Part shown: piece after piece, positions 1 through 64,000 of the stretch
How positions within the stretch are numbered: position 1 is the stretch's first letter
How the letters are laid out: every line of letters starts with the position of its first letter
Assembly: GCA_963759665.1 (NCBI GenBank)
Contig: CAVXAC010000002.1
Span: 482,995-546,994, forward strand
DNA length: 64,000 bases
From: Pyrinomonadaceae bacterium
GTDB taxonomy: Bacteria > Acidobacteriota > Blastocatellia > Pyrinomonadales > Pyrinomonadaceae
Direction of reading: 5' to 3'
Notes under the pieces: generated by a model
What the model saw: the letters and a program-made list of their open reading frames with translations, nothing else
Database searches by the model: none
What the model was told of the DNA's origin: nothing
Position numbers and translations under genes: made by a program

Positions 1-1
1 T

Positions 2-2020
2 TGGTGGCGAGTGCCGCAAACGATCGATACCGTCACTCCCGGCACTGTCGATTACAACGAGAAATCGCAGTACTCAAAAACCATCCGCAAAGACAATGCA
101 ACCTGGGGTCAACTGCCGAAGGACGACAGTGCGCTTGCACATCGCGACAAAGAGATGACGTGCGTGGCTTGCCATTCTTCGTGGGTGACAAGTTGTTTTG
201 GTTGTCACTTGTCGATGGAGGCAAATCGCAAGATGCCAAACCGCCACAACGAAGGCGGCGACTCGCGTAACTTCACCCAATACAATTTCCAGGTTTTGCG
301 TGATGACATTTTCATGCTGGGCCGCGACGGCACAGTAACCGGAAATCGCATCGCGCCCGTGCGTTCATCATCGGCGGTGCTGGTTAGCTCGCAAAACCAG
401 AATCGCGAGTGGATCTATTCCCAGCAGCAAACAACGTCCGCTGAAGGTTTCGCCGGCCAGGCCTTCAACACCCACATCCCACACACCGTTCGCTCAAAAG
501 AAACCAAGGCGTGTTCGGATTGTCACGTCTCAGCAAATAACGATAACAACGCGTGGCTGGCCCAGCTGCTTTTACAGGGGACGAACTTTGTGAACTTCAT
601 GGGCCGCTTTGTTTACGTCGCTGCGGGTCACTCGATTGATGCGGTTGTAGCAACCGAAAGGGGTGAACCGCAGGCGGTGATCGGCAGTACGCTTCATCGC
701 CTTGCCTATCCCGACAACTACGCAAATTTTGTTAAGGATGGAAGTGAACTGAAGAACTTCTATGAACACTTGGGGAATCCGCGCGTTTTGCAGGTGCAGT
801 TGCGTGGCGAATATGCCTATGTGGCGGCGGGTGAAGGTGGTCTCCGCGTTTACGACGTGGCCCAGATCGATCAGAAAGGATTTTCAGAACGCATAGTCAC
901 CGCGCCGGTTTCAAGGTTTGGCCAGAGGTTTTGGGTAAAGACCAAATACGCAACCGCAGTTGCGGCACCGACAACTTTGGCGGTCGATCCGGCCCGTTGG
1001 CGGGTGAAGGCAGATGGTTCAATGATCGATCCGGCTAGCGCAAGCCAGTTGTCCGGGGATGAACGCAAGCAGCTCGTTAACGAGGAGCAGCCGATTCATC
1101 CGCTCTATGCTTACCTTTACGTGGTCGATAAGTATGAAGGGTTAGTCGTCGTTAACGCAGCCACTCTGTTGGACGGAGATCCACTGAACAACTATTTGAG
1201 ACGCGAGCTCGATGCCAAGAAGTTTGCCAATGGCGCGTTCAATCCGGGTGGCGCACTCGACGATGCCAACAACATCACGATCGCCGGCCGCTATGCTTAC
1301 ATCACGACGGGACGTGGCCTCGCTGTAGTTGACCTTGACGATCCGTTGAACCCCAAACTGGTTAAGCGAATCACTGAACTCAGAAATCCACGCTCGATCG
1401 CGATTCAGTTTCGCTACGGCTTTGTCGTCGATGACGATGGTCTGAAGGTGATTGATGTCACGGAGCCTGGAGCACCTAAGCTGGTGGCAAACGCCCTTGT
1501 GCGGCTGGACCATGCTCACGATGTTTACGTGGCCAGGACGTACGCATATGTTGCGAACGGAAAGGATGGAGTTGCGATTATCGACGTAGAACGTCCCACA
1601 GAACCGCGGCTCGATCAGGTCTTTAACGCGGACGGGAAACTGAACGACGTTCATCAAGTGAAAGTAGCAATGACGAATGCCAGTCTTTTTGCTTATGTAG
1701 CTGACGGACAAAATGGCTTGCGAATCTTGCAGCTGACCTCGCCCGAGACGATGCCGGAGTATGCAGGATTTAGTCCGCGGCCCAGACCAGTCCTCATTGC
1801 AACCTTCAAGACAAAAGGCGAAGCGCTGGCGATCAGCAAACCGTTGGATCGCGATCGGGCGGTGGATGAAAGCGGGAATCAGTTGGCGGTGTTTGGGCGT
1901 CGTGGGGCCCGGCCTTTCAACTTCGATGAAATCATGCGGATGCTGCGAACCAATGACGGACGTGGTGATTGGTTCACAGTCAGCGACACGCCGCCGCAAA
2001 AGAGTATCAGCCGCAGATGA
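2..2020 (+). CDS. multiheme c-type cytochrome / LVIVD-repeat beta-propeller protein, 5' partial (runs off window start)
   Basis: Frame is open from base 2. CxxCH haem motifs (CVACH, CFGCH, CSDCH) are followed by at least 5 LVIVD-type repeats ([85 protein letters not shown]). Confidence 0.75.
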
Positions 2021-2065
2021 TTGCGAATTGACGCGGATGAGACGAACGATCCGATTGCACTAGTA

Positions 2066-2165
2066 GGGGCGGCACTCCGTGGCCGCCCCAATTGCTTATC
2101 CAGACGTCCGCTAGATCCTGGATGCACCTGGCGAAAGAAAAGGGGCGGCCACGGAGTGCCGCCCC
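2066..2165. terminator. twin GC-rich hairpins between convergent genes (bidirectional terminator candidate)
   Basis: GGGGCGGCACTCCGTGGCCGCCCC (2066-2089) and its exact reverse complement (2142-2165). Each copy is itself a stem-loop (GGGGCGGC/GCCGCCCC). The second copy abuts the mutS stop codon. Confidence 0.6.
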
Positions 2166-4945
2166 TACATCATGCGCTCACGAAGTTTACGTAGGAGTTC
2201 TTTAGCTTCTTCGGGTGACAGCTTGTCTGGATCGATCCGCAACAGATCTTCAACGACCTTCTGATTCGCTAGATCAAATAGCGACGCCTGCGCCGCGGCT
2301 TTCCGCCGACCAGCTCGACGTGCTGCAGACTCCAGTGGATCGGTCGTAGTAGATGATGCATCACCGGCCCCAGCCCCCGCTGCTTTCACTTCAACTTTTA
2401 TCGCCGGCGCTACCAATTCTTCATCGGCGAACACATCCAACTCGTAACGCTCCAACCGCGCCAACACCTCGCGTGCGTTAGCTAGCACCGCCGGCGGCAT
2501 GCCTGCCAACCGCGCTACCTGAATGCCATACGACTTTGAAGCTCGACCCCTTTCGAGCCGGTGCAGGAACACCACTTCGCCTTCCCGCTCAGTTGCAGTG
2601 ATCTGGTAGTTCTGGGCTCCCGGCAATCGCTCAGCCAGTTCCGTCAGCTCGTGATAGTGAGTTGCAAACAAAGTTTTGGCGGCGTGCTCAGCCGAGTTAT
2701 GCAAATACTCAGCAACGGCCCAGGCGATCGACAACCCATCAAACGTCGCCGTGCCTCTGCCGATCTCGTCAAGCAACACAAGCGATCGCGGGGTGGCGCT
2801 GTGGAGAATTGCGGCCGTCTCCGTCATCTCGACCATAAACGTACTGCGCCCACGCGTTAAATCGTCAGAAGCGCCCACGCGTGTCCAAACCCGATCGAGC
2901 AATGGCAAGCGGGCTTTTTCAGCGGGAACGAAGCTACCCATCTGGGCCAGGATGCTAATGATGGCCACCTGGCGCAGCACCGTGCTCTTGCCGCCCATGT
3001 TGGGACCAGTGATGATTAGAAGTCGATCAGTGGAGTTGTTGAGGTAGCTACTGTTCGGAATGAACGGATCGTCGATGAAGGCTTCGATTACCGGATGACG
3101 GCCCTGAATGATCTCAATTTCATCGCCATCGTGCATCGACGGTCTGACAAACCTGCGTCGAGCAGCTATCTCTGACAGGGAAGCGATCGCATCAAGCGAA
3201 GCTAACGCGCGTCCGGTGGCTTGAATGCGTTTCGTCTCGGCGGCGACCTGCCGGCAAACGTCGCTAAATATTTCAGCCTCGAGTTGCAGGATGCGCTCTT
3301 CGGCGCCCAGCACCTTCTTTTCCCAGTCCTTTAATTCAGGTGTCGTGAATCTTTCCGAATTGGTGAGCGTCTGCCTGCGTTCATAGTTCTCCGGGACACG
3401 CGTTGCATTTCCCTTGGAGACCTCGATGAAGTAGCCAAAGACGTTATTAAACTTAATCCGGAGATTGCCGATGCCACTGCGGGCCCGTTCAGTCGCTTCC
3501 AGGGTTGCGATGATCTGTTTCGCGTTTCTACTAATCGAGCGCAGTTCGTCCAGCTCTTCAGAGTAGCCCGCGCGAATCGCGTCGCCGTCGCTAATTTTGG
3601 CCGGCGGCTCGTCGCTGATGGCCTTGATCAATAATGCGCAAATTTCCGGGACGTCGTCAGCACTTTCAGAAAGTACCTGCAGCAGCGACGAAGGCTGCGA
3701 CGACAGGTTTTCGCGAATAGCCGGGACCTGATAAAGCGACCGGAGGATTGCATTCAAATCGCGCGGCGTGGCCGAACCCAAACTGATTCTGCCAATCAGA
3801 CGCTCGAGATCGGATACATCTTTCAGCAGCGTCCGAATCTTGTCCCTGGTGATTTGGGACGCAAACAGATCCTGGACGGCGGCCAAACGCGCTTCAACTT
3901 CGCCACGCCTGACACATGGACGCAGCAGCCACGAACGCAGTAGGCGCGCGCCCATGCCGGTCACCGTTTCATCGATCACACTCAGCAGAGTTCTTCCGGT
4001 CGCACCGCTGAGCGACTCGACTAATTCGAGATTCTTTACCGTGACATTGTCGAGGACCAGATGGTCCTGTGGAGCAAAGTAGACGAGATCGGTTATGTGG
4101 GCCGCTGCCGCACGCTGCGTATCCTGCGCATAACGCAGACAAGCGCCGGCAGCTCGGATAGCTTCGTCTTTGCCTTCTATGCCGTAGCCTTCGAGTGTGG
4201 CTGCGCCAAAATGACTAAGCAGCAGCTCAGCGCACTCTTGCTTCTGCCAAAGCCAATCTTCAATCGGTGTGAAAGCCGCATCGATAAACGGTAAATCGCT
4301 TCCGGATTGGGGTGCTGTCTTCGGCGGCTCGCTCGCTAATGGCAGCGGAGCTGTTTGTGGCTTGCCGGTCAGCCCAGCCTTTATCAACGGAGTCAGAGAA
4401 GCAGGGAACAGAAGTTCGCGGGGCGCATACGACTCCAAATCGGCCCGAATTTTTTCCCAGGCGCCTTCACCACGCTCTTCGGTCGCTCGAAATTCTCCGG
4501 TTGAAACGTCCAGAAACGCAGCACCGATCGTTTCACCTGAAGAACAAACCGCAGCCAGATAGACTGCCTCGCGTGCTTCAAGGAGTTGAGGATCAATGGG
4601 CGTGCCGGGCGTTACCACCCTTACCACTTCACGTCGCACCAGCTTCTTCGTCTTCGAGGCGTCTTCAGTTTGTTCGCAGATGGCGACGCGATAACCCTTG
4701 CGTACCAGACGCGCAATGTAGTTCGCGGCCGAATGATGTGGCACGCCGCACATTGGAATCGCATCACCGCGTTCTTTGTGACGTGCGGTAAGAGTTATCT
4801 GAAGCTCACGTGCTCCGGTTACAGCGTCTTCAAAGAAGAGCTCGTAAAAGTCACCGAGCCTGAAAAAGAGCAGGGTGCCAGGGTGCTGCTGCTTAAGTTC
4901 CTGATATTGGCGCAGCATTGGAGTGGGGGCGTTGGCGGTCGTCAT
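2165..4945 (-). CDS. mutS: DNA mismatch repair protein MutS
   Basis: 926-aa ORF with an N-terminal mismatch-binding region (TPMLRQYQELK, GDFYELFFEDA), Walker A GPNMGGKST, LVLLDEIGRGT and FATHYHEL. Confidence 0.97.
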   Translation of the reverse strand: MTTANAPTPMLRQYQELKQQHPGTLLFFRLGDFYELFFEDAVTGARELQITLTARHKERGDAIPMCGVPHHSAANYIARLVRKGYRVAICEQTEDASKTKKLVRREVVRVVTPGTPIDPQLLEAREAVYLAAVCSSGETIGAAFLDVSTGEFRATEERGEGAWEKIRADLESYAPRELLFPASLTPLIKAGLTGKPQTAPLPLASEPPKTAPQSGSDLPFIDAAFTPIEDWLWQKQECAELLLSHFGAATLEGYGIEGKDEAIRAAGACLRYAQDTQRAAAAHITDLVYFAPQDHLVLDNVTVKNLELVESLSGATGRTLLSVIDETVTGMGARLLRSWLLRPCVRRGEVEARLAAVQDLFASQITRDKIRTLLKDVSDLERLIGRISLGSATPRDLNAILRSLYQVPAIRENLSSQPSSLLQVLSESADDVPEICALLIKAISDEPPAKISDGDAIRAGYSEELDELRSISRNAKQIIATLEATERARSGIGNLRIKFNNVFGYFIEVSKGNATRVPENYERRQTLTNSERFTTPELKDWEKKVLGAEERILQLEAEIFSDVCRQVAAETKRIQATGRALASLDAIASLSEIAARRRFVRPSMHDGDEIEIIQGRHPVIEAFIDDPFIPNSSYLNNSTDRLLIITGPNMGGKSTVLRQVAIISILAQMGSFVPAEKARLPLLDRVWTRVGASDDLTRGRSTFMVEMTETAAILHSATPRSLVLLDEIGRGTATFDGLSIAWAVAEYLHNSAEHAAKTLFATHYHELTELAERLPGAQNYQITATEREGEVVFLHRLERGRASKSYGIQVARLAGMPPAVLANAREVLARLERYELDVFADEELVAPAIKVEVKAAGAGAGDASSTTTDPLESAARRAGRRKAAAQASLFDLANQKVVEDLLRIDPDKLSPEEAKELLRKLRERMM

Positions 4946-5096
4946 AAGGAATTCTGCATGGTAAAGGGGAAGGAGTGATTAGTAAATCGGGAGTGCAGAG
5001 TGCTTGAGTTTTATCTCCTGCCTGATCACTTGCATCATTCAACTCCAAAGAGAGGATTTACGCTTTGCTGCAAAACTATGCTAATTTCCGACCAAC

Positions 5097-5684
5097 GTGG
5101 ATAACAACTCCAACGAACTCCTTCGCAGCTCTCTCCATGAGCATATCGACGCGATTACTCTCCTGCTTGAGAAAAAACTCGACGATATCGATCAAACCGG
5201 CCGCTTAATAATCCGGACCATACAGTCAGGAAATAAGGTTTTGCTGTGTGGGAATGGAGGTAGCGCTGCTGATTCTCAGCACATTGCCGCGGAACTCGTC
5301 GGCCGCTACGAGAAACATCGGCGCGCCTATCCGGCAATCGCGCTTAGTACAGATACTTCTGCTTTGACCGCGATCAGCAACGATTACGGCTATGAAGGTG
5401 TATTTGCCCGGCAAGTAGAAGCTTTGGCGGCTCCGGGTGACTTGTTGATCGCGATCAGCACCAGCGGCAAGTCTCCCAATGTTTTGAAAGCAGCCGAAAA
5501 GGCGCGTGGGATCGGTTGCAAGGTTATCGGGTTAACCGGCTGTTCGGGAGAGCCATTGGCATCGCATTGTGACCTTGCCCTGGTGGTCCCGGCAAACCGC
5601 ACCTCCAGGGTGCAGGAAGCGCATATCACAATCGCCCATCTTTGGTGCGAAATGATTGACGCACTGGAGGTTGAAATCGTTTAA
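5097..5684 (+). CDS. gmhA: SIS-domain D-sedoheptulose-7-phosphate isomerase (GmhA family)
   Basis: 195 aa with [26 protein letters not shown] and [13 protein letters not shown], typical of GmhA-type SIS proteins. GTG start, divergent from mutS. Confidence 0.8.
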
Positions 5685-5962
5685 ACCCCGGTCATTTGAA
5701 AAGGCTTGACAGAACCGTTCGGGGCCTTTAGGCTTCGGGCCTAATTCGATGTGCTCCAACTCGCCCAATCCATCGCCAGCCCAGATCTGACCCAAATTTA
5801 CAACTCTTGATAAGGGAAGTAAGGAGCTTGATGAAGCGTCTCTGGATTACGAAAAGTTTGTTATTGATCATTTGTTACTAGTTGCTCTTTAGAAACTGAA
5901 TGCGGCCCCGCAACGCAACCACGATCAGAAGTTCCCGCCGCAGTATCTTTCACTGAAAACAA

Positions 5963-6607
5963 ATGTTCCCCCAAAAAGCACAAATCGGCACCAAGGTAGA
6001 TACTGAAACCTACCCTTTAGGCGAGAAGAGTGAACGAGTATTGGATGGTCCGGCGTTAGCTGTAATCGCGCTGACCCATACTCCACTTGAGCAACGGGTC
6101 TACACCACGATGCTGATGGCGCTCGATCCCGCCAAACCTGAATCCGATCTCTTCACGGTCCGTCGCCTCATTGAACTGGCAGCCGATAAGCGGTTGAGCA
6201 CCATCAGGCGAGGACTCGAAGGTCTGGTGGCCAAGTTCAGCGTCGAGCGCGAAGCCAAACCTAACGGCAACGGCTCGCGCGAACACGGCGTCGCCTATCG
6301 TGTATTCACACCAGAAGAAGTCCTGGCGCGACGAACCGAACGCGGCATGACCTCCTACGCCAAAGAAATGGAAAGCCGGAGAAGTAATCTGAGCTTTGGG
6401 CGCGTCATTCAGAGAGTTGCCGAGAACAAGAATCTGAGCCGACGTGAAGCACAGGTAGCTCTGTGCTGCGTTGAAGGAATGACTAATGCCGAGATTGGTC
6501 TGCGGTTGATGGTGAGCGAACAAACTGTGAAGTTTCACTTGCGACACATCTTTATCAAGTTTGGTGTTAAGCGCCGCGCTGAATTGATCTCGCGGTTGCT
6601 GATGTAG
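5963..6607 (+). CDS. LuxR-family transcriptional regulator (C-terminal HTH)
   Basis: The C-terminal 60 aa match the LuxR/GerE HTH (LSRREAQVALCCVEGMTNAEIGLRLMVSEQTVKFHLRHIFIKFGV). The N-terminal domain is unassigned. Confidence 0.8.
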   Translation: MFPQKAQIGTKVDTETYPLGEKSERVLDGPALAVIALTHTPLEQRVYTTMLMALDPAKPESDLFTVRRLIELAADKRLSTIRRGLEGLVAKFSVEREAKPNGNGSREHGVAYRVFTPEEVLARRTERGMTSYAKEMESRRSNLSFGRVIQRVAENKNLSRREAQVALCCVEGMTNAEIGLRLMVSEQTVKFHLRHIFIKFGVKRRAELISRLLM

Positions 6608-6646
6608 TTTTTGAAAGTCCGAGCTCAGGGAAAACTCCCTGTGCAA

Positions 6647-6718
6647 CCTCAGTGTTCTCGGTGTCTCCGTGGTGGTCTTTTTTGACAATCCACCACCGAG
6701 GCACAGCGAACACAGAGG
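6647..6718. repeat. imperfect 29-bp inverted repeat (CCACCACNGAGNCACNGNGAACACNGAGG type) downstream of the LuxR gene
   Basis: CCTCAGTGTTCTCGGTGTCTCCGTGGTGG (6647-6675) pairs with CCACCACCGAGGCACAGCGAACACAGAGG (6690-6718), 5 mismatches. A further single arm sits at 40789-40817. Confidence 0.6.
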
Positions 6719-6851
6719 AGGCACAGAGACGAAGCCTGAATTGAAAACCTAACGCTGCCTTGCTTGAAAGGTTTCCCCTCGGGGTACCGTGTGATTCAAG
6801 AGTTCGCCGACAACGCGAGCTTGCGAAACATACCGGGGTGGAAGTGTATCT

Positions 6852-7145
6852 ATGGTTACTGCAAAGAAAACAAGCGCAAGCAAAGACAAGAAGAAAAAGA
6901 AAAAGAAGAAGACTGCTCTCGTCGTCTGCAGCGACCGGAAGGAGTTTTGGACGACGCAAACACAATTTTGGCAATGGGTGCGCGAGGGAATAGTGACGAA
7001 AACTGCGGACAACCCGTTGACAGGCTCGTTTAACCGCGAACACGAAGAATTACTGGTCCTCGTTAGCAATACCGTTTTGAACCTGGCTCATCCGAATCAT
7101 ATGCGCGAAGCGTTAATGTCGCGCCGGGCTGGGCTAAGAAAGTAA
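6852..7145 (+). CDS. hypothetical small basic protein with N-terminal poly-Lys tract
   Basis: 97-aa ORF directly upstream of wza on the same strand, with KDKKKKKKKK near the N-terminus. No family recognised, so coding status is uncertain. Confidence 0.35.
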   Translation: MVTAKKTSASKDKKKKKKKKTALVVCSDRKEFWTTQTQFWQWVREGIVTKTADNPLTGSFNREHEELLVLVSNTVLNLAHPNHMREALMSRRAGLRK

Positions 7146-7153
7146 ATGACATC

Positions 7154-8164
7154 ATGACAAGGAACACTCTTATTAATGGTTTTGTCGCTGTCGTTGTTGC
7201 CCTGACAATCGGGGCTTCAGCAAAGGCCCAGGAGAAACCAGAAAACCCCAGGAACACCACAGACACCGGCGCCAGTGAAGTAATACTTGCTGGCGATGAC
7301 GATACGCGTTATCGAATGGGACCTGGCGACGTGCTCGATATCAGGATCCTTAATCGGCCCAATCTATCGCGCGAAGCAGTTCGCATCGAGGGCAATGGGA
7401 CGATCCGGATGCCGCTCATCGACGACGAGATCATGGCGGCTTGTAAAACGGAAGGCGAACTGGCGAAAGAGATTGCCGGGAAGTACATGAAGTTTTACCG
7501 CAATCCTCAAGTTGACGTCTTCGTTAAAGAGTACAAATCCAAGCAAGTCGCTGTGCTTGGAGCTGTGAACGAACAGAGCCGGTTTGAACTTCAGAGAAGG
7601 ATCCGGCTGCTCGAGTTGTTGACCTTCGCGCGCGGACCTTCACCGAAAGCGGGCCAGACTATCAATATCGTGCACACGCGACCCGCGCTTACTTGCGGCA
7701 AACGGTCCGAGAACCCCGACGAAGTAGCCAAAGTGTTCAGCAGTTACAAGTTGAGCGACACCATGAAGGGGGAACCGTCAGCCAACCCGTGGATTGAAGC
7801 AGGCGACATAATCACCCTACCGGAGGCTCCGCAGGCATACGTGGTGGGGAACGTTGGCTCGCCTGTGACCATTCCCCTTCGCGAGCCGGTCACGATCTCG
7901 CGCGCGATTGCGATGGCTGGTGGTTTCAAGCAGGACAGCACCAAAGACAAAGTCAGGATCCTTCGGCAGGAACCCGGCACGTCGACTAGCAAAGAGATCA
8001 TCGTTGACTTGCAGGCCATTCAGAGGAAGCAGGCGGAAGACATAGCCCTGATGCCAAATGACATAGTTGACGTGCCTCTTTCAGGGACCAAGAGCTTTTT
8101 GCGCACCTTGATGGGATCGGTAGTTCCTTCAGTTGCCAGTCTGCCAGTTCGCGCAGTGCCATAA
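7154..8164 (+). CDS. wza: polysaccharide export outer-membrane protein (OPX, Wza-like)
   Basis: 336 aa with an N-terminal signal peptide, the Poly_export motif YRMGPGDVLDIRI and an SLBB-like C-terminal region (GDIITLPE, NDIVDVP). Confidence 0.88.
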   Translation: MTRNTLINGFVAVVVALTIGASAKAQEKPENPRNTTDTGASEVILAGDDDTRYRMGPGDVLDIRILNRPNLSREAVRIEGNGTIRMPLIDDEIMAACKTEGELAKEIAGKYMKFYRNPQVDVFVKEYKSKQVAVLGAVNEQSRFELQRRIRLLELLTFARGPSPKAGQTINIVHTRPALTCGKRSENPDEVAKVFSSYKLSDTMKGEPSANPWIEAGDIITLPEAPQAYVVGNVGSPVTIPLREPVTISRAIAMAGGFKQDSTKDKVRILRQEPGTSTSKEIIVDLQAIQRKQAEDIALMPNDIVDVPLSGTKSFLRTLMGSVVPSVASLPVRAVP

Positions 8165-8167
8165 ACG

Positions 8168-8223
8168 ATTGCTGATTGCTGAATGCCCGACATTCGAAAT
8201 CCGAAGTTCGAATTTCGAAATCT
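8168..8223. repeat. period-7 tandem array between wza and wzc
   Basis: GATTGCT GATTGCT GAATGCC CGACATT CGAAATC CGAAGTT CGAATTT CGAAATC. The units contain TTCGAA palindromes. Confidence 0.8.
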
Positions 8224-8236
8224 GTGAGGTGAGATT

Positions 8237-10723
8237 ATGAAACCATCAGATGAATTGATGAAACGACCGGCTGATCCCGCAGCCCTCGATCGTCCAAACG
8301 AATACACCTGGTCGCCGGCCGGCTATAACTACGGTGTTGATCCAAACGCCGAAACAGAAGTCCACCTCCTCGATTATTGGAGAGCTGTTCGCAAGCGACT
8401 GTGGCTCGTTTTGGGTGTGGTTGCGCTCATTACGGCGCTCACCGTGCTCTACGTGGCGCGTAAGCCTGACATTTATCAAGCCAGCTCTCGAGTCCAGATT
8501 GACCTGGAAAACAATGCCGCGCTAATTGGCAAGACTCCCTACCTGTTTGGTCCGAGCAACGATCCTGTCTACTTCAACACGCAGTTACAGATTCTTGAAA
8601 GTCCGGGACTCATGCGGCGCGTAGTGAGGTCGCTCGATCTCGAGCACAATCCCGACTTCTTCAAGGGAAACTCAACCCAGAAACGGACTACCTGGCAGAC
8701 CGTCAAGGGGATGTTTGGACTAAAGGTGAATGATGCTCCCGCTCCTTCCGCAAGACCCAAAGATGAACTTCCCTTGCGCACCGTGGTCGCTGAACAAACC
8801 GCTAAAGAAGATCTGGTAGAAGCCAAACGGGTGAGCCCATTTGTGGCTTCAATACTGGGCGGGCTGCGCATCGATCCGGTAAAGGAGTCGCGTGGTGCGT
8901 ATAAGGAAACGCGTCTCATCGACATCAGCTACACGCACGGCGATCCCGATGTAGCCGCCAAAGTGGTGAACGCGATTGCGGAGACCTATGTAGCAAACAA
9001 CGTCGAGAAAAGGAGTGACACAAACATCAGTACGGCTGATTTTCTGCAAAAGAGAATTGCCGAATTGCAGGAAAATATCCGCACAGACGAAGAGCGTCTG
9101 CTTAACTACGCCAGAAACAACAAGATCATTTCTCTTGACGCCGGGCAAAACACGGTAGTCGAGAGGCTGACTGCTCTTAACAAGCAGTTGCTGGACGCTG
9201 AGAATGCTCGCATCGAGGCCGAATCCAGATTTAATGCCGCCCGAACTGGAAATGCTGCAAACGCGTTGGCCGATGCCGATGCGAAACAGGCTAGCGAATC
9301 AGAAGGCAAGCTGGCGGAGTTGCGCCAGAAGCGCGTGTTGCTATTGGTAGACGCAACCGAAGAGGCGCCGGAAGTGAAAGAGGTTAATCAGCAGATCGCC
9401 GAGCTCGAGCGTCAGGCGGCTGAGACCCGCAAGAACAAGAGCACCAACATTCTGCAAAACCTGGAGACCGCCTATCGCCAGACACTCGGCCGCGAACAGG
9501 CTTTGCGTCGAGCGTTTGAGCAGTCGCGCAGTGAAACGGTAACGCAGAACGAAGCAGCTATTAACTACCGCATCATCCAACAGGAAATTGAGACCAACAA
9601 AACCTTGCTCGATAGCTTGCTTTCTCGCTCCAAAGAGAACGATGTGCTGACAGCAAACAAGCCGAATAACGTTTCAGTGGTTGACTACGCAATTCCTCCA
9701 ACTGGACCAGTTGGTCCAAACCGCACCAGGACGGTCTTCATGGCGATGTTCCTGGCGCTTGGTTTAGGCGTGGGGTTGGCTTTGTTTCTTGAGTACCTCG
9801 ATGACACAGTGCGGTCAAGCGAAGAAGTCGAACGCGTGCTTCACCTCGCCGCCCTCGCGGTCATCCCTTCAGCCAGCGGCTCGATGGGCCGTCGCTTGCG
9901 ATCCGCTCCCGGTGCACTGCAAAAGCGTAACGGAAACGGAAACGGCAACGGCATCGGCCACGGGAGTCTCAATCCCGAGCTGCTGATGAATGTAGACAGC
10001 CACTCGCCGCTGGCGGAGTCATACCGTCAGTTGCGCACCTCGGTGTTGCTTTCAACTGCCGGACGAGCGCCGAAATCACTCTTAGTTACTTCGAGTCTTC
10101 CGGGAGAAGGGAAGACCACGACCGCAGTGAACACTGCAATCAGCCTGGCCCAGACGGGCGCCAGCGTCGTCATCATCGACGCGGACATGCGCCGGCCGCG
10201 TCTACGCTCGATTTTCGGATTGTCTGAACGGGCTGGTTTAAGCTCAGTACTCTCGAGCGAAGTTTCTCCTCAGGACATGCTTTCGATGATCGCGAAGGAC
10301 GCATCCACCGGCTTGCACGTTTTGACCTCCGGACCTATCCCACCAAACCCTGCAGAATTGATTGGCTCTGATCAAATGCGCCGGCTAATCGCGACGCTGC
10401 AAGGTGAATTCACACATGTTGTGATCGATTCGCCGCCGATTACGTCATTCACAGACGGCGTGCTGATTGCGACCATGGTTGATGGCGTGTTGCTGGTGGT
10501 CCATGGCGGAAAGAGTTCGCGAAAAGTGGTTAGGCGTTCGCGACAGTTGCTGATGGACGTGGGCGCCAAGATCTTCGGCGTCGTACTCAACAAGGTCAAT
10601 CTCCAGTCCCACGATTACTACTACTACAACAAAGGCTACTACGCCGCCCGTGGTTACAAGACCGACGTCGATGAGGAAGAGACGACCGAGCAGGCGGCTG
10701 CCCCTGGAGTCCTGAATCTGTGA
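8237..10723 (+). CDS. wzc: polysaccharide co-polymerase / BY-tyrosine kinase (Wzc/GumC-like PCP-2a)
   Basis: 828 aa. Wzz-type N-terminus with a TM segment and a long coiled-coil periplasmic region. Kinase domain has Walker A PGEGKTTTA, A' VIIDADMRRP and B VVIDSPP. C-terminal Tyr cluster HDYYYYNKGYYAARGY. Confidence 0.93.
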   Translation: MKPSDELMKRPADPAALDRPNEYTWSPAGYNYGVDPNAETEVHLLDYWRAVRKRLWLVLGVVALITALTVLYVARKPDIYQASSRVQIDLENNAALIGKTPYLFGPSNDPVYFNTQLQILESPGLMRRVVRSLDLEHNPDFFKGNSTQKRTTWQTVKGMFGLKVNDAPAPSARPKDELPLRTVVAEQTAKEDLVEAKRVSPFVASILGGLRIDPVKESRGAYKETRLIDISYTHGDPDVAAKVVNAIAETYVANNVEKRSDTNISTADFLQKRIAELQENIRTDEERLLNYARNNKIISLDAGQNTVVERLTALNKQLLDAENARIEAESRFNAARTGNAANALADADAKQASESEGKLAELRQKRVLLLVDATEEAPEVKEVNQQIAELERQAAETRKNKSTNILQNLETAYRQTLGREQALRRAFEQSRSETVTQNEAAINYRIIQQEIETNKTLLDSLLSRSKENDVLTANKPNNVSVVDYAIPPTGPVGPNRTRTVFMAMFLALGLGVGLALFLEYLDDTVRSSEEVERVLHLAALAVIPSASGSMGRRLRSAPGALQKRNGNGNGNGIGHGSLNPELLMNVDSHSPLAESYRQLRTSVLLSTAGRAPKSLLVTSSLPGEGKTTTAVNTAISLAQTGASVVIIDADMRRPRLRSIFGLSERAGLSSVLSSEVSPQDMLSMIAKDASTGLHVLTSGPIPPNPAELIGSDQMRRLIATLQGEFTHVVIDSPPITSFTDGVLIATMVDGVLLVVHGGKSSRKVVRRSRQLLMDVGAKIFGVVLNKVNLQSHDYYYYNKGYYAARGYKTDVDEEETTEQAAAPGVLNL

Positions 10724-10737
10724 ACTGGCGCGGAGCG

Positions 10738-10988
10738 CCGCAAAGGGCGAAGGGCGAAGCATCGCTGGTTCTACTGAACGCGGACATGCGGCCACATTTT
10801 CGATTTGAAGACTTGGAGATATGGCACCTTGCCAGGGGACTCGCAGTCAAGCTTCACCAGTAGAACAGGCGAGATCGATCCGTTGTTGGTTGACTGCGAT
10901 ATGTTGAGTCGCAAGATTACAAACTTTTCAAGGAGTCTCGGCCCAGGGAAATAGCGCAGCCCTTTGCTCTTAGCCCTTCGCCCTTTGC
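10738..10988. mobile_element. IVS-like hairpin cassette with AAGGGCG-repeat arms carrying an internally deleted four-helix-bundle gene
   Basis: Left arm CAAAGGGCGAAGGGCGAAGC (10741-10760) is complementary to right arm GCCCTTTGCTCTTAGCCCTTCGCCCTTTGC (10959-10988). The interior is homologous to both ends of the 13476-13838 gene. Confidence 0.55.
10786..10954 (+). pseudogene. four-helix-bundle protein (23S rRNA IVS protein family) remnant, internal deletion plus frame change
   Basis: MRPHFRFEDLEIWHLARGLAVKLHQ-stop aligns with the N-terminus of the intact paralogue. GEIDPLLVDCDMLSRKITNFSRSL (another frame) aligns with its C-terminus. The central part is missing. Confidence 0.8.
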
Positions 10989-10994
10989 TCGAAC

Positions 10995-11999
10995 ATGAAA
11001 AAGGCTCTAATCACCGGCATCACTGGCCAGGACGGTTCTTACCTGGCTGAGTTGCTTCTTAACAAAGGCTACGAAGTGCACGGCATTATCCGGCGCGCTT
11101 CAACTTTCAATACCGGTCGCATAGATCATCTCTACGCAGACCCACACATAAACGGTGTGCACCTGTTCCTTCATTATGGGGACATCGCTGATTCGACCAA
11201 TCTCATAAAGCTGATTTATCGCATTCAACCCGACGAGGTTTATCACCTGGCGGCACAGAGCCATGTGCGCGTTAGCTTTGATATTCCGGAGTACACCGGC
11301 GATGTCACCGCGCTCAGTACCATCCGAATCCTCGAAGCGATTCGCGAAACGGGTGTCAACTCACGATTTTATCAGGCCAGTAGCTCCGAAATGTTCGGCA
11401 AGGTCCATGAGGTTCCTCAAAGAGAGACCACGCCGTTTTACCCGCGCTCGCCGTACGGCGCAGCCAAAGTCTACGCGTACTGGTCCACCGTCAATTATCG
11501 CGAGAGCTATGGGCTCTTCGCCTGCAACGGAATTCTGTTTAATCATGAAAGCCCGCGACGGGGCGAGACGTTTGTTACACGCAAAGTGACGCGCGCTGCC
11601 GCACGCATCAAGGCCGGACTCCAGGATAAGCTCTATCTTGGCAACCTCGAAGCCAAGCGAGATTGGGGCTATGCGAAGGAATACGTTGAGGCTATGTGGC
11701 TCATGCTGCAACAGGACCAGCCTGACGACTATGTGATTGCGACGGGTGAAACACATTCTGTCCAGGAGTTTGTTGAAGCAACATTTTCCGCTCTCGATCT
11801 TGATTGGGAAAAATACGTCGAGATCGATCCAAAGTATTACCGGCCGGCCGAGGTTGATCTGCTGGTGGGCGATGCCAGCAAGGCCAAGCGCCTACTGAAT
11901 TGGGAGCCAACCACCACCTTCAAAGGCCTGGTGGATCTGATGGTTGACGCCGACATGGCCGAAGTTGCGACCCGTGAACTCCAGCCGCAGCGTGTTTGA
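10995..11999 (+). CDS. gmd: GDP-mannose 4,6-dehydratase
   Basis: 334 aa with [37 protein letters not shown] and [15 protein letters not shown], all hallmark Gmd motifs. Confidence 0.95.
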
Positions 12000-12000
12000 C

Positions 12001-12436
12001 TGTCCGACATGCTCGAATGTCCGACATGCTTCAGCTTGTCGCCAACAATTAAGATTTCAAGCTACGATTTCAGAAAAACCACTGTTGAGTGTCACGTCCC
12101 TCACGACAAGCTGAAGCATGTCGAACGGCTTTGCACAAAAAGTCGCGGTTGGTTGGGTTAGCATGTACATTCACAAAGTATGGCCCAGGTGTGGTTACGC
12201 GAAGCGATCTCATTAACACCGCGGCTTTAGCCCGGTGTTCACAGGGCATGGCAAGTTTTCCTAACCGTTTTAACGGTTTACAGTCGCCCGCTAAAAAACC
12301 GTTGAAACGGTTACCCTCCTTTTGCAGGCCGCGTGATCACCGGGCTGAAGCCACGGTGTTAATGAGATCGCTTCGCGTCAACCTGGATCGGAGTTTTTGT
12401 CCAAGGCTATGTCGAACATTAAGCATGTCGAACATT
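12001..12436. repeat. nested palindromic element in the gmd-fcl gap
   Basis: Outer arms: 2 x TGTCCGACATGCT (12001-12030) vs 2 x ATGTCGAACA (12409-12436). A 23-bp stem pairs 12018-12041 with 12104-12126. A near-perfect 39-bp inverted repeat pairs 12199-12237 with 12338-12376 and encloses two small palindromes (AACCGTTTTAACGGTT, AACCGTTGAAACGGTT). Confidence 0.75.
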
Positions 12437-12445
12437 TGATCACCA

Positions 12446-13438
12446 ATGCCTGAGTCAACTTTCCCTTACCAGAAAATAGTGGTCACCGGCGGCGCAGGCT
12501 TCCTCGGTCAGCGCGTAGTCGCGAAACTTAAAACGTATCAGGACGTCGAAGTCTTTGTTCCACGCAGCGCAGACTACAACCTCGTCGAAATGGCCGACGT
12601 AAAAAGGCTGTACGCGGACACCAGGCCCGACTTGGTCATCCACCTCGCTGCGGTAGTCGGCGGCATCGGCGCCAACCAGAAAAACCCCGCGAAATTCTTT
12701 TACGAAAACCTGATGATGGGCACGCAGTTAATTGAACAGGCCCGTTTGAATGGCGTGCGAAAATTTGTCGCGGCGGGCACTGTTTGCGCTTATCCAAAGT
12801 TCACCCCGGTGCCGTTCAAGGAAGACGACCTCTGGAACGGCTATCCTGAAGAGACAAATGCGCCCTATGGCCTGGCGAAAAAGATGATGCTGGTCCAGGC
12901 GCAAAGCTATCGCGAACAATACGGCTACAACGCCGTCTTCCTGCTGCCCGCAAATCTCTATGGGCCAAACGACAATTTTGATTTGGAAAGCTCTCACGTG
13001 ATCCCGGCGCTGATTCGCAAGTGCGTGGAAGCGCGTCGTAACGACGCCGAGTTCATCGAAGTGTGGGGAACCGGAAACGCCTCGCGTGAATTTCTTTACG
13101 TGGACGACTGCGCCGACGCGTTTGTGCGTGCCGCCGCAGATTACGACGAATCCGAGCCCGTCAACATCGGAGTTGGCAGCGAGATCACTATCCGCGACCT
13201 CGTAAATTTGATCACAAGGCTCACTGGTTTTGAAGGCGAGATCAGATGGCAAACCGACAAGCCAGACGGCCAACCACGCCGCTCCCTCGACGTCAGTCGC
13301 GCATACGAAAAGTTTGGCTTCAGAGCGCAGACCACGTTCGAAGAAGGACTGCGTAAGACGATCGAGTGGTATGAAGCGCAAAGCGCCAAGAGCCAAGGGC
13401 AAAGAGCTAAGGGCGAACAAGCAAGGGCAACGGGCTAA
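12446..13438 (+). CDS. fcl: GDP-L-fucose synthase (GDP-4-keto-6-deoxymannose 3,5-epimerase/4-reductase)
   Basis: 330 aa with [28 protein letters not shown] and HVIPALIRK, directly after gmd. The last ~17 codons ([17 protein letters not shown]) are encoded by the repeat arm of the next element. Confidence 0.9.
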
Positions 13439-13854
13439 GGGCAAAGCAAAAATTACTACCGCGAGATAGCAAAAAATGCGACCTCACTTTCGATTTGAAG
13501 ACTTGGAAATATGGCAACTTGCCAGGGTGATGGCGGTAAAGCTACACAAGCTCGCCGACGATTTGGAGAAGAAGCGACTCTATCGTTATGCCGAGCAGTT
13601 AAGAGCAGCCGGATTGTCGCTGACAAATAATATAGCGGAGGGATCAGGGAGTACTCATTCGCGAGAGTTTCAGCAGTTTCTTAACATCGCGCGGCGATCC
13701 CTGTTTGAAGATGCGTCAATGCTGATGGTTTTTGAAAGTCTGGGTCTTTTCAAAGCAGGTGAGATCGATCCCCTTCTGATCGACTGTGACATGCTGAGTC
13801 GCAAGATTACGAACTTCTCGCGGACCCTTAGCTCTTAGCGCTTCGCCCTTAGCC
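13389..13854. mobile_element. IVS-like hairpin cassette with period-7 (GGCNAAG) arms carrying an intact four-helix-bundle gene
   Basis: Left arm is 8 heptamers (AGCCAAG GGCAAAG AGCTAAG GGCGAAC AAGCAAG GGCAACG GGCTAAG GGCAAAG, 13389-13447). Complementary right arm is CCTTAGC TCTTAGC GCTTCGC CCTTAGC (13825-13854). Confidence 0.6.
13476..13838 (+). CDS. four-helix-bundle protein (23S rRNA intervening-sequence protein family, PF05635/TIGR02436-like)
   Basis: 120 aa with FEDLEIWQLA, LTNNIAEGSGS and FLNIARRSLFE, characteristic of this family. Confidence 0.85.
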   Translation: MRPHFRFEDLEIWQLARVMAVKLHKLADDLEKKRLYRYAEQLRAAGLSLTNNIAEGSGSTHSREFQQFLNIARRSLFEDASMLMVFESLGLFKAGEIDPLLIDCDMLSRKITNFSRTLSS

Positions 13855-13861
13855 GACTCTA

Positions 13862-14704
13862 ATGACGGAAACATTCGACCTACAGATTGAAGCCGGTCAC
13901 ACGGAGAAGCACTACTGGGCCGATCTGTGGCGCTACCGTGAACTGTTCTACATCCTGGCCTGGCGCGATGTGGCGGTGCGTTACAAGCAGACGGTTGCCG
14001 GTGCTGCCTGGGCGCTTCTTCAGCCACTGCTCAGCATGCTGATCATGACGGTCATCTTCGGCAAGATCGCCGGCCTGCCGTCTGAAGGAAACGCGCCCTA
14101 CGCGATCATGGTTTTCGCAGCCATGCTGCCGTGGCAGTTCTTTGCGAACGCACTGTCGTCGTCGAGTCAGAGTGTAGTTAGCAACGCGCAACTCATTTCA
14201 AAGATCTATTTTCCGCGCCTGATCATCCCCACCAGTTCGGTAGTCGTTTCCCTAATCGACTTTGCGATTGCTTTTTCGATCCTGGCCGCATTGATGGTCT
14301 GGTATCAGTTCATGCCCAGTTGGCGCCTGGTAACCCTGCCGTTGTTCGTGTTGCTGGCGATCATCGCCGCCTTAGGTCCGGGTCTGATCATCACGGCGTT
14401 GACGGTTCGCTACCGCGACTTTCGCATCGTGATTCCGTTTGTGGTCCAGTTTGGTTTGTATGTGAGCCCGGTGGCCTATAGCACAGCGGTGGTGCGTGGG
14501 AAGTTGGGCGACACTCTGTTCCTGCTCTACTCGCTGAATCCGATGGTGGGCGTGATCGATGGATTCCGTTGGGCCATCCTCGGCGGCGCCAGCCAACTCG
14601 ATCCGCGCGGTTTCACTCTTTCTGTCGTGCTGAGTCTGATTCTCCTTTTTATCGGCATCTGGTACTTCCGCAAAACCGAACGCGTCTTCGCGGATGTGAT
14701 CTGA
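13862..14704 (+). CDS. wzm: ABC-2 type polysaccharide exporter permease (Wzm/TagG/KpsM-like)
   Basis: 280 aa with six predicted TM segments. N-terminal YRELFYILAWRDVAVRYKQT and KIYFPRLIIP are typical of ABC-2 permeases. Confidence 0.9.
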   Translation: MTETFDLQIEAGHTEKHYWADLWRYRELFYILAWRDVAVRYKQTVAGAAWALLQPLLSMLIMTVIFGKIAGLPSEGNAPYAIMVFAAMLPWQFFANALSSSSQSVVSNAQLISKIYFPRLIIPTSSVVVSLIDFAIAFSILAALMVWYQFMPSWRLVTLPLFVLLAIIAALGPGLIITALTVRYRDFRIVIPFVVQFGLYVSPVAYSTAVVRGKLGDTLFLLYSLNPMVGVIDGFRWAILGGASQLDPRGFTLSVVLSLILLFIGIWYFRKTERVFADVI

Positions 14705-14707
14705 GAA

Positions 14708-14896
14708 CAGAAGTCAGAAGTCAGAAGGCAGAAGTCAGAAGTCAGAAGTCAGAAATCGACGAGCGAATGACATCAATGGTTGTGCAGATAATTAGCCCGG
14801 TTAATGCTTGCGGGTTGGGAAGAACGAATTCTGCCTTCTGACTTCTGACTTCTGACTTCTGACTTCTGACTTCTGACTTCTGACTCCTGACTCCTG
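14708..14896. repeat. empty giant hairpin: 7 x GAAGTCA vs ~9 x TTCTGAC around a ~70-nt loop
   Basis: Tandem heptamers at 14708-14757 are reverse-complementary to tandem heptamers at 14829-14896. A T6 run follows, then the wzt ATG at 14907. Confidence 0.85.
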
Positions 14897-14906
14897 TTTT
14901 TTCTTC

Positions 14907-16245
14907 ATGTCCGTAGTAATCAGCGTCGAGAACCTCGGCAAGAAATACACCATCGGTCGCAACGGCGCCGGCACGGACGGACTGCGTCACGCTATCCATG
15001 ATTTCTTCGCCTCACCGTTTCGTCGCCTTGGTCAGCCGGCACCTGACACCCGAAACCTGACACCGGATCTGACTTCTGACCTCCGACCTCTGACCTCTGG
15101 TTCCGAAGACTTCTGGGCCCTCAAAGACGTCTCCTTCGAAGTGAAGCAAGGCGAAGTCGTCGGCATCATCGGCCGCAACGGCGCAGGGAAGTCAACGCTG
15201 CTGAAGATCCTGAGCCGCATCACCGAGCCGACCACCGGTCGACTACGCATCCGCGGCCGCGTCGCCAGTCTGCTTGAGGTAGGCACCGGCTTTCATCCCG
15301 AGCTAACCGGCCGCGAAAACATCTTTCTCAACGGCGCCATCCTCGGCATGAGTCGCGCCGAGATCAAACGCAAGTTCGACGAGATCGTCGCCTTCGCCGA
15401 AGTCGAACAATTCCTGGACACGCCCGTTAAGCGTTACTCCATCGGCATGTACGTCCGCCTCGCCTTCGCCGTCGCCGCCCACCTGGAACCGGAGATATTG
15501 ATCGTCGACGAAGTGCTGGCGGTCGGCGACGCTCAGTTTCAGAGAAGTGCCTGGGCAAGATGAACGAAGTGCCCGACAGCGGGCGGACGGTGCTCTTTGT
15601 CAGCCACAGATGAGCGCGGTCGAGGAACTGTGTGCGCGAGCGATCCTCCTGAACCACGGCTCCATTGAACGCTCCGGCGCGACTCATGATGTGGTGGCCC
15701 ATTACCTCACCTCGGCGCTCGCTAAATCGGGCGCGCAGATTGGTGGAGAGGCGGAGCGCGAGGGCACCGGAAATGCGCGCATTACCAAGCTCGAGTTGCT
15801 TGCCGCCGAAACCGATTCGCCGATCGGTACGCTGACTTTTGGGCAGTCCTTTCGCCTCCGCCTTCACTATCGCGCTTCGAAGCGCCTGTCTGACCCGCGT
15901 TTCGGATTTGCCTTGCAGTCGGACAAGGGTGAGCGCGTGTTCCAGACCGAAACAACAGAAATTAACTATCGGATACCGGCCATTGAAGGTGACGGCTGGT
16001 TCGACTGTCTCGTGAAGTCGCCGAATATTCTGCCGGGCCTCTTCTATCTCGAAGCCTGGATCATCGAGCAGGTGAACGTTGCTTTCGCCGACCACTTGTT
16101 TAGAGCGGCGCGGATTGAGATTGACGTCGACCCCGTTCTGCAACATCAATTGACCTATCTTACATATCCCGGGCGGGGCCGTGTCTTTATGGACTGTCAG
16201 TGGTCGCACGCCGAACAAACTAACGAAGTGTATGCTGCGAGATAA
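14907..16245 (+). pseudogene. wzt: ABC polysaccharide exporter ATPase (Wzt/TagH-like) with C-terminal glycan-binding domain, two frameshifts
   Basis: Walker [13 protein letters not shown], signature [11 protein letters not shown], Walker [13 protein letters not shown]. The frame is lost at ~15543 and ~15607. The corrected reading is QFQ(K)[18 protein letters not shown](Q)MSAVEEL. The C-terminal 200 aa look like a Wzt_C jelly-roll. Confidence 0.8.
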
Positions 16246-17197
16246 AACTATTTTCATGACCGGCGGCGCCGGGTTCATCGGCTCGACTCTGATCGGTCGT
16301 TTGATAGAACAAAACCGCGTAGTCGTATTCGACAACCTAAGCCGCAACGCCCTCTCCGGTCTTCCATATGCTTCACACCCTAACCTGAGAATGGTGGTCG
16401 GCGATGTTACCGACGCAGACGCGCTGCAGTCAGCGATCAGTGAGGCCGATCCGCATGTGGTGGTCCACATGGCGGCCATCGCCGGCATTGACACGGTAAT
16501 AAAGAGCCCGACCACCACCATGCGTGTGAACCTGATGGGAACGCTGAATGCGCTGGAGTCAGCACGCCAGGTGAAGCGGTTGGAGCGGTTCGTCGATTTC
16601 TCGACTAGCGAAGTCTTCGGCTCAAACGCGTTTCGCGCAGAGGAGAGTGGACTAGCTTCTATCGGCGCCGTGGGTGAAGCCCGCTGGATTTATGCGGTCA
16701 GTAAATTGACCGGCGAACACATGGCCCACGCCTATCATCGCGAGTTTGGCCTGCCTTCAGTGACCCTGCGCCCGTTTAATGTCTATGGCCCCGGTCAGGT
16801 CGGCGAAGGGGCGATTCACAGTTTTGTCGTGAAGGCTTTGAAGAATGAAGAGATCCAGATTCACGGTGACGGCACTCAGATTCGTGCCTGGTGTTACGTC
16901 GATGACATGGTGGACGGGGTGTTGCTGGCGATGGAACACCCTCGCGCGATCGGAGAATCATTGAACATTGGGAATGCACGAGCGGTGGTAACTATTTACG
17001 GTTTGGCCAACACAATTGTGCGAGTGCTCGGATCGAAATCAGCTATTCGATTTATTCCGAAAGATTATGTCGACATCGAGCTGCGGGTCCCCAACACTGA
17101 TAAGGCTAGGGATCTAATTGGTTTCGAGGCAAAGCTCGATTTGGAAGAAGGGATCAAGCGAACGGGTGAGTTCTACGCGAAGACAGCTTCGCTCTAG
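16232..17197 (+). CDS. NAD-dependent epimerase/dehydratase (SDR family)
   Basis: [12 protein letters not shown] Rossmann motif and YAVSKLTGE catalytic YxxxK. The ATG at 16232 overlaps the wzt stop. Confidence 0.85.
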
Positions 17198-17204
17198 ACT
17201 AACC

Positions 17205-17724
17205 ATGAGACATTTCTCAACTCACGGAAGTGGCGAGGTCAACCGTGAGCATTTTCGTAAGCTTGGCGAGAACGTGATCTTTGAGGCTGGCGTGCTTGTT
17301 TTTCACGCTGACCATATCGAAGTGGGCTCCAATGTTTACGTGGGCCATTATTCGATCCTAAAGGGATACTACAAAGGTCAGATGGTCATAGGCGACGACG
17401 TGTGGATCGGTCAACAGGTGTTTCTTCATAGTGCCGGCGGACTCTTTATAGGCGACCGGGTCGGCCTTGGTCCAGGGGTCAAGATCATTACTTCCTATCA
17501 CCGTGAAGAGGGTAGGCAAAAGCCAATTCTGGACAGCGCTCTCGAATTCGCAACCGTGACTGTTGGCGCAGATTGTGACCTCGGCGCGGGTGCGGTCATC
17601 CTTCCTGGCGTGACGATTGGGAAAGGGGTCCAGATCGGAGCTGGTGCTGTAGTTACCGATGATGCCGGACTACATGGTAGCGGCTGGTGTCCCTGCTAAA
17701 GTAATTCGCGAGCGAGCTCAATGA
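17205..17724 (+). pseudogene. left-handed beta-helix (hexapeptide) acetyltransferase, 3' frameshift
   Basis: Hexapeptide repeats (IGDDVWIGQQV, IGDRVGLGPGV, VGADCDLGAGAVI, IGKGVQIGAGAVV). The conserved end PDYMVAAGVPAKVIRERAQ-stop is in the +1 frame from ~17660, and its TGA overlaps the next ATG. Confidence 0.75.
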
Positions 17725-18957
17725 GCACCACTACCACTTTGAAAATACCTTTAGCAAGGCCGTGGTTTGACGAGGCTGATGAGCAATCAGTGCTCGAAAC
17801 ATTGCGAAGTGGCTGGGTGGGTCCAGGTCCGAAGGTGGCGGCCTTCGAACGTAGCTTTGCGGACTATGTTAGCTCCCCCTACGCTGCGACGGTTTCATCC
17901 GGCACTGCAGCGTTGCACCTAGCCGTGTTGGCCGCCGGGTTTGGACCTGGCGATGAGGTGCTCGTGCCAGCCTTCACGTGGGTCTCAACGCCCAACGCCG
18001 TAGAGTATGCCGGTGCGCGTCCAGTGTTTTGCGACATCGACCCAAAGACCTTCAACATTGACATGACAGATGCGGCTCGACGTGTCACGGGGCGCACAAA
18101 GGGAATTATTCCCGTTCATCTATTCGGGTTGGCTGCTGACATGTCTTCAGTCAAAGAATTGGCACTGAGACATAACCTTTTCGTAATCGAGGACGCCGCT
18201 TGTGGACTAGGTTCTTACTACGAGAATCACCACGTAGGCACACTAGGTGAAATTGGCTGTTTTAGCTTTCACCCTCGCAAGTCGATCACGACTGGTGAAG
18301 GGGGGATGCTGACGACTAATGACAAATCCCTGGACGCAAGGTTCCGCTCGCTGCGCGACATCGGTTCGGACCGCACCAACTATTCGCCGGAACGCGCTGC
18401 CCAACAGTTGCTCCCAGACTATGACGCGCTTGGTTTTAACTTTCGTCTCACGGATTTGCAGGCTGCGTTGGGTTTGACGCAGTTAGCGAAGTTCAACGAA
18501 ATCCTTGAACAGAGACTTGAATGTGCCCGTCGGTACGAGGAGTTAATCAATCACGCTGGCTTGACTGAATGGCTGCAACCTCCGCCATTACCTCGGAGTC
18601 GGGACACGCCTACCGGGCATATCTATGTAGGCTACTCCACCAGATGACGAGCTTTCGACGCTTGAATCCTGGCATGAACGCCGCAACCGCCTAATGAAAG
18701 ATCTGTTTGAAGTCGGCGTGGCGACACGGCCTGGCACTCACGCACCTCACATGCTCAGCTACTATCGGGAGAGATCTGGAATCCGGCCTGACGACTACCC
18801 GGAGTCGTGGCGGGCTGACTGGTTAACTCTGGCACTGCCACTCTATGCAGGTCTGACGCCAGATGAGCAGGAGTACGTCATCGATCGCGTGGGTGAGATC
18901 TGGCACCAATTAACCTCGGCCAAGGTGATTCAAACTTTGCCCTATCACGCTGAATAA
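17721..18957 (+). pseudogene. DegT/DnrJ/EryC1/StrS-family sugar aminotransferase, one frameshift
   Basis: N-terminal 300 aa are typical (SSGTAALHLA, IPVHLFG, FSFHPRKSITTGEGG). The C-terminal part (WHERRNRLMKDLFEVGVATRPGTHAPH) continues in another frame from ~18630. Confidence 0.8.
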
Positions 18958-19367
18958 ACCAGTACTCAACACAAGCGCTCGAAGGTCGAACATATTTCGA
19001 CGGGTTTATGATTTGTCCGAATCGTTACCATAAACATAGTGTTAACAAGAGACGATGATTGGTCATTGGCTGAGAGTTTTATGTTAACTCGTCCCGTTAG
19101 GCTGATCATGATTACAGCGTCCGTTGCCTTTAGCGCAGGCATCGGTTTCCTGTTCCGGTGGGTGCGTTGGCTCTTCCGGCGTCCGCCGCGAGTTACGCAC
19201 GGCATTTGCCCCCTGCATTCTTTAGAGATCAGTGTTGGCGGATCGAGCCGCAGAGTCCGGGCCAAGTATGTGGTTCTCTATGCTAAACAGTCGAACTCCT
19301 ACAACTTGACCACAGAGGGAGAGTTTGACGTAGTTTTTTCGCCTAGTGACAAGGCCACGGGAGCTTA

Positions 19368-20269
19368 TTGGTGGCGATGTCTTTGCCACATACTGATAAC
19401 AACGGATATCTGGAGACGACTTTCGACCCTTCCCCCCTCTCTCTCTCTCTCTTTTTTTCTCTGCCGAACCAACATGAACGAGCAAACAGTCTTATTCTAA
19501 GACTGATTAGGTTGGTGGGAATTCGAATTGTTGCCTTTCCATATGGAGCCGACGTCGCCTACGAGATAACCTCCGGGACCGTTTTGATTGGGTGGGCGAG
19601 ATGCAGCAAGATTATCCCGATTGGGATTTAGTTGAGTGGGGAACTGCAACGCGTGCGAGTGTTAGAGTTTTTAGCAAATACGCAGATCTCGTGAATGTAA
19701 TGGATGGAACCTTTCGGAGATTCCTTTCCCGGCAGGATATTTGTTGCAAGACAATTCCGGTTGATACGCAAGTCCTTGCTCCTCCAGTAGTCGCCGCAAC
19801 CCACGCCGTGCCCGTTCTTGTCCACGCTCCAAACCACCGTAATGTTAAGGGTACCGCCTTCCTGCTGGATTCACTCGAAGATTTGCGAAAAGTCGGAATA
19901 GCATTCGATTTGCGGATGGTTGAGAACACCGATCGGTTGGAGGCAATTGAAATTTACCGTCAGGCAGACATCATTGCAGATCAATTTGTAATAGGAGCCT
20001 TTGGGGTTTTTGCGCTCGAATGCCTGGCGCTGGGTAAGCCGGTTCTCACATATTTGGATCATGAGCATTTATGCAACCCGTTGTTCAATCTGCCTATCGT
20101 CAATTCGAACAGGTTTAATCTAACCAGAGTTTTGGCGGTTTTGCTAAAGGTTCCTGAGCTTCGTACCAGATTGGGGGCAGCGGGACGCGATGCGGCTGTC
20201 AAGTATCAATCCCTGGAAGCAATTGGGGAACTGAACAAAATAGATCTACGACCACCTCTGGTGGCGTAA
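19368..20269 (+). pseudogene. GT-B fold glycosyltransferase-like gene, frameshifted (5' limit uncertain)
   Basis: C-terminal half has VLVHAPNHRNVKGT, ADIIADQFVIGAFGVFALECLALGKPVL. The upstream segment LIRLVGIRIVAFPYGADV is in another frame (shift ~19575). Further upstream frames are unclear. Confidence 0.5.
19437..19475. repeat. polypyrimidine simple-sequence tract C6-(TC)n-T7
   Basis: CCCTTCCCCCCTCTCTCTCTCTCTCTTTTTTTCTCTGCC within the degraded 5' part of the glycosyltransferase-like region. Confidence 0.9.
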
Positions 20270-20554
20270 GCCTTTATGTCTAGAAAGGACGGCGCATTTC
20301 GATTCGAGTCGTACTGCGAGATCATTCACTGAGGACCCTGGGATCGAGGAGTTTTGGCCAGTCAAGGTAAGCGACTTGATGCCGAGAATCTCAGAAGCGC
20401 TCCGCAGCCTTGAAGTCGGGTATCTGGAAACTCAATACCAGCGTCGAGAAGAATCCAACGTATCTTTGACTTCCGCCTGAAGTTGAGCTTCCACAGCGCG
20501 GCGGTTTTTTCTCCCGCTCTTCAAAACCCCGTAGTTCAGTAGAGGATCAAAACA

Positions 20555-22231
20555 ATGTCTCAAGTCAACATTGCCGTTCTGGGTAGTGGCTCGTGGGGAA
20601 AAAACCACGTGCGTGTCTGGTCTCAATTGGGCCACCTGCGAGCGGTTTGCGATGTAGATCCCCGGTCGCTCGATAAAGTACGAGGACAATACCCAGGGGT
20701 TGAAACACCTTCGGACGTTGGCGAGGTACTAAATCGTGACGACATTTCAGCAGTTGTCATTTCAACACCGGCTCCAACTCACGCCGCTCTTGCCCTTCAG
20801 GCCCTGCAAGCAGGCAAGGATGTGCTGGTTGAAAAACCGATGTCGCTAACTGTCTCGGAAGGCGAACGCCTAGTCGAGACCGCTCACCGACTGAACCGAA
20901 TTCTAATGGTAGGCCATGTGCTGGAGTACCACCCCGCTGTAAAGAAACTTGGAGAATTGATTGCCGAGGGAAAGCTCGGACGCATTCGCTACATTTATTC
21001 CAACCGGCTGAGCATGGGACGTATTCGGACCGAAGAAAATGCTCTCTGGAGCTTTGCGCCTCACGACGTCGCCATAATGCTCAGGTTAGTAGGGGGCGGT
21101 CCCGATCAGATTGCCTGTCATGGCGCAGCCTACGTCAATCATGGCGTTGCCGATGTAACGATGACCAATCTGCGTTTCCCCGGAAACGTTTTCGGCCACA
21201 TCTTTGTAAGTTGGCTGCACCCGTTTAAGGAGCACCGTTTTGTCGTCGTAGGAGACGCAAAGATGGCGGTCTTCGACGACACTCAAGGGTGGGCGGAGAA
21301 ACTAACGCTTTACCCTCACCGCGTGGATTGGTTCGGCGGTCAAGTGCCAATCGCACATAAGGCGGAGGCTGAGCTAGTGCCGCTCAGCGAGACTAAACCA
21401 CTGCGCACGGAGTGCGAAGAATTCGTTAGGTGCATCATTACCCGCCAGCAGCCATTAACCGATGGCCGGAGTGGTCTGGAAGTTCTGCGAATTCTCGCCG
21501 CTGCGCAGGATTCGTTAGAGCATGAAGGACGTGCGGTGGATTCTCCGTTGAAGTCTCAGAGCCCCGCTTTTTACGCTCACTCAAGCAGCATGGTCGAGGC
21601 CGGTGCAGATGTTGGCGATGGAAGCAGAATTTGGCACCACACACATGTTCGGGCTGGAGCCAGGATCGGGCGCAACTGCGTCCTGGGAAAGAATGTTTTC
21701 GTGGCCCCTTACGTCAACATCGGTGACGGAGTAAAGATCCAAAACAATGTCTCGGTTTACGAAGGGGTAGAGCTGGAAGACCATGTTTTTTGCGGACCGT
21801 CCATGGTATTCACAAATGTGATTAATCCGCGTAGCGAGATCGAACGAAAGCATGAGTTTCGCAAGACTCTGGTAAAGCGCGGAGCCACCTTGGGAGCAAA
21901 TTGCACGATAATTTGCGGCAACAACACCGGACGGTATGCATTAGTGGCTGCTGGGGCGGTTGTGACTAAAGAGGTCCCTGACTACGCTTTGGTAGTAGGC
22001 GTGCCAGCCCAGAGAGTTGGCTGGGTGTGCGCATGCGGTGAGAGGTTGAAGGCGACTATTGATGTGCACAGTTGCGCGGCTTGCGGCAAACTTTACCAGC
22101 AACTAGGCGAGAACGAATTGGCAGCCATGCCTGATCCTGAGCTAGTCCAGTCGCCTAAACAGCATTGGGTTCCCGTAGGGTCGCTTGCTTGTCACAGACT
22201 GCCACAGCAACCTCGAGGGCGTGGTCGGTAA
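20555..22231 (+). CDS. bifunctional Gfo/Idh/MocA oxidoreductase + LbH N-acetyltransferase (WbpB-WbpD-like fusion)
   Basis: N-terminal Rossmann [12 protein letters not shown] and EKPM motif. The C-terminal ~200 aa hold hexapeptide repeats plus a Cys4 ribbon (CACGERL...CAACGKLY). Single 558-aa frame. Confidence 0.8.
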
Positions 22232-22257
22232 GTAAAGATTGAGGGAGAGATCATCAA

Positions 22258-23434
22258 GTGCAAGTACCTTTATTTGACAACACCCGGCAATTCCAGGCGC
22301 TGAGAGAGAGTCTGCTCAGTTCGGTGGAAAGCGTGCTGGTTTCCGGCAAGTACATTCTTGGCCCGGATGTCGAAATCTTTGAGCGCGAGGCTGCGGAATA
22401 CCTGGGTGTGAAGCATGCCATCGGCGTCGCGAACGGCACCGATGCTTTGTGGCTAGCGCTGAAAGCTGTGGGAATTGGTCCGAACGATCGCGTGCTAACT
22501 ACGCCGTTCACGTTCTTCGCTACGGCCAGCGCGATTCTTACCACCGGCGCCAGACCGGCGATGGCTGACATTGATCCTGGGAGTTTTAATCTGAGCGCGA
22601 AGCAAGTGCGCATGGCGCTGGAAGGGAAGTCTGAAGTCAACCAACGGCTCGGCATCCGTCCGGATTCCATTAAGGCCATAATTCCTGTCCACCTGTATGG
22701 CCAGTCTGCCGATATGGACGAGTTGATGGATCTGGCAAAGGAATACCACCTCGCCGTGATCGAAGATGTGGCTCAAGCTTTCGGAGCGGAATACAAAGGG
22801 CAAAAGCTTGGGGGATTCGGAACATCGGTTGCTTCAGTTTCTTCCCCACGAAGACTCTGGGAGGTTTCAGCAACAGCGGCCTCGTGGTCACGAACAACGA
22901 CAAGCTCGCTGCCGAGATACGGATGCTACGATCCAATCGCTCCAAGCCGAAGTATTACCACCATCTCGCCAGCGATAACAGCCGGCTCGACACGATTAGA
23001 GCGACGATGTTGCCCGTCAAGCTAGGCACCTGGACAATCGATACAGGCTCGTCAGGACCATGCCATTGCCTACGATCCAGATCTAAATGAGTTGCCAGGT
23101 TTCATTTCGCCTCATCGGGCACCGATCGGACCCACACCTACCATCGATACACGGCTCGGGTTTCGACGATGAGCGCAGTGCCCTGCAAGCATTTCTTAAG
23201 GAACATAGGAATGGAACTGAGATGTATTGCCCATTGCCTATGCACCTCCAGACGGTGTTACTTCCGGAGGGTTATGGACCAGGTGACTTCCGGAACGCGG
23301 AACAAGCCTGCTCCGAGGTGCTCTCCCTTCCGATTTTTCCCGAGATGCTTGCAGCGGAAAGGGATTACGTCACTGCAAGCATCAAAGACTTCATCTTCAT
23401 GAAAGGGTTTGTCGCTGTCCCAATCCCAACGTGA
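22258..23434 (+). pseudogene. DegT-family sugar aminotransferase (WbpE-like), multiple frameshifts
   Basis: Homologous segments lie in three frames: ...GVANGTDALWLAL...IPVHLYG; GCFSFFPTKTLGG..VVTNNDKLAAEIRMLR; IQARQDHAIAYD; THTYHRYTARV; DDERSALQAFLKEH...EVLSLPIFPEM. Confidence 0.8.
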
Positions 23435-24330
23435 TGCATAGGCCGAAGAAATTATTAATCGGGATTACATCCTTCGATAGCTGAATCTTATTCGGATCCA
23501 CCATAGAAGCTGCTCAGCGTAATACCGACGCTGACTTCACGCGTATTGTGTTTCTTGATAATGTGTCAACGGATGGGTCGGCAGAACTAGCGCGTGATCA
23601 CAGCATTGAAGTGGTTACACGTAACTGTAGTCAACCACAGGCCTGAACCATGTACTGGATCTTTCCAACAGCGAATTCACGCTACTGATCCACTCTGATG
23701 TAATTCTACTGTCCCCTAGATGGCTCGAGGTTTCTGTTAACCGGTTGACCGGAAATGTCGCACTGGTTTCGCCAGAAGATATTGGCTATGGGCCCTTCAC
23801 CAGGCCTTGGGGAAACAGAAGCCTGAAAGCTGTTTCCTGCTATTCAGGACTGAGATGGCCCGGGCAGCTCGTTCCTGACACAACGTTCAGCGATTCAAAA
23901 TCCGCTCGGCCTTTTCGTGCACTTGATTTTTTTCGTGAGCACATCACGTACAATCTACCGAAGGTACTCGCGGCTCATGGTTTCACTTGGGAAATAATGG
24001 CGGCCCATACCTCATCGTACAAAGAGGAAGCGAATATCAACCGCAGTTCGACCCAACACATTCGCAGGATACCTATTCTTTTTACCACTAGGCCTCGGCA
24101 ATTTTTCAGCCTGACGGCCAGATGACCCACTATCACAACTGGTACATCGTGCAGTCGCGAGCAGTGTGAAAGTAGACGGCGATTCACAAGAGACTTTCCC
24201 TGCAAAAGACGGGCTACCCTCAGCCTTTGTCAAGGCTTATACCGAGAAATTTCTTCGGATTATCAGTCGCGGCACGTTAGTTATTCCTCCGGTCAGCCAT
24301 GAAAGACCGGAATCAGATCTCGATGACTGA
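23434..24330 (+). pseudogene. family-2 glycosyltransferase, multiple frameshifts
   Basis: Fragments MHRPKKLLIGITSFDS, TRIVFLDNVSTDGSAELA, EFTLLIHSDVILLSPRWLE and later pieces are spread over all three + frames. Confidence 0.65.
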
Positions 24331-24390
24331 TGCGCTTATTCTACTAGCACCCTGGTCGTCAGCTCGCGGCGTCTGATCATCTATATCGAA

Positions 24391-25224
24391 ATGAATTCAT
24401 CCTAGCTTTTGTCTTCGCCGGATTGTTAGCCGGAGCTCTGCTCCTGTTAGTAATCGTGCGTAAGAACAGAGCGATCTGGAGCGAATTATTCAAGCAGCGT
24501 GAACAGAGTCGATCGTTTCGCCGAGACATTGTTAGTCTCAGGAAGCGGTTAGTAATCGATCGGGTGCGCGATTCCGTGCGGCTGCCGTTGTTGATACCTT
24601 CGAATATGGTGAAGTCTACTGCTATGGAACTTCTTTCAAGGTAAACGGGACGGGTTTTATGTCGATGTTGGTGCGTTTGATGGTGTTCGATTCGGCCGTA
24701 CATATTTCTTTGAGGCAATCGGTTGGGGTGGAATTTTAGTAGAACCAGTGCCCAAATTTTATGAAAGTTGCGTAAAAGCTCGGCCTTACAGCCGAGTCAT
24801 AAATGCAGTGGCAAACGATGGCACCACCTCTGAGATGCGATTCTCAATAGTAGAAGGACCTAATGGGGTCGGTACGCTCTCGTTTGCTGGTGAGGACCAC
24901 TCTCAGCTGGAACGTGTACAGCGTGAAGCGGGAACAATTCGCACTACAACACTGCCGGCACGTTCTCTACAACGAATTCTCCGAGACGATCAAGGTCCCA
25001 TCGACTTCGTCAGCATTGATGTTGAAGGCAAGGAGATGGATGTACTTCGCGGGTTTGATCTTGCCCGGTTCCGTCCCCGCGTTGTAATTATCGAAGACAA
25101 CTCTAACGGAGCTGATAAACAGGTTGGTGAGTGGTTTTCGGCTCGCGGCTATGAAGAGCGGTTTCGTTGCGAGCACAACGTGTTTTATACCAACAAAAAC
25201 AAATTCTCAGGTTTCCATTGGTAG
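24391..25224 (+). pseudogene. FkbM-family methyltransferase, frameshifted
   Basis: FYVDVGAFDGVRFGRTYFFEAIGWGGILVEPVPKFYE and IDFVSIDVEGKEMDVL are in the 24748 frame. The preceding FEYGEVYCYGTSFKVNGTGF and the N-terminal TM segment are in other frames (shift ~24655 and upstream). Confidence 0.7.
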
Positions 25225-25248
25225 TTACGCAAGCGATAGTCAGTTTTA

Positions 25249-26579
25249 ATGGGTAAAAAGATCGTCCTCATCTGCTCCCCCTCTCACGCGCTCCGAGGCG
25301 GAGTTGAAAGTATCGTCAATGACTTAAGTGTTGAGCTTCCGAAGCGAGGTTGGGAAGCGCTTTTGGGATTAGGCAAAGGCGCCCGCTTTAACGACGTTGA
25401 CAAGTACCGCACTACATATACCGGCCTTCCCATTATTGAACTCGACGGCACTGCTGGGACGAGACAGGGGCGAGCTGATAGCCTGGATCGAGTCATTCGA
25501 AAGGTCTGTCCAGACGTAATCCTTTCCGCAAGAATCTATGATACGTACGGTGCCGTCGCTCGCCTAAGAGCCCAACATGCAAAAACTCGTCTGGCGATCA
25601 CTATTCAGGCATATGAGCCTCAATACATAGACGACGCAAGACGAAACAAAAGCGTTATTGACCTCTGTATTGCGTCTGGAAACATGATCCGCGAAGCAGT
25701 CATCCGATGCAGCGGAGTTTCACCCGAGCGGGTTGTCAGTATCCCCGGCGGCGTGATGCCCCCAGAGGCTCCTGTGAAAGCCCGAACCTTGGGAAAGTGT
25801 CTTCGGATTGGTTATGTGGGTCGGCTACAACACAGCGACAAACGGGTGCTGGACATGCTGCCGCTGGTTAGTGAACTGGAGCGCGTCGGCGTTCCGTACC
25901 ATCGAGTATCGTAGGCGAGGGTCCGGAAGAGCCTGTTCTACGAGAGAGGTTTTCTCAATCAATTATAGATGGAAGAGTTTCTATAGAGACCTGGAAATCT
26001 CGCGAAGAACTGTATACCCACATCTTTCCGAACTTGGATTGCATAGTTAGTTTCTCGCCCGCCGAAGGCGTAACTATTACGGGTCGTGAGGCAATGGTAA
26101 ATGGCGTAGTTCCCGTTACGTCACGTTTCATCGGATTGAAAGTGGAAAAGCAGTACATACATAACGTGAACTCTTTGACTTTTGCGGTTGGTGATATGGC
26201 TGATGCGGTCAGAAATATTCGCCGACTGATAGAGGAACCCGGATTGATCGAGCAGCTTTCGAGAAACGCGGCACGCTCCCAAACCGGCAAATACACGTTC
26301 GCTGGCTCAATGGATGCGTGGGCAGACTCGCTTGATCGCTGTCTTGAACAACCTCCGATAATGGAATTGCGCTCCTCAATCGACCTGCCGTCTGATGGAA
26401 GGCTGGCACGCATCGGCATACCTCCCAGGATTGCGCAAGGATTGAGAAATTTGATTGGCCGGAAGCATATTCATAGCGATCCTGGTAGCGAGTGGCCGAC
26501 GGGAAGTGGGTTAATTACTGAAGACACTCACGAACAAATCCTCCAATTTGCGCGGAATCGCGAGGCACAAGATAACTAA
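25249..26579 (+). pseudogene. GT4-type (GT-B) glycosyltransferase, one frameshift
   Basis: Frame changes at ~25905: ...ERVGVPYH | IVGEGPEEPVLRERF...FSPAEGVTITGREAMVNGVVPV (EX7E-like region). Confidence 0.75.
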
Positions 26580-26670
26580 TTTGTGCCCACCGACTTGTTG
26601 ATTTTTCAGGTGGCTAACTGAGGGTTTCTGCTGTTAGTTAGTTAGCTCGTCATCTTTAAGCTCGAAACCG

Positions 26671-27770
26671 TTGAAGTATTCGTTCAAACAAAAACTGGGC
26701 GCGCTAGTCTATGATTTTCCGCGATTCATCTGGTTCACGCGACCTGGTTCAAATGGGGCATGGCAATACATCCGTAATCGAGATGAGCGATTGATTCATG
26801 ATGGTCAGTCAAAGGGAGTTCAATGCCATTGGCAATGGACCTCAGATTTGCATCTCACGAAGGTGTTTCCGAGCCTTGGTCTTGGACTAATGAAGCGCGC
26901 CCTCCGAGATTGGCCCATCGAACTAGTGGATGAACCGGTGAGGCGAGATGACGGGTCACCTGAACTCTCCTTCGTTATCGGACATCGCGGTCAGGAACGA
27001 TTGCCTCATCTTATGGCAACGCTTCAGAGCATAGCCGCACAACGCGAGGTAGACTTTGAGTGCATCGTAGTTGAGCAATCTGTTCTCGCCCGGAGATAAA
27101 GAATCAACTACCAACATGGGTTCGCTACGTTCATACTCCGCTGCCTTACGAATCGATGCCTTATTCCCGCTCGTGGTCATTCAATGTGGGGGCTGAACAC
27201 GCACAAGGGCGCATTCTGGTTTTCCACGACAACGATATGCTGGTCCCAACAGAGTACGCGAAGGAAATACACGCGCTAATGCAACTCGGCTATGAGGTCA
27301 TGAACCTGAAGCGTTTCATTTTCTATTTGAGCAAATCGCATTGAGCAGAGATTTCGAGTGGGAAGCCTTCTCTAGCTCAACAAGCACCTGATGTTGTTGT
27401 GCAGAACCTGGAAGCTGGTGGGAGCTTTGCTATAACGGGCAAAGCTTATTTTGAGATCGGTGGTTTCGATGAATCCTTTGTCGGGTGGGGAGGGGAAGAC
27501 AATGAGTTTTGGGAGCGAGCGCAAACGCTAAAGTTATGGCCTTATGGGTACCTTCCGCTCGTGCATTTGTGGCATGAAGCGCAGCTCGGAAAATTCGACC
27601 AGCAGCGGCAAACAGCCGAACTCTTCGAACGACGGTCAGCGATCGCGGTTGAAGAGAGAATCGAAGAGTTGCGACGACGAAATTTTCCAGCTCCTTTTCC
27701 CACCGCGACAGAACCGGTGACATCCGCTCCGGCAAGTCTTCGATCTAGTCAAGCAATCCTGGCAAACTAA
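26671..27770 (+). pseudogene. GT2 / galactosyltransferase-C-like glycosyltransferase, one frameshift plus in-frame TGA
   Basis: LSFVIGHRGQERLPHL..ECIVVEQS, then a frame change at ~27085 to VRYVHTPLP..FNVGAEHAQGRILVFHDNDMLVP. TGA at 27342-27344 interrupts before GGFDESFVGWGGEDNEFWER. Confidence 0.75.
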
Positions 27771-27772
27771 AC

Positions 27773-29551
27773 ATGTGTGGCATTAGCGGTTGGTTCTTAA
27801 AGCGGGGCGAAGCGTTTGACGAGGCGCATGCGGTGGCGATGGCAGATGCCATCTCTCATCGCGGGCCGGATGATCGAGGATATTACTTCGACGCCGAGCG
27901 TGGCGTGTCGCTGGCCCACAATCGTCTGAGCATCATCGATCTCAGCGCAGCGGGTCACGAGCCCATGATCAGCGAAGACAAAGCCCACGCGCTGATCTAT
28001 AACGGCGAGCTCTACAACTTCGTCGAGCTAAAAGAGGAACTGAAGGAGCTCGGGCACACCTTCCGATCGCGAACAGACGCGGAAGTAGTCCTGAAGAGTT
28101 TTATCGAATGGGGGCCGGCATGTTTGGATCGCTTCTCAGGAATGTTTGCCTTCGCAATTTGGTCGGCTGCGTCGGGCAAGCTTTTCCTGGCACGTGATCC
28201 GATGGGAATGAAGCCGCTTTATTACACCTCGCTTCCGGGTGATAAAGGCTTCGCGTTCGCCTCCGAGATCAAAGCCTTCCTGGCCCTGCCAAACTTTGGT
28301 GTCAAAGCAAACCGGATTGCGCTGGCCCAGTTTCTGGAGTTTGGCTATACGTTTGACGAACACGCTACTTCGCTCGACGGCGTGTCTAAACTGCCACCGG
28401 GGCACTCGCTCGAAGTGGTCAATGGAATCCCCGGCACACCTCAGCCATTCTTTATCGCACCGGTTCCGGATGCGCGCGATCATCGCACTGTGCAGCAGCG
28501 GGAAGAAGAGTTGTACCAAACACTCTCCACCGTGGTCGCTCAGCATCTGGTTGCAGACGTTCCGGTTGGACTGCTTCTCTCCGGTGGTTTGGATTCGAGC
28601 ATCACTGCTGCTCTGGCGGCCCGCCACGCGAAGATTACAACGATCAGTATGGGGTTTGCGGAATCAACTGTGGACGAACGGCACTACGCACGGATCGTGG
28701 CCGATCACATCGGATCAGATCACCGTGAAGTAACGATTCACCCGCATGAAGTCAGCGACGACCTGGAAGCCGTCACCTGGTATTTCGACGACTTGTTTGC
28801 CGACTGGGGAACGGTCTCGACAAGGTTGCTCTACAAGAAGTGTCGCGAGCAGGGGATTAAGGTTGTGCTCGTTGGGGAAGGGGCAGACGAGCTATTTGGC
28901 GGTTACTCAATTTTCGATGCAGCGGTGCAGAACAGTTCCTGGCCCACGTCATGGCGGCTCTTCCAACTTTATCGTCGCTATGCCGGGCGTCGTTACGGAA
29001 ATCAGTTTCCAAGATTTCGATCGGTCATGAGAGGTTATTTACAGCAGACTGGCGATGACATGTTTGGTGCGGTCAAGTTGTTTGAATCACGCAATCAGTT
29101 GCCGAACAACTACGTGATGAAGGTAGACAAGGCGAGCATGTCAGTCAGCGTCGAAGCGCGAGCGCCGTTTCTCGATCGCCGGATTGCTGAAATCGCCTAT
29201 CGCACGCCGTCGAAATATTTGCGGGTTGGTGATTCAAATAAGGAACTCCTTCGTTCGACGGCCGAGCGCTTTGACTTGCTGCCGAGAGAGATCACGCGAC
29301 GACCCAAGTTTGGCGCGTCGATCGCGGCGTCATGGATGGACGAGTCGGAGACGTTTCGTGAGTACGCCCGCAGCGTGATTCTCGATGGGAATGGTTGGAT
29401 TGACGAGCTCGGGCTGCGGCCGGCGATGACTGACTACTTTTCCGGTAAGCGCCAGGGCTATACCTTCCCTCGCGCGATCAGCATCTTCAGCAACTTGGCG
29501 TGGCGGTTGTTGTTGTTGAATTTGTGGTCAAGACGATATGCGGCGCCGTAG
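27773..29551 (+). CDS. asparagine synthase (glutamine-hydrolysing) family amidotransferase
   Basis: 592 aa with the N-terminal MCGI nucleophile, HRGPDD, RLSIIDLS, LARDPMGMKPLYY and the PP-loop LLSGGLDSS. Confidence 0.9.
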   Translation: MCGISGWFLKRGEAFDEAHAVAMADAISHRGPDDRGYYFDAERGVSLAHNRLSIIDLSAAGHEPMISEDKAHALIYNGELYNFVELKEELKELGHTFRSRTDAEVVLKSFIEWGPACLDRFSGMFAFAIWSAASGKLFLARDPMGMKPLYYTSLPGDKGFAFASEIKAFLALPNFGVKANRIALAQFLEFGYTFDEHATSLDGVSKLPPGHSLEVVNGIPGTPQPFFIAPVPDARDHRTVQQREEELYQTLSTVVAQHLVADVPVGLLLSGGLDSSITAALAARHAKITTISMGFAESTVDERHYARIVADHIGSDHREVTIHPHEVSDDLEAVTWYFDDLFADWGTVSTRLLYKKCREQGIKVVLVGEGADELFGGYSIFDAAVQNSSWPTSWRLFQLYRRYAGRRYGNQFPRFRSVMRGYLQQTGDDMFGAVKLFESRNQLPNNYVMKVDKASMSVSVEARAPFLDRRIAEIAYRTPSKYLRVGDSNKELLRSTAERFDLLPREITRRPKFGASIAASWMDESETFREYARSVILDGNGWIDELGLRPAMTDYFSGKRQGYTFPRAISIFSNLAWRLLLLNLWSRRYAAP

Positions 29552-29570
29552 GATCAATACAGAACGGATT

Positions 29571-30452
29571 ATGAAAGAGTGGTACATAGGACGCCTGGCA
29601 TGTCCCGATTGCTCAAAAGAGCTCCAGCAGCTGCAGGATGCGATTGCTTGCGAGCAATGCGGATTTTCGACGCCAATTGCGAAATGCCTTGACCTGCGTC
29701 CTAGAAAATGTCAGAATCGATCACAGAATATCCCAAGTACTTTTAGCGGAGAGGAAGCATTCGTCAAGACCAGAAAGGAGAGCCCGTCAATCAGCTATGA
29801 TGGGCCTAATGAGGGCCGCGACTCCAGAGAGCTTTTGTCAGTCATAGAGCAATTGCTAACGACTCCCGGGTGCGTGCTCGATCTGGTTGCGGCCCAAAGG
29901 ACCAGTTCGAACCTATTACATATTTGGGCCACAACTATGTGGGCATCGACCTGTTTAGCCCTGCCGCTGATATCAAGGGCGACGCCCATGTCTTGCCTAT
30001 TCTAACTTCTAACTTCGACTGTGACTTCTCCTTTGCCGTATTAGAGCACCTTCAGACCTCACTGATTGCTTTGAGCGAAATAAGAAGGGTGCTGAGACCC
30101 AATGGAATCTTCGTTGGTACCGTTGCGCAGGGAGAACCATTTCATAGCTCATTCTTCCATCACACGAGTTTGGGGAGTTTTGAGCCTTGCTAGCGCAGCG
30201 GCATTGGAGGTCGTCCAGCTATGGACGTGTACCGATACCCTCTCGTCGTTGGCTTACATGGGTCGTTATCCCAGGGTGCTAAGAGCCGGTCTAAGTATGT
30301 TGGATCTGATTCATACAACTTTTCCTTTGTTGGCGCCCCGAAAAGCAAGGTGGTCCGCAGAGGATAAAGCAATTGATGCGTTGCATCGTGCCGGAAGCAT
30401 TGGCTTCGTCATGCGCAGAGCGACGGTGGACGGTGGTTCCGAGCAAAATTAA
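29571..30452 (+). pseudogene. class I SAM-dependent methyltransferase with N-terminal zinc-ribbon, two frameshifts
   Basis: CPDCSKEL..CEQCGF, then VLDLGCGPKDQ (frame change ~29885), VLEHLQ..RRVLRPNGIFVG, and a second change at ~30180. Confidence 0.7.
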
Positions 30453-30520
30453 GTCGGCCATACCCGTCGAAGAAGCTCAAACCTGATTACGCTACTACAA
30501 CTGAGAAAGGCCAATTGTTA

Positions 30521-31484
30521 GTGGGTTTCGTCTCCACCATCATTCCGGTTCACAACCGTGCCTCGATGCTCAGGAGGCAGTGGCGAGCGTTCTGGCCCAG
30601 ACCTACCGGCCGATTGAGATCATCATCGTGGACGACGGCTCGACCGATGAAACTGTCCCAGTCGCCGATGAGTTAAGTTAAAGAGCATCCCGACGTAATC
30701 AGAGGTCATACAGCCAACGCAACACTGGGCCAGGATTGGCCCGTGAAGCCGGTCGTAGCCCGCAGATGGAGAATTCATCCAGTATCTGGATAGCGATGAT
30801 CTCTTGCTGTCGCGAAAGTTTGAGTTACAAGTCACAGGTCTCAAAGCTCAACCCGAATGCGGAGTCTCTTACGGCAAAACTCAATATCGTCACAGCGACG
30901 GCAGATTGGAAGACACGCCCTGGAAAGGGTCGGGCCAGAAGGTTGAAACGATGTTTCCGTCTTTCCTGCTCGATCGTTGGTGGGACACACCGACGCCGCT
31001 CTATCGAGCAAGCGTCTGGAACGAAGCTGGGCCATGGTCTGATTTGAAGCTCGAAGAGGACTGGGAATACGACTGCCGCGTCGCCTCGATGGGAGTGCGG
31101 TTGCACTACTGCGACGAGTACGTCGCTGAGGTTCGCGACCACGATCAGCAACGACTTTGCAAAGGCGAAGCAATTGACCCGCTCCGTCTCAAGGAGCGCG
31201 CAAGAGCGCATGCGCTAATCCTCTCTCATGCAGAGCGCGCCGGCATCGTCGACACGGAACCAGAAATGGAACATTTTGCCCGCGAACTGTTCCTGCTTTC
31301 GAGGCAGTGCGGCGCCGCCGGCCTCGTTGCTGAATCAAAGACTTTATTTGCTCTTGCCAAGAAAGCTTCGGGGCAGGTCCGGGCGCAGAAGTGGGATTTC
31401 AAGCTTTATGAAAAGCTTGCCGACATCACCGGCTGGCATTTCCTGGGGAAGGCTACCTGCTACTCCGACGCGTTAAGAAAATGA
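30521..31484 (+). pseudogene. family-2 glycosyltransferase, about four frameshifts in the 5' third
   Basis: VSTIIPVHNRASML | EAVASVLAQTYRPIEIIIVDDGSTDETVPVADEL | VKEHPDVIR | GPGLAREAGRS | GEFIQYLDSDDLLL... lie in alternating frames (about 30572, 30676, 30715, 30760). Confidence 0.75.
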
Positions 31485-32411
31485 GTGAAGGCCCAGACAT
31501 CTCTGTCGTGATGAGCGTCTACAACGGCGCCACTCGATTGCGCGAGACGGTCGACAGTGTTCTGTCACAGCAAGGGGTTTCGCTTGAGTTCATTATTGTC
31601 GATGACGGGTCCACGGATCAGTCGTCGGAAATTCTAAAGGAGTACGTAGAGGCTGATGCTCGCGTCAATCTCATACGTCAGGAAAATCGTGGACTCACCC
31701 GAGCGCTCATAACCGGATGTGCGCAAGCTAAGGGCAGGTACATCGCGCGCCAGGATGCCGGTGACGTTTCGTTACCGGGGCGATTGAAAAAACAACAGGA
31801 CGTTTTGGAATCAGATCCGAGCGGCTCATTTGTATCGTGCGGAACAGAGTTCGTCGGGCCTGAGCGTGAGCGCTTGTACGAAGAAATTCCGGAGTCGATC
31901 GATCTTACCGAAGCATTGCTCACCCTTGATGTTGATAAGATCAAAGGCCCAACCATGCATGGGTGCACGATGTTCCCGCGCAGAGACCTACGAACTGGTT
32001 GGAGGTTACCGATCCTCTTTTTACTTTGCACAGGATCTTGACCTTTGGGTCCGTCTAGCTGAGCGTGGCAAACATCTCGCTGTCAGGGAGATTCTTTATG
32101 AGGCCTCGCTCACGCTGGGATCGATTAGTAGCCGTTACCGGAAGCATCAGGTTGAAACAGCTCGCCTTATCCTTGAGAGCGCGGGCCTGAGGCGCGCAGG
32201 AAAAGATGATGCTGAAGTATTAGCAAGCGCGAGCAGAATCAAACCAGACATGAATGAGAAGTTTGGTCGGGCGGGGCGGGCCGACGCGCTGTATTTCATC
32301 GGGGCCTGTCTGCGCCAGAGTCGCAATCCTCATGCTCCTGATTATTTCCGCCGTGCACTCCTTACCTATCCACTCCATGTGAGGTCCGCGGTGCGACTGC
32401 TGTTTGGATGA
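31481..32411 (+). pseudogene. family-2 glycosyltransferase, one frameshift
   Basis: ISVVMSVYNGATRLRETVDSVLSQ..IIVDDGSTDQS..ARQDAGD, then the frame changes at ~31980 to ETYELVGGYRSSFYFAQDLDLWVRL. Confidence 0.8.
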
Positions 32412-32420
32412 GTCTGTTTG

Positions 32421-33215
32421 ATGAAGCCTCCGGTTTTTAACCCTGACTGGCCAGAAGATGTCAGAGCTGTTTACCAGCATGACATGCAGGAAATCTGGGA
32501 TCCAACGATTGCCAGGCACGTTTGGAATCAGTATCACAACCAACTCGATCTTTACCTCGGATTGGTTGAAGGCCGCGAAAAGCTGGATATTTTGGATGTT
32601 GGCTGTGCGCAGGGAACTCTGGCCCTCATGCTGGCCGAGCGCGGCCATGAAGTCTGGGCCATGGATATTCGGCAGCAGTTTCTCGACTACGCTGCTGCTC
32701 GACATGAGCGAGGTCTCGTTCATTTTATCTGCGGCAATGCCATGGAAGTGGAGTTGGACCAGAGGTTTGATCTGATCTTTGCAAATCAGATAGTGGAGCA
32801 TCTCGTTTACCCACTCGAATTCACCCAGCGTCTCGCGAGTTGGCTTAAACCAGATGGCCGGCTGGTGATGACTACACCGAATGGGGAGTACATCAAGAAT
32901 TCGTTACCCAGCTATTCGGAATTAGGCGACGTGAAGCAGTACGCCGAGCGTCAATTCACAGCCGACGGCGATGGACATTTCTTTGCCTATTATGGAGCCG
33001 AACTAAAACGGATTTTTGAGCAGGCGGGTCTGAGGAATGTCAGTACGTTGTGCTTTGAAACACCGTTCATTTCTGGTCATCTTAAGGTCAGATATGTTCA
33101 CTCCATCCTTCCGCAACCAATTCTGAAACAACTCGACAAGGTAACGTTGCTCGTTCCCAGGGTTGGTTGGCGGCTCGCTCATCAGATGATGGTCATGGGG
33201 GCGCGTACTTCGTGA
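32421..33215 (+). CDS. class I SAM-dependent methyltransferase
   Basis: Motif I ILDVGCAQGTLALMLAERG, post-I AMDI, LIFANQIVEHL and LKPDGRLVMTTPN. Intact frame. Confidence 0.85.
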   Translation: MKPPVFNPDWPEDVRAVYQHDMQEIWDPTIARHVWNQYHNQLDLYLGLVEGREKLDILDVGCAQGTLALMLAERGHEVWAMDIRQQFLDYAAARHERGLVHFICGNAMEVELDQRFDLIFANQIVEHLVYPLEFTQRLASWLKPDGRLVMTTPNGEYIKNSLPSYSELGDVKQYAERQFTADGDGHFFAYYGAELKRIFEQAGLRNVSTLCFETPFISGHLKVRYVHSILPQPILKQLDKVTLLVPRVGWRLAHQMMVMGARTS

Positions 33216-33784
33216 CGGCATTTCATCGTCAGCTGGAAGAGATTCTCGATCGAGCGAAGCTGGCAGTGGCTCGCTGCCGTGCGAGACTCTTGTCATTTCG
33301 TGGGGCCACGATCCAATCGAAGGTTTCGATTGGCGCGTTGTGCCGGACGGACCGGCCCTGGTGCGTAACCATTGGTCAGCGGTCCGTCTTTGAAGATGCA
33401 GTTTATTTGAAAGTGGTGAACGACCACGCGGTACTTGAGTTCGGCGAATATGTGTTTGTCGGACGCGGATCGGAATTCGATGTGCAAGAGAGAATTCTAA
33501 TCGGCAATCATACTTTGATAGCACCGGGCTGCTTCATAACAGATCACAGCCACAGCATTTCACCTGCGGTTCACGTCGATCAGCAGCCTACTATTTCCAA
33601 GCCGGTAGTAATTGGAAATGATGTCTGGGTCGGTGCGAACGTCACGGTTCTCGCTGGAGTGAGAATCGGCGATGGTGCAATAGTTGGCGCCAATTCGGTG
33701 GTCACGAGAGATGTTGCTTCCATGACCATAGTTGGCGGTACTCCGGCAAGACTTTTGAACCAACGAGCCACAGTAAGGGCTTAG
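33212..33784 (+). CDS. hexapeptide-repeat (LbH) acetyltransferase
   Basis: IGNHTLIAPGCFI, IGNDVWVGANVTVLAGVRIGDGAIVGANSVV. The GTG start overlaps the upstream stop (GTGA). Confidence 0.8.
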   Translation: MTAFHRQLEEILDRAKLAVARCRARLLSFRGATIQSKVSIGALCRTDRPWCVTIGQRSVFEDAVYLKVVNDHAVLEFGEYVFVGRGSEFDVQERILIGNHTLIAPGCFITDHSHSISPAVHVDQQPTISKPVVIGNDVWVGANVTVLAGVRIGDGAIVGANSVVTRDVASMTIVGGTPARLLNQRATVRA

Positions 33785-33793
33785 CAGAGTATC

Positions 33794-34712
33794 ATGCACC
33801 CGTCTCAGGCAGCCTTTCTGCAAATCGGCAAAATGATAAGAACATTGCCGAAAGTCCGGGGCAAAGTTAGGCTCGGACAGTTGTGTTTCAATTTGGCTAA
33901 TAGAAAACCGAGCGAACCATTCGTCGTCGAAGCGCCGCTCTTTCCGGAAGGGTTGAGATTTCAGCTGAATCTAGATTGTGCGCATGAGCGGATGGCCTAT
34001 TTGATGGGTCAATACGAAGAAGAAACCATCTCTCTCCTTGCAAGTTTGTGGTCGGGTGGGGCGTTTCTGGATGTGGGAGCGAACGTCGGACTAATTTCCG
34101 TTCCTTTCACCAGTAGAATCGCGAAAGCTACGAAAACGACCAATAAGTTTGTTTATGCAATTGAGGCGCTTTCAACCAACTACAGAGCACTCTGCACTAA
34201 CATAGAACTAAATAATTTGGATCACCTGATTGTGCCAATAAACATGGGCCTCGGAGCGGAAGACAAGGAAGTACAGATTCACGTGGAAGGTGACAACTTC
34301 CAAAGAACTGGAACGGCAAATATATTGCCTGATACTTTTGCCGGTGTGAGAACCGCGATTGATATTCGTTCTATTGACACCCTCATAAGAAAGGGCCTTC
34401 TACCCGAGGACATCACTCTAATGAAGATCGATACGGACGGATAACGACTATGAAGTGCTTAAGGGGACGCGGGGGTTACTCCGGAAGAATCGACCAATTG
34501 TTTACGCCGAGTTGGCCGAGCATTGCCTGAACTGGCATGGGAATGGAGTCACTGAAGTGTCCGAATTTCTTGAAGGGCTTGATTATGAACTCTGGTCGTT
34601 ACAGGATTCAAAATCAATGAGATTTACAAAAGGCTTGGTTCCCGACTACGTAATGAATAGTCTTTTGGTACCGAAAGAGCAAGCCAGTCAGTTAGGTTCC
34701 CTCTTGCTCTAA
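33794..34712 (+). pseudogene. FkbM-family methyltransferase, one frameshift
   Basis: FLDVGANVGLISVPF and LMKIDTDG-stop at 34442. The conserved continuation (N)DYEVLKGTRGLL is in the next frame. Confidence 0.8.
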
Positions 34713-34718
34713 TTTCTT

Positions 34719-35612
34719 ATGGTAAGCCTCTCAATTATCATTCCGACCTATAGACGTGAAGAGGTGCTGATCGAAACCCTGAGACACATCCAGACCCTGA
34801 ATCCTGGTCCAACGGAGATTCTGGTATTGATCAGTCACCGAGTCACGAAGAGAGACGATCAAACAGCTTCGGAATTCGAAAAAGAAGGTGTAATCCGATT
34901 AGTTAAATTAGCGAAGCCATCGATCACGCGTGCCATGAATCTCGGCTTACAGCTAGCTTGTGGCGAGATAGTCCTATTTCTGGATGATGACATTATTCCT
35001 GGCCCCGAGTTGATTGCCGCGCATATTCAGGCCCATGAGCAGGATGAGTTTGTCGTCGCAGGTCAGGTCATTCAGCAGGCAGGAGGAGGGGCTAAGTCTG
35101 CACCTCACGCGAACTTCCATTTTGCTTCAAACACCAAGCAGTACATCACAGAGCTCATGGGTGGAAACTTTTCAATCAGGCGTTCGCTGGCTCTTGGGCT
35201 TGGCGGGTTCGATGAAAATTTTGTTCAAGTCGCGTACAGGTTCGAAGCTGAGTTTGCCGAGCGTGCCGTCCAGGCTGGCAAACAGATTCTTTTTGAGCCA
35301 CGCGCGAGCATTAAGCACCTGAAGGCAGCAAGCGGCGGCACGCGCTCGTTTGGACACCATCTGACAACCCTTCGTCCAGGTCATGCAGTCGGCGCCTACT
35401 ATTATCTGCTTCGCTCCAAAGCTGTTCCTCACCGGTTCTTGAGTTTGATTAAGCGGCCAATTCGAGCGATACGAACTAAGCATCATCTGAAACAGCCCTG
35501 GTGGATACCGGCAACCTTAGCGGCCGAGGCGATGGGGTTTGTGTGGGCCGTGTCTCTCTATTTGCGTGGGCCAAGACGGCTACAACCCACTGTGGAACAC
35601 ATGGAATCATGA
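34719..35612 (+). CDS. family-2 glycosyltransferase
   Basis: LSIIIPTYRREEVL, VLFLDDDIIP, GGNFSIRRSLALGLGGFDENF. Single open frame of 297 aa. Confidence 0.8.
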   Translation: MVSLSIIIPTYRREEVLIETLRHIQTLNPGPTEILVLISHRVTKRDDQTASEFEKEGVIRLVKLAKPSITRAMNLGLQLACGEIVLFLDDDIIPGPELIAAHIQAHEQDEFVVAGQVIQQAGGGAKSAPHANFHFASNTKQYITELMGGNFSIRRSLALGLGGFDENFVQVAYRFEAEFAERAVQAGKQILFEPRASIKHLKAASGGTRSFGHHLTTLRPGHAVGAYYYLLRSKAVPHRFLSLIKRPIRAIRTKHHLKQPWWIPATLAAEAMGFVWAVSLYLRGPRRLQPTVEHMES

Positions 35613-37059
35613 ACGAATACGTGTTGGCCGTCGTTGTGGGGCTCGGCCTGTTTATCTGCTTCACAAACTGGCGCATGGGCTTCCTCTTGTGTGTAATTGT
35701 AGGCTGCTTGCAGGATCCAATTCGCAAGGTGATTCCCGGAGAGCCCGTTTATCTCACCTCGGCAGTTCTCCTTTTTGTTGCCGCCACTTGTTTTGGTGCT
35801 CTATCCAAGGGCAAACGATTTAGTTTGCGTCCGATTCATCCTGGAATAACAGCCTGAGAGCCCCCTTGACTCTGTTTCTTATCCTGGTCCTGATTCAGAG
35901 TTGGGTAACCTTCGTAAAGTTTGGTAGTCCTATCCTCGCGGCAATCGGTTTCCTGGCTTACATGACTCCCGTGCCGGGGATCTTGCTGGGTTATCACTTT
36001 GCCCTGCGCGAACAAGCGACCCACAAATTCATCAAAGCCTATGTCGCAATAAATGTGGTGATGATAGCCGGTGTCTATCTCTCCTACATGGGATTTGAAT
36101 GGCAGGTGCTCGATTCCGTTGGTGAGGGGTTATTAATTTACTCATGGGAAAAAGGGGCGCTCTTCCTGCGCTCAGGGTTTCTTCCGAGCCCCCGAAGTTG
36201 CTGCCTGGCACGCCGCACGTCGATCTGCTTCCTGATCATTATGTTCATGGTTCTGAAGAAGCATCTGCTTCTGAAATTGGCCACTGGAGGCTTGATTCTC
36301 TTCTTTTGGGGTGCGCTATTGTTTACCGGCCGGCGCAAATTCATGATGGAGATCTTTGTTTTTCTTTGCGTCTACGGCCTCCTCCTTCTTCTGATCCGCA
36401 GCAAAGTCTCAAAAACTTTAAGGACCTCTTTTCTGCTGGCGGTAGTCCTTGGCGTTGCATTCACAGGCTATCTCTACGTTCGTATCGGAAGACTTACAGG
36501 GTGACCTCAATCCGTATTACGAAAGGAGCGCAACCGTTGGTGGCGACGCGGGCGAGCGAGCTTCATTAATGACCGTTCAATCAATTGGTTCGGTGCTTGA
36601 GCAGAACGGGCCGTTGGGTTCGGGCGCGGGCACGGGTAGTCAGGGCGCACAATATTTTGGCGGCGGCTCAGAGCTTGTTGGCTTGGGTGCAGAAGGTGGA
36701 CTGGCAAAGATAGTCGCCGAGCTGGGGCTGCCGGGAATTGCCTTGATCCTGTGGCTGGCTCTTGGTCTCGGTCGATATTTCTGGGCGATCATCAAACAAG
36801 TCAGGCAATCGGATGTGGAACGGGCTAGTCTGACGTTTGGGTTAATTGCAATGCTCGTAGCCAACGCTCCGTGTTTGTCACTGCGCACCAGATTTTTGGC
36901 GATCCCTTTGTTCTATCCTTGCTCGGGTTCCTGATTGGATTTGTGATGGCTGTCCCACACATGCCGCCTGGACTAGCGCCAGCTGCGAGCCTCCTGCTGC
37001 CTTTGCGACCGGGCGGACAACCGTTAGTGGCTTCGCGAAGTTTCAGAGGTAGGGTGTAG
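35609..37059 (+). pseudogene. Wzy-like O-antigen/EPS polymerase (multi-TM), at least three frameshifts
   Basis: Hydrophobic segments continue across ORFs in different frames (35609-35857, 35866-36504, 36449-36934, 36871-37059). The loop GSGAGTGSQGAQYFGG..GAEGGLAKIVAELGLPG is typical of the Wzy/ligase family. Confidence 0.6.
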
Positions 37060-37067
37060 CGTCACGC

Positions 37068-37223
37068 GCGGCTTTGCCGCCTACCGTGCGGAAAGGCCTC
37101 GCCTTTCCGGCGTTCGCATTCTCTTTCATGTGGCTGTTCTCGGAGGGAGGCATAGCCTCCAAATAGTTTAAAACGGTCATCGGTAAGGCAGAGCCTTACC
37201 GCACTGTGCTGCGGTAAAGCCGC
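37068..37223. other. multi-hairpin structured intergenic element
   Basis: Outer stem GCGGCTTTGCCGC..GTGCGG (37068-37091) pairs with CCGCAC..GCGGTAAAGCCGC (37199-37223). It encloses three hairpins: GGAAAGGCctcGCCTTTCC, GGAGGCataGCCTCC and GGTAAGGCagaGCCTTACC. Confidence 0.5.
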
Positions 37224-37346
37224 TAGTTGTTCACGGTACCGACGCCATGCTCCAAGTCCCAGGACGCAAGCTAAAGCTTGAACCTTAAACACCTGCACTC
37301 TCAACGGCAGCACTCGAAACGCCTCTAACTGTACGCCGATCTATCC

Positions 37347-38603
37347 ATGCTCGCGATTCTCAGCACCCATCCGATTCAGTATCAGGTACCCCTCTGGCAG
37401 GCGCTTGCCAGGGATGGCTCAGTACCGTTTGAGGTTTGGTACCTGAGTGACCATGGCACGCAGCCGTCTTACGACAAGCAGTTTGGAAAATCATTCGCCT
37501 GGGACCTGGACGTGCTCTCCGGTTATCCGCATCGCTTTTTGAGAACGAATACTGATAGTGACGTTTCAAGTTTCACTAAGTTGCGTATTGCCGAACCACT
37601 CGCACAGCTATTTCGCGAAAAGGAAGTCTCGGCGCTCTGGGTTCAGGGCTGGCACGTGTGGGCTTTCTGGCAGGCGGTTTGGCAAGCGCATCGGGGCGGC
37701 ATACCAGTTTGGCTGCGCGGCGAGAGCAATGACCTCGGAACGACTTCGAGCTGGAAAATGCCGGTGAAGCAATTGATGCTGGGAGAGTTTTTCAAGCGAG
37801 TGGACAAGTTCCTTTACATCGGAGAAGCCAATCGTCGTTTGTACCTGAAGTACGGCGTGATGCCTGAGCAGTTGCATCCAGCGCCTTACTGCGTTGACAA
37901 CGATCGCTTCGCAGCCCAGGCCGATGCAATTCAGCCTCAACGCGCAGAAATCAGACGCGCCTGGAACATCCCAGACAATGCGTTCTGTGTTTTGTTCGCC
38001 GGAAAATTCATAGACAAGAAGAGGCCGTTGGATCTGGTTCGAGCGGCAGTCGATCCCCAGCTAAAGAATCTGGGCCGTCCGTTGCATCTCTTGTTTGTCG
38101 GCAGTGGTGACTTGGGATCTGGTCTGCGTGATGCTTGTCATGTTGTTTTTGATGCGGAAACCGACGGCTCAAAAGCTGTGGACCACTCAGCAGAACTGCC
38201 AAATGCCAGTTTTGCCGGTTTCTTAAATCAAACCGAGATATCAAAAGCTTACGTGGCGGCCGACTGTCTGGTGCTTCCGAGCGATGCGGGTGAAACCTGG
38301 GGGCTGGTGGTGAACGAGGCGATGGCCAGCGGGCTTCCATGCATTGTGAGTGATGCGTGTGGTTGCGGCGAAGACCTCGTCAGTCCAATCAATCCGGCGT
38401 TTCGCTTTCCTCTCGGCGACACATCTGCGTTGGCCGGGGCGATTGTTGAGATGATGGGCCAACCTCCATCAGTTGAGGTGGTGCGAGCACAAGTCAACAA
38501 ATTCAACCTCGGAGTTACGGTTAAGACGATAAGCAAATTGTTTTATAGCCCCGACCAGCGAATCGTGGACTCATCAGTTCCCGCAGTTCTGACTCGGCCC
38601 TAA
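37347..38603 (+). CDS. GT4-type glycosyltransferase
   Basis: 418 aa. The C-terminal domain has LVLPSDAGETWGLVVNEAMASGLPCIVSD (EX7E motif region). Confidence 0.85.
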   Translation: MLAILSTHPIQYQVPLWQALARDGSVPFEVWYLSDHGTQPSYDKQFGKSFAWDLDVLSGYPHRFLRTNTDSDVSSFTKLRIAEPLAQLFREKEVSALWVQGWHVWAFWQAVWQAHRGGIPVWLRGESNDLGTTSSWKMPVKQLMLGEFFKRVDKFLYIGEANRRLYLKYGVMPEQLHPAPYCVDNDRFAAQADAIQPQRAEIRRAWNIPDNAFCVLFAGKFIDKKRPLDLVRAAVDPQLKNLGRPLHLLFVGSGDLGSGLRDACHVVFDAETDGSKAVDHSAELPNASFAGFLNQTEISKAYVAADCLVLPSDAGETWGLVVNEAMASGLPCIVSDACGCGEDLVSPINPAFRFPLGDTSALAGAIVEMMGQPPSVEVVRAQVNKFNLGVTVKTISKLFYSPDQRIVDSSVPAVLTRP

Positions 38604-38620
38604 AGAGCGGCCGCAATATT

Positions 38621-39505
38621 TTGTTAGGCACACTGAAATTCATCCTCGACCACCCACTCAATCGAGATCACAAATTATCCGCAGTCAGGCGTTGGGTAAA
38701 CTGGCAAGTTGGCAGCCGGCTGGTGCCTGGACCGGTGGCAGTCAAATTTGTGAATGAGACGATGTTGTTGGTAACGCCGGGAATGACTGGCGCCACCGGG
38801 AATGTATATGCAGGACTCCACGAGTTTACCGACATGGCCTTCGCGCTTCACCTGCTGCGGCCCGATGACCTTTTTGTCGACGTCGGTGCAAATGTCGGTT
38901 CCTACACAGTCCTCGCTGCCAGCGTGGGCGCAAGATGTATTTCGATCGAGCCGATTGCCACTACCTTCAAACATCTGGTACGCAACCTTCATTTGAACAA
39001 CCTGTCTGACCGGGTGGAGGTGCGCAACATCGGAGTTGGTTCCGCGAAAGGGACACTGAAGTTCACCTCAAGTCTGGATACGGTTAATCACGTGATCGAC
39101 GACCACGAGAATTCCGACGCAGGAGTTTGTGAAGTTGCGGTCGATACGCTGGATAGCGTTGCCGCAGCTGCGGAGCCGGTTCTGGTGAAGATTGACGTTG
39201 AGGGTTTTGAGACGGAAGTAATCGCAGGAGCGGAGCAGGTATTATCAAACGAGTCGCTCCTCGCGGTGATCATGGAATTGAACGGCAGCGGTAGTCGTTA
39301 CAATTATGACGAAGACGAACTCTACCAGCGAATGATTGGTTATGGCTTCAACCCGTATTCCTATTCACCATTTGAACGGTCATTGAATGCCATGAATGGA
39401 GAAAGAGGGCGGTCGGGTAACACGCTGTTTGTCAGAGATGTTGCGGGGGTTCGCCAACGCTTGAAAGAAGCCCCGACCTTTACCGTTAACGAGGAGAGTG
39501 TTTAA
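38621..39505 (+). CDS. FkbM-family methyltransferase
   Basis: FVDVGANVGSYTVLAA and LVKIDVEGFETEVIAGA. TTG start, 294 aa, intact. Confidence 0.85.
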   Translation: MLGTLKFILDHPLNRDHKLSAVRRWVNWQVGSRLVPGPVAVKFVNETMLLVTPGMTGATGNVYAGLHEFTDMAFALHLLRPDDLFVDVGANVGSYTVLAASVGARCISIEPIATTFKHLVRNLHLNNLSDRVEVRNIGVGSAKGTLKFTSSLDTVNHVIDDHENSDAGVCEVAVDTLDSVAAAAEPVLVKIDVEGFETEVIAGAEQVLSNESLLAVIMELNGSGSRYNYDEDELYQRMIGYGFNPYSYSPFERSLNAMNGERGRSGNTLFVRDVAGVRQRLKEAPTFTVNEESV

Positions 39506-39652
39506 GACTCCTGGCAGTACAGGCGAGCGGAAGAGCCGGGATAAGTCCTCCTTCCCGACTGTGAGAGAACTCAGAACTGGGATGAAACCGAGATTGGAGA
39601 AGCGGGAAGCTGAGAAGCGACGTGCTGAGGAGCTGTTGATGCTTGTGCATCT

Positions 39653-40775
39653 ATGACTAAAGCATTGAGCTCGCCTTCCAAAAAAATCCTGCTTGTACTT
39701 CCAGAGGTTTTTAATTGTGTCGGTGGCATACAGATGTTTGGCCGGGCCCTCTGTCTCGCCGCAGGAAAATGGGCTGAGGCACATGACGGTTCGGTGAGCG
39801 CACTCGTGCTGAATGATCAGGGTGCACCTGATGCACGTTATGTGAATAGCGGGTTTGCTCGTTATGCAGGATTGGGAAAAAACAAGACCAAGCTCGTTGC
39901 CCAATTCGTGCGTCAGATTCTTGCCGAAAAATACGACTGGATCGTCTTCGGACACGTATCACTCGCTCCGCTGGCGTTGATGGCAAGAACCACCAGGCCC
40001 GGAGCAAAAACCTGCGTCATTACCTACGGAATCGAAGTGTGGCAGCCGCTGCCGCAATTGCAGCGCAAGGCTTGCGTCTAATGCCGACCTGGTGCTGGCA
40101 ATCAGCGAGTACACGAAGGATCAAGTGGTAAAGCATGCCGGCATCGCACCTGAAAAAATCAAGCTCTTCCCATGTGCGCTGGATCCATTCTGGGAAGTAC
40201 CAGAGCCTGGTCCAACCGGAGAACGTGGGCCGCTGGTCATGCTCAGCGTGACGCGTATGAATAAAGAGGACGACTACAAAGGCATCGACAACGTGATCAA
40301 GAGTTTGCCCGCGATCGTCGAGCAGGTTGGTTCGGTTGAGTACCGGATCGTTGGGCAGGGCGATGATGTTCCGCGTTTGCGTGAACTAGCTGTTGAGTTG
40401 GAGGTCGAGCGTTACGTCACTTTTCTTGGCGAGTTGTCGAACGACGAACTTCGCGAGCAGTACAAAGACTGCTCAGTCTTCGTCATGCCGAGTAGCAGGG
40501 AAGGCTTTGGCATCGTGTTCCTTGAAGCCATGGCTTATGGCAAACCTGTCGTCGGCGGGAACCATGGCGGAACGCCGTCCGTGGTTAACGATGGTGAGAC
40601 CGGGTTGCTGGTTGAAAGTTCAGATGCAGATGGCATCGCGCGTGCGATAACAAAGTTGCTGTCGGATGGTGGTCTGCGCGATCGACTTGGACGCGCCGGG
40701 CGTGAACGACTGTTGAATGAGTTTACGTTTGAAAGATTCGAGCGGAGTTTTGAGACGGCGTTTGAGCTAGGGTGA
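39653..40775 (+). pseudogene. GT4-type glycosyltransferase, one frameshift
   Basis: The N-terminal domain ends at the stop at 40079. NADLVLAISEYTKDQV...FVMPSSREGFGIVFLEAMAYGKPVVGG continues in another frame (shift ~40070). Confidence 0.8.
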
Positions 40776-40788
40776 GCCTCAATGCAGT

Positions 40789-40817
40789 CCACCACAGAGG
40801 TACAGAGAACACAGAGG
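40789..40817. repeat. single copy of the CCACCACAGAGGTACAGAGAACACAGAGG motif
   Basis: Matches the right arm of the 6647-6718 inverted repeat. Lies in the gap between two GT4 genes. Confidence 0.6.
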
Positions 40818-40886
40818 ATGCACCGAGAAATCCGCACCGGTAAATTTTCTTTCTTAACCGGCATCTGACACCCGACACCCTCTTCC

Positions 40887-42068
40887 ATGAAGGTACTCCA
40901 CGTTATTCCTTCGGTGGCGCCACGTTATGGTGGTCCAAGTCGCGCAGTTATCGAAATGTGCAGCGCCTTGGACAACCGCGGCATGTCGACAATTATAGCG
41001 ACCACGAATGCCGATGGAGACGGCGCGCTTGAGGTGGAATTGGGCAAACCGGTTACCTATCAGAACATCCAGACTATTTTCTTTCCCAGACAATGGACCG
41101 AGGCCTACAAATATTCGCATCCGCTCGCGAAATGGCTCGACGAACATGTTGCCGAGTTTGATCTGGTCCATATTCACGCCGTGTTTTCGCACTCGTCCCT
41201 GGCCGCAGCGCGGGCATGTCAAAGAAAGGGCGTGCCCTACCTTGTGCGCCCCCTGGGCACGCTCGATCCCTGGAGTCTCAAACAGAAGACCGCGCGCAAG
41301 AAACTCTTCTGGCATCTCGGCGTGAAGCAGATGCTGGAAGGTGCGGCGGCGATTCATTACACGACCACGGACGAACAGAAGTTGGCGGAGGAATCGTTGG
41401 CGCTCAAACGTGGCGTCGTCATTCCTCTTGGTATTGAGACGGAGCTATTCAATCAATCCGATCAGCGCGAACCTGCCACCGTCGGATCACCGTATGTCCT
41501 GGTGCTTTCGCGTCTGCACCAAAAGAAGGGTCTCGAACTTTTGCTGCCGGCCTTTCTTTCGCTCGTCAAGCGCCCTGAGTTTTCGAAATGGAAACTAGTG
41601 CTGGCCGGTGAAGGCGAAGCGAGGTATGTCGATTCACTCAAGGCGCTGGCCAAATCGCACGGCGGAAACGGCAATGTCGTGTTCGCCGGATGGCTCGATG
41701 GTGAGCCACGACGGTCGATGCTCCGCCATGCATCGCTGCTCGCGCTGACTTCATATCAGGAAAACTTCGGTCTGTGCGCGGTAGAGGCACTCGCGTGCGG
41801 CGTTCCCGTTCTTCTTAGCCCCGCAGTCAACATCGCTTCGGAGATCGATCGAGTTGGCGGCGGTTGGATTTCCGCCCTGGAGAATGAATCGCTCGAACGT
41901 AATCTGGCTGAATCACTCGGCAACGAAAAGGAACGAGTGCGTCGCGGAACACTTGGTAGGGATTTTGTGCAACAACACTTCACCTGGGAATCGGTGGCTA
42001 ATGCGCTGGTAGAGCTTTACGAATCGGTGAAGACAAAGCAGAGTCTGTCGGGACGCGAATATGCTTGA
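40887..42068 (+). CDS. GT4-type glycosyltransferase
   Basis: 393 aa with MKVLHVIPSVAPRYGGPS at the N-terminus and LALTSYQENFGLCAVEALACGVPVLLS (EX7E region). Confidence 0.88.
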   Translation: MKVLHVIPSVAPRYGGPSRAVIEMCSALDNRGMSTIIATTNADGDGALEVELGKPVTYQNIQTIFFPRQWTEAYKYSHPLAKWLDEHVAEFDLVHIHAVFSHSSLAAARACQRKGVPYLVRPLGTLDPWSLKQKTARKKLFWHLGVKQMLEGAAAIHYTTTDEQKLAEESLALKRGVVIPLGIETELFNQSDQREPATVGSPYVLVLSRLHQKKGLELLLPAFLSLVKRPEFSKWKLVLAGEGEARYVDSLKALAKSHGGNGNVVFAGWLDGEPRRSMLRHASLLALTSYQENFGLCAVEALACGVPVLLSPAVNIASEIDRVGGGWISALENESLERNLAESLGNEKERVRRGTLGRDFVQQHFTWESVANALVELYESVKTKQSLSGREYA

Positions 42069-42936
42069 TCGGATCACCCCACTCATCCTGACTTACAACG
42101 AAGCGCCAAACATCGGCCGCGTGTTGGACCGACTTGGGTGGGCGCGTGACATCGTAGTAGTCGATAGCTTCAGTGATGACGACACGCTCGAGATCGTGTC
42201 GCGTTATTCCTCAGCACGCGTGATTCAAAGAGAGTTTGACGCCCACGCAAAACAGTGGGAGTTTGGGCTTAAGGAGACAGGAATAGCTTCTGAGTGGGTG
42301 TTAGCTCTGGATTCCGACTATGTATTGACGCCTGAATTTATAGAGGAACTAAGAGCGCTCAACCCGACGGCCGACGTTCAGGGCTACTGTGCGCACTTCA
42401 CCTATTGCATCAATGGCCGCAAGTTGAGAAGCGGAGTCTATCCGCCGGTGACAGTCCTTTATCGACGAGAGGCCGCTACGTACATTCAGGATGGACACAC
42501 CCATCGAGTTGTCGTGGACGGAAAGATTGAAAACCTCAGTGCCAAAATTCTGCACGATGACCGCAAGCCACTCAGTCACTGGTTTGCAGCCCAGTCGCGT
42601 TACACCGAACTGGAAGCGGAAAAGCTTCGGTCCGTAGAACCGGCGAGTTTGGGCTGGAAGGATCGGATGCGCCGGTGGCGGATAGTCGCGCCCCCGGCGA
42701 TGTTGCTTTATTGCCTGATCGTTCGTGGTGGCGTGTTCGACGGTTGGGCCGGATTTTATTACGCCTTTCAACGAGCCCTCGCCGAGCTGATGCTGTCGCT
42801 CCGGTTGTTCGAAAGCAAAGGGGTAAGAGCCGAGAGCGAAGAGGCAGAGCCCATCAGAGGGGAAGGGGGAAGGGGTAAAAGGGAAAGCGCAATCGTTGAA
42901 GCGAAGCCACGCGAGGGATCTGCGCTTGTTCCCTAG
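42061..42936 (+). CDS. family-2 glycosyltransferase
   Basis: ITPLILTYNEAPNIGRVL, VVVDSFSDDDT, ALDSDYVL. The last ~30 codons (EEAEPIRGEGGRGKRES...) are encoded by the repeat arm of the next hairpin. Confidence 0.82.
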   Translation: MLDRITPLILTYNEAPNIGRVLDRLGWARDIVVVDSFSDDDTLEIVSRYSSARVIQREFDAHAKQWEFGLKETGIASEWVLALDSDYVLTPEFIEELRALNPTADVQGYCAHFTYCINGRKLRSGVYPPVTVLYRREAATYIQDGHTHRVVVDGKIENLSAKILHDDRKPLSHWFAAQSRYTELEAEKLRSVEPASLGWKDRMRRWRIVAPPAMLLYCLIVRGGVFDGWAGFYYAFQRALAELMLSLRLFESKGVRAESEEAEPIRGEGGRGKRESAIVEAKPREGSALVP

Positions 42937-43014
42937 CTTTCCTTTTACCCATACTTGCTTCGCGTCTTTTAACCCCGTTTCGCTTGACCCTTTCCCCTTC
43001 GCCCTTCGCCCTTA
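42857..43014. repeat. empty hairpin with period-7 GGGGAAG / CGCCCTT arms
   Basis: GAGGGGA AGGGGGA AGGGGTA AAAGGGA AAGC (42857-42888) is complementary to GCTTTCCTTTTACCC (42936-42950) and CCCTTTC CCCTTCG CCCTTCG CCCTTA (42988-43014). Confidence 0.75.
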
Positions 43015-43025
43015 GCACCTAACCT

Positions 43026-45056
43026 ATGTGTGGAATCTGCGGAGTAATTGATTGGTCCGAGTCTCCCGACGCACCGGGGATCGTGCGTCGAATGACGCCG
43101 ACGATGAAACATCGTGGGCCAGACGACGAAGGAATTTCGGATTTCGGAATGCGGAATTCGGATTGGGGGCTAAGCGCAGAGGGCGAAGGGCAAAGGGTTA
43201 GCGAGCGAAGAGTTTCGATTGGGATGCGTCGCCTAAGCATTATTGACGTTGAAGGTGGGCACCAGCCGATGTTCAATGCCGACCGCACTGTGGCCGCAGA
43301 GCTTAACGGCGAGATCTACAACTTCCAGTCGCTGCAACAACAGTTGAGAGAGCGCGGCCACGTCTTCCACACAAGGTCAGATTCTGAGGTTGTCGCCCAC
43401 GCTTATGAAGAATGGGGCGCTGAGTGTGTCGAAAAATTTGAAGGAATGTTTGCAGTCGCAGTGTGGGACGGGCGCGCGGGGCAGGAAGCAGGAGGCGGGA
43501 CGCTGTTTTTGGCGCGGGACAGGATGGGGATTAAGCCGCTGTATTACTACGCCGGGAAAAGCAAACAGCAAACAGGCAACGGCGATCAGCTAGCCGAAAA
43601 TAGGAAGTGCTTTCTTTTCGCTTCGGAAGTACGAACGATTCTGGCAAGTGGCGTTGTTGGGCGCAGGCTTTCGCCGGAAGCCCTGGAAAGCTATTTGTTG
43701 TTTGGTTCAGTGAGTGAGCCAATGACACTTGTTGAAGGTGTGCTTTCGATTCCACCGGGACACCGGATGACCGTCACCTACGGAACTTCTGTCAGTATCC
43801 CCCAGCCTGAGCCTTACTGGACCATCCCCGGACGAACCACGACATCAGGAAATGGCTACGTAAAAGCGACTGATATTGACTCCGCCGCGGTAAAGGTCAG
43901 GGAACTGCTTGAAGCAAGTGTGCGGAAACACCTGATTGCTGATGTGCCGGTTGGTGTTTTCTTGAGCGGCGGAATTGATTCGACCGCGCTCGCCGGACTG
44001 GCGGCGAAGGAGTCAGCAGGGATCCACACGTTTACAGTGGCGTTTGCCGAAGAGGAGTTTAGCGAAGCCGACATCGCCAGGCGCACTGCAGCTACGCTTG
44101 GCACAACCCACCAGGAAGTCATGTTAACCGGCGGCGAGATGCTGGCCCGGATGGACCAGGCGGTTAGCTCTTTGGACCAGCCGTCCATGGACGGCATCAA
44201 TACCTACTTCGTATCGCAGGCGGCGCGAGAGGCGGGTTTAAAAGTTACCCTATCGGGGCTGGGTGGGGACGAAGTTTTTGGCGGCTATGAAACGTTTGCG
44301 CGCACTCCTACGCTCGAAAAAATCGGAGGTGCTGGCGGCAAGATGCCGCGTCGAGTGCGCGAAGCCGTGGCAAGTGTGGCCGGTGGCGCCGCCGGAATGC
44401 GCGCCCGCGGAGACGTGGTACGGAAGATGACGGCGTTGTGGAACGACAGCGCGTCGTTGCCACATCCATACTTTTTTGGTCGTGCACTTTTTACCCCGCT
44501 GCAGGTTAGCGAGTTGTTAACGAAACAAAGCGGAAAGAATGGAAACTCACTTTGGTGGAATTGGCTATCGGACAGCGCTGCTCGCTCGCGGAATTTCGAT
44601 CAGTTCAGTGCGGTGACTTGTTTGGAATCCCAGTCTTATCTGGTGAACACATTGCTCCGCGATACCGATTCGATGAGCATGGCGCATTCGCTCGAAGTTC
44701 GCGTTCCGTTTCTCGATCATCCATTGGTGGAGTTTGTGACGCAGCTTCCGCAGGAACTGAAACTGCAAAAAGGTCGGACAAAGTCGTTGTTGGTTCGCGC
44801 ACTGTCGGATCTATTGCCGGTGGAGGTGCTTGGAGAAAAGCGTGGATTTACTTTTCCGTGGTCCAGCTGGTTGCAGGGACCGCTGAAGGAACGCCTGGAC
44901 GAGGGCTTTGACAACTTTGCTCCGGCACTCCGAGAAGCAATGAACCAGGAGAGCGTTAAGACAATTTGGCGCGACTATCTGAGCGGAAAGACGAGTTGGT
45001 CGCGCCCCTGGAGTCTTTACGTGCTCAACGAATGGGTGAAGCGCAACCTGAGTTAG
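43026..45056 (+). CDS. asparagine synthase (glutamine-hydrolysing) family amidotransferase with three low-complexity insertions
   Basis: 676 aa with MCGICG, HRGPDD, RRLSIIDVEG, LARDRMGIKPLYY and the PP-loop FLSGGIDST. Insertions relative to the paralogue at 27773 are described in the findings. Confidence 0.9.
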   Translation: MCGICGVIDWSESPDAPGIVRRMTPTMKHRGPDDEGISDFGMRNSDWGLSAEGEGQRVSERRVSIGMRRLSIIDVEGGHQPMFNADRTVAAELNGEIYNFQSLQQQLRERGHVFHTRSDSEVVAHAYEEWGAECVEKFEGMFAVAVWDGRAGQEAGGGTLFLARDRMGIKPLYYYAGKSKQQTGNGDQLAENRKCFLFASEVRTILASGVVGRRLSPEALESYLLFGSVSEPMTLVEGVLSIPPGHRMTVTYGTSVSIPQPEPYWTIPGRTTTSGNGYVKATDIDSAAVKVRELLEASVRKHLIADVPVGVFLSGGIDSTALAGLAAKESAGIHTFTVAFAEEEFSEADIARRTAATLGTTHQEVMLTGGEMLARMDQAVSSLDQPSMDGINTYFVSQAAREAGLKVTLSGLGGDEVFGGYETFARTPTLEKIGGAGGKMPRRVREAVASVAGGAAGMRARGDVVRKMTALWNDSASLPHPYFFGRALFTPLQVSELLTKQSGKNGNSLWWNWLSDSAARSRNFDQFSAVTCLESQSYLVNTLLRDTDSMSMAHSLEVRVPFLDHPLVEFVTQLPQELKLQKGRTKSLLVRALSDLLPVEVLGEKRGFTFPWSSWLQGPLKERLDEGFDNFAPALREAMNQESVKTIWRDYLSGKTSWSRPWSLYVLNEWVKRNLS

Positions 45057-45459
45057 TTTCGAGTTTCAAGTTCAAGTCTCAATTCAAGAACAAGCCGGAT
45101 ACAAGTTTTTGGAGAAGTTCACCCTGCAGCCGCTCAACCTTCCGCCTCCTTCAGGAGAATGCTATGGCTACGTTTAATAGGTTCGAAGAAATTGAATGCC
45201 GGCAAAGGCTCGAGAGCTGACTCGTGGGATTTATCACATTACAAATTATCCTGCTTTTGCTCGTGACTTTGGATTGAAGGATTAGATCCGCAGAGCAGCC
45301 GTGTCGGTGATGTCAAACATAGCGGAGGGCTATGATCGAAGTGGCACGGCGGAATTAATTCATTTCCTCGCTACTGCTCGGGACTCTGGATACAAGGGAA
45401 CGAAATTCAAGTCGGCGGCTTCGGATGTAACTTGAAACTTGAAACCTGGAACCTGGAAC
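45057..45459. mobile_element. IVS-like hairpin cassette with TTCAAG/CTTGAAA-repeat arms carrying a decayed four-helix-bundle gene
   Basis: Left arm GTTTCGAGTTTCAAGTTCAAGTCTCAATTCAAG (45057-45089). Right arm CTTGAAA CTTGAAA CCTGGAA CCTGGAA C (45431-45459). Confidence 0.55.
45164..45430 (+). pseudogene. four-helix-bundle protein (23S rRNA IVS protein family) pseudogene, frameshifted and 3' truncated
   Basis: MATFNRFEEIECRQ.., LTRGIYHITNYPAFARDFGLKD and IRRAAVSVMSNIAEGYDRSGTAELIHFLATA are readable only by switching frames. The last helix is missing. Confidence 0.75.
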
Positions 45460-45460
45460 T

Positions 45461-47434
45461 ATGTTTGTCTTAGGGATCAACGCATATCACGGTGACGCGG
45501 CTGCTGCGCTTATCAAGGACGGTCAGCTAATCGCGGCGGTTGAAGAAGAGCGCTTCAATCGTGTCAAGCATTGCGCAGGTTTTCCTGCGGAGTCAGTGCG
45601 CTATTGCCTGCGCGCTGCAGGAATAAGAATCGAGCAGGTCGATCACATCGGAATCTCCCGCGACCCGTCGGCCCATCTACACAAGAAAGTCATCTTTGCT
45701 GCGACCAGAGCGGCGCGGCAGATGGCCGGTAAACAGGAGGCAGGAGGCGCAAGGCAGGAGGCAGGTGTGGAAACCATAACCGGGGAGAGCGCCAACGGTA
45801 AGAATGGACGTGGGAAGGGAATCTTCGCCCAGGTTAAGGACCGGCTGAACAATGCCGCTAAGGTGAACGACCTGCAAAACGATCTGGCAAAGGCGCTGGA
45901 TGTTTCCCCCAAACTCGTGCGCGCGCGCTTTCATAACATCGAACACCATCGTGCGCATCTGGCCAGCTCTTTTTACGTTTCACCATTCGAACGCGCCGCG
46001 CTCTTGTCAATCGACGGCTTTGGCGATTTTGTCTCCACGATGTGGGGCATCGGCGATGGCAACCGCATCAAGGTTTTGGACCAGGTCGAATATCCCCATT
46101 CCACCGGCATTGTCTACACGGCGACCACTCAGTTTCTCGGTTTTCCTTACTACGGTGATGAAGGCAAGATCATGGGATTGGCGCCATATGGCAAGCCGCG
46201 TTTCATCGAACAGTTTCGCGAAATCATTCGCACTGAAGCGCACGGGCACTTCCGCATCAACCTCGACTACTTTCGTCATCATGCTGAAGGTGTGGATATG
46301 ACCTGGGATCAGGGGTCGCCGGTCATTGGGAGAATATTTTCAGACGAGTTTGCCCGCACGTTTGGCCCAGCCCGCCAGCCCGGTGACGCTTTAACGGAAA
46401 GGGAAGAGGACATCGCGGCCAGCCTGCAATTGCGCCTGGAAGAAGTCGGGTTTCATGTGTTGAACCATCTGCATGACCAGACAGGGCTCACCGACCTCGG
46501 TCTCTCGGGAGGCGTGGCATACAACTCGGTGATGAACGGAAAGATTTTGTTGAAAACGCCGTTTCGCCGTGTGTTTGTTCAAGCGGCGGCTGGTGATAGC
46601 GGCACAGCTTTGGGCGTGTGTTATGCGATCAATGCGCAGGAAGCTCCCAGAAACCGAAGTACCAGTTTGCGATACGGCGTAGAGCAATCTGTTAGATTGC
46701 GGCCGGATGGCTCAGAGATCGCCGACGATCAGAGAAACGAGTCAACTCCGCAAACTAACAGTTTGCGATACGAGACTCCGCAAACTAACAATTTGCGTTA
46801 CGTGATGCACGGTGCTTACACCGGACCTGAATTCACCAGCGAAGAGATCCGCGCGGAGCTTGATGTCAGTAAGCTTAAGTACGAATCCTTCAGCGATGAA
46901 GAAGTAACAAAGCGCGCCGCTCAGGATATCTCCGATGGACTGGTTGTGGGTTGGTTTCAGGGACGAATGGAATTCGGACCACGCGCGCTCGGCAACCGTT
47001 CCATCGTTGCCGATCCTCGCCGTGCCGAAATGAAAGACATTCTCAACGAGCGCATCAAAAAGCGCGAACCCTTCCGTCCTTTTGCCCCATCAGTCCTGGA
47101 GGAGCACACCGCGCAATACTTCGAGCAGGACCATCCGGCGCCGACGATGTTGATGGTCTATCAGGTTCGCCAGGAACGTCGTGCAAGGATTCCTGCCGTA
47201 ACTCATGTGGACGGCTCAGGGAGATTACAAACCGTTTCTCCCGAAACCAACCCGCGGTACTACCAATTGATCAGCGACTTCTACAAACTCACGGGTGTTC
47301 CCGTTGTTCTCAATACCTCGTTCAACGAAAATGAACCGATCGTATGCACGCCCCGACATGCCATCGATTGCTTTCTAAAAACGCGCATGGACGTTTTGTA
47401 TTTAGGGAATCACATGGTGAGGAGGGTGGCCTAA
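45461..47434 (+). CDS. NodU/CmcH-family carbamoyltransferase with repeat-derived insertions
   Basis: 657 aa with LGINAYHGDAAAALIKDG..EEERFNRVKH, HHRAHLASSF, GLSGGVAYNSVMNG and LNTSFNENEPIV. Confidence 0.88.
   Translation: MFVLGINAYHGDAAAALIKDGQLIAAVEEERFNRVKHCAGFPAESVRYCLRAAGIRIEQVDHIGISRDPSAHLHKKVIFAATRAARQMAGKQEAGGARQEAGVETITGESANGKNGRGKGIFAQVKDRLNNAAKVNDLQNDLAKALDVSPKLVRARFHNIEHHRAHLASSFYVSPFERAALLSIDGFGDFVSTMWGIGDGNRIKVLDQVEYPHSTGIVYTATTQFLGFPYYGDEGKIMGLAPYGKPRFIEQFREIIRTEAHGHFRINLDYFRHHAEGVDMTWDQGSPVIGRIFSDEFARTFGPARQPGDALTEREEDIAASLQLRLEEVGFHVLNHLHDQTGLTDLGLSGGVAYNSVMNGKILLKTPFRRVFVQAAAGDSGTALGVCYAINAQEAPRNRSTSLRYGVEQSVRLRPDGSEIADDQRNESTPQTNSLRYETPQTNNLRYVMHGAYTGPEFTSEEIRAELDVSKLKYESFSDEEVTKRAAQDISDGLVVGWFQGRMEFGPRALGNRSIVADPRRAEMKDILNERIKKREPFRPFAPSVLEEHTAQYFEQDHPAPTMLMVYQVRQERRARIPAVTHVDGSGRLQTVSPETNPRYYQLISDFYKLTGVPVVLNTSFNENEPIVCTPRHAIDCFLKTRMDVLYLGNHMVRRVA
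46749..46797. repeat. two tandem 30-nt units each containing the CGCAAACTAACAGTTTGCG palindrome, inside the carbamoyltransferase CDS
   Basis: CGCAAACTAACAGTTTGCG (46749-46767) and CGCAAACTAACAATTTGCG (46779-46797), translated as TPQTNSLRYE / TPQTNNLRYV. Confidence 0.9.
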
Positions 47435-47624
47435 CACACTAAGATGAATCCTCCCGACATTGCTAGCACCGCCATCAAGCAGAAGTCGTTATCGTTTCGC
47501 GCTACGTCGACGGCGGCTGCGCAGATATGACCTTAGTGCGGTGGGTTTTGAGTGGCAGTCTGAACAAAAGCTTGCTACAGCAGAGCCACCGATTTCGAAG
47601 GCAGTTAGTCAAAGTGGTCGCTGG

Positions 47625-48923
47625 ATGAGTGCCAGTTTTGAATACAGTGAAAGCGATACCAGCTGGTTAACTGCGAGGATGCGTTCGCAGTTGGTCCTGG
47701 CCTTTTGGTCCATCGCGGCCGCGTGTGCCGTTACGCGAGGATTTGTCACGTCGCTTCAGCCCAATCGGAGCGGGGATCTTCACGTCGTATACAGTTGGGT
47801 GAAAGGATGGTTGTGGCAAGGCGTCAGTGCCTATAATCCGGCTGGCCCGGTTGCACCAGACCCATGGCGGACCATCCATTCCGACTACCCGCCCTATGCG
47901 ATTGCGTTTCTGTCACCCATCGCCCTCGTACCGGAACAGTGGGTGGCGTTTGGATGGGTCATCATCAACCTGCTGCTGGCTGTCGTAGTGTTTCTGCTCG
48001 CATTCAGGTTATTTAATCCGGCGGCGCCGTTGCGAAAAGCTTTACTGCCCGGGCTGATCTTTCTTACGTGGGTGGGCGTGCGAGTGGGTTTGAGTAACGG
48101 TCAGTTCACTTTGCTGATGGTCTTTTTCGGATTGACGGCTGTCACGATTGCTGATCGCCGACCGGTTTTATCGGGGTTACTCCTCGGTCTCTCAATAATC
48201 AAACCCCATGTGGGCCTGGCGTTTTTTGGCTGGATGCTGGTAACGAAGCGACTGAAGCCTGCCGTGGTATCGATCGGAGTCGTGCTGCTGGGGACAGGGA
48301 TTTACGCGATCCGGTTGGGCCAAAGTCCCCTCCTCGTCGTCCAGGAATATGTCGGCGTAATTCAAATGCAATTCGGAACCGAGGCATTTGCGAGCGGAGT
48401 TTTTGAACTGCGGCCCCTCGTTCATTGGTTAGTTCCAAACTATTCTGTCGCCGAGTTCCTCAATGCTGCGATTCTCCTGACAACGGCCGCGGCCATTCTT
48501 TGGGTCGCGGTTGTAAAGAGACGGTCTGAACCCCGCGAACGTGATCTGCTCCTCTTGCAGCTATGTTGTCTTTGGGCACTAATGGCGGTTTTTCATAATC
48601 CCTATGACTCAATCCTGATGCTTCCGGTCGTGTTCGGCTTGTACAAGGCAGCCGAATCGAGCTTGTCAGAGAGGGCGCGAAAAACTGCGACGGTGCTGTT
48701 ATGGATAGTGCAGGCCGCCATGATCATTGATGTTGCAGGTCGTTGGCGGACAATAAGGAGCTGGTTTCAGCTGACGGGATATGAATCGTTGGGCTCGTTG
48801 ATCTCACAGTTTGACAGGGTCCTGGTGCTGAGCTTGTTTGTCGTCATTGCGATCGCGGCTATCTCAACAAGTCTTGCTTTTCTATCACCAGGTCGACTGC
48901 GCGAACGCGACGCCGCAGTATAA
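47625..48923 (+). CDS. polytopic membrane protein, DUF2029/GT87-like glycosyltransferase (start uncertain)
   Basis: About 10 hydrophobic segments, with DYPPYAIAFLSP and LSIIKPHVGLAFFGW motifs reminiscent of GT87. The ORF is open from 47460, and the first ATG with a plausible N-terminus is at 47625. Confidence 0.6.
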   Translation: MSASFEYSESDTSWLTARMRSQLVLAFWSIAAACAVTRGFVTSLQPNRSGDLHVVYSWVKGWLWQGVSAYNPAGPVAPDPWRTIHSDYPPYAIAFLSPIALVPEQWVAFGWVIINLLLAVVVFLLAFRLFNPAAPLRKALLPGLIFLTWVGVRVGLSNGQFTLLMVFFGLTAVTIADRRPVLSGLLLGLSIIKPHVGLAFFGWMLVTKRLKPAVVSIGVVLLGTGIYAIRLGQSPLLVVQEYVGVIQMQFGTEAFASGVFELRPLVHWLVPNYSVAEFLNAAILLTTAAAILWVAVVKRRSEPRERDLLLLQLCCLWALMAVFHNPYDSILMLPVVFGLYKAAESSLSERARKTATVLLWIVQAAMIIDVAGRWRTIRSWFQLTGYESLGSLISQFDRVLVLSLFVVIAIAAISTSLAFLSPGRLRERDAAV

Positions 48924-48937
48924 CGTGCGACTTGTCA

Positions 48938-49017
48938 AGCAAACTGTTAGTTTGCTGATCGTTCAATAAAGGCTTGATGTGGTCCTAAGGGCGACGTACG
49001 CAAACTAACAGTTTGCG
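48938..49017. repeat. pair of mutually complementary 19-nt palindromes upstream of the second gmd
   Basis: AGCAAACTGTTAGTTTGCT (48938-48956) and CGCAAACTAACAGTTTGCG (48999-49017). Same palindrome as inside the carbamoyltransferase CDS. Confidence 0.9.
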
Positions 49018-49028
49018 TTACAAAATAG

Positions 49029-50033
49029 ATGACGCGAAAAGCACTTATCACTGGAATTACTGGCCAGGACGGTAGTTACCTTACCGAGCTGCTTCTGGAC
49101 CAGGGTTATGAGGTCCACGGCCTGGTGCGACGCGTTGCGCTCGAGGCACCGGAGCGGCGAACTGGTCGAATTGCGCACCTGCTGGATCGCATCACGCTTC
49201 ACCCCGCGAGTCTTGAAAGTTATCCGAGCATATTTCACATTTTTAGCCGGTATGAGTTCGACGAGTGTTACCACCTGGCCGCCCAGAGTTTCGTTGCGGA
49301 AAGTTTCGCCGACGGCTTTTCGACGATGAACACAAACATCAACGGCACTCATTACGTCCTGGCTGCCTTGCGCGAACTGCGACCGACTTGCCGCTTTTAC
49401 TTCGCTGGCTCCAGCGAAATGTTTGGAAAAGTTCATGAGGTGCCGCAAACCGAAAACACTACCTTTCACCCGCGCAGCCCTTACGGAATCAGCAAAGTTG
49501 CCGGATTTGATTTGACGCGAAATTATCGCGAAGCCTACGGAATGCATTGCTCGAGCGGAATTCTTTTCAATCACGAAGGGCCGCGCCGAGGTTATGAGTT
49601 TGTCACGAGAAAAGTCAGCAGCACCGTTGCCAGGATCAAACTTGGCTTGGCAAACGAATTGCGAATCGGCAATTTAGAAGCGCAACGCGACTGGGGTCAT
49701 TCGAAAGATTACGTGCGCGCCATGCACCTGATGTTGCAACAGCCTGAGCCTGATGATTACGTGGTGGCCACCGGCGAATGTCATAGTGTCCGAGAATTTT
49801 GTGAGCGAGCCTTCGCCGAAGTAAGTCTGGATTATCGAAAGTACATCGTGATTGATAAGCGTTTTCAGCGACCAGCGGAAGTTGATCAACTCGTGGGTGA
49901 TGCCACCAAAGCCCGACAGGTTTTAGGCTGGGAGCCGCGTTACACCTTCGACGAGCTGGTTACGGAGATGGTCCAGGCAGATCTTGAAGCGCTCCGCTCG
50001 ACCACCCAGACTATTCCCGTGGGCACCTTGTGA
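49029..50033 (+). CDS. gmd: GDP-mannose 4,6-dehydratase, second paralogue
   Basis: 334 aa with [33 protein letters not shown] and NHEGPRRGYEFVTRK. Confidence 0.9.
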   Translation: MTRKALITGITGQDGSYLTELLLDQGYEVHGLVRRVALEAPERRTGRIAHLLDRITLHPASLESYPSIFHIFSRYEFDECYHLAAQSFVAESFADGFSTMNTNINGTHYVLAALRELRPTCRFYFAGSSEMFGKVHEVPQTENTTFHPRSPYGISKVAGFDLTRNYREAYGMHCSSGILFNHEGPRRGYEFVTRKVSSTVARIKLGLANELRIGNLEAQRDWGHSKDYVRAMHLMLQQPEPDDYVVATGECHSVREFCERAFAEVSLDYRKYIVIDKRFQRPAEVDQLVGDATKARQVLGWEPRYTFDELVTEMVQADLEALRSTTQTIPVGTL

Positions 50034-50083
50034 TAGACAGTGCGCGCTTCAGAGTTCCAGAGTCGATCGGCTGACCCTAACAC

Positions 50084-51019
50084 ATGAGAATAATAGTCAC
50101 CGGCGGCGCCGGATTTATCGGCTCACATCTTTGTGAGCGTTTGTTACAAAACGGAGATGACGTCATCTGTGTCGATAATTTTTTTACCGGGCGACGATCC
50201 AATATCATCCACCTGTTTGACAATCGTAACTTTGAAGTTGTTCGTCACGACGTAATTGAGCCGATCCTTTTGGAAGTGGACCAGATCTACAACCTCGCGT
50301 GTCCGGCGTCGCCGATTCACTATCAATACAATCCGGTCAAGACAGTGAAGACCAGCGTGATGGGCACCATCAACATGCTGGGACTCGCCAAGCGCGTCCA
50401 CGCGCGTATTCTTCAGGCCTCGACATCGGAGGTCTATGGCGATCCCGAAGTACATCCGCAACCGGAGGAGTATTGGGGTAACGTAAATCCAATCGGAGTG
50501 CGCTCTTGTTACGACGAAGGTAAGCGTCTGGCGGAAACACTGATGATGGATTACCACCGCCAAAATAAAGTCGATACCCGCATCGCCAGGATCTTCAATA
50601 CCTATGGCCCACGCATGTGTGAAAATGATGGCCGTGTCGTCTCAAACTTCATCGTGCAGGCTTTGCGTGGCGAGCCGCTTACACTTTACGGCGCCGGCGA
50701 TCAGACTCGTTCGTTCTGTTACGTCGATGATCTGGTTGAAGCCTTGATCCGGTTGATGAATATCGACAACGTTCACGAGCCGGTAAATTTGGGTAACCCT
50801 GTAGAGTTTACAATCAAAGAACTGGCTGAAGCGGTGTCGGCAATGTGCGGCGTGAGCTCACACTTCAATTATCTACCGCTTCCGCAAGATGATCCGAAGC
50901 AGCGCAGACCAGACATCACCCGCGCACAAGCGCTGTTAGGTTGGGATCCAACGATTCAACTGAAAGAAGGGCTGGAAAAGACGGTTGCGTATTTCCGGAT
51001 GACGAAGACTGAAGGATGA
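50084..51019 (+). CDS. UDP-glucuronate decarboxylase (UDP-xylose synthase family SDR)
   Basis: 311 aa with [38 protein letters not shown] and [10 protein letters not shown]. Confidence 0.85.
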
Positions 51020-51077
51020 GAGAAAGATTTTCCAATCTCATGTGTCATTTCTCATTAGTCACTGCCGGGGGCTGGCG

Positions 51078-51175
51078 GCAGATTTCGCAGATTAAGAACA
51101 AGTGGACCAGCGCCGTTTCATTTTCGCCGGTCGTCGTTTGATCTGAATAATCTGCATAATCCGTGTAATCTGCGG
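51078..51175. repeat. hairpin element with GCAGATT-type repeat arms
   Basis: GCAGATTTCGCAGATTAAG (51078-51096) vs CTGAATAATCTGCATAATCCGTGTAATCTGCGG (51143-51175). The right arm has a 9-nt period (TAATCTGCA TAATCCGTG TAATCTGCG). Confidence 0.7.
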
Positions 51176-51248
51176 ATGCTCTCCCGATGACAGATGAGAA
51201 TTGAGAAACGACATATGGAAAATGGTTTTTGGCTTTGACTTCCCGCCA

Positions 51249-52526
51249 ATGAAGATATTGTTACTCAACCAGTGTTTCTACCCTGACATTGCCGCCACGG
51301 CGCAGCAGCTTACCGATCTGGCGAAGGGACTAGTCGAACGGGGACACGACGTCACTGTCGTCAGCAGCGATCGTGGGTACGACAACCCAACGCAACGCTT
51401 CCCGAGTCGTGAAACCTGGAACGGCATAAATATCATTCGCATCTCGTCGCTCACTCTGGGCAAAGGTTCGCGTTGGCGGCGCGCCGCGACCTTTGCCAGC
51501 TTTCTCGTCAATTGTTCTGCGAAGCTGCTGACGTTGCCACGATACGATGTCGTCGTCGCTCTAACATCGCCGCCGTTAATATCGTTTTTCGGCGCACTCT
51601 TTACCCGCGTAAAAGGCGGGAGGTTTTTCTTTTGGGTGATGGACCTGAACCCTGATGAAGCGATTGCAGCGGACTGGTTAAAAGAGAACTCGGCGACCGC
51701 TAATGTTCTGAAGAGATTCTTAAGGTACAGCCTCCGTCACGCGGACGGGATTATTGCGCTAGATAGTTTCATGAAACAGCGCATCGAGGGGAAGGGAATC
51801 GAAGCAGACAAAGTCACTGTCCTGCCCCCCTGGGCGCTTGACGACTCCGTTTACTTCGACGAACAGGGCGGGAAAGCGTTTCGGAAGGAATATGGCTTAG
51901 CCGACAAGTTCGTCGTCATGTATGCCGGCAACCATAGCCCTTGCCATCCGCTCGACACGCTGGTCCAGGCGGCAGAACGGTTAAAGAGCAGAAGTGACAT
52001 TGTGTTTTGCTTTGTTGGGGGAGGAAGCGAACAGCAGCGAGTGAAAGAGTATGCCGCCAGCCAGGGCTTGCAAAACATTCGATGCATTCCGTACCAGCCC
52101 CAGAGTCAACTTTCGGGGACATTATCCGCCGCAGACTTGCATGTCGTGGTCATGGGCAACGAGTTTGTCGGTATCGTCCATCCATCAAAACTTTATAACA
52201 TTATGACTATCGGAAGCCCTGTGCTTTACGTTGGCCCATCAAAAAGCCACGTTACTGAGATTCTGAGGGCGGAGGCGACGCTGGGCCACCAGGGGTACGC
52301 CAGTTACATGGTAGACCACGGCGACGTCTCCGGGGTGGAGGAAAGCATTCTAAAACAGGCGTCACGCAGTTTGAATGGCCGGCACCAACAAACTCCCATA
52401 GCCGGCCGATTTTCGAAACAGACTTTACTACCTCGTTTAATTGAGGTACTGGAATCCTCAACGCCGGCTATGGTCCATACATTCTCATCTTCACAAAGCA
52501 CCGGGGTTGTATCACCGGGCCACTGA
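51249..52526 (+). CDS. GT4-type glycosyltransferase (WcaI-like)
   Basis: MKILLLNQCFYPDIAATAQQLTDLAKGLVERGHDVTVV is a typical WcaI-like N-terminus. The ORF is open from 51201, but the ATG at 51249 fits the family start. Confidence 0.8.
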   Translation: MKILLLNQCFYPDIAATAQQLTDLAKGLVERGHDVTVVSSDRGYDNPTQRFPSRETWNGINIIRISSLTLGKGSRWRRAATFASFLVNCSAKLLTLPRYDVVVALTSPPLISFFGALFTRVKGGRFFFWVMDLNPDEAIAADWLKENSATANVLKRFLRYSLRHADGIIALDSFMKQRIEGKGIEADKVTVLPPWALDDSVYFDEQGGKAFRKEYGLADKFVVMYAGNHSPCHPLDTLVQAAERLKSRSDIVFCFVGGGSEQQRVKEYAASQGLQNIRCIPYQPQSQLSGTLSAADLHVVVMGNEFVGIVHPSKLYNIMTIGSPVLYVGPSKSHVTEILRAEATLGHQGYASYMVDHGDVSGVEESILKQASRSLNGRHQQTPIAGRFSKQTLLPRLIEVLESSTPAMVHTFSSSQSTGVVSPGH

Positions 52527-52573
52527 GCTTTATCGAGAACGGTAAGCCCAGATATATTTAGAGAGGTTCTCCC

Positions 52574-54175
52574 ATGCGCACCTATTTCGCTCTATTTTCG
52601 ATCGCGACATTCGCGTCGTTGGTTCTGTCGCCCCTCATCAGGCGACTCTGCGAACGGTTTCAGGTCCTGGATGTTCCGGCGGACAGCCGCCGAATCCATC
52701 AACGAGCGACACCCCGACTCGGTGGGATTGCCATCTTCCTTTCAGTGATGCTGGCGCTCTCATCAATTCCCCTCGTTTCGAATCTGCTTACGCAATCGTT
52801 ACAGACCTACACCTCAACGATCTTCATGATCCTGGTACCTTCGACGCTCGTGTTCCTGCTGGGAGTTTACGACGATGTGCGCGGAACGAATGCGGTCGTA
52901 AAGTTCATCGGCCTCGGGATGATCGCCGCGTTGTTTTTCGCGATGGGTGGCAGAATTGAGGCTCTCGGTATCCCATTCATGGGAACTATTCAATTCCCGC
53001 CCGTCGTTAGTTTCCTTATTACGGTCCTTTGGCTGGTGGGGATTTCCAACGCTTTCAATTTAATAGATGGAATGGACGGACTCGCATCAGGCGCCGCGCT
53101 GTTCGCTTCGATTGTGATTTTTGTGGTAGCCGTTGCCAGCGGCAACCCTTTGATGATTGTGGTGGCCCTTGTGGTTAGCGGCGCCCTTACCGGTTTTCTT
53201 CGATACAACTTCAACCCTGCATCAATATTCCTCGGCGACTCGGGCGCCCTCTTTGTAGGCTTTCTATTAGCAGCCCTTTCGATCGTGAGCGCTCAAAAAG
53301 CGACCACTGCAGTAGCGGTCATCACTCCCTTGCTGGCGTTTGGTTTGCCGGTGGTAGACACCAGTGTGACCATGGTCCGCCGAATGATCAGCCGGCGACC
53401 GATCTTTGAAGGCGATGGTGAGCACATTCATCACATGATGCTCGCCCGTGGGTTATCGCAACGACAGGTGGTACTAATCCTGTATGGCGTTTGCGCGATC
53501 TTCGGACTCGTTGCCGCACTCTCGACCACCACATCATCGCCGGTGACCGGTCTCGTCTTGTTTGTGATTGCCGTGGCGGTCCTGGTCGCAGTGGGCCACT
53601 TGCGCTACCACGAAGTTGATGAGCTTCGGGCAGGAGTCAGGCGCACCGTTGGCGGCCGGCGCGTTCGTGTGGCTAACAACATCCGCGTGCGGCGAGCAAG
53701 CCTTGCGCTTTCCAAAGCGTCAAATCTTGATGAGCTTTTCGAAGCGCTCAGCCAGATGCTTGAGTTCGAGGAATTTGCCTTCGCGAATGCGCAGCTTGGT
53801 TACCTTGGACGAGGTGAACCAAACATGCGCGCATTCAACGCCAGTCATCAACGCGGACGTACTCCGAATATAGAATTCCGGAATAATCGGGTAACCTGGA
53901 GCTGGAAGAAAAGTGGCATGAAGGAAGAAGTGATCGGCTCCTCAAAATACTGGGGTTTCCGGTTGCCCCTGGCAAACGATAGTGGTGACTGGGGTTGGAT
54001 GAATCTCTATCGCTCTCTGGATAGCCCGCCCTTGCTTCTGGAGATGGATTACGTGGCGGGGATCCTGCGAGTCGAACTTTCGGCTGCCGCCGAACGCATC
54101 TTTCGCAGCTTCGAGAAACCATACAGCTCAAGTCATTCAAATCTTCACGTGGGCGCGAAGAAGGTCACCGGATAG
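52574..54175 (+). CDS. polyprenyl-phosphate HexNAc-1-phosphate transferase (WecA/MraY family) with extra C-terminal domain
   Basis: 533 aa with 10-11 TM segments, NAFNLIDGMDGLASG, FLGDSGALFVGF and HIHH. A soluble C-terminal extension of ~170 aa follows. Confidence 0.85.
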   Translation: MRTYFALFSIATFASLVLSPLIRRLCERFQVLDVPADSRRIHQRATPRLGGIAIFLSVMLALSSIPLVSNLLTQSLQTYTSTIFMILVPSTLVFLLGVYDDVRGTNAVVKFIGLGMIAALFFAMGGRIEALGIPFMGTIQFPPVVSFLITVLWLVGISNAFNLIDGMDGLASGAALFASIVIFVVAVASGNPLMIVVALVVSGALTGFLRYNFNPASIFLGDSGALFVGFLLAALSIVSAQKATTAVAVITPLLAFGLPVVDTSVTMVRRMISRRPIFEGDGEHIHHMMLARGLSQRQVVLILYGVCAIFGLVAALSTTTSSPVTGLVLFVIAVAVLVAVGHLRYHEVDELRAGVRRTVGGRRVRVANNIRVRRASLALSKASNLDELFEALSQMLEFEEFAFANAQLGYLGRGEPNMRAFNASHQRGRTPNIEFRNNRVTWSWKKSGMKEEVIGSSKYWGFRLPLANDSGDWGWMNLYRSLDSPPLLLEMDYVAGILRVELSAAAERIFRSFEKPYSSSHSNLHVGAKKVTG

Positions 54176-55596
54176 TGTCCCGGCTCGCCACCTCAGAATT
54201 CGTTGAAGGCAGCAGAACGCTTGCGAGGCCGCGGATTGCGGGCCTACTTGGGACCATCATATTCAGTGGTCTCGTCGGGCTTCTTGTCATCACCGCAATC
54301 CCTTACGGGACCATAGAGGCTTGGTGGAAGGCGTTCTTCGTCTGCGCAGTCTTGACGTTGACGATTCTCTGGCTGATTGAGGGTTATGTCAGCGGGAGTT
54401 GGATCGATGACGGCATGTCGATAATTCTGCCGATGGCGGCCCTGGTATTGTTTGCGTTTCTCCAGACCGTGCCCTTTGGCCATCAGACCGCTCCGGGACT
54501 AACTGCCGCAATCGCGAAAACCGTCAGTGTCGATCCGTCTCAAACACGTTTCTTCGCACTCCAGCTGCTGAGCCTAACTCTTGCGGGATTGCTCCTGTTT
54601 CGTTATGCGTCGACGGAAAGGCGCATGCGAGTTCTGATTGCCGTGATCATTGCACTCGGAGTTGCGAGTGCAATATTTGGCATCCTCCGGCAAACCACAC
54701 AACGTTCACTCGGTTTTGGGTTGCCCCTGCTGCAGATGATTGGCGGCTATGGGCAATTTATCAACCGGAACCATTTCGCCTACCTGATGGAGATGGGCTT
54801 TGGGCTAACGCTTGGGTTAGTAGTTGCGCGCGGCGTCAAACGAGACAAGCTCCTGCTCTACGTTGCTGCCATCTTGCCGTTATGGATGGCGCTGGTACTT
54901 AGTGGCTCGCGCGGCGGGTTGTTTGCCATGATGGCCCAGGTGGTCGCTGCCGCTTTGCTTTTCGACATGGTGGTGAGAAGTCGCGACTTTTCAGAACCTG
55001 TTTCCAAACTCGTTTCAATTGCCAGATCGCTCCCGGTGAGATTGGGACTTTTGGTGGTATTGATCTGCGGCGTCGCCGTTGGCACGTTGTGGATGGGCGG
55101 AGATCCGTTAGCGGCGAGGGTTGAAGAGGCGCGCACCCAGCTTAGCTCTGATACAACTGACAGAAGCGGGGTAAGTCGCAGCGAGATCTGGAGGGCGTCG
55201 CGGGCCATGTTTTTCGCCAATCCGATCCTTGGTGTCGGCATGGGCGCCTACTGGGCGACGATTCCAAGATTTCACAATGCTTCCGGCTCCATGACGCCGC
55301 AACAAGCGCATAACGACTATTTAGAAGTACTTGCCAGCGGGGGAGTGGTTGGTTTTGCAATCCTTGCCTGGTTTGCGGTGGCAGTTTTCCGGCGAACGAA
55401 AGAAAACTTACGATCGGCAAATCATTTCCGGGGCGCCGCCGCCTTTGGGGCCGCCATCGGAATTGTGGGTGTGGCGGTCCACAGTCTGGTGGACTTTGGA
55501 CTGCACATCATGATTAATGCGTTCATGTTTACAACGCTGGTAGTTATTGCTACATCGAAACCCCGCTGGTCCAATCGATTGGTCGACGAAACCTGA
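54175..55596 (+). CDS. Wzy_C-domain protein (O-antigen ligase / polymerase / O-oligosaccharyltransferase family)
   Basis: 473 aa, polytopic, with SGSRGGLFAMM and QQAHNDYLEVLASGGVVGF, typical of PF04932. The GTG start overlaps the upstream stop. Confidence 0.8.
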   Translation: MSRLATSEFVEGSRTLARPRIAGLLGTIIFSGLVGLLVITAIPYGTIEAWWKAFFVCAVLTLTILWLIEGYVSGSWIDDGMSIILPMAALVLFAFLQTVPFGHQTAPGLTAAIAKTVSVDPSQTRFFALQLLSLTLAGLLLFRYASTERRMRVLIAVIIALGVASAIFGILRQTTQRSLGFGLPLLQMIGGYGQFINRNHFAYLMEMGFGLTLGLVVARGVKRDKLLLYVAAILPLWMALVLSGSRGGLFAMMAQVVAAALLFDMVVRSRDFSEPVSKLVSIARSLPVRLGLLVVLICGVAVGTLWMGGDPLAARVEEARTQLSSDTTDRSGVSRSEIWRASRAMFFANPILGVGMGAYWATIPRFHNASGSMTPQQAHNDYLEVLASGGVVGFAILAWFAVAVFRRTKENLRSANHFRGAAAFGAAIGIVGVAVHSLVDFGLHIMINAFMFTTLVVIATSKPRWSNRLVDET

Positions 55597-57566
55597 TGAA
55601 ACCCTCTGGAAATTTGAAATTAGCCATTGCGCTGGTGGTGCTGCTGGCGATGTTGAATCTGGCAGTCGGGGCCGTGGTGCTTCAGGGCCTGGGTGGTGGT
55701 GCGGGCTCATTCCAGGGCCAGGACATCATGGGTGGCGCATCCATTATTGTTAAGAAGCCGCAACGGTCGCGTGACCTCGGGGGCGCCGTTTCGATGTTGC
55801 AGGTTAAACGTCAGCCAAAGGCTACCGTGCGACCTGAAGTTGCCAGAAACAATCCTCCACCCAGACCCGAAGTCGCCAGAAATAACCCACCGCCTGATAG
55901 ACGAAGGTCAAGGCGTATCCCTGTTGAGCCCGATACAGACACAACTCCAACAGTCACTGATGCTGACCAGGCCGAAGCTTTTAAAGACCAGGGAAATAGA
56001 TATTACGACCTTTCAAATTTTCCGAAAGCGGTTGAGGCTTATCAAAACGCGTTAAAGCACGCGCCAAAAGATCCAGTCATCTACAACAACCTGGGTGCTG
56101 CTCATTTCGCTCGAGGCGAGAATAATGAAGCCGTAGAAGCCTTCAAGAAGGCACTGAGTTTGAAGGCGAATGATCCGGACGCCCACTTCAATTTGGGTAT
56201 CGCGTACAGCACTCTGGAAAAACATGCTGAAGCAATCAGCGCTTTCAAAGAAGCGGTCAAATACAAACCCGATTGGGCTGAAGCCTACAACGCACTGGGC
56301 GACAGTTATCTAAGTTTGAGTCGTTTCGAAGAAGCAGCCAAAGCATACGAAGAAACGATCAAACTAAAGCCGGATAATGCGACAGCGACCAGTAATCTGG
56401 GTTACGCATACGACAAACTCGGGAAGCAGGCCGAGTCAATTGCAGCGCTACAACAAACGGTCAAACTTAAGCCAGATGATGCAGTTGCCTATAACAACCT
56501 TGGCGCCAGCTTCTATAAGAGTGGTCGGTACCAGGAGGCCGTCGAAGCCTTCAGCAATGCGATCCGTCTAAAACCAAACGATCCCGAAGCGCTGAATAAC
56601 CTAGGCGCTGCCTATTACATCACCGAACAGTATCCAAAGGCGTTGGAAGCTTTTCTTAATGCCACCAGGGTGAAACCCGATTTTGCTGATGCTCAGTACA
56701 ATCTTGGGAATGCGTATTACAAATCTAATAAGTATCCCGAGGCGACTAAAGCTTATCGGGAAGCTATCAAACTAAAGCCGGACTATGCAGAAGCTCGGAC
56801 CAACCTTGGCAGTTTGCTGATTTCGCTCGGTGACTATACCCAGGCGGTAACTGAATTAGGCGAAGCCATCAAGCTGAAGCCTGACAACCCCGTTTCGCAC
56901 AACAACCTCGGCTACGCGTATGTGAAAATTGGAGAGGCGGCCAGCGAAAAGACTGCAGCTGTTGGCTACTATCAACGGGCGGTGGCTTCCTACAAGGAAG
57001 CGCTTCGGCTAAGACCGGATTATGCGAAGGCGCTCAACAACCTTGGGGTGGTCCTTAACAAACTTGCAGACTATCCCGGTGCAGTTGAAGTGTTGAAGAA
57101 GGCCATTCAGATCAAACCTGATTTTCCAGAAGCCTACTACAACCTGGGAACAGGCTATTACAACCTGGGCCAATTCAGCGACGCAGTGACCGCCTTACAG
57201 CAAGCCGTCAAACTCAAGCCTGACTTTTCCGACGCTCAGAATAGTCTGGGGTCGGCGCTTTACCAGGCACAACAATTTGACGCAGCGATCGAGGCTTACA
57301 AGAAGACGCTGGTGCTGTCGCCGGATAGTGCAGAGACCCACAATAATCTCGGCAAAGTCTACGTTCGCACCAAGCGATATAAAGAGGCTGTGGGTTCATT
57401 CAAAGCGGCCATTGCCATCAAGCCAGGGTTTGGCGAGGCTCACTTCAATCTAGCGATTACTCACGTCGCCTTGGGTGACAAGAAGGCGGCCCTCGCGGAG
57501 TACGAGCTGCTGCGCACCCTGGATCCGCGGCTGGCCCAGGAGTTTTTACGGATAACTACTCGATAA
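55596..57566 (+). CDS. membrane-anchored TPR-repeat protein
   Basis: 656 aa with an N-terminal TM segment and a Pro/Arg-rich linker carrying the direct repeat PEVARNNPPP x2, followed by about 15 consecutive 34-aa TPR units (A..Y..AI.LKPD..A..NLG). The ATG overlaps the upstream TGA. Confidence 0.9.
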   Translation: MKPSGNLKLAIALVVLLAMLNLAVGAVVLQGLGGGAGSFQGQDIMGGASIIVKKPQRSRDLGGAVSMLQVKRQPKATVRPEVARNNPPPRPEVARNNPPPDRRRSRRIPVEPDTDTTPTVTDADQAEAFKDQGNRYYDLSNFPKAVEAYQNALKHAPKDPVIYNNLGAAHFARGENNEAVEAFKKALSLKANDPDAHFNLGIAYSTLEKHAEAISAFKEAVKYKPDWAEAYNALGDSYLSLSRFEEAAKAYEETIKLKPDNATATSNLGYAYDKLGKQAESIAALQQTVKLKPDDAVAYNNLGASFYKSGRYQEAVEAFSNAIRLKPNDPEALNNLGAAYYITEQYPKALEAFLNATRVKPDFADAQYNLGNAYYKSNKYPEATKAYREAIKLKPDYAEARTNLGSLLISLGDYTQAVTELGEAIKLKPDNPVSHNNLGYAYVKIGEAASEKTAAVGYYQRAVASYKEALRLRPDYAKALNNLGVVLNKLADYPGAVEVLKKAIQIKPDFPEAYYNLGTGYYNLGQFSDAVTALQQAVKLKPDFSDAQNSLGSALYQAQQFDAAIEAYKKTLVLSPDSAETHNNLGKVYVRTKRYKEAVGSFKAAIAIKPGFGEAHFNLAITHVALGDKKAALAEYELLRTLDPRLAQEFLRITTR

Positions 57567-57621
57567 TCGCTATTTTCAGGCGGTTTCTTGCAAAAAGGTT
57601 CTGAATGGCCGTATAAATTCA

Positions 57622-57650
57622 TTGACTTAGAGTCCCTTGAGGCGTACATT
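57622..57650 (+). promoter_or_regulatory. candidate sigma70-like promoter upstream of the first FecR-like gene
   Basis: TTGACT (57622-57627), 17-nt spacer, TACATT (57645-57650). A GGAGGA Shine-Dalgarno lies 6 nt before the ATG at 57703. Confidence 0.3.
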
Positions 57651-57702
57651 TCTCGTCTCCAAATTAACCAAAGACCTCAAGCAGTACTTCGGAGGACCTG
57701 AT

Positions 57703-58353
57703 ATGAACACTCGACGTTCAAAAGGGATCAAGGCCATTGCAGTTCTATTGACATTCGCTGTGGTCCAGATTTCCCTCCAACTCGGCCTTGCTGCCCCGGT
57801 TGCGTCCGCTACGTCAACACTCTCACCTCAGGGTGTCATTGGGCGGATCACAATTAACGGAAGTTCCCCTGCCACCATTAACGGTAACAATGCCGTCAGC
57901 GGAGACAGCGTCCCGGCGGGAGCGTTGGTCCAAACACCGGCGGGTACCGAAGCTACGATTGACCTGGGACCGCTCGGTTCAGTCAAGCTGGAAGGCAACA
58001 CCAGAGCCCGCATTGATTATGTGTGTCCGCCTGATGCCCTGGCGAACCCGAATCCAGAAGCTTGCAAAGTAACTGTTACCGTCCTGGCCGGGTGTGTTGT
58101 CACAAACTACAATCAGGGTACCCGCCATGAAGTTTTCAATGATAAGCAGAAGCGGATTGCACAGAGTGATTCCGACAGAGAGAAATCCGGCGGCGGCACT
58201 CTCCGGACTTGCTATGACATTCCTCCTGCCGGAGTAGCAACTGCCGGAGGCATTGGGAAGACTGGCCTGATCGCGCTGATCGCTGCGGCCGCCATCATTC
58301 CTCCTGTGATTATTCTGGCTGGTGGGGACGACCCCAGTCCGGCGACTCCATAA
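57703..58353 (+). CDS. secreted FecR-like domain protein with conserved C-terminal hydrophobic segment and GGDDPSPATP tail (paralogue 1)
   Basis: Signal peptide MNTRRSKGIKAIAVLLTFAVVQ..LAAP. FecR-like stretch GRITINGSSPATINGNNAVSGDSVPAGALVQTPAGTEATIDLGPLGSVKLEGNTRARI. C-terminus GGIGKTGLIALIAAAAIIPPVIILAGGDDPSPATP. Confidence 0.8.
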   Translation: MNTRRSKGIKAIAVLLTFAVVQISLQLGLAAPVASATSTLSPQGVIGRITINGSSPATINGNNAVSGDSVPAGALVQTPAGTEATIDLGPLGSVKLEGNTRARIDYVCPPDALANPNPEACKVTVTVLAGCVVTNYNQGTRHEVFNDKQKRIAQSDSDREKSGGGTLRTCYDIPPAGVATAGGIGKTGLIALIAAAAIIPPVIILAGGDDPSPATP

Positions 58354-58375
58354 GTTGCAACATTCGTTGCTCTTT

Positions 58376-58410
58376 AGCGTGCCCACTAATTTAGGTGGGC
58401 ACGCTTTTTC
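58376..58410 (+). terminator. rho-independent terminator
   Basis: AGCGTGCCCAC-taatttag-GTGGGCACGCT followed by TTTTT, 22 nt after the stop codon. Confidence 0.75.
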
Positions 58411-58593
58411 ATTTGCTGTTAATCTATTCCCAGCGTCACGCTGTCTCAACTTCACGGGTTGCAATGACGTGAGGTCAGTACGAAACTCGCAGACTCTTGA
58501 TGTAGCCGCCATGATCGGTTAGCATCCTTTTACCCCGACGGGATTGTGGTAAGAATCCGTCCCAGTTCGCCCAGATCAGACGAAAAGGTTCTT

Positions 58594-59280
58594 ATGACAA
58601 AAAGCATTCGCCGAAGGGCATTCGGAGCTACGCTTCTCGCAGCGGTTACCATCGCCCAAATAACACTTCTACCCGGATACGCGCAGACGCTCTTCCCAGC
58701 GTTGACAACTATCTTGCCGCAACAGCAGATGTTGGCGCGTGTCACGACAACGGGGAATCGCCCCATCTCAATCAACGGTATTAGCGCCGCAAGCGGCGAT
58801 AGCGTCGCAACTAATGCGACCATTGAAACGCCGCCGGGCGTGGCTGCCACGATCGACCTGGGTGCACTAGGTAAGTTCGATTTGCCTCCAGGTTCAAAGA
58901 TACTGCTCGAGTTTGACGAGAACTGTAAGGATCCGGAGAAGACCCCGGCCACTGACGATCCGAATGACCGGCGATGCAAGGCGAGAGCTACGGTCATTGC
59001 TGGTTGCGTGTCGGGCACCGCAGGCAAAAAAGGTTCAAGAGTGGAAATCGCCACGCAGCAGGAAGGCCTAATCGCTGACAGCGAGAGTGAAAAGAAAAAG
59101 AAGAAGAATGGCGGAGGCTTCATTACAGGTTGCGCCGGCGGTGTAGTACCGCCTCCCGCAGTCGCTGGCGGTGGGATTGGCACACCGGGCATCATCGGAA
59201 TAATTGGAGCAGCGGTAGCTGTTCCAACCATTATTATTCTCGCGACCGGCGGCGACGACCCGAGTCCCGCTACTCCCTAG
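58594..59280 (+). CDS. secreted FecR-like domain protein with conserved C-terminal hydrophobic segment and GGDDPSPATP tail (paralogue 2)
   Basis: Signal peptide MTKSIRRRAFGATLLAAVTIAQ. FecR-like ARVTTTGNRPISINGISAASGDSVATNATIETPPGVAATIDLGALGKFDLPPGSKILLEF. C-terminus GGGIGTPGIIGIIGAAVAVPTIIILATGGDDPSPATP. Confidence 0.8.
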   Translation: MTKSIRRRAFGATLLAAVTIAQITLLPGYAQTLFPALTTILPQQQMLARVTTTGNRPISINGISAASGDSVATNATIETPPGVAATIDLGALGKFDLPPGSKILLEFDENCKDPEKTPATDDPNDRRCKARATVIAGCVSGTAGKKGSRVEIATQQEGLIADSESEKKKKKNGGGFITGCAGGVVPPPAVAGGGIGTPGIIGIIGAAVAVPTIIILATGGDDPSPATP

Positions 59281-59302
59281 TCTCTTCAGACGCAAAGTCA
59301 CC

Positions 59303-59329
59303 TATGCCCGCCGCAGTTTGGCGGGCATA
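59303..59329 (+). terminator. stem-loop after paralogue 2 (no T-tract)
   Basis: TATGCCCGCC-gcagttt-GGCGGGCATA, 23 nt after the stop. Confidence 0.4.
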
Positions 59330-59375
59330 ACTATAGGTGCACACCCTTTGTAGCCACACCCGTCCTTAGTTTTAG

Positions 59376-60644
59376 ATGCCGAACAACTCCGGATTCTCTT
59401 CAAATCGCTACCTCCGTTTGCTGCTGGTTGTGGTTGCAGTCGCGATCTGTCTTTGGGCGATCCGCGCCGCGGCAACCTTTGGTATCGCCCGGCTTTTTGT
59501 CCGGTACGCACTAGTAACCCGAAGTCAGGATGCTGCGCGAACGGCTACGCAACTGACGCCGAATGATGCGCAGGCACAGATCACTGCAGCAACACTCGCC
59601 AACATTTCCGGTTCCCACGCCGAGACACTTGTGGCCGTGGAGAAAGCCATCGCGGCCAGGCCTGCCGATTACTCGCTCTGGGTCGCGTTAGGACTTATCC
59701 GCGATCAGATGGGCGATACGGCGGGAGCCCTCGCAGCGTTTGATCAGGCCGTCCAGTTAGCTCCCCATTATTCCCAGCCTCGGTGGCAACGAGGGAACGT
59801 GCTGTTGCGCGCAGGACAATACGATTCGGCATTCAAGGATCTGAATTCCGCAGTTCAAAGCAATCCGGTTCTAATCCCAAAATTGCTCGATCTGGCCTGG
59901 GGATTAAGCCGTGGAGACCCGGCGAAGACGGAATCAATGGTCCAGATTCAGTCGCCTAAGATACACCTCGCTTTTGCGCAATTGTTGGCGCGAGAAGGGA
60001 AGGCTCAGGAATCGTTGGCGCACTGGAGAGCTGCGGGGGCACCGGGAGAAGACTTTCAACGAGCTCTGCTTAAGCAACTTCTGGAAAAGCGTGCTTACAA
60101 GGAAGCCTATTCTGTTTGGCAGGCTGGAAAGACATCTGGGTCAACAGGCAACGCCCCACTCGAAGATGGAGGGTTCGAAGGCACTTTGATGCTAAGCGAA
60201 GAGGGTTTTGGTTGGAGAGTGCCAGGCAATTTAACGGCTGCGAACCTGACTCTTGATGCAACCGATCATCATAGTGGTGGCAAAAGCATACTGATCAGTT
60301 TTCAAGGCGCCTCAGACTCAGCATCGCCAGTCCTTTCCCAACTAACGATTGTTGAGCCAGCCAGTCGTTACAAATTGAACTTCGCCGCCCGTTCAGATGA
60401 GATTGTTTCTGGTGGTCCACCGATCGTGGTGGTGAGAGATGCTGCCGACGGCAAGTTGCTTGGACAATCGCCGGCACTCAATAAGGGGACGGCAACGTGG
60501 CAAGCCTTCAGTGTTGAGTTTAGCTCTTTACCTGAGACTGCCGCAGTTGTAGTGAGTGTCCAGCGCGAAAGTTGTACCACTGCGCCTTGTCCCATTTTTG
60601 GTTCACTTTGGTTAGACAGTTTTTCATTGGAACGCTTGAAGTGA
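59376..60644 (+). CDS. membrane-anchored TPR protein with C-terminal beta-sandwich (CBM-like) domain
   Basis: 422 aa with an N-terminal TM segment and TPR-like repeats. The C-terminal ~170 aa start with EDGGFEG..GWRV and end with WLDSFSLE, resembling CBM4/9-type jelly-rolls. Confidence 0.65.
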   Translation: MPNNSGFSSNRYLRLLLVVVAVAICLWAIRAAATFGIARLFVRYALVTRSQDAARTATQLTPNDAQAQITAATLANISGSHAETLVAVEKAIAARPADYSLWVALGLIRDQMGDTAGALAAFDQAVQLAPHYSQPRWQRGNVLLRAGQYDSAFKDLNSAVQSNPVLIPKLLDLAWGLSRGDPAKTESMVQIQSPKIHLAFAQLLAREGKAQESLAHWRAAGAPGEDFQRALLKQLLEKRAYKEAYSVWQAGKTSGSTGNAPLEDGGFEGTLMLSEEGFGWRVPGNLTAANLTLDATDHHSGGKSILISFQGASDSASPVLSQLTIVEPASRYKLNFAARSDEIVSGGPPIVVVRDAADGKLLGQSPALNKGTATWQAFSVEFSSLPETAAVVVSVQRESCTTAPCPIFGSLWLDSFSLERLK

Positions 60645-60694
60645 TCACCTTCCAGCGATGCCCTTAGACCGCTCCATAGAAAGTTGATTAGACC

Positions 60695-61585
60695 TTGTCG
60701 GAATCAACCTTGCCCCATTTAAAAACGCCTTCCGAAGCTATGGCGAAGGTCGATCGGCTCGGTTGGTCGGTGGGATTTTCTCTTACTGCTTACGGAGTTC
60801 GTGTGGGGCTGCGGTCAAACAACGCTGAGGTTTTGGATCGGGTCCAGGAAGCTCTCCCTGGCAAGTGGAAGGAATCAAAATTAAAAGAAGTCGATCGTTT
60901 GTATTCGTTTCATAGCACCGGTTTTAGCGGCAACGGAAGCTCGAAACGCTTTGGACAACTCTATGGCGACCACGTTCGGCTGGCGAGAACAAAGGACTTT
61001 GAACGGATGCTTGAAGCATTCGACTCCGACTTTCGGATCTTTGTGGCGGAGTTCGCCAGTCACCACGTGTTTGTTCACGCCGGAGCAGTAGGCTGGAAAG
61101 GTCAGGGCATCATTGTTCCTGGTCGTAGTTACAGCGGAAAATCAACTCTGATCGTGGAGTTAGTTCGCGCGGGCGCCACTTACTACTCTGACGAATACGC
61201 GGTGATTGATGCCCAGGGGCGTTTGCATCCTTTCATAAAGCCGATTGAACTTCGCGAAGAGGAGTCCTACCAACAATCAAAGCTAAATTTTGAGGACATC
61301 GGCGGACGCGCCGGGACTAAACCACTTCCGATTGGACTGGTATTGATGACTAAGTTTAAGGATGGAGCGAAATGGCGGCCGCGCAAGCTTAGTCCGGGAA
61401 AAGGCGTTCTGGAGATATTGGCCAATACCGTTTCAGCACGGCGGGATCCGCAGAGGGCGTTTGAATCGTTAGAGCGAGTTGTCGCCCGAGCCGATGTGTT
61501 GCAGGGGCCCCGAGGCCAGGCTACCGAAGTGGTTCCCGCCATTCTGAGGCGACTGGAAAAATCGATTAGCACTACCGCGCGATAA
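60695..61585 (+). CDS. HPr-kinase-related P-loop kinase (HprK C-terminal-domain-like)
   Basis: VFVHAGAVGWKGQGIIVPGRSYSGKSTLIVELVRAGATYYSDEYAVID matches the HprK/P catalytic core. TTG start, with an alternative ATG at 60740. Confidence 0.7.
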   Translation: MSESTLPHLKTPSEAMAKVDRLGWSVGFSLTAYGVRVGLRSNNAEVLDRVQEALPGKWKESKLKEVDRLYSFHSTGFSGNGSSKRFGQLYGDHVRLARTKDFERMLEAFDSDFRIFVAEFASHHVFVHAGAVGWKGQGIIVPGRSYSGKSTLIVELVRAGATYYSDEYAVIDAQGRLHPFIKPIELREEESYQQSKLNFEDIGGRAGTKPLPIGLVLMTKFKDGAKWRPRKLSPGKGVLEILANTVSARRDPQRAFESLERVVARADVLQGPRGQATEVVPAILRRLEKSISTTAR

Positions 61586-61609
61586 GCTTCTCACTTCGCG
61601 CTAACCTCC

Positions 61610-62689
61610 TTGAAACGCAAAGACAACACACGCACGGGCCGTCTGCTGGCCGCGACACTTGAAGGATCCTGGCGGAGCTCTGATTTTCCGCCGCTCACAA
61701 TTTCGGAAACCGAGCTGGATGAGCTGACCCCGCTACTTTGTGCTTCAGGAGCGGCGGCACTTGCCTGGCGACGAATTAGCCAGACTGAGCTAAAGGATTC
61801 CGCCTCAGCAGAAGTCTTGCATCACGCAGCCAGACTGCAATCGCTGCAAACTGCGATGCACGAAGAGAAAGTTGAAAAGACTTTCCGACTTCTCGAGAAC
61901 CATTCGGCAGATGCACTTCTGGCTAAAGGCTGGGCCGCTGCGAATCTCTATTCAGATCGCGACCTTCGCCCATCAGGTGATATCGATATTCTTGTCACAC
62001 GAGCGGATTTTAAACGGGTCCAGGAGATCCTCAGGCGTCCTGAGGCAAACGATTGCTGGGTGGATCTTCACAAGGACTTCGACGAATTTCCTGAGCGTAC
62101 GGTGGAGGAGTTGTTCGCGCGTTCGAGGCTGGTTCGGCTCGGCGAAACCACGATTCGCATGCTTGGTACTGAAGATCTGCTCGCCTTACTTTGTATTCAT
62201 TTTCTAAAGCACGGGGCATGGCGACCCTTGTGGCTGTGTGACGTCGCGGCGGCAATCGAGTCGTTACCGTCAGACTTTGATTGGGAAGTTTGCCTGGGCC
62301 GTAGTGAAACCCGATCACAATGGATTCAGTGCGTCATCAAGTTGGCACGCCAGCTATTGGGTGCTGAGCCTGCCCATCTCCCGTTTTCAGCTAATCCAGA
62401 TGGTTTGCCTGGCTGGTTAGTTGAGAATGTGCTCCGGCAGTGGGCCACGCCGTTCGCTGCTGACCAGGCTCCGATGAATCATCCGCTTCCCATGGCCGAG
62501 TTGGTGCGCCGGCCGTCGGAATGGGCAAGAGGTCTTGGTGGTCGTTGGCCCAACCCGATTCTTGCGACAGTCAGCGTCGGAGGAAGTTTCAATGAATTTC
62601 CCCGGTTTCCATATCAGTTGGCGAATTGCGTATCGCGTGCTGGTCAATTTGTGATTCATGGGATTAAGGGTTCAAGCGACGCTGACTAG
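61610..62689 (+). CDS. uncharacterised nucleotidyltransferase family protein (PF14907-like)
   Basis: 359 aa. The RPSGDIDILVTRADF motif and overall length are typical of the NTP_transf_5 family, which commonly sits next to HprK-related kinases. Confidence 0.65.
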   Translation: MKRKDNTRTGRLLAATLEGSWRSSDFPPLTISETELDELTPLLCASGAAALAWRRISQTELKDSASAEVLHHAARLQSLQTAMHEEKVEKTFRLLENHSADALLAKGWAAANLYSDRDLRPSGDIDILVTRADFKRVQEILRRPEANDCWVDLHKDFDEFPERTVEELFARSRLVRLGETTIRMLGTEDLLALLCIHFLKHGAWRPLWLCDVAAAIESLPSDFDWEVCLGRSETRSQWIQCVIKLARQLLGAEPAHLPFSANPDGLPGWLVENVLRQWATPFAADQAPMNHPLPMAELVRRPSEWARGLGGRWPNPILATVSVGGSFNEFPRFPYQLANCVSRAGQFVIHGIKGSSDAD

Positions 62690-62713
62690 TCGTCGTTGAT
62701 AGAATTGCAGCGC

Positions 62714-63463
62714 ATGAAAGATAAGAATGATTCGATCTCGCCAATTATCCTGAGTTTGGAAACTGCGACGCTTGGTGGCAGTGTTTTTCTGGGGACTGAC
62801 AAAAAACTATTAGCCGCTCGCAAGGGTGATCCAAAAGTCTCACACTCAAACAGTCTATTGTCCGACGTCAGCAGCTGCCTCGACGAAGCTGGGCTAACGC
62901 TTCAGGATATCGATCTTTTTGCTTGCGCTTCCGGCCCGGGCAGCTTCACCGGACTGCGGATCGGCATCGCGACTTTGAAAGCTCTGGCGGTTACACTCGA
63001 CCAGTCGTGTGTAGGCGTGCCTACACTTCACGCAGTCGCTCATGCCGCCGGCACTTCCGCCGCAACTGTAGCTTTGTTGCCGGCCGGGAGGGGAGAGGTC
63101 TTCGCGCAGATGTTTTCAGTTTCAGCAAGCGGCGACGTCAACGAACTCGATGGCGCGGCTCACCTATCGCCGCAAAAGTTAATGACGAAGTATGCGGCCA
63201 ATCCGAATCTGTGTTGGGCCGGCGAAGGTGCACATCTTCATAGAGAACTTCTTGAGACCTTCGCGCAACGACAGGAATTTGCATTCTCCGAGTTTGGAAC
63301 GGATGGCGGTTGGAGCCTGGCTCCGAGGCCAGACATTCTTGCGCGCAATGTTGCCGCACTCGCGCTTCAAAGGTACCAACATAACGAACTGCAATCGCCT
63401 GAAACACTTCAAGCAATCTACGTTCGGCCATCCGATGCCGAGCTCAACGAACGATGCCAGTAA
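62714..63463 (+). CDS. tsaB: tRNA N6-threonylcarbamoyladenosine biosynthesis protein TsaB
   Basis: ILSLETATLGGSV, HSNSLL, ASGPGSFTGLRIGIATLKALA. Followed by rimI with an overlapping stop/start. Confidence 0.9.
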   Translation: MKDKNDSISPIILSLETATLGGSVFLGTDKKLLAARKGDPKVSHSNSLLSDVSSCLDEAGLTLQDIDLFACASGPGSFTGLRIGIATLKALAVTLDQSCVGVPTLHAVAHAAGTSAATVALLPAGRGEVFAQMFSVSASGDVNELDGAAHLSPQKLMTKYAANPNLCWAGEGAHLHRELLETFAQRQEFAFSEFGTDGGWSLAPRPDILARNVAALALQRYQHNELQSPETLQAIYVRPSDAELNERCQ

Positions 63464-63957
63464 CCATCCACGCCTTAGCACAGTCCGGTAAGGGGTATTC
63501 GATCACCAGCATGACCGAACACGATCTGCTGGAGGTGGTGCAGATTGAAGAGACATCAGGTTTGAGCCGTTGGGGGTGGGCAGCCTATTACGCCGAGCTC
63601 CAGGGCCAGTTCGGTGCGTTGATGCTCGTCGCGCGGCTTGATGGTAACGAGTTGGCAAATCCCACTCACCAGTTGGCCGGTTATATCGTGGCTCGAGTCA
63701 CGGCAGGGGAACTACACATAAACAACTTCGCGGTACGAGAGCGTTATCGCGGGCAGGGGATCGGCCGAGCGTTATTGACCAGCCTTTTTGCTGAAGCTAA
63801 TGGCCGCGGTGCGACGAGTGCTTTCCTGGAGTTACGGGCCGGAAACACCGCTGCGCTCACACTTTATGAGAAATGTGGGTTTCGGGTGACGGCCAGGCGC
63901 AAGCGATATTATTCAGACCCACCTGAGGATGCCCTGGTCATGAGCCGTCAGTTTTAG
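63454..63957 (+). CDS. rimI: ribosomal-protein-alanine N-acetyltransferase (GNAT)
   Basis: 167 aa with GNAT motif A RERYRGQGIGRALL, then FLELRAGNTAALTLYEKCGF. Canonical tsaB-rimI pairing. Confidence 0.85.
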   Translation: MPVTIHALAQSGKGYSITSMTEHDLLEVVQIEETSGLSRWGWAAYYAELQGQFGALMLVARLDGNELANPTHQLAGYIVARVTAGELHINNFAVRERYRGQGIGRALLTSLFAEANGRGATSAFLELRAGNTAALTLYEKCGFRVTARRKRYYSDPPEDALVMSRQF

Positions 63958-64000
63958 TGAAAGCTTGATCCCCGGTCATAATTGGGCTACCATTTTTTCG

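Follow-up and report, generated by a model that had tools for sequence, protein, structure and literature searches.

A conserved C-terminal module in a Blastocatellia-restricted family of small exported FecR-like proteins

Introduction

The Blastocatellia, and the Pyrinomonadales in particular, are abundant soil Acidobacteria in which very little experimental genetics has been done. The window analyzed here, a stretch of 64,000 nucleotides from a Pyrinomonadaceae bacterium, contains two adjacent genes whose products end in the same way: a glycine motif, a hydrophobic segment and the decapeptide GGDDPSPATP. What is this ending for? The original prediction, made from the DNA alone, offered three answers: a new sorting or anchoring signal, a cytoplasmic tail that is phosphorylated, or an acceptor for O-glycosylation. 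We have weighed these answers against the sequence of the two proteins, the distribution of the ending and the genomic context of the genes.

Two adjacent paralogues and their relation to FecR

The two genes, like all features described below, lie on the + strand. B1 (57703..58353) encodes a protein of 216 aa (MNTRR...) and B2 (58594..59280) one of 228 aa (MTKSI...), both composed of a signal peptide, a FecR-like beta domain and the C-terminal module. At 38% identity (BLASTP, E 8e-31) they are indeed the adjacent paralogues that they were claimed to be. An orthologue of B1, P0013, is found in a Pyrinomonadaceae MAG. A terminator-like hairpin (58376..58405), with a 12-bp stem followed by a T run, is located directly 3' of the B1 stop codon; a scan of 55-62 kb of the window against Rfam gave no match.

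In line with the proposed export, both proteins start with a Sec-type basic n-region, an h-region and an Ala at position 30. As read from the sequence, the predicted Sec signal peptide comprises aa 1-30 in either case (57703..57792 in B1 and 58594..58683 in B2), with probable cleavage between ...QLGLA and AP in B1, which aligns with a family consensus of QLSFA followed by AP, and between ...LPGYA and QT in B2. The same features (basic n-region, h-region, Ala at -1) are kept across 124 family sequences, and A30 and Q22 in the signal-peptide region of B2 are nearly invariant in the family alignment. The conserved Cys that had been noted are equally evident: each protein has four, mutually aligned, and two of these (C138 and C180 in B2 numbering) show no variation among 124 family members.

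The beta domain of B2 (58726..59133, aa 45-180) holds both invariant Cys and coincides with the core of the AF2 model (pLDDT >90). Its proposed FecR-like nature stands at the level of the family, where 14 of 26 relatives match PF04773 (best E 1.6e-7), but not for B1 and B2 themselves, which have no Pfam match at E <= 1, PF04773 included. A Foldseek comparison of the B2 model with the PDB returned nothing at E <= 1e-3; the best geometric matches, PupR (6ovk_R) and BDI_1681 (4m0n), cover ~81 columns at an rmsd of ~3 A (probability 0.14-0.20) and suggest a weak likeness to FecR-like geometry. Like the FecR/PupR regulators (PF04773), the B proteins would combine a beta domain in the periplasm, a distant relative of that of FecR, with a single membrane-spanning segment, and could carry information across the membrane. 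Unlike in these regulators, the periplasmic domain is N-terminal, behind the signal peptide, and the membrane segment C-terminal, so that the orientation is reversed. Moreover, the cytoplasmic part would comprise only ~10 residues and lacks an anti-sigma domain. Such a domain is absent from the N-terminus too, where the signal peptide is found instead. The neighbouring genes include neither one for an ECF sigma factor nor one for a TonB-dependent transducer, and no sigma factor gene was found in the conserved gene core around B. A literature search on exopolysaccharide and FecR in Blastocatellia yielded nothing informative.

A common ending under purifying selection

The common ending of B1 and B2 is as originally described. 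The glycine motif is AGGIG in B1 (58243..58257, just 5' of the hydrophobic segment) and GGGIG in B2 (59167..59181); its consensus in the family is G-G-[IL]-[GS], and one Gly is invariant in alignment A2. The hydrophobic segments that follow count ~20 residues, with a Pro inside, and comprise aa 187-206 of B1 (58261..58320, TGLIALIAAAAIIPPVIILA; +0.30 kcal/mol on the Hessa scale, which is marginal) and aa 198-218 of B2 (59185..59247, PGIIGIIGAAVAVPTIIILAT; -0.18 kcal/mol). The AF2 model of B2 has no helix at this segment (pLDDT 35-50). A glycine-zipper hairpin of two helices was ruled out on account of the length of the hydrophobic stretch, which is only ~21 residues. The tails GGDDPSPATP, with a net charge of -2, are encoded at 58321..58350 in B1 (conserved Ser codon 58336-58338) and at 59248..59277 in B2 (conserved Ser224 codon 59263-59265).

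The codon strings reported for the two tails are exact: six of the ten codons differ between B1 and B2, and all six differences are synonymous. Gene-wide, different codons are used for 57 of the 93 residues that are identical between the two proteins, which implies that the synonymous sites are near saturation. Since the synonymous divergence of the tail equals this background, gene conversion is ruled out as the source of the tail identity. Ten identical consecutive residues are unlikely to occur by chance at ~40% identity (~1e-4 per position), and the orthologues of B1 and B2 retain the same tail. The proposed purifying selection on the module is thus borne out, with a tail identity that is kept while the synonymous divergence matches the background.

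The module is confined to one family

B1 and B2 belong to an uncharacterised protein family, restricted to Blastocatellia, whose members are small, exported and FecR-like. Related loci were collected with a profile made from a 12-sequence alignment of the family; more than 120 homologues in at least 70 species-level loci, all from Blastocatellia/Pyrinomonadales, carry the tail motif, and genomes have one to three copies of the gene. No Pfam or NCBIfam model covers the C-terminal module in scans of B1 and B2, in agreement with the claim that it was previously unrecognised. In its wider form the tail motif reads G-x-[N/D]-P-S-P and is located 1-4 residues from the C-terminus. A logo was made of those 126 of the 129 family members in which a Ser is found next to Pro close to the C-terminus, with the Ser as anchor and therefore not counted; the numbers for the other positions are 115 for G, 113 for N or 10 for D, 122 for the first P and 115 for the second. 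Alignments A1 and A3 show no variation at the Ser, and in A4 its conservation is at least 90%; 90 of the 126 proteins end two residues after it. GGDDPSPATP is therefore a clade variant of the wider motif: the module is conserved as proposed, but the exact decapeptide matters less than its core, [N/D]-P-S-P. Similarly, the description of the tail as acidic and of the hydrophobic segment as Pro-containing applies to the clade of the window and not to the family as a whole, for which the last 12 residues have a net charge of 0 in 79 of 129 members and a positive one in only 21. The hydrophobic segment consists for 48% of Ala and Gly, with small-xxx-small spacing, and is directly followed by Arg or Lys in about a third of the family (e.g. 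LTRGGNPSPAR). N-glycosylation of the N-P-S sequence was ruled out, considering the Pro at the X position, the Asp that replaces Asn in the window and the probably cytoplasmic location of the tail.

In layout, with a signal peptide, a conserved Gly motif on the outer side of a marginal hydrophobic segment rich in Gly and Ala, and a short tail behind it, the proteins do resemble the tripartite sorting signals, a class defined in PMC11980579. The signal peptide, the motif before the segment and the short tail are shared with the LPXTG/sortase, PEP-CTERM/exosortase, GlyGly-CTERM/rhombosortase and MYXO-CTERM/myxosortase systems, and the location in polysaccharide loci with the PEP-CTERM systems. 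The module might be a dedicated cleavable signal, of which the hydrophobic segment anchors the protein for a short time until some membrane enzyme cuts near GG[IL]G, after which the beta domain would be released or attached to lipid or glycan; the Arg with which the tail begins in roughly one of three family members would fit this role. We nevertheless consider it very unlikely. A profile of the module found only 11 matches at E <= 1e-3 among 1.84e9 representative proteins, nine of them within the B family, which argues that it is no general sorting tag. The C-terminal module is family-specific, and the idea of a new, shared sorting signal is not supported by this distribution. In this exhaustive search the module was essentially confined to the B family. 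A loose pattern of the module had 79 matches in 1.2 Mb of related loci, of which 69 represented the B family and the others were spurious. The sole outsider, P0129, is a 497-aa repeat protein in which a hydrophobic segment precedes GNNNPSNKKSGGK; this match was judged to be chance or compositional.

Other observations point in the same direction. The one to three copies per genome differ from the dozens of unrelated carriers of a sorting tag, and no exosortase, sortase, rhomboid or CPBP enzyme, or any other processing enzyme for B, was found in the scanned window ORFs or the conserved core, although an unlinked one may be encoded elsewhere in the genome. The original prediction was right that the known signature motifs are absent: no NCBIfam sorting-domain model matches at E <= 1, and the motif at that position is G-G-[IL]-[GS]. 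In known sorting signals the cytoplasmic side is merely basic in composition, whereas in the B family the conservation is strongest precisely on that side (P-S-P), where a specific [N/D]-P-S-P replaces the basic cluster; in the window the tail is even acidic and a basic cluster after the helix is absent. Finally, the invariant Cys is found 15-40 residues upstream of the hydrophobic segment and not directly before it.

Proposed membrane topology and anchoring

The reading that we prefer, tentatively and at somewhat less than an even chance, is that the B proteins have a permanent C-terminal membrane anchor and a short cytoplasmic motif for helix capping or docking. The signal peptide would direct export via Sec, and the Gly/Ala-rich segment would hold the protein in the inner membrane as an uncleaved type I anchor, with the beta domain in the periplasm and probably stabilized by a C138-C180 disulfide. 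A cleaved N-terminal signal peptide together with a single hydrophobic segment would place the tail in the cytoplasm. The signal peptide, the invariant periplasmic Cys and, in roughly one of three members, the Arg or Lys behind the segment are all indicative of this topology. The G-x-[N/D]-P-S-P tail would then be a juxtamembrane motif of 7-12 residues, in which Gly, Asn/Asp and Pro may terminate and cap the helix at the membrane face, and the nearly invariant Ser may be held out to contact, or be modified by, a cytoplasmic partner.

There are also observations that fit this preferred reading less well. The hydrophobic segment is only marginal, with a family median of -0.16 kcal/mol according to a crude Hessa sum, and its flanks differ in charge by a weak bias only, with the more positive flank on the C-terminal side in 73 of 126 members. 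The missing helix in the AF2 model of B2 and the acidic tail in the window clade both count against the preferred reading, and a pure helix cap leaves the near-invariance of the Ser unexplained.

Genomic context and possible O-glycosylation

The genomic context of B1 and B2 links them to glycan assembly. Upstream, genes are found for a phosphoglycosyl transferase of the WecA/MraY type (52574..54175), which carries a conserved cytoplasmic extension of ~190 aa at its C-terminus, for a membrane protein of the Wzy_C (O-antigen ligase) family (54175..55596; 473 aa, PF04932, E 7e-22) and, directly before B1, for the exported protein A (55596..57566; 656 aa with ~14 TPR repeats). Downstream are C (59376..60644), a TPR-repeat protein that has an anchor at its N-terminus and a CBM_4_9-like domain at its C-terminus, the P-loop kinase D of the HprK/PEPCK fold (60695..61585), weakly related to HprK-related kinase A, and E (61610..62689), an NTP_transf_5 (PF14907) protein of the nucleotidyltransferase fold. 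The Wzy_C, TPR and HprK-like neighbours that had been named were all confirmed by domain or structure matches, and the window also encodes Wza and Wzc.

The association is well conserved. Species-level loci with a complete B gene and no less than 5 kb of sequence behind it number 53, and in 46 of these the genes for the WecA-like and Wzy_C proteins, (A), B and C are found together; D accompanies the core in 30 of the 46 and E in at least 42. The core also extends, in a rearranged form, to the distant locus L077. Gene C always follows B, also in the second paralogue locus L005, where the B and C pair stands alone; a 326-aa gene after C in that locus was ruled out as a divergent kinase, as it has no similarity to D. 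Seven paralogue loci, around which the core genes are all absent, retain an S-P-x-[R/K] tail, and conserved neighbours of the ~335-aa paralogues were not found. It should be kept in mind that common descent, and not function, can account for part of the conservation of gene order within a single bacterial class.

A WecA-like initiator, a 473-aa Wzy_C enzyme and a small exported protein would make a suitable minimal core for a dedicated glycosylation module, in which a periplasmic tail is the acceptor and the Wzy_C protein the O-oligosaccharyltransferase. TfpO and TfpM are likewise Wzy_C proteins, of 420-470 aa, and act on the C-terminal Ser/Thr of an adjacently encoded protein (PMC9829042). 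The B loci share with these pairs the proximity of a small exported protein to a Wzy_C protein of comparable size, a conserved Ser/Thr/Pro-rich extreme C-terminus (the tails and their extensions include PSPSSPSTP and TTSPSSPPNQ) and an adjoining gene for a lipid-linked glycan initiator. In addition, the marginal hydrophobicity and the missing AF2 helix make the membrane integration of the segment uncertain. Nevertheless, O-glycosylation of the tail seems very improbable to us, because it requires a periplasmic tail whereas the topology outlined above, with which the Arg or Lys behind the segment agrees, would put it in the cytoplasm. Unlike the TfpO/TfpM acceptors, B is not a pilin, its C-terminus is located behind a hydrophobic segment and is probably cytoplasmic, and its conserved Ser is not the last residue, the window proteins ending in Pro. 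The Wzy_C protein of the window reaches the cutoff of no O-oligosaccharyltransferase model (19.6 bits against the TfpM model, for which the cutoff is 600; its best match is IctB) and may simply be a polymerase or ligase, considering that the window holds Wza and Wzc. In the window it is set apart from B by gene A; in L077 the Wzy_C gene is adjacent to B but divergent. Moreover, the paralogues retain the tail with no Wzy_C gene nearby.

A kinase and a nucleotidyltransferase as possible modifiers

With a cytoplasmic tail, the Ser could be an acceptor for covalent modification by kinase D, and be decorated further by E. The candidate substrate peptides in that case are WAFHGGGNPSPS and ILATGGDDPSPATP. 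The properties of D are compatible with such an activity: according to Foldseek its fold is that of HprK/P and PEPCK (3tqf_B, TMt 0.65; 1kkl_B, 0.57; probability 1.0), the Walker A motif is intact, an S-D-E acidic pair is invariant in 56 homologues, and it matches TIGR04352 with an E of 2e-15, a match that does not reach the cutoff of the model. PDB sequence searches with D, E and the C-terminal extension of the WecA-like protein provided nothing useful. The frequent occurrence of D and E behind B and C agrees with a connection, as does the near-invariance of the Ser and the fact that 54 of 115 family members end in Ser-COOH. Furthermore, the PqqD-like protein F is missing from 26 loci that do have D and E, which would need some other substrate there.

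Lasso peptides provide a precedent: their C-terminal Ser is phosphorylated by homologues of HPr kinase, and the phosphate receives a hexose from PsmN (PMC6993621, PMC8498205). As in these systems (PadeK/PsmK and PsmN), the genes for an HprK-fold kinase and an 'uncharacterised nucleotidyltransferase' are found side by side and in the vicinity of a gene for a protein with a conserved Ser not far from the C-terminus. In contrast to them, the B loci lack genes for a lasso cyclase or protease, the candidate substrate, at ~200 aa, is a protein and not a peptide, the conserved Ser is 3 to 5 residues from the C-terminus and not terminal (the window proteins end in ...ATP), and the tail is kept in loci that lack the kinase. 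Indeed, perfect NPSP tails occur together with F but without D in eight loci (L032, L039, L054, L059, L061, L063, L072 and L073), and the motif is also found in L077, L005 and the paralogue loci, where both D and E are absent from the vicinity, which shows that its conservation does not depend on the kinase. The combination D-F-E rather looks like a self-contained cassette for peptide modification, of which F may be the own substrate; it resembles what we take to be the 'HPr-rel-A system' of NCBI. The literature on PF14907 and HPr-rel-A was not informative. Taking both sides together, modification of the tail by D and E is unlikely.

A broader version of the idea, in which the [N/D]-P-S-P tail is the missing substrate of the HprK-related kinase/NTP_transf_5 ('HPr-rel-A'-like) cassettes beside polysaccharide loci and is modified on the Ser at the cytoplasmic face, we hold to be quite unlikely. 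If it were true, the Ser of a membrane-anchored periplasmic sensor would be phosphorylated, and possibly phosphoglycosylated or nucleotidylated, by which the state of the periplasmic polymer would be coupled to the initiation of glycan synthesis. The tail would then also be the first non-RiPP target of the HprK-related kinase/NTP_transf_5 pair.

The survival of the tail without kinase or NTP-transferase genes nearby favours the permanent anchor with a capping or docking motif. The periplasmic domain of B would work together with the TPR and CBM protein C and with the WecA-like and Wzy_C glycan-assembly enzymes. By elimination, the cytoplasmic partner of the tail could be the C-terminal extension of the WecA-like protein, since the minimal conserved core encodes no other cytoplasmic domain of appreciable size.

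Conclusions

A hitherto unannotated protein family has been defined, present in at least 70 species-level genomes, with a sharply conserved C-terminal motif at the heart of a conserved gene core for glycan assembly. The case illustrates that a tripartite-looking C-terminus alone is insufficient to call a sorting signal. If the module is only an anchor, the value of the finding lies in better annotation, for instance by a new domain model. If the tail is modified or docked, it might supply the substrate for the uncharacterised HprK-related kinase/NTP_transf_5 cassette, and the B proteins may form a link between the assembly of polysaccharides in the periplasm and their initiation in the cytoplasm.

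Conservation and distribution of the C-terminal module

The tandem paralogues B1 (57703-58353, + strand, 216 aa) and the adjoining B2 (58594-59280, + strand, 228 aa) share 38% identity (E 8e-31), a Sec-type signal sequence at the start and four aligned cysteines each; neither protein was recognised in scans against Pfam and NCBIfam. Both end in an A(G)GGIG motif, a hydrophobic segment of ~20 residues that includes a Pro, and the tail GGDDPSPATP, followed by the stop codon. This shared ending is real, had not been annotated before and was described accurately in the original prediction, whose codon strings for the two tails match the sequence exactly: six of the ten codons differ, in every case synonymously. 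Over the whole alignment, different codons are used at 57 of the 93 identical residues. Synonymous sites are thus near saturation, which rules out gene conversion as the process homogenising the tails, and their identity is kept at the protein level.

The only sizeable intergenic gaps in a tightly packed row of genes are those flanking B1 and B2, which suggests that the two genes are under separate expression control. A promoter-like element (TTGACT-17-TACATT, 57622-57650) lies upstream of B1, a hairpin with a 12-bp stem and a T run (58376-58405) directly 3' of the B1 stop codon, and a GC-rich hairpin without a T run (59303-59328, ATGCCCGCC...GGCGGGCAT) 3' of the B2 stop codon.

The tail GGDDPSPATP is the form that a broader motif takes in one clade. 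Among 5.8 billion proteins searched there were 324 homologues of B, mostly ~205 aa long and, where the source is named, from Pyrinomonadaceae or Acidobacteriota MAGs, with the C-terminal consensus ...GGGIGTEALVAILAGGGALAAGLIWAFHGGGNPSP[S/H/R]-COOH. A Ser adjoining a Pro near the C-terminus is present in 126 of 129 examined family members. With this Ser as the anchor (position 0), position -4 is G (115/126), position -3 G (87/126) or D (22/126), position -2 N (113/126) or D (10/126), and positions -1 and +1 are P (122/126 and 115/126, respectively). The C-terminus lies two residues past the Ser in 90 of the 126, the remainder ending mostly in x-T-P-COOH. This Ser occupies its column without exception in two diverse alignments and reaches at least 90% conservation in one of 124 sequences, a level equal to that of the beta-domain core. 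GGDDPSPATP itself, an acidic tail and a Pro within the hydrophobic segment are limited to the window's clade; over their last 12 residues, 79 of the 129 members have no net charge and 21 are positive (e.g. LTRGGNPSPAR).

A module-only profile (43 positions, no word filters), run against 1.84 billion representative proteins, gave just 11 matches at E <= 1e-3. Nine of these belong to the B family, and the two outsiders are a 497-aa repeat protein, whose ending bears a loose similarity, and a low-complexity match. A loose search for a hydrophobic C-terminus plus a Ser/Pro tail in ~1.2 Mb of related loci returned 79 ORFs, 69 of them from the B family and the others spurious. B is present in 1-3 copies per genome, as a tandem pair in the window's clade only. 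Known sorting tags, in contrast, have a basic tail and occur on many unrelated proteins per genome (PMC11980579), whereas the B module is family-specific and its tail non-basic. The layout of the module fits a cleavable sorting signal, but its distribution and tail chemistry speak against one, as does the lack of an enzyme: the scanned window ORFs yielded no exosortase, sortase or rhomboid. The module is not a new general sorting system; it is specific to one family of lineage-restricted proteins.

Fold and topology of B

AlphaFold2 (124 sequences) predicted a confident beta domain at residues 45-180 (pLDDT > 90) and an unstructured C-terminal module of low confidence. Foldseek gave no significant match of the model to the PDB; the only geometrically good matches were the FecR-type domains of PupR (6ovk) and BDI_1681 (4m0n), with a probability of just 0.14-0.20. 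As 14 of 26 family members match PF04773 (FecR; best E 1.6e-7) and B1 and B2 of the window do not, the label 'FecR-like' seems reasonable at the level of the family. C138 and C180 are invariant in the family and consistent with a putative periplasmic disulfide; the extra Cys pair of B1 and B2 belongs to a loop that only the window's clade has.

The combination of a cleaved N-terminal signal peptide and a single C-terminal hydrophobic segment would place the tail in the cytoplasm, an orientation that we consider quite probable and with which the Arg or Lys directly past the segment in about one third of the family agrees. The evidence for this orientation is limited. In 73 of 126 members the C-flank carries more positive charge than the N-flank, which is a weak bias. 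The segment itself has marginal hydrophobicity (crude Hessa sum: family median -0.16 kcal/mol, B1 +0.30, B2 -0.18, versus -1.23 for the anchor of C, a TPR+CBM protein), consists for 48% of Ala and Gly, and forms no helix in the AlphaFold2 model. Most likely, B is a FecR-like protein anchored by a single membrane pass, whose tail is unusual, non-basic and sharply conserved.

Genomic context

The region from ~7 to 62 kb of the window is one large polysaccharide locus, with Wza, Wzc, an ABC-2 transporter, two Gmd genes, aminotransferases, many GT2 and GT4 genes, two Asn synthases, a carbamoyltransferase and GT87. Both Asn synthase homologues (27773-29551 and 43026-45056) are full-length and glutamine-dependent, and several neighbouring genes show weak, below-cutoff matches to XrtA/PEP-CTERM-associated NCBIfam models (PrsT, stp3, PEP_O_lig_1, HprK_rel_A). 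At ~22000-27800 (+ strand) there is a run of short ORFs (255, 115, 126, 158, 221, 181, 142 and 123 aa), whose DegT and GT4 matches span just half of the Pfam profiles; further glycosyltransferase genes of half length are located at 40092-40775 and 31481-32041. All of these have the appearance of split genes, resulting from frameshifts, pseudogenes or assembly indels.

With one genome per GTDB species, 70 related loci were collected, all from Blastocatellia/Pyrinomonadales MAGs, Chloracidobacterium sp. among them. The order WecA-like phosphoglycosyl transferase (532-534 aa; 52574..54175 in the window), Wzy_C membrane protein (54175..55596), exported TPR protein A (55596..57566), B and anchored protein C (59376..60644) was found in 46 of the 53 loci where the B gene is complete and at least 5 kb of sequence lies downstream. 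In the N-terminal region of A (~55815-55900), a very basic linker rich in Pro contains two tandem copies of the 11-residue unit RPEVARNNPPP, of which A orthologues have just one. Downstream of C, the HprK-like kinase D (60695..61585) follows in 30 of the 46 loci, the PqqD-like protein F (~160 aa) in 16, both in four and neither in four, and the NTP_transf_5 protein E (61610..62689) in at least 42.

The distant locus L077 retains WecA-like, an inverted Wzy_C, B and C, with A absent and no D, F or E past C, and L005 retains just B' and C'. In seven loci there are longer paralogues (335-410 aa) that terminate in a hydrophobic segment plus TRDDDEVISPSR or the like, and the core neighbours are all missing. 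Together these loci narrow the minimal linked set to WecA-like, Wzy_C, B and C. The tail predates any link to D and E.

A second paralogue group (335-410 aa; L027, L029, L030, L031, L040, L048, L050 and L051, at ~9470-10560 in most) resembles FecR (PF04773) more clearly. The majority of its tails consist of a hydrophobic segment, T/K, an acidic run and [IV]-S-P-[SA]-[RK]-COOH, an S-P-x-[R/K] pattern from which L050 deviates (...PISGST), and its contexts are mutually unrelated (PBP1A, TolB/S41 peptidase, VWA protein).

Proposed role of B

The near-invariance of the tail Ser suggests that it makes a specific contact or is modified. In lasso precursors, the C-terminal Ser is phosphorylated by HPr-kinase homologues and PsmN, an 'uncharacterized NTP transferase', puts a hexose on the phosphate (PMC6993621, PMC8498205). 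By analogy, the tail Ser of B might be a phospho-acceptor for D and E, as D has the HprK/PEPCK fold, its P-loop is intact and its acidic pair invariant, and D and E are kept without F in 26 loci. However, the tail motif is equally conserved in loci without D, its conserved Ser is not terminal, and D-F-E resembles an independent cassette. F, encoded between D and E in 16 of the 46 loci (e.g. L061:12419-12898, L032:12136-12708 and, as a tandem duplicate, L054:12260-12766 and 13036-13536), is absent from the window, where D ends at 61585 and E starts at 61610. It combines an N-terminal PqqD-like domain (weak TIGR03859/TIGR04248 matches), an internal signal-peptide-like segment (NRRxMVRALGLAA.VAVPVVTSIVAPTPAQA|A) and, at the C-terminus, a Cys-rich peptide of 25-35 aa; this architecture resembles that of a precursor and its recognition domain joined in one protein.

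The minimal core would be well suited to a third proposal, in which the tail is a periplasmic O-glycosylation acceptor of the Wzy_C protein, as in TfpO/TfpM (PMC9829042), yet this needs the opposite topology and the Wzy_C protein falls below the cutoff of every O-oligosaccharyltransferase model.

We favour a role for the C-terminal module as a permanent anchor, in which the Gly/Ala-rich segment would be suited to helix packing against partner membrane proteins and G-G-[N/D]-P-S-P would strongly terminate and cap the helix where it reaches the cytoplasmic face, displaying the nearly invariant Ser. By elimination, the partner of this Ser may be the C-terminal extension of the WecA-like protein (~190 aa, 53588-54172), which is the only sizeable cytoplasmic domain in the minimal core, is conserved even in L077 and gave no match in Pfam and PDB searches. 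Most likely, B serves the WecA-like/Wzy_C/TPR glycan-assembly core as a periplasmic accessory protein with a type I membrane anchor.
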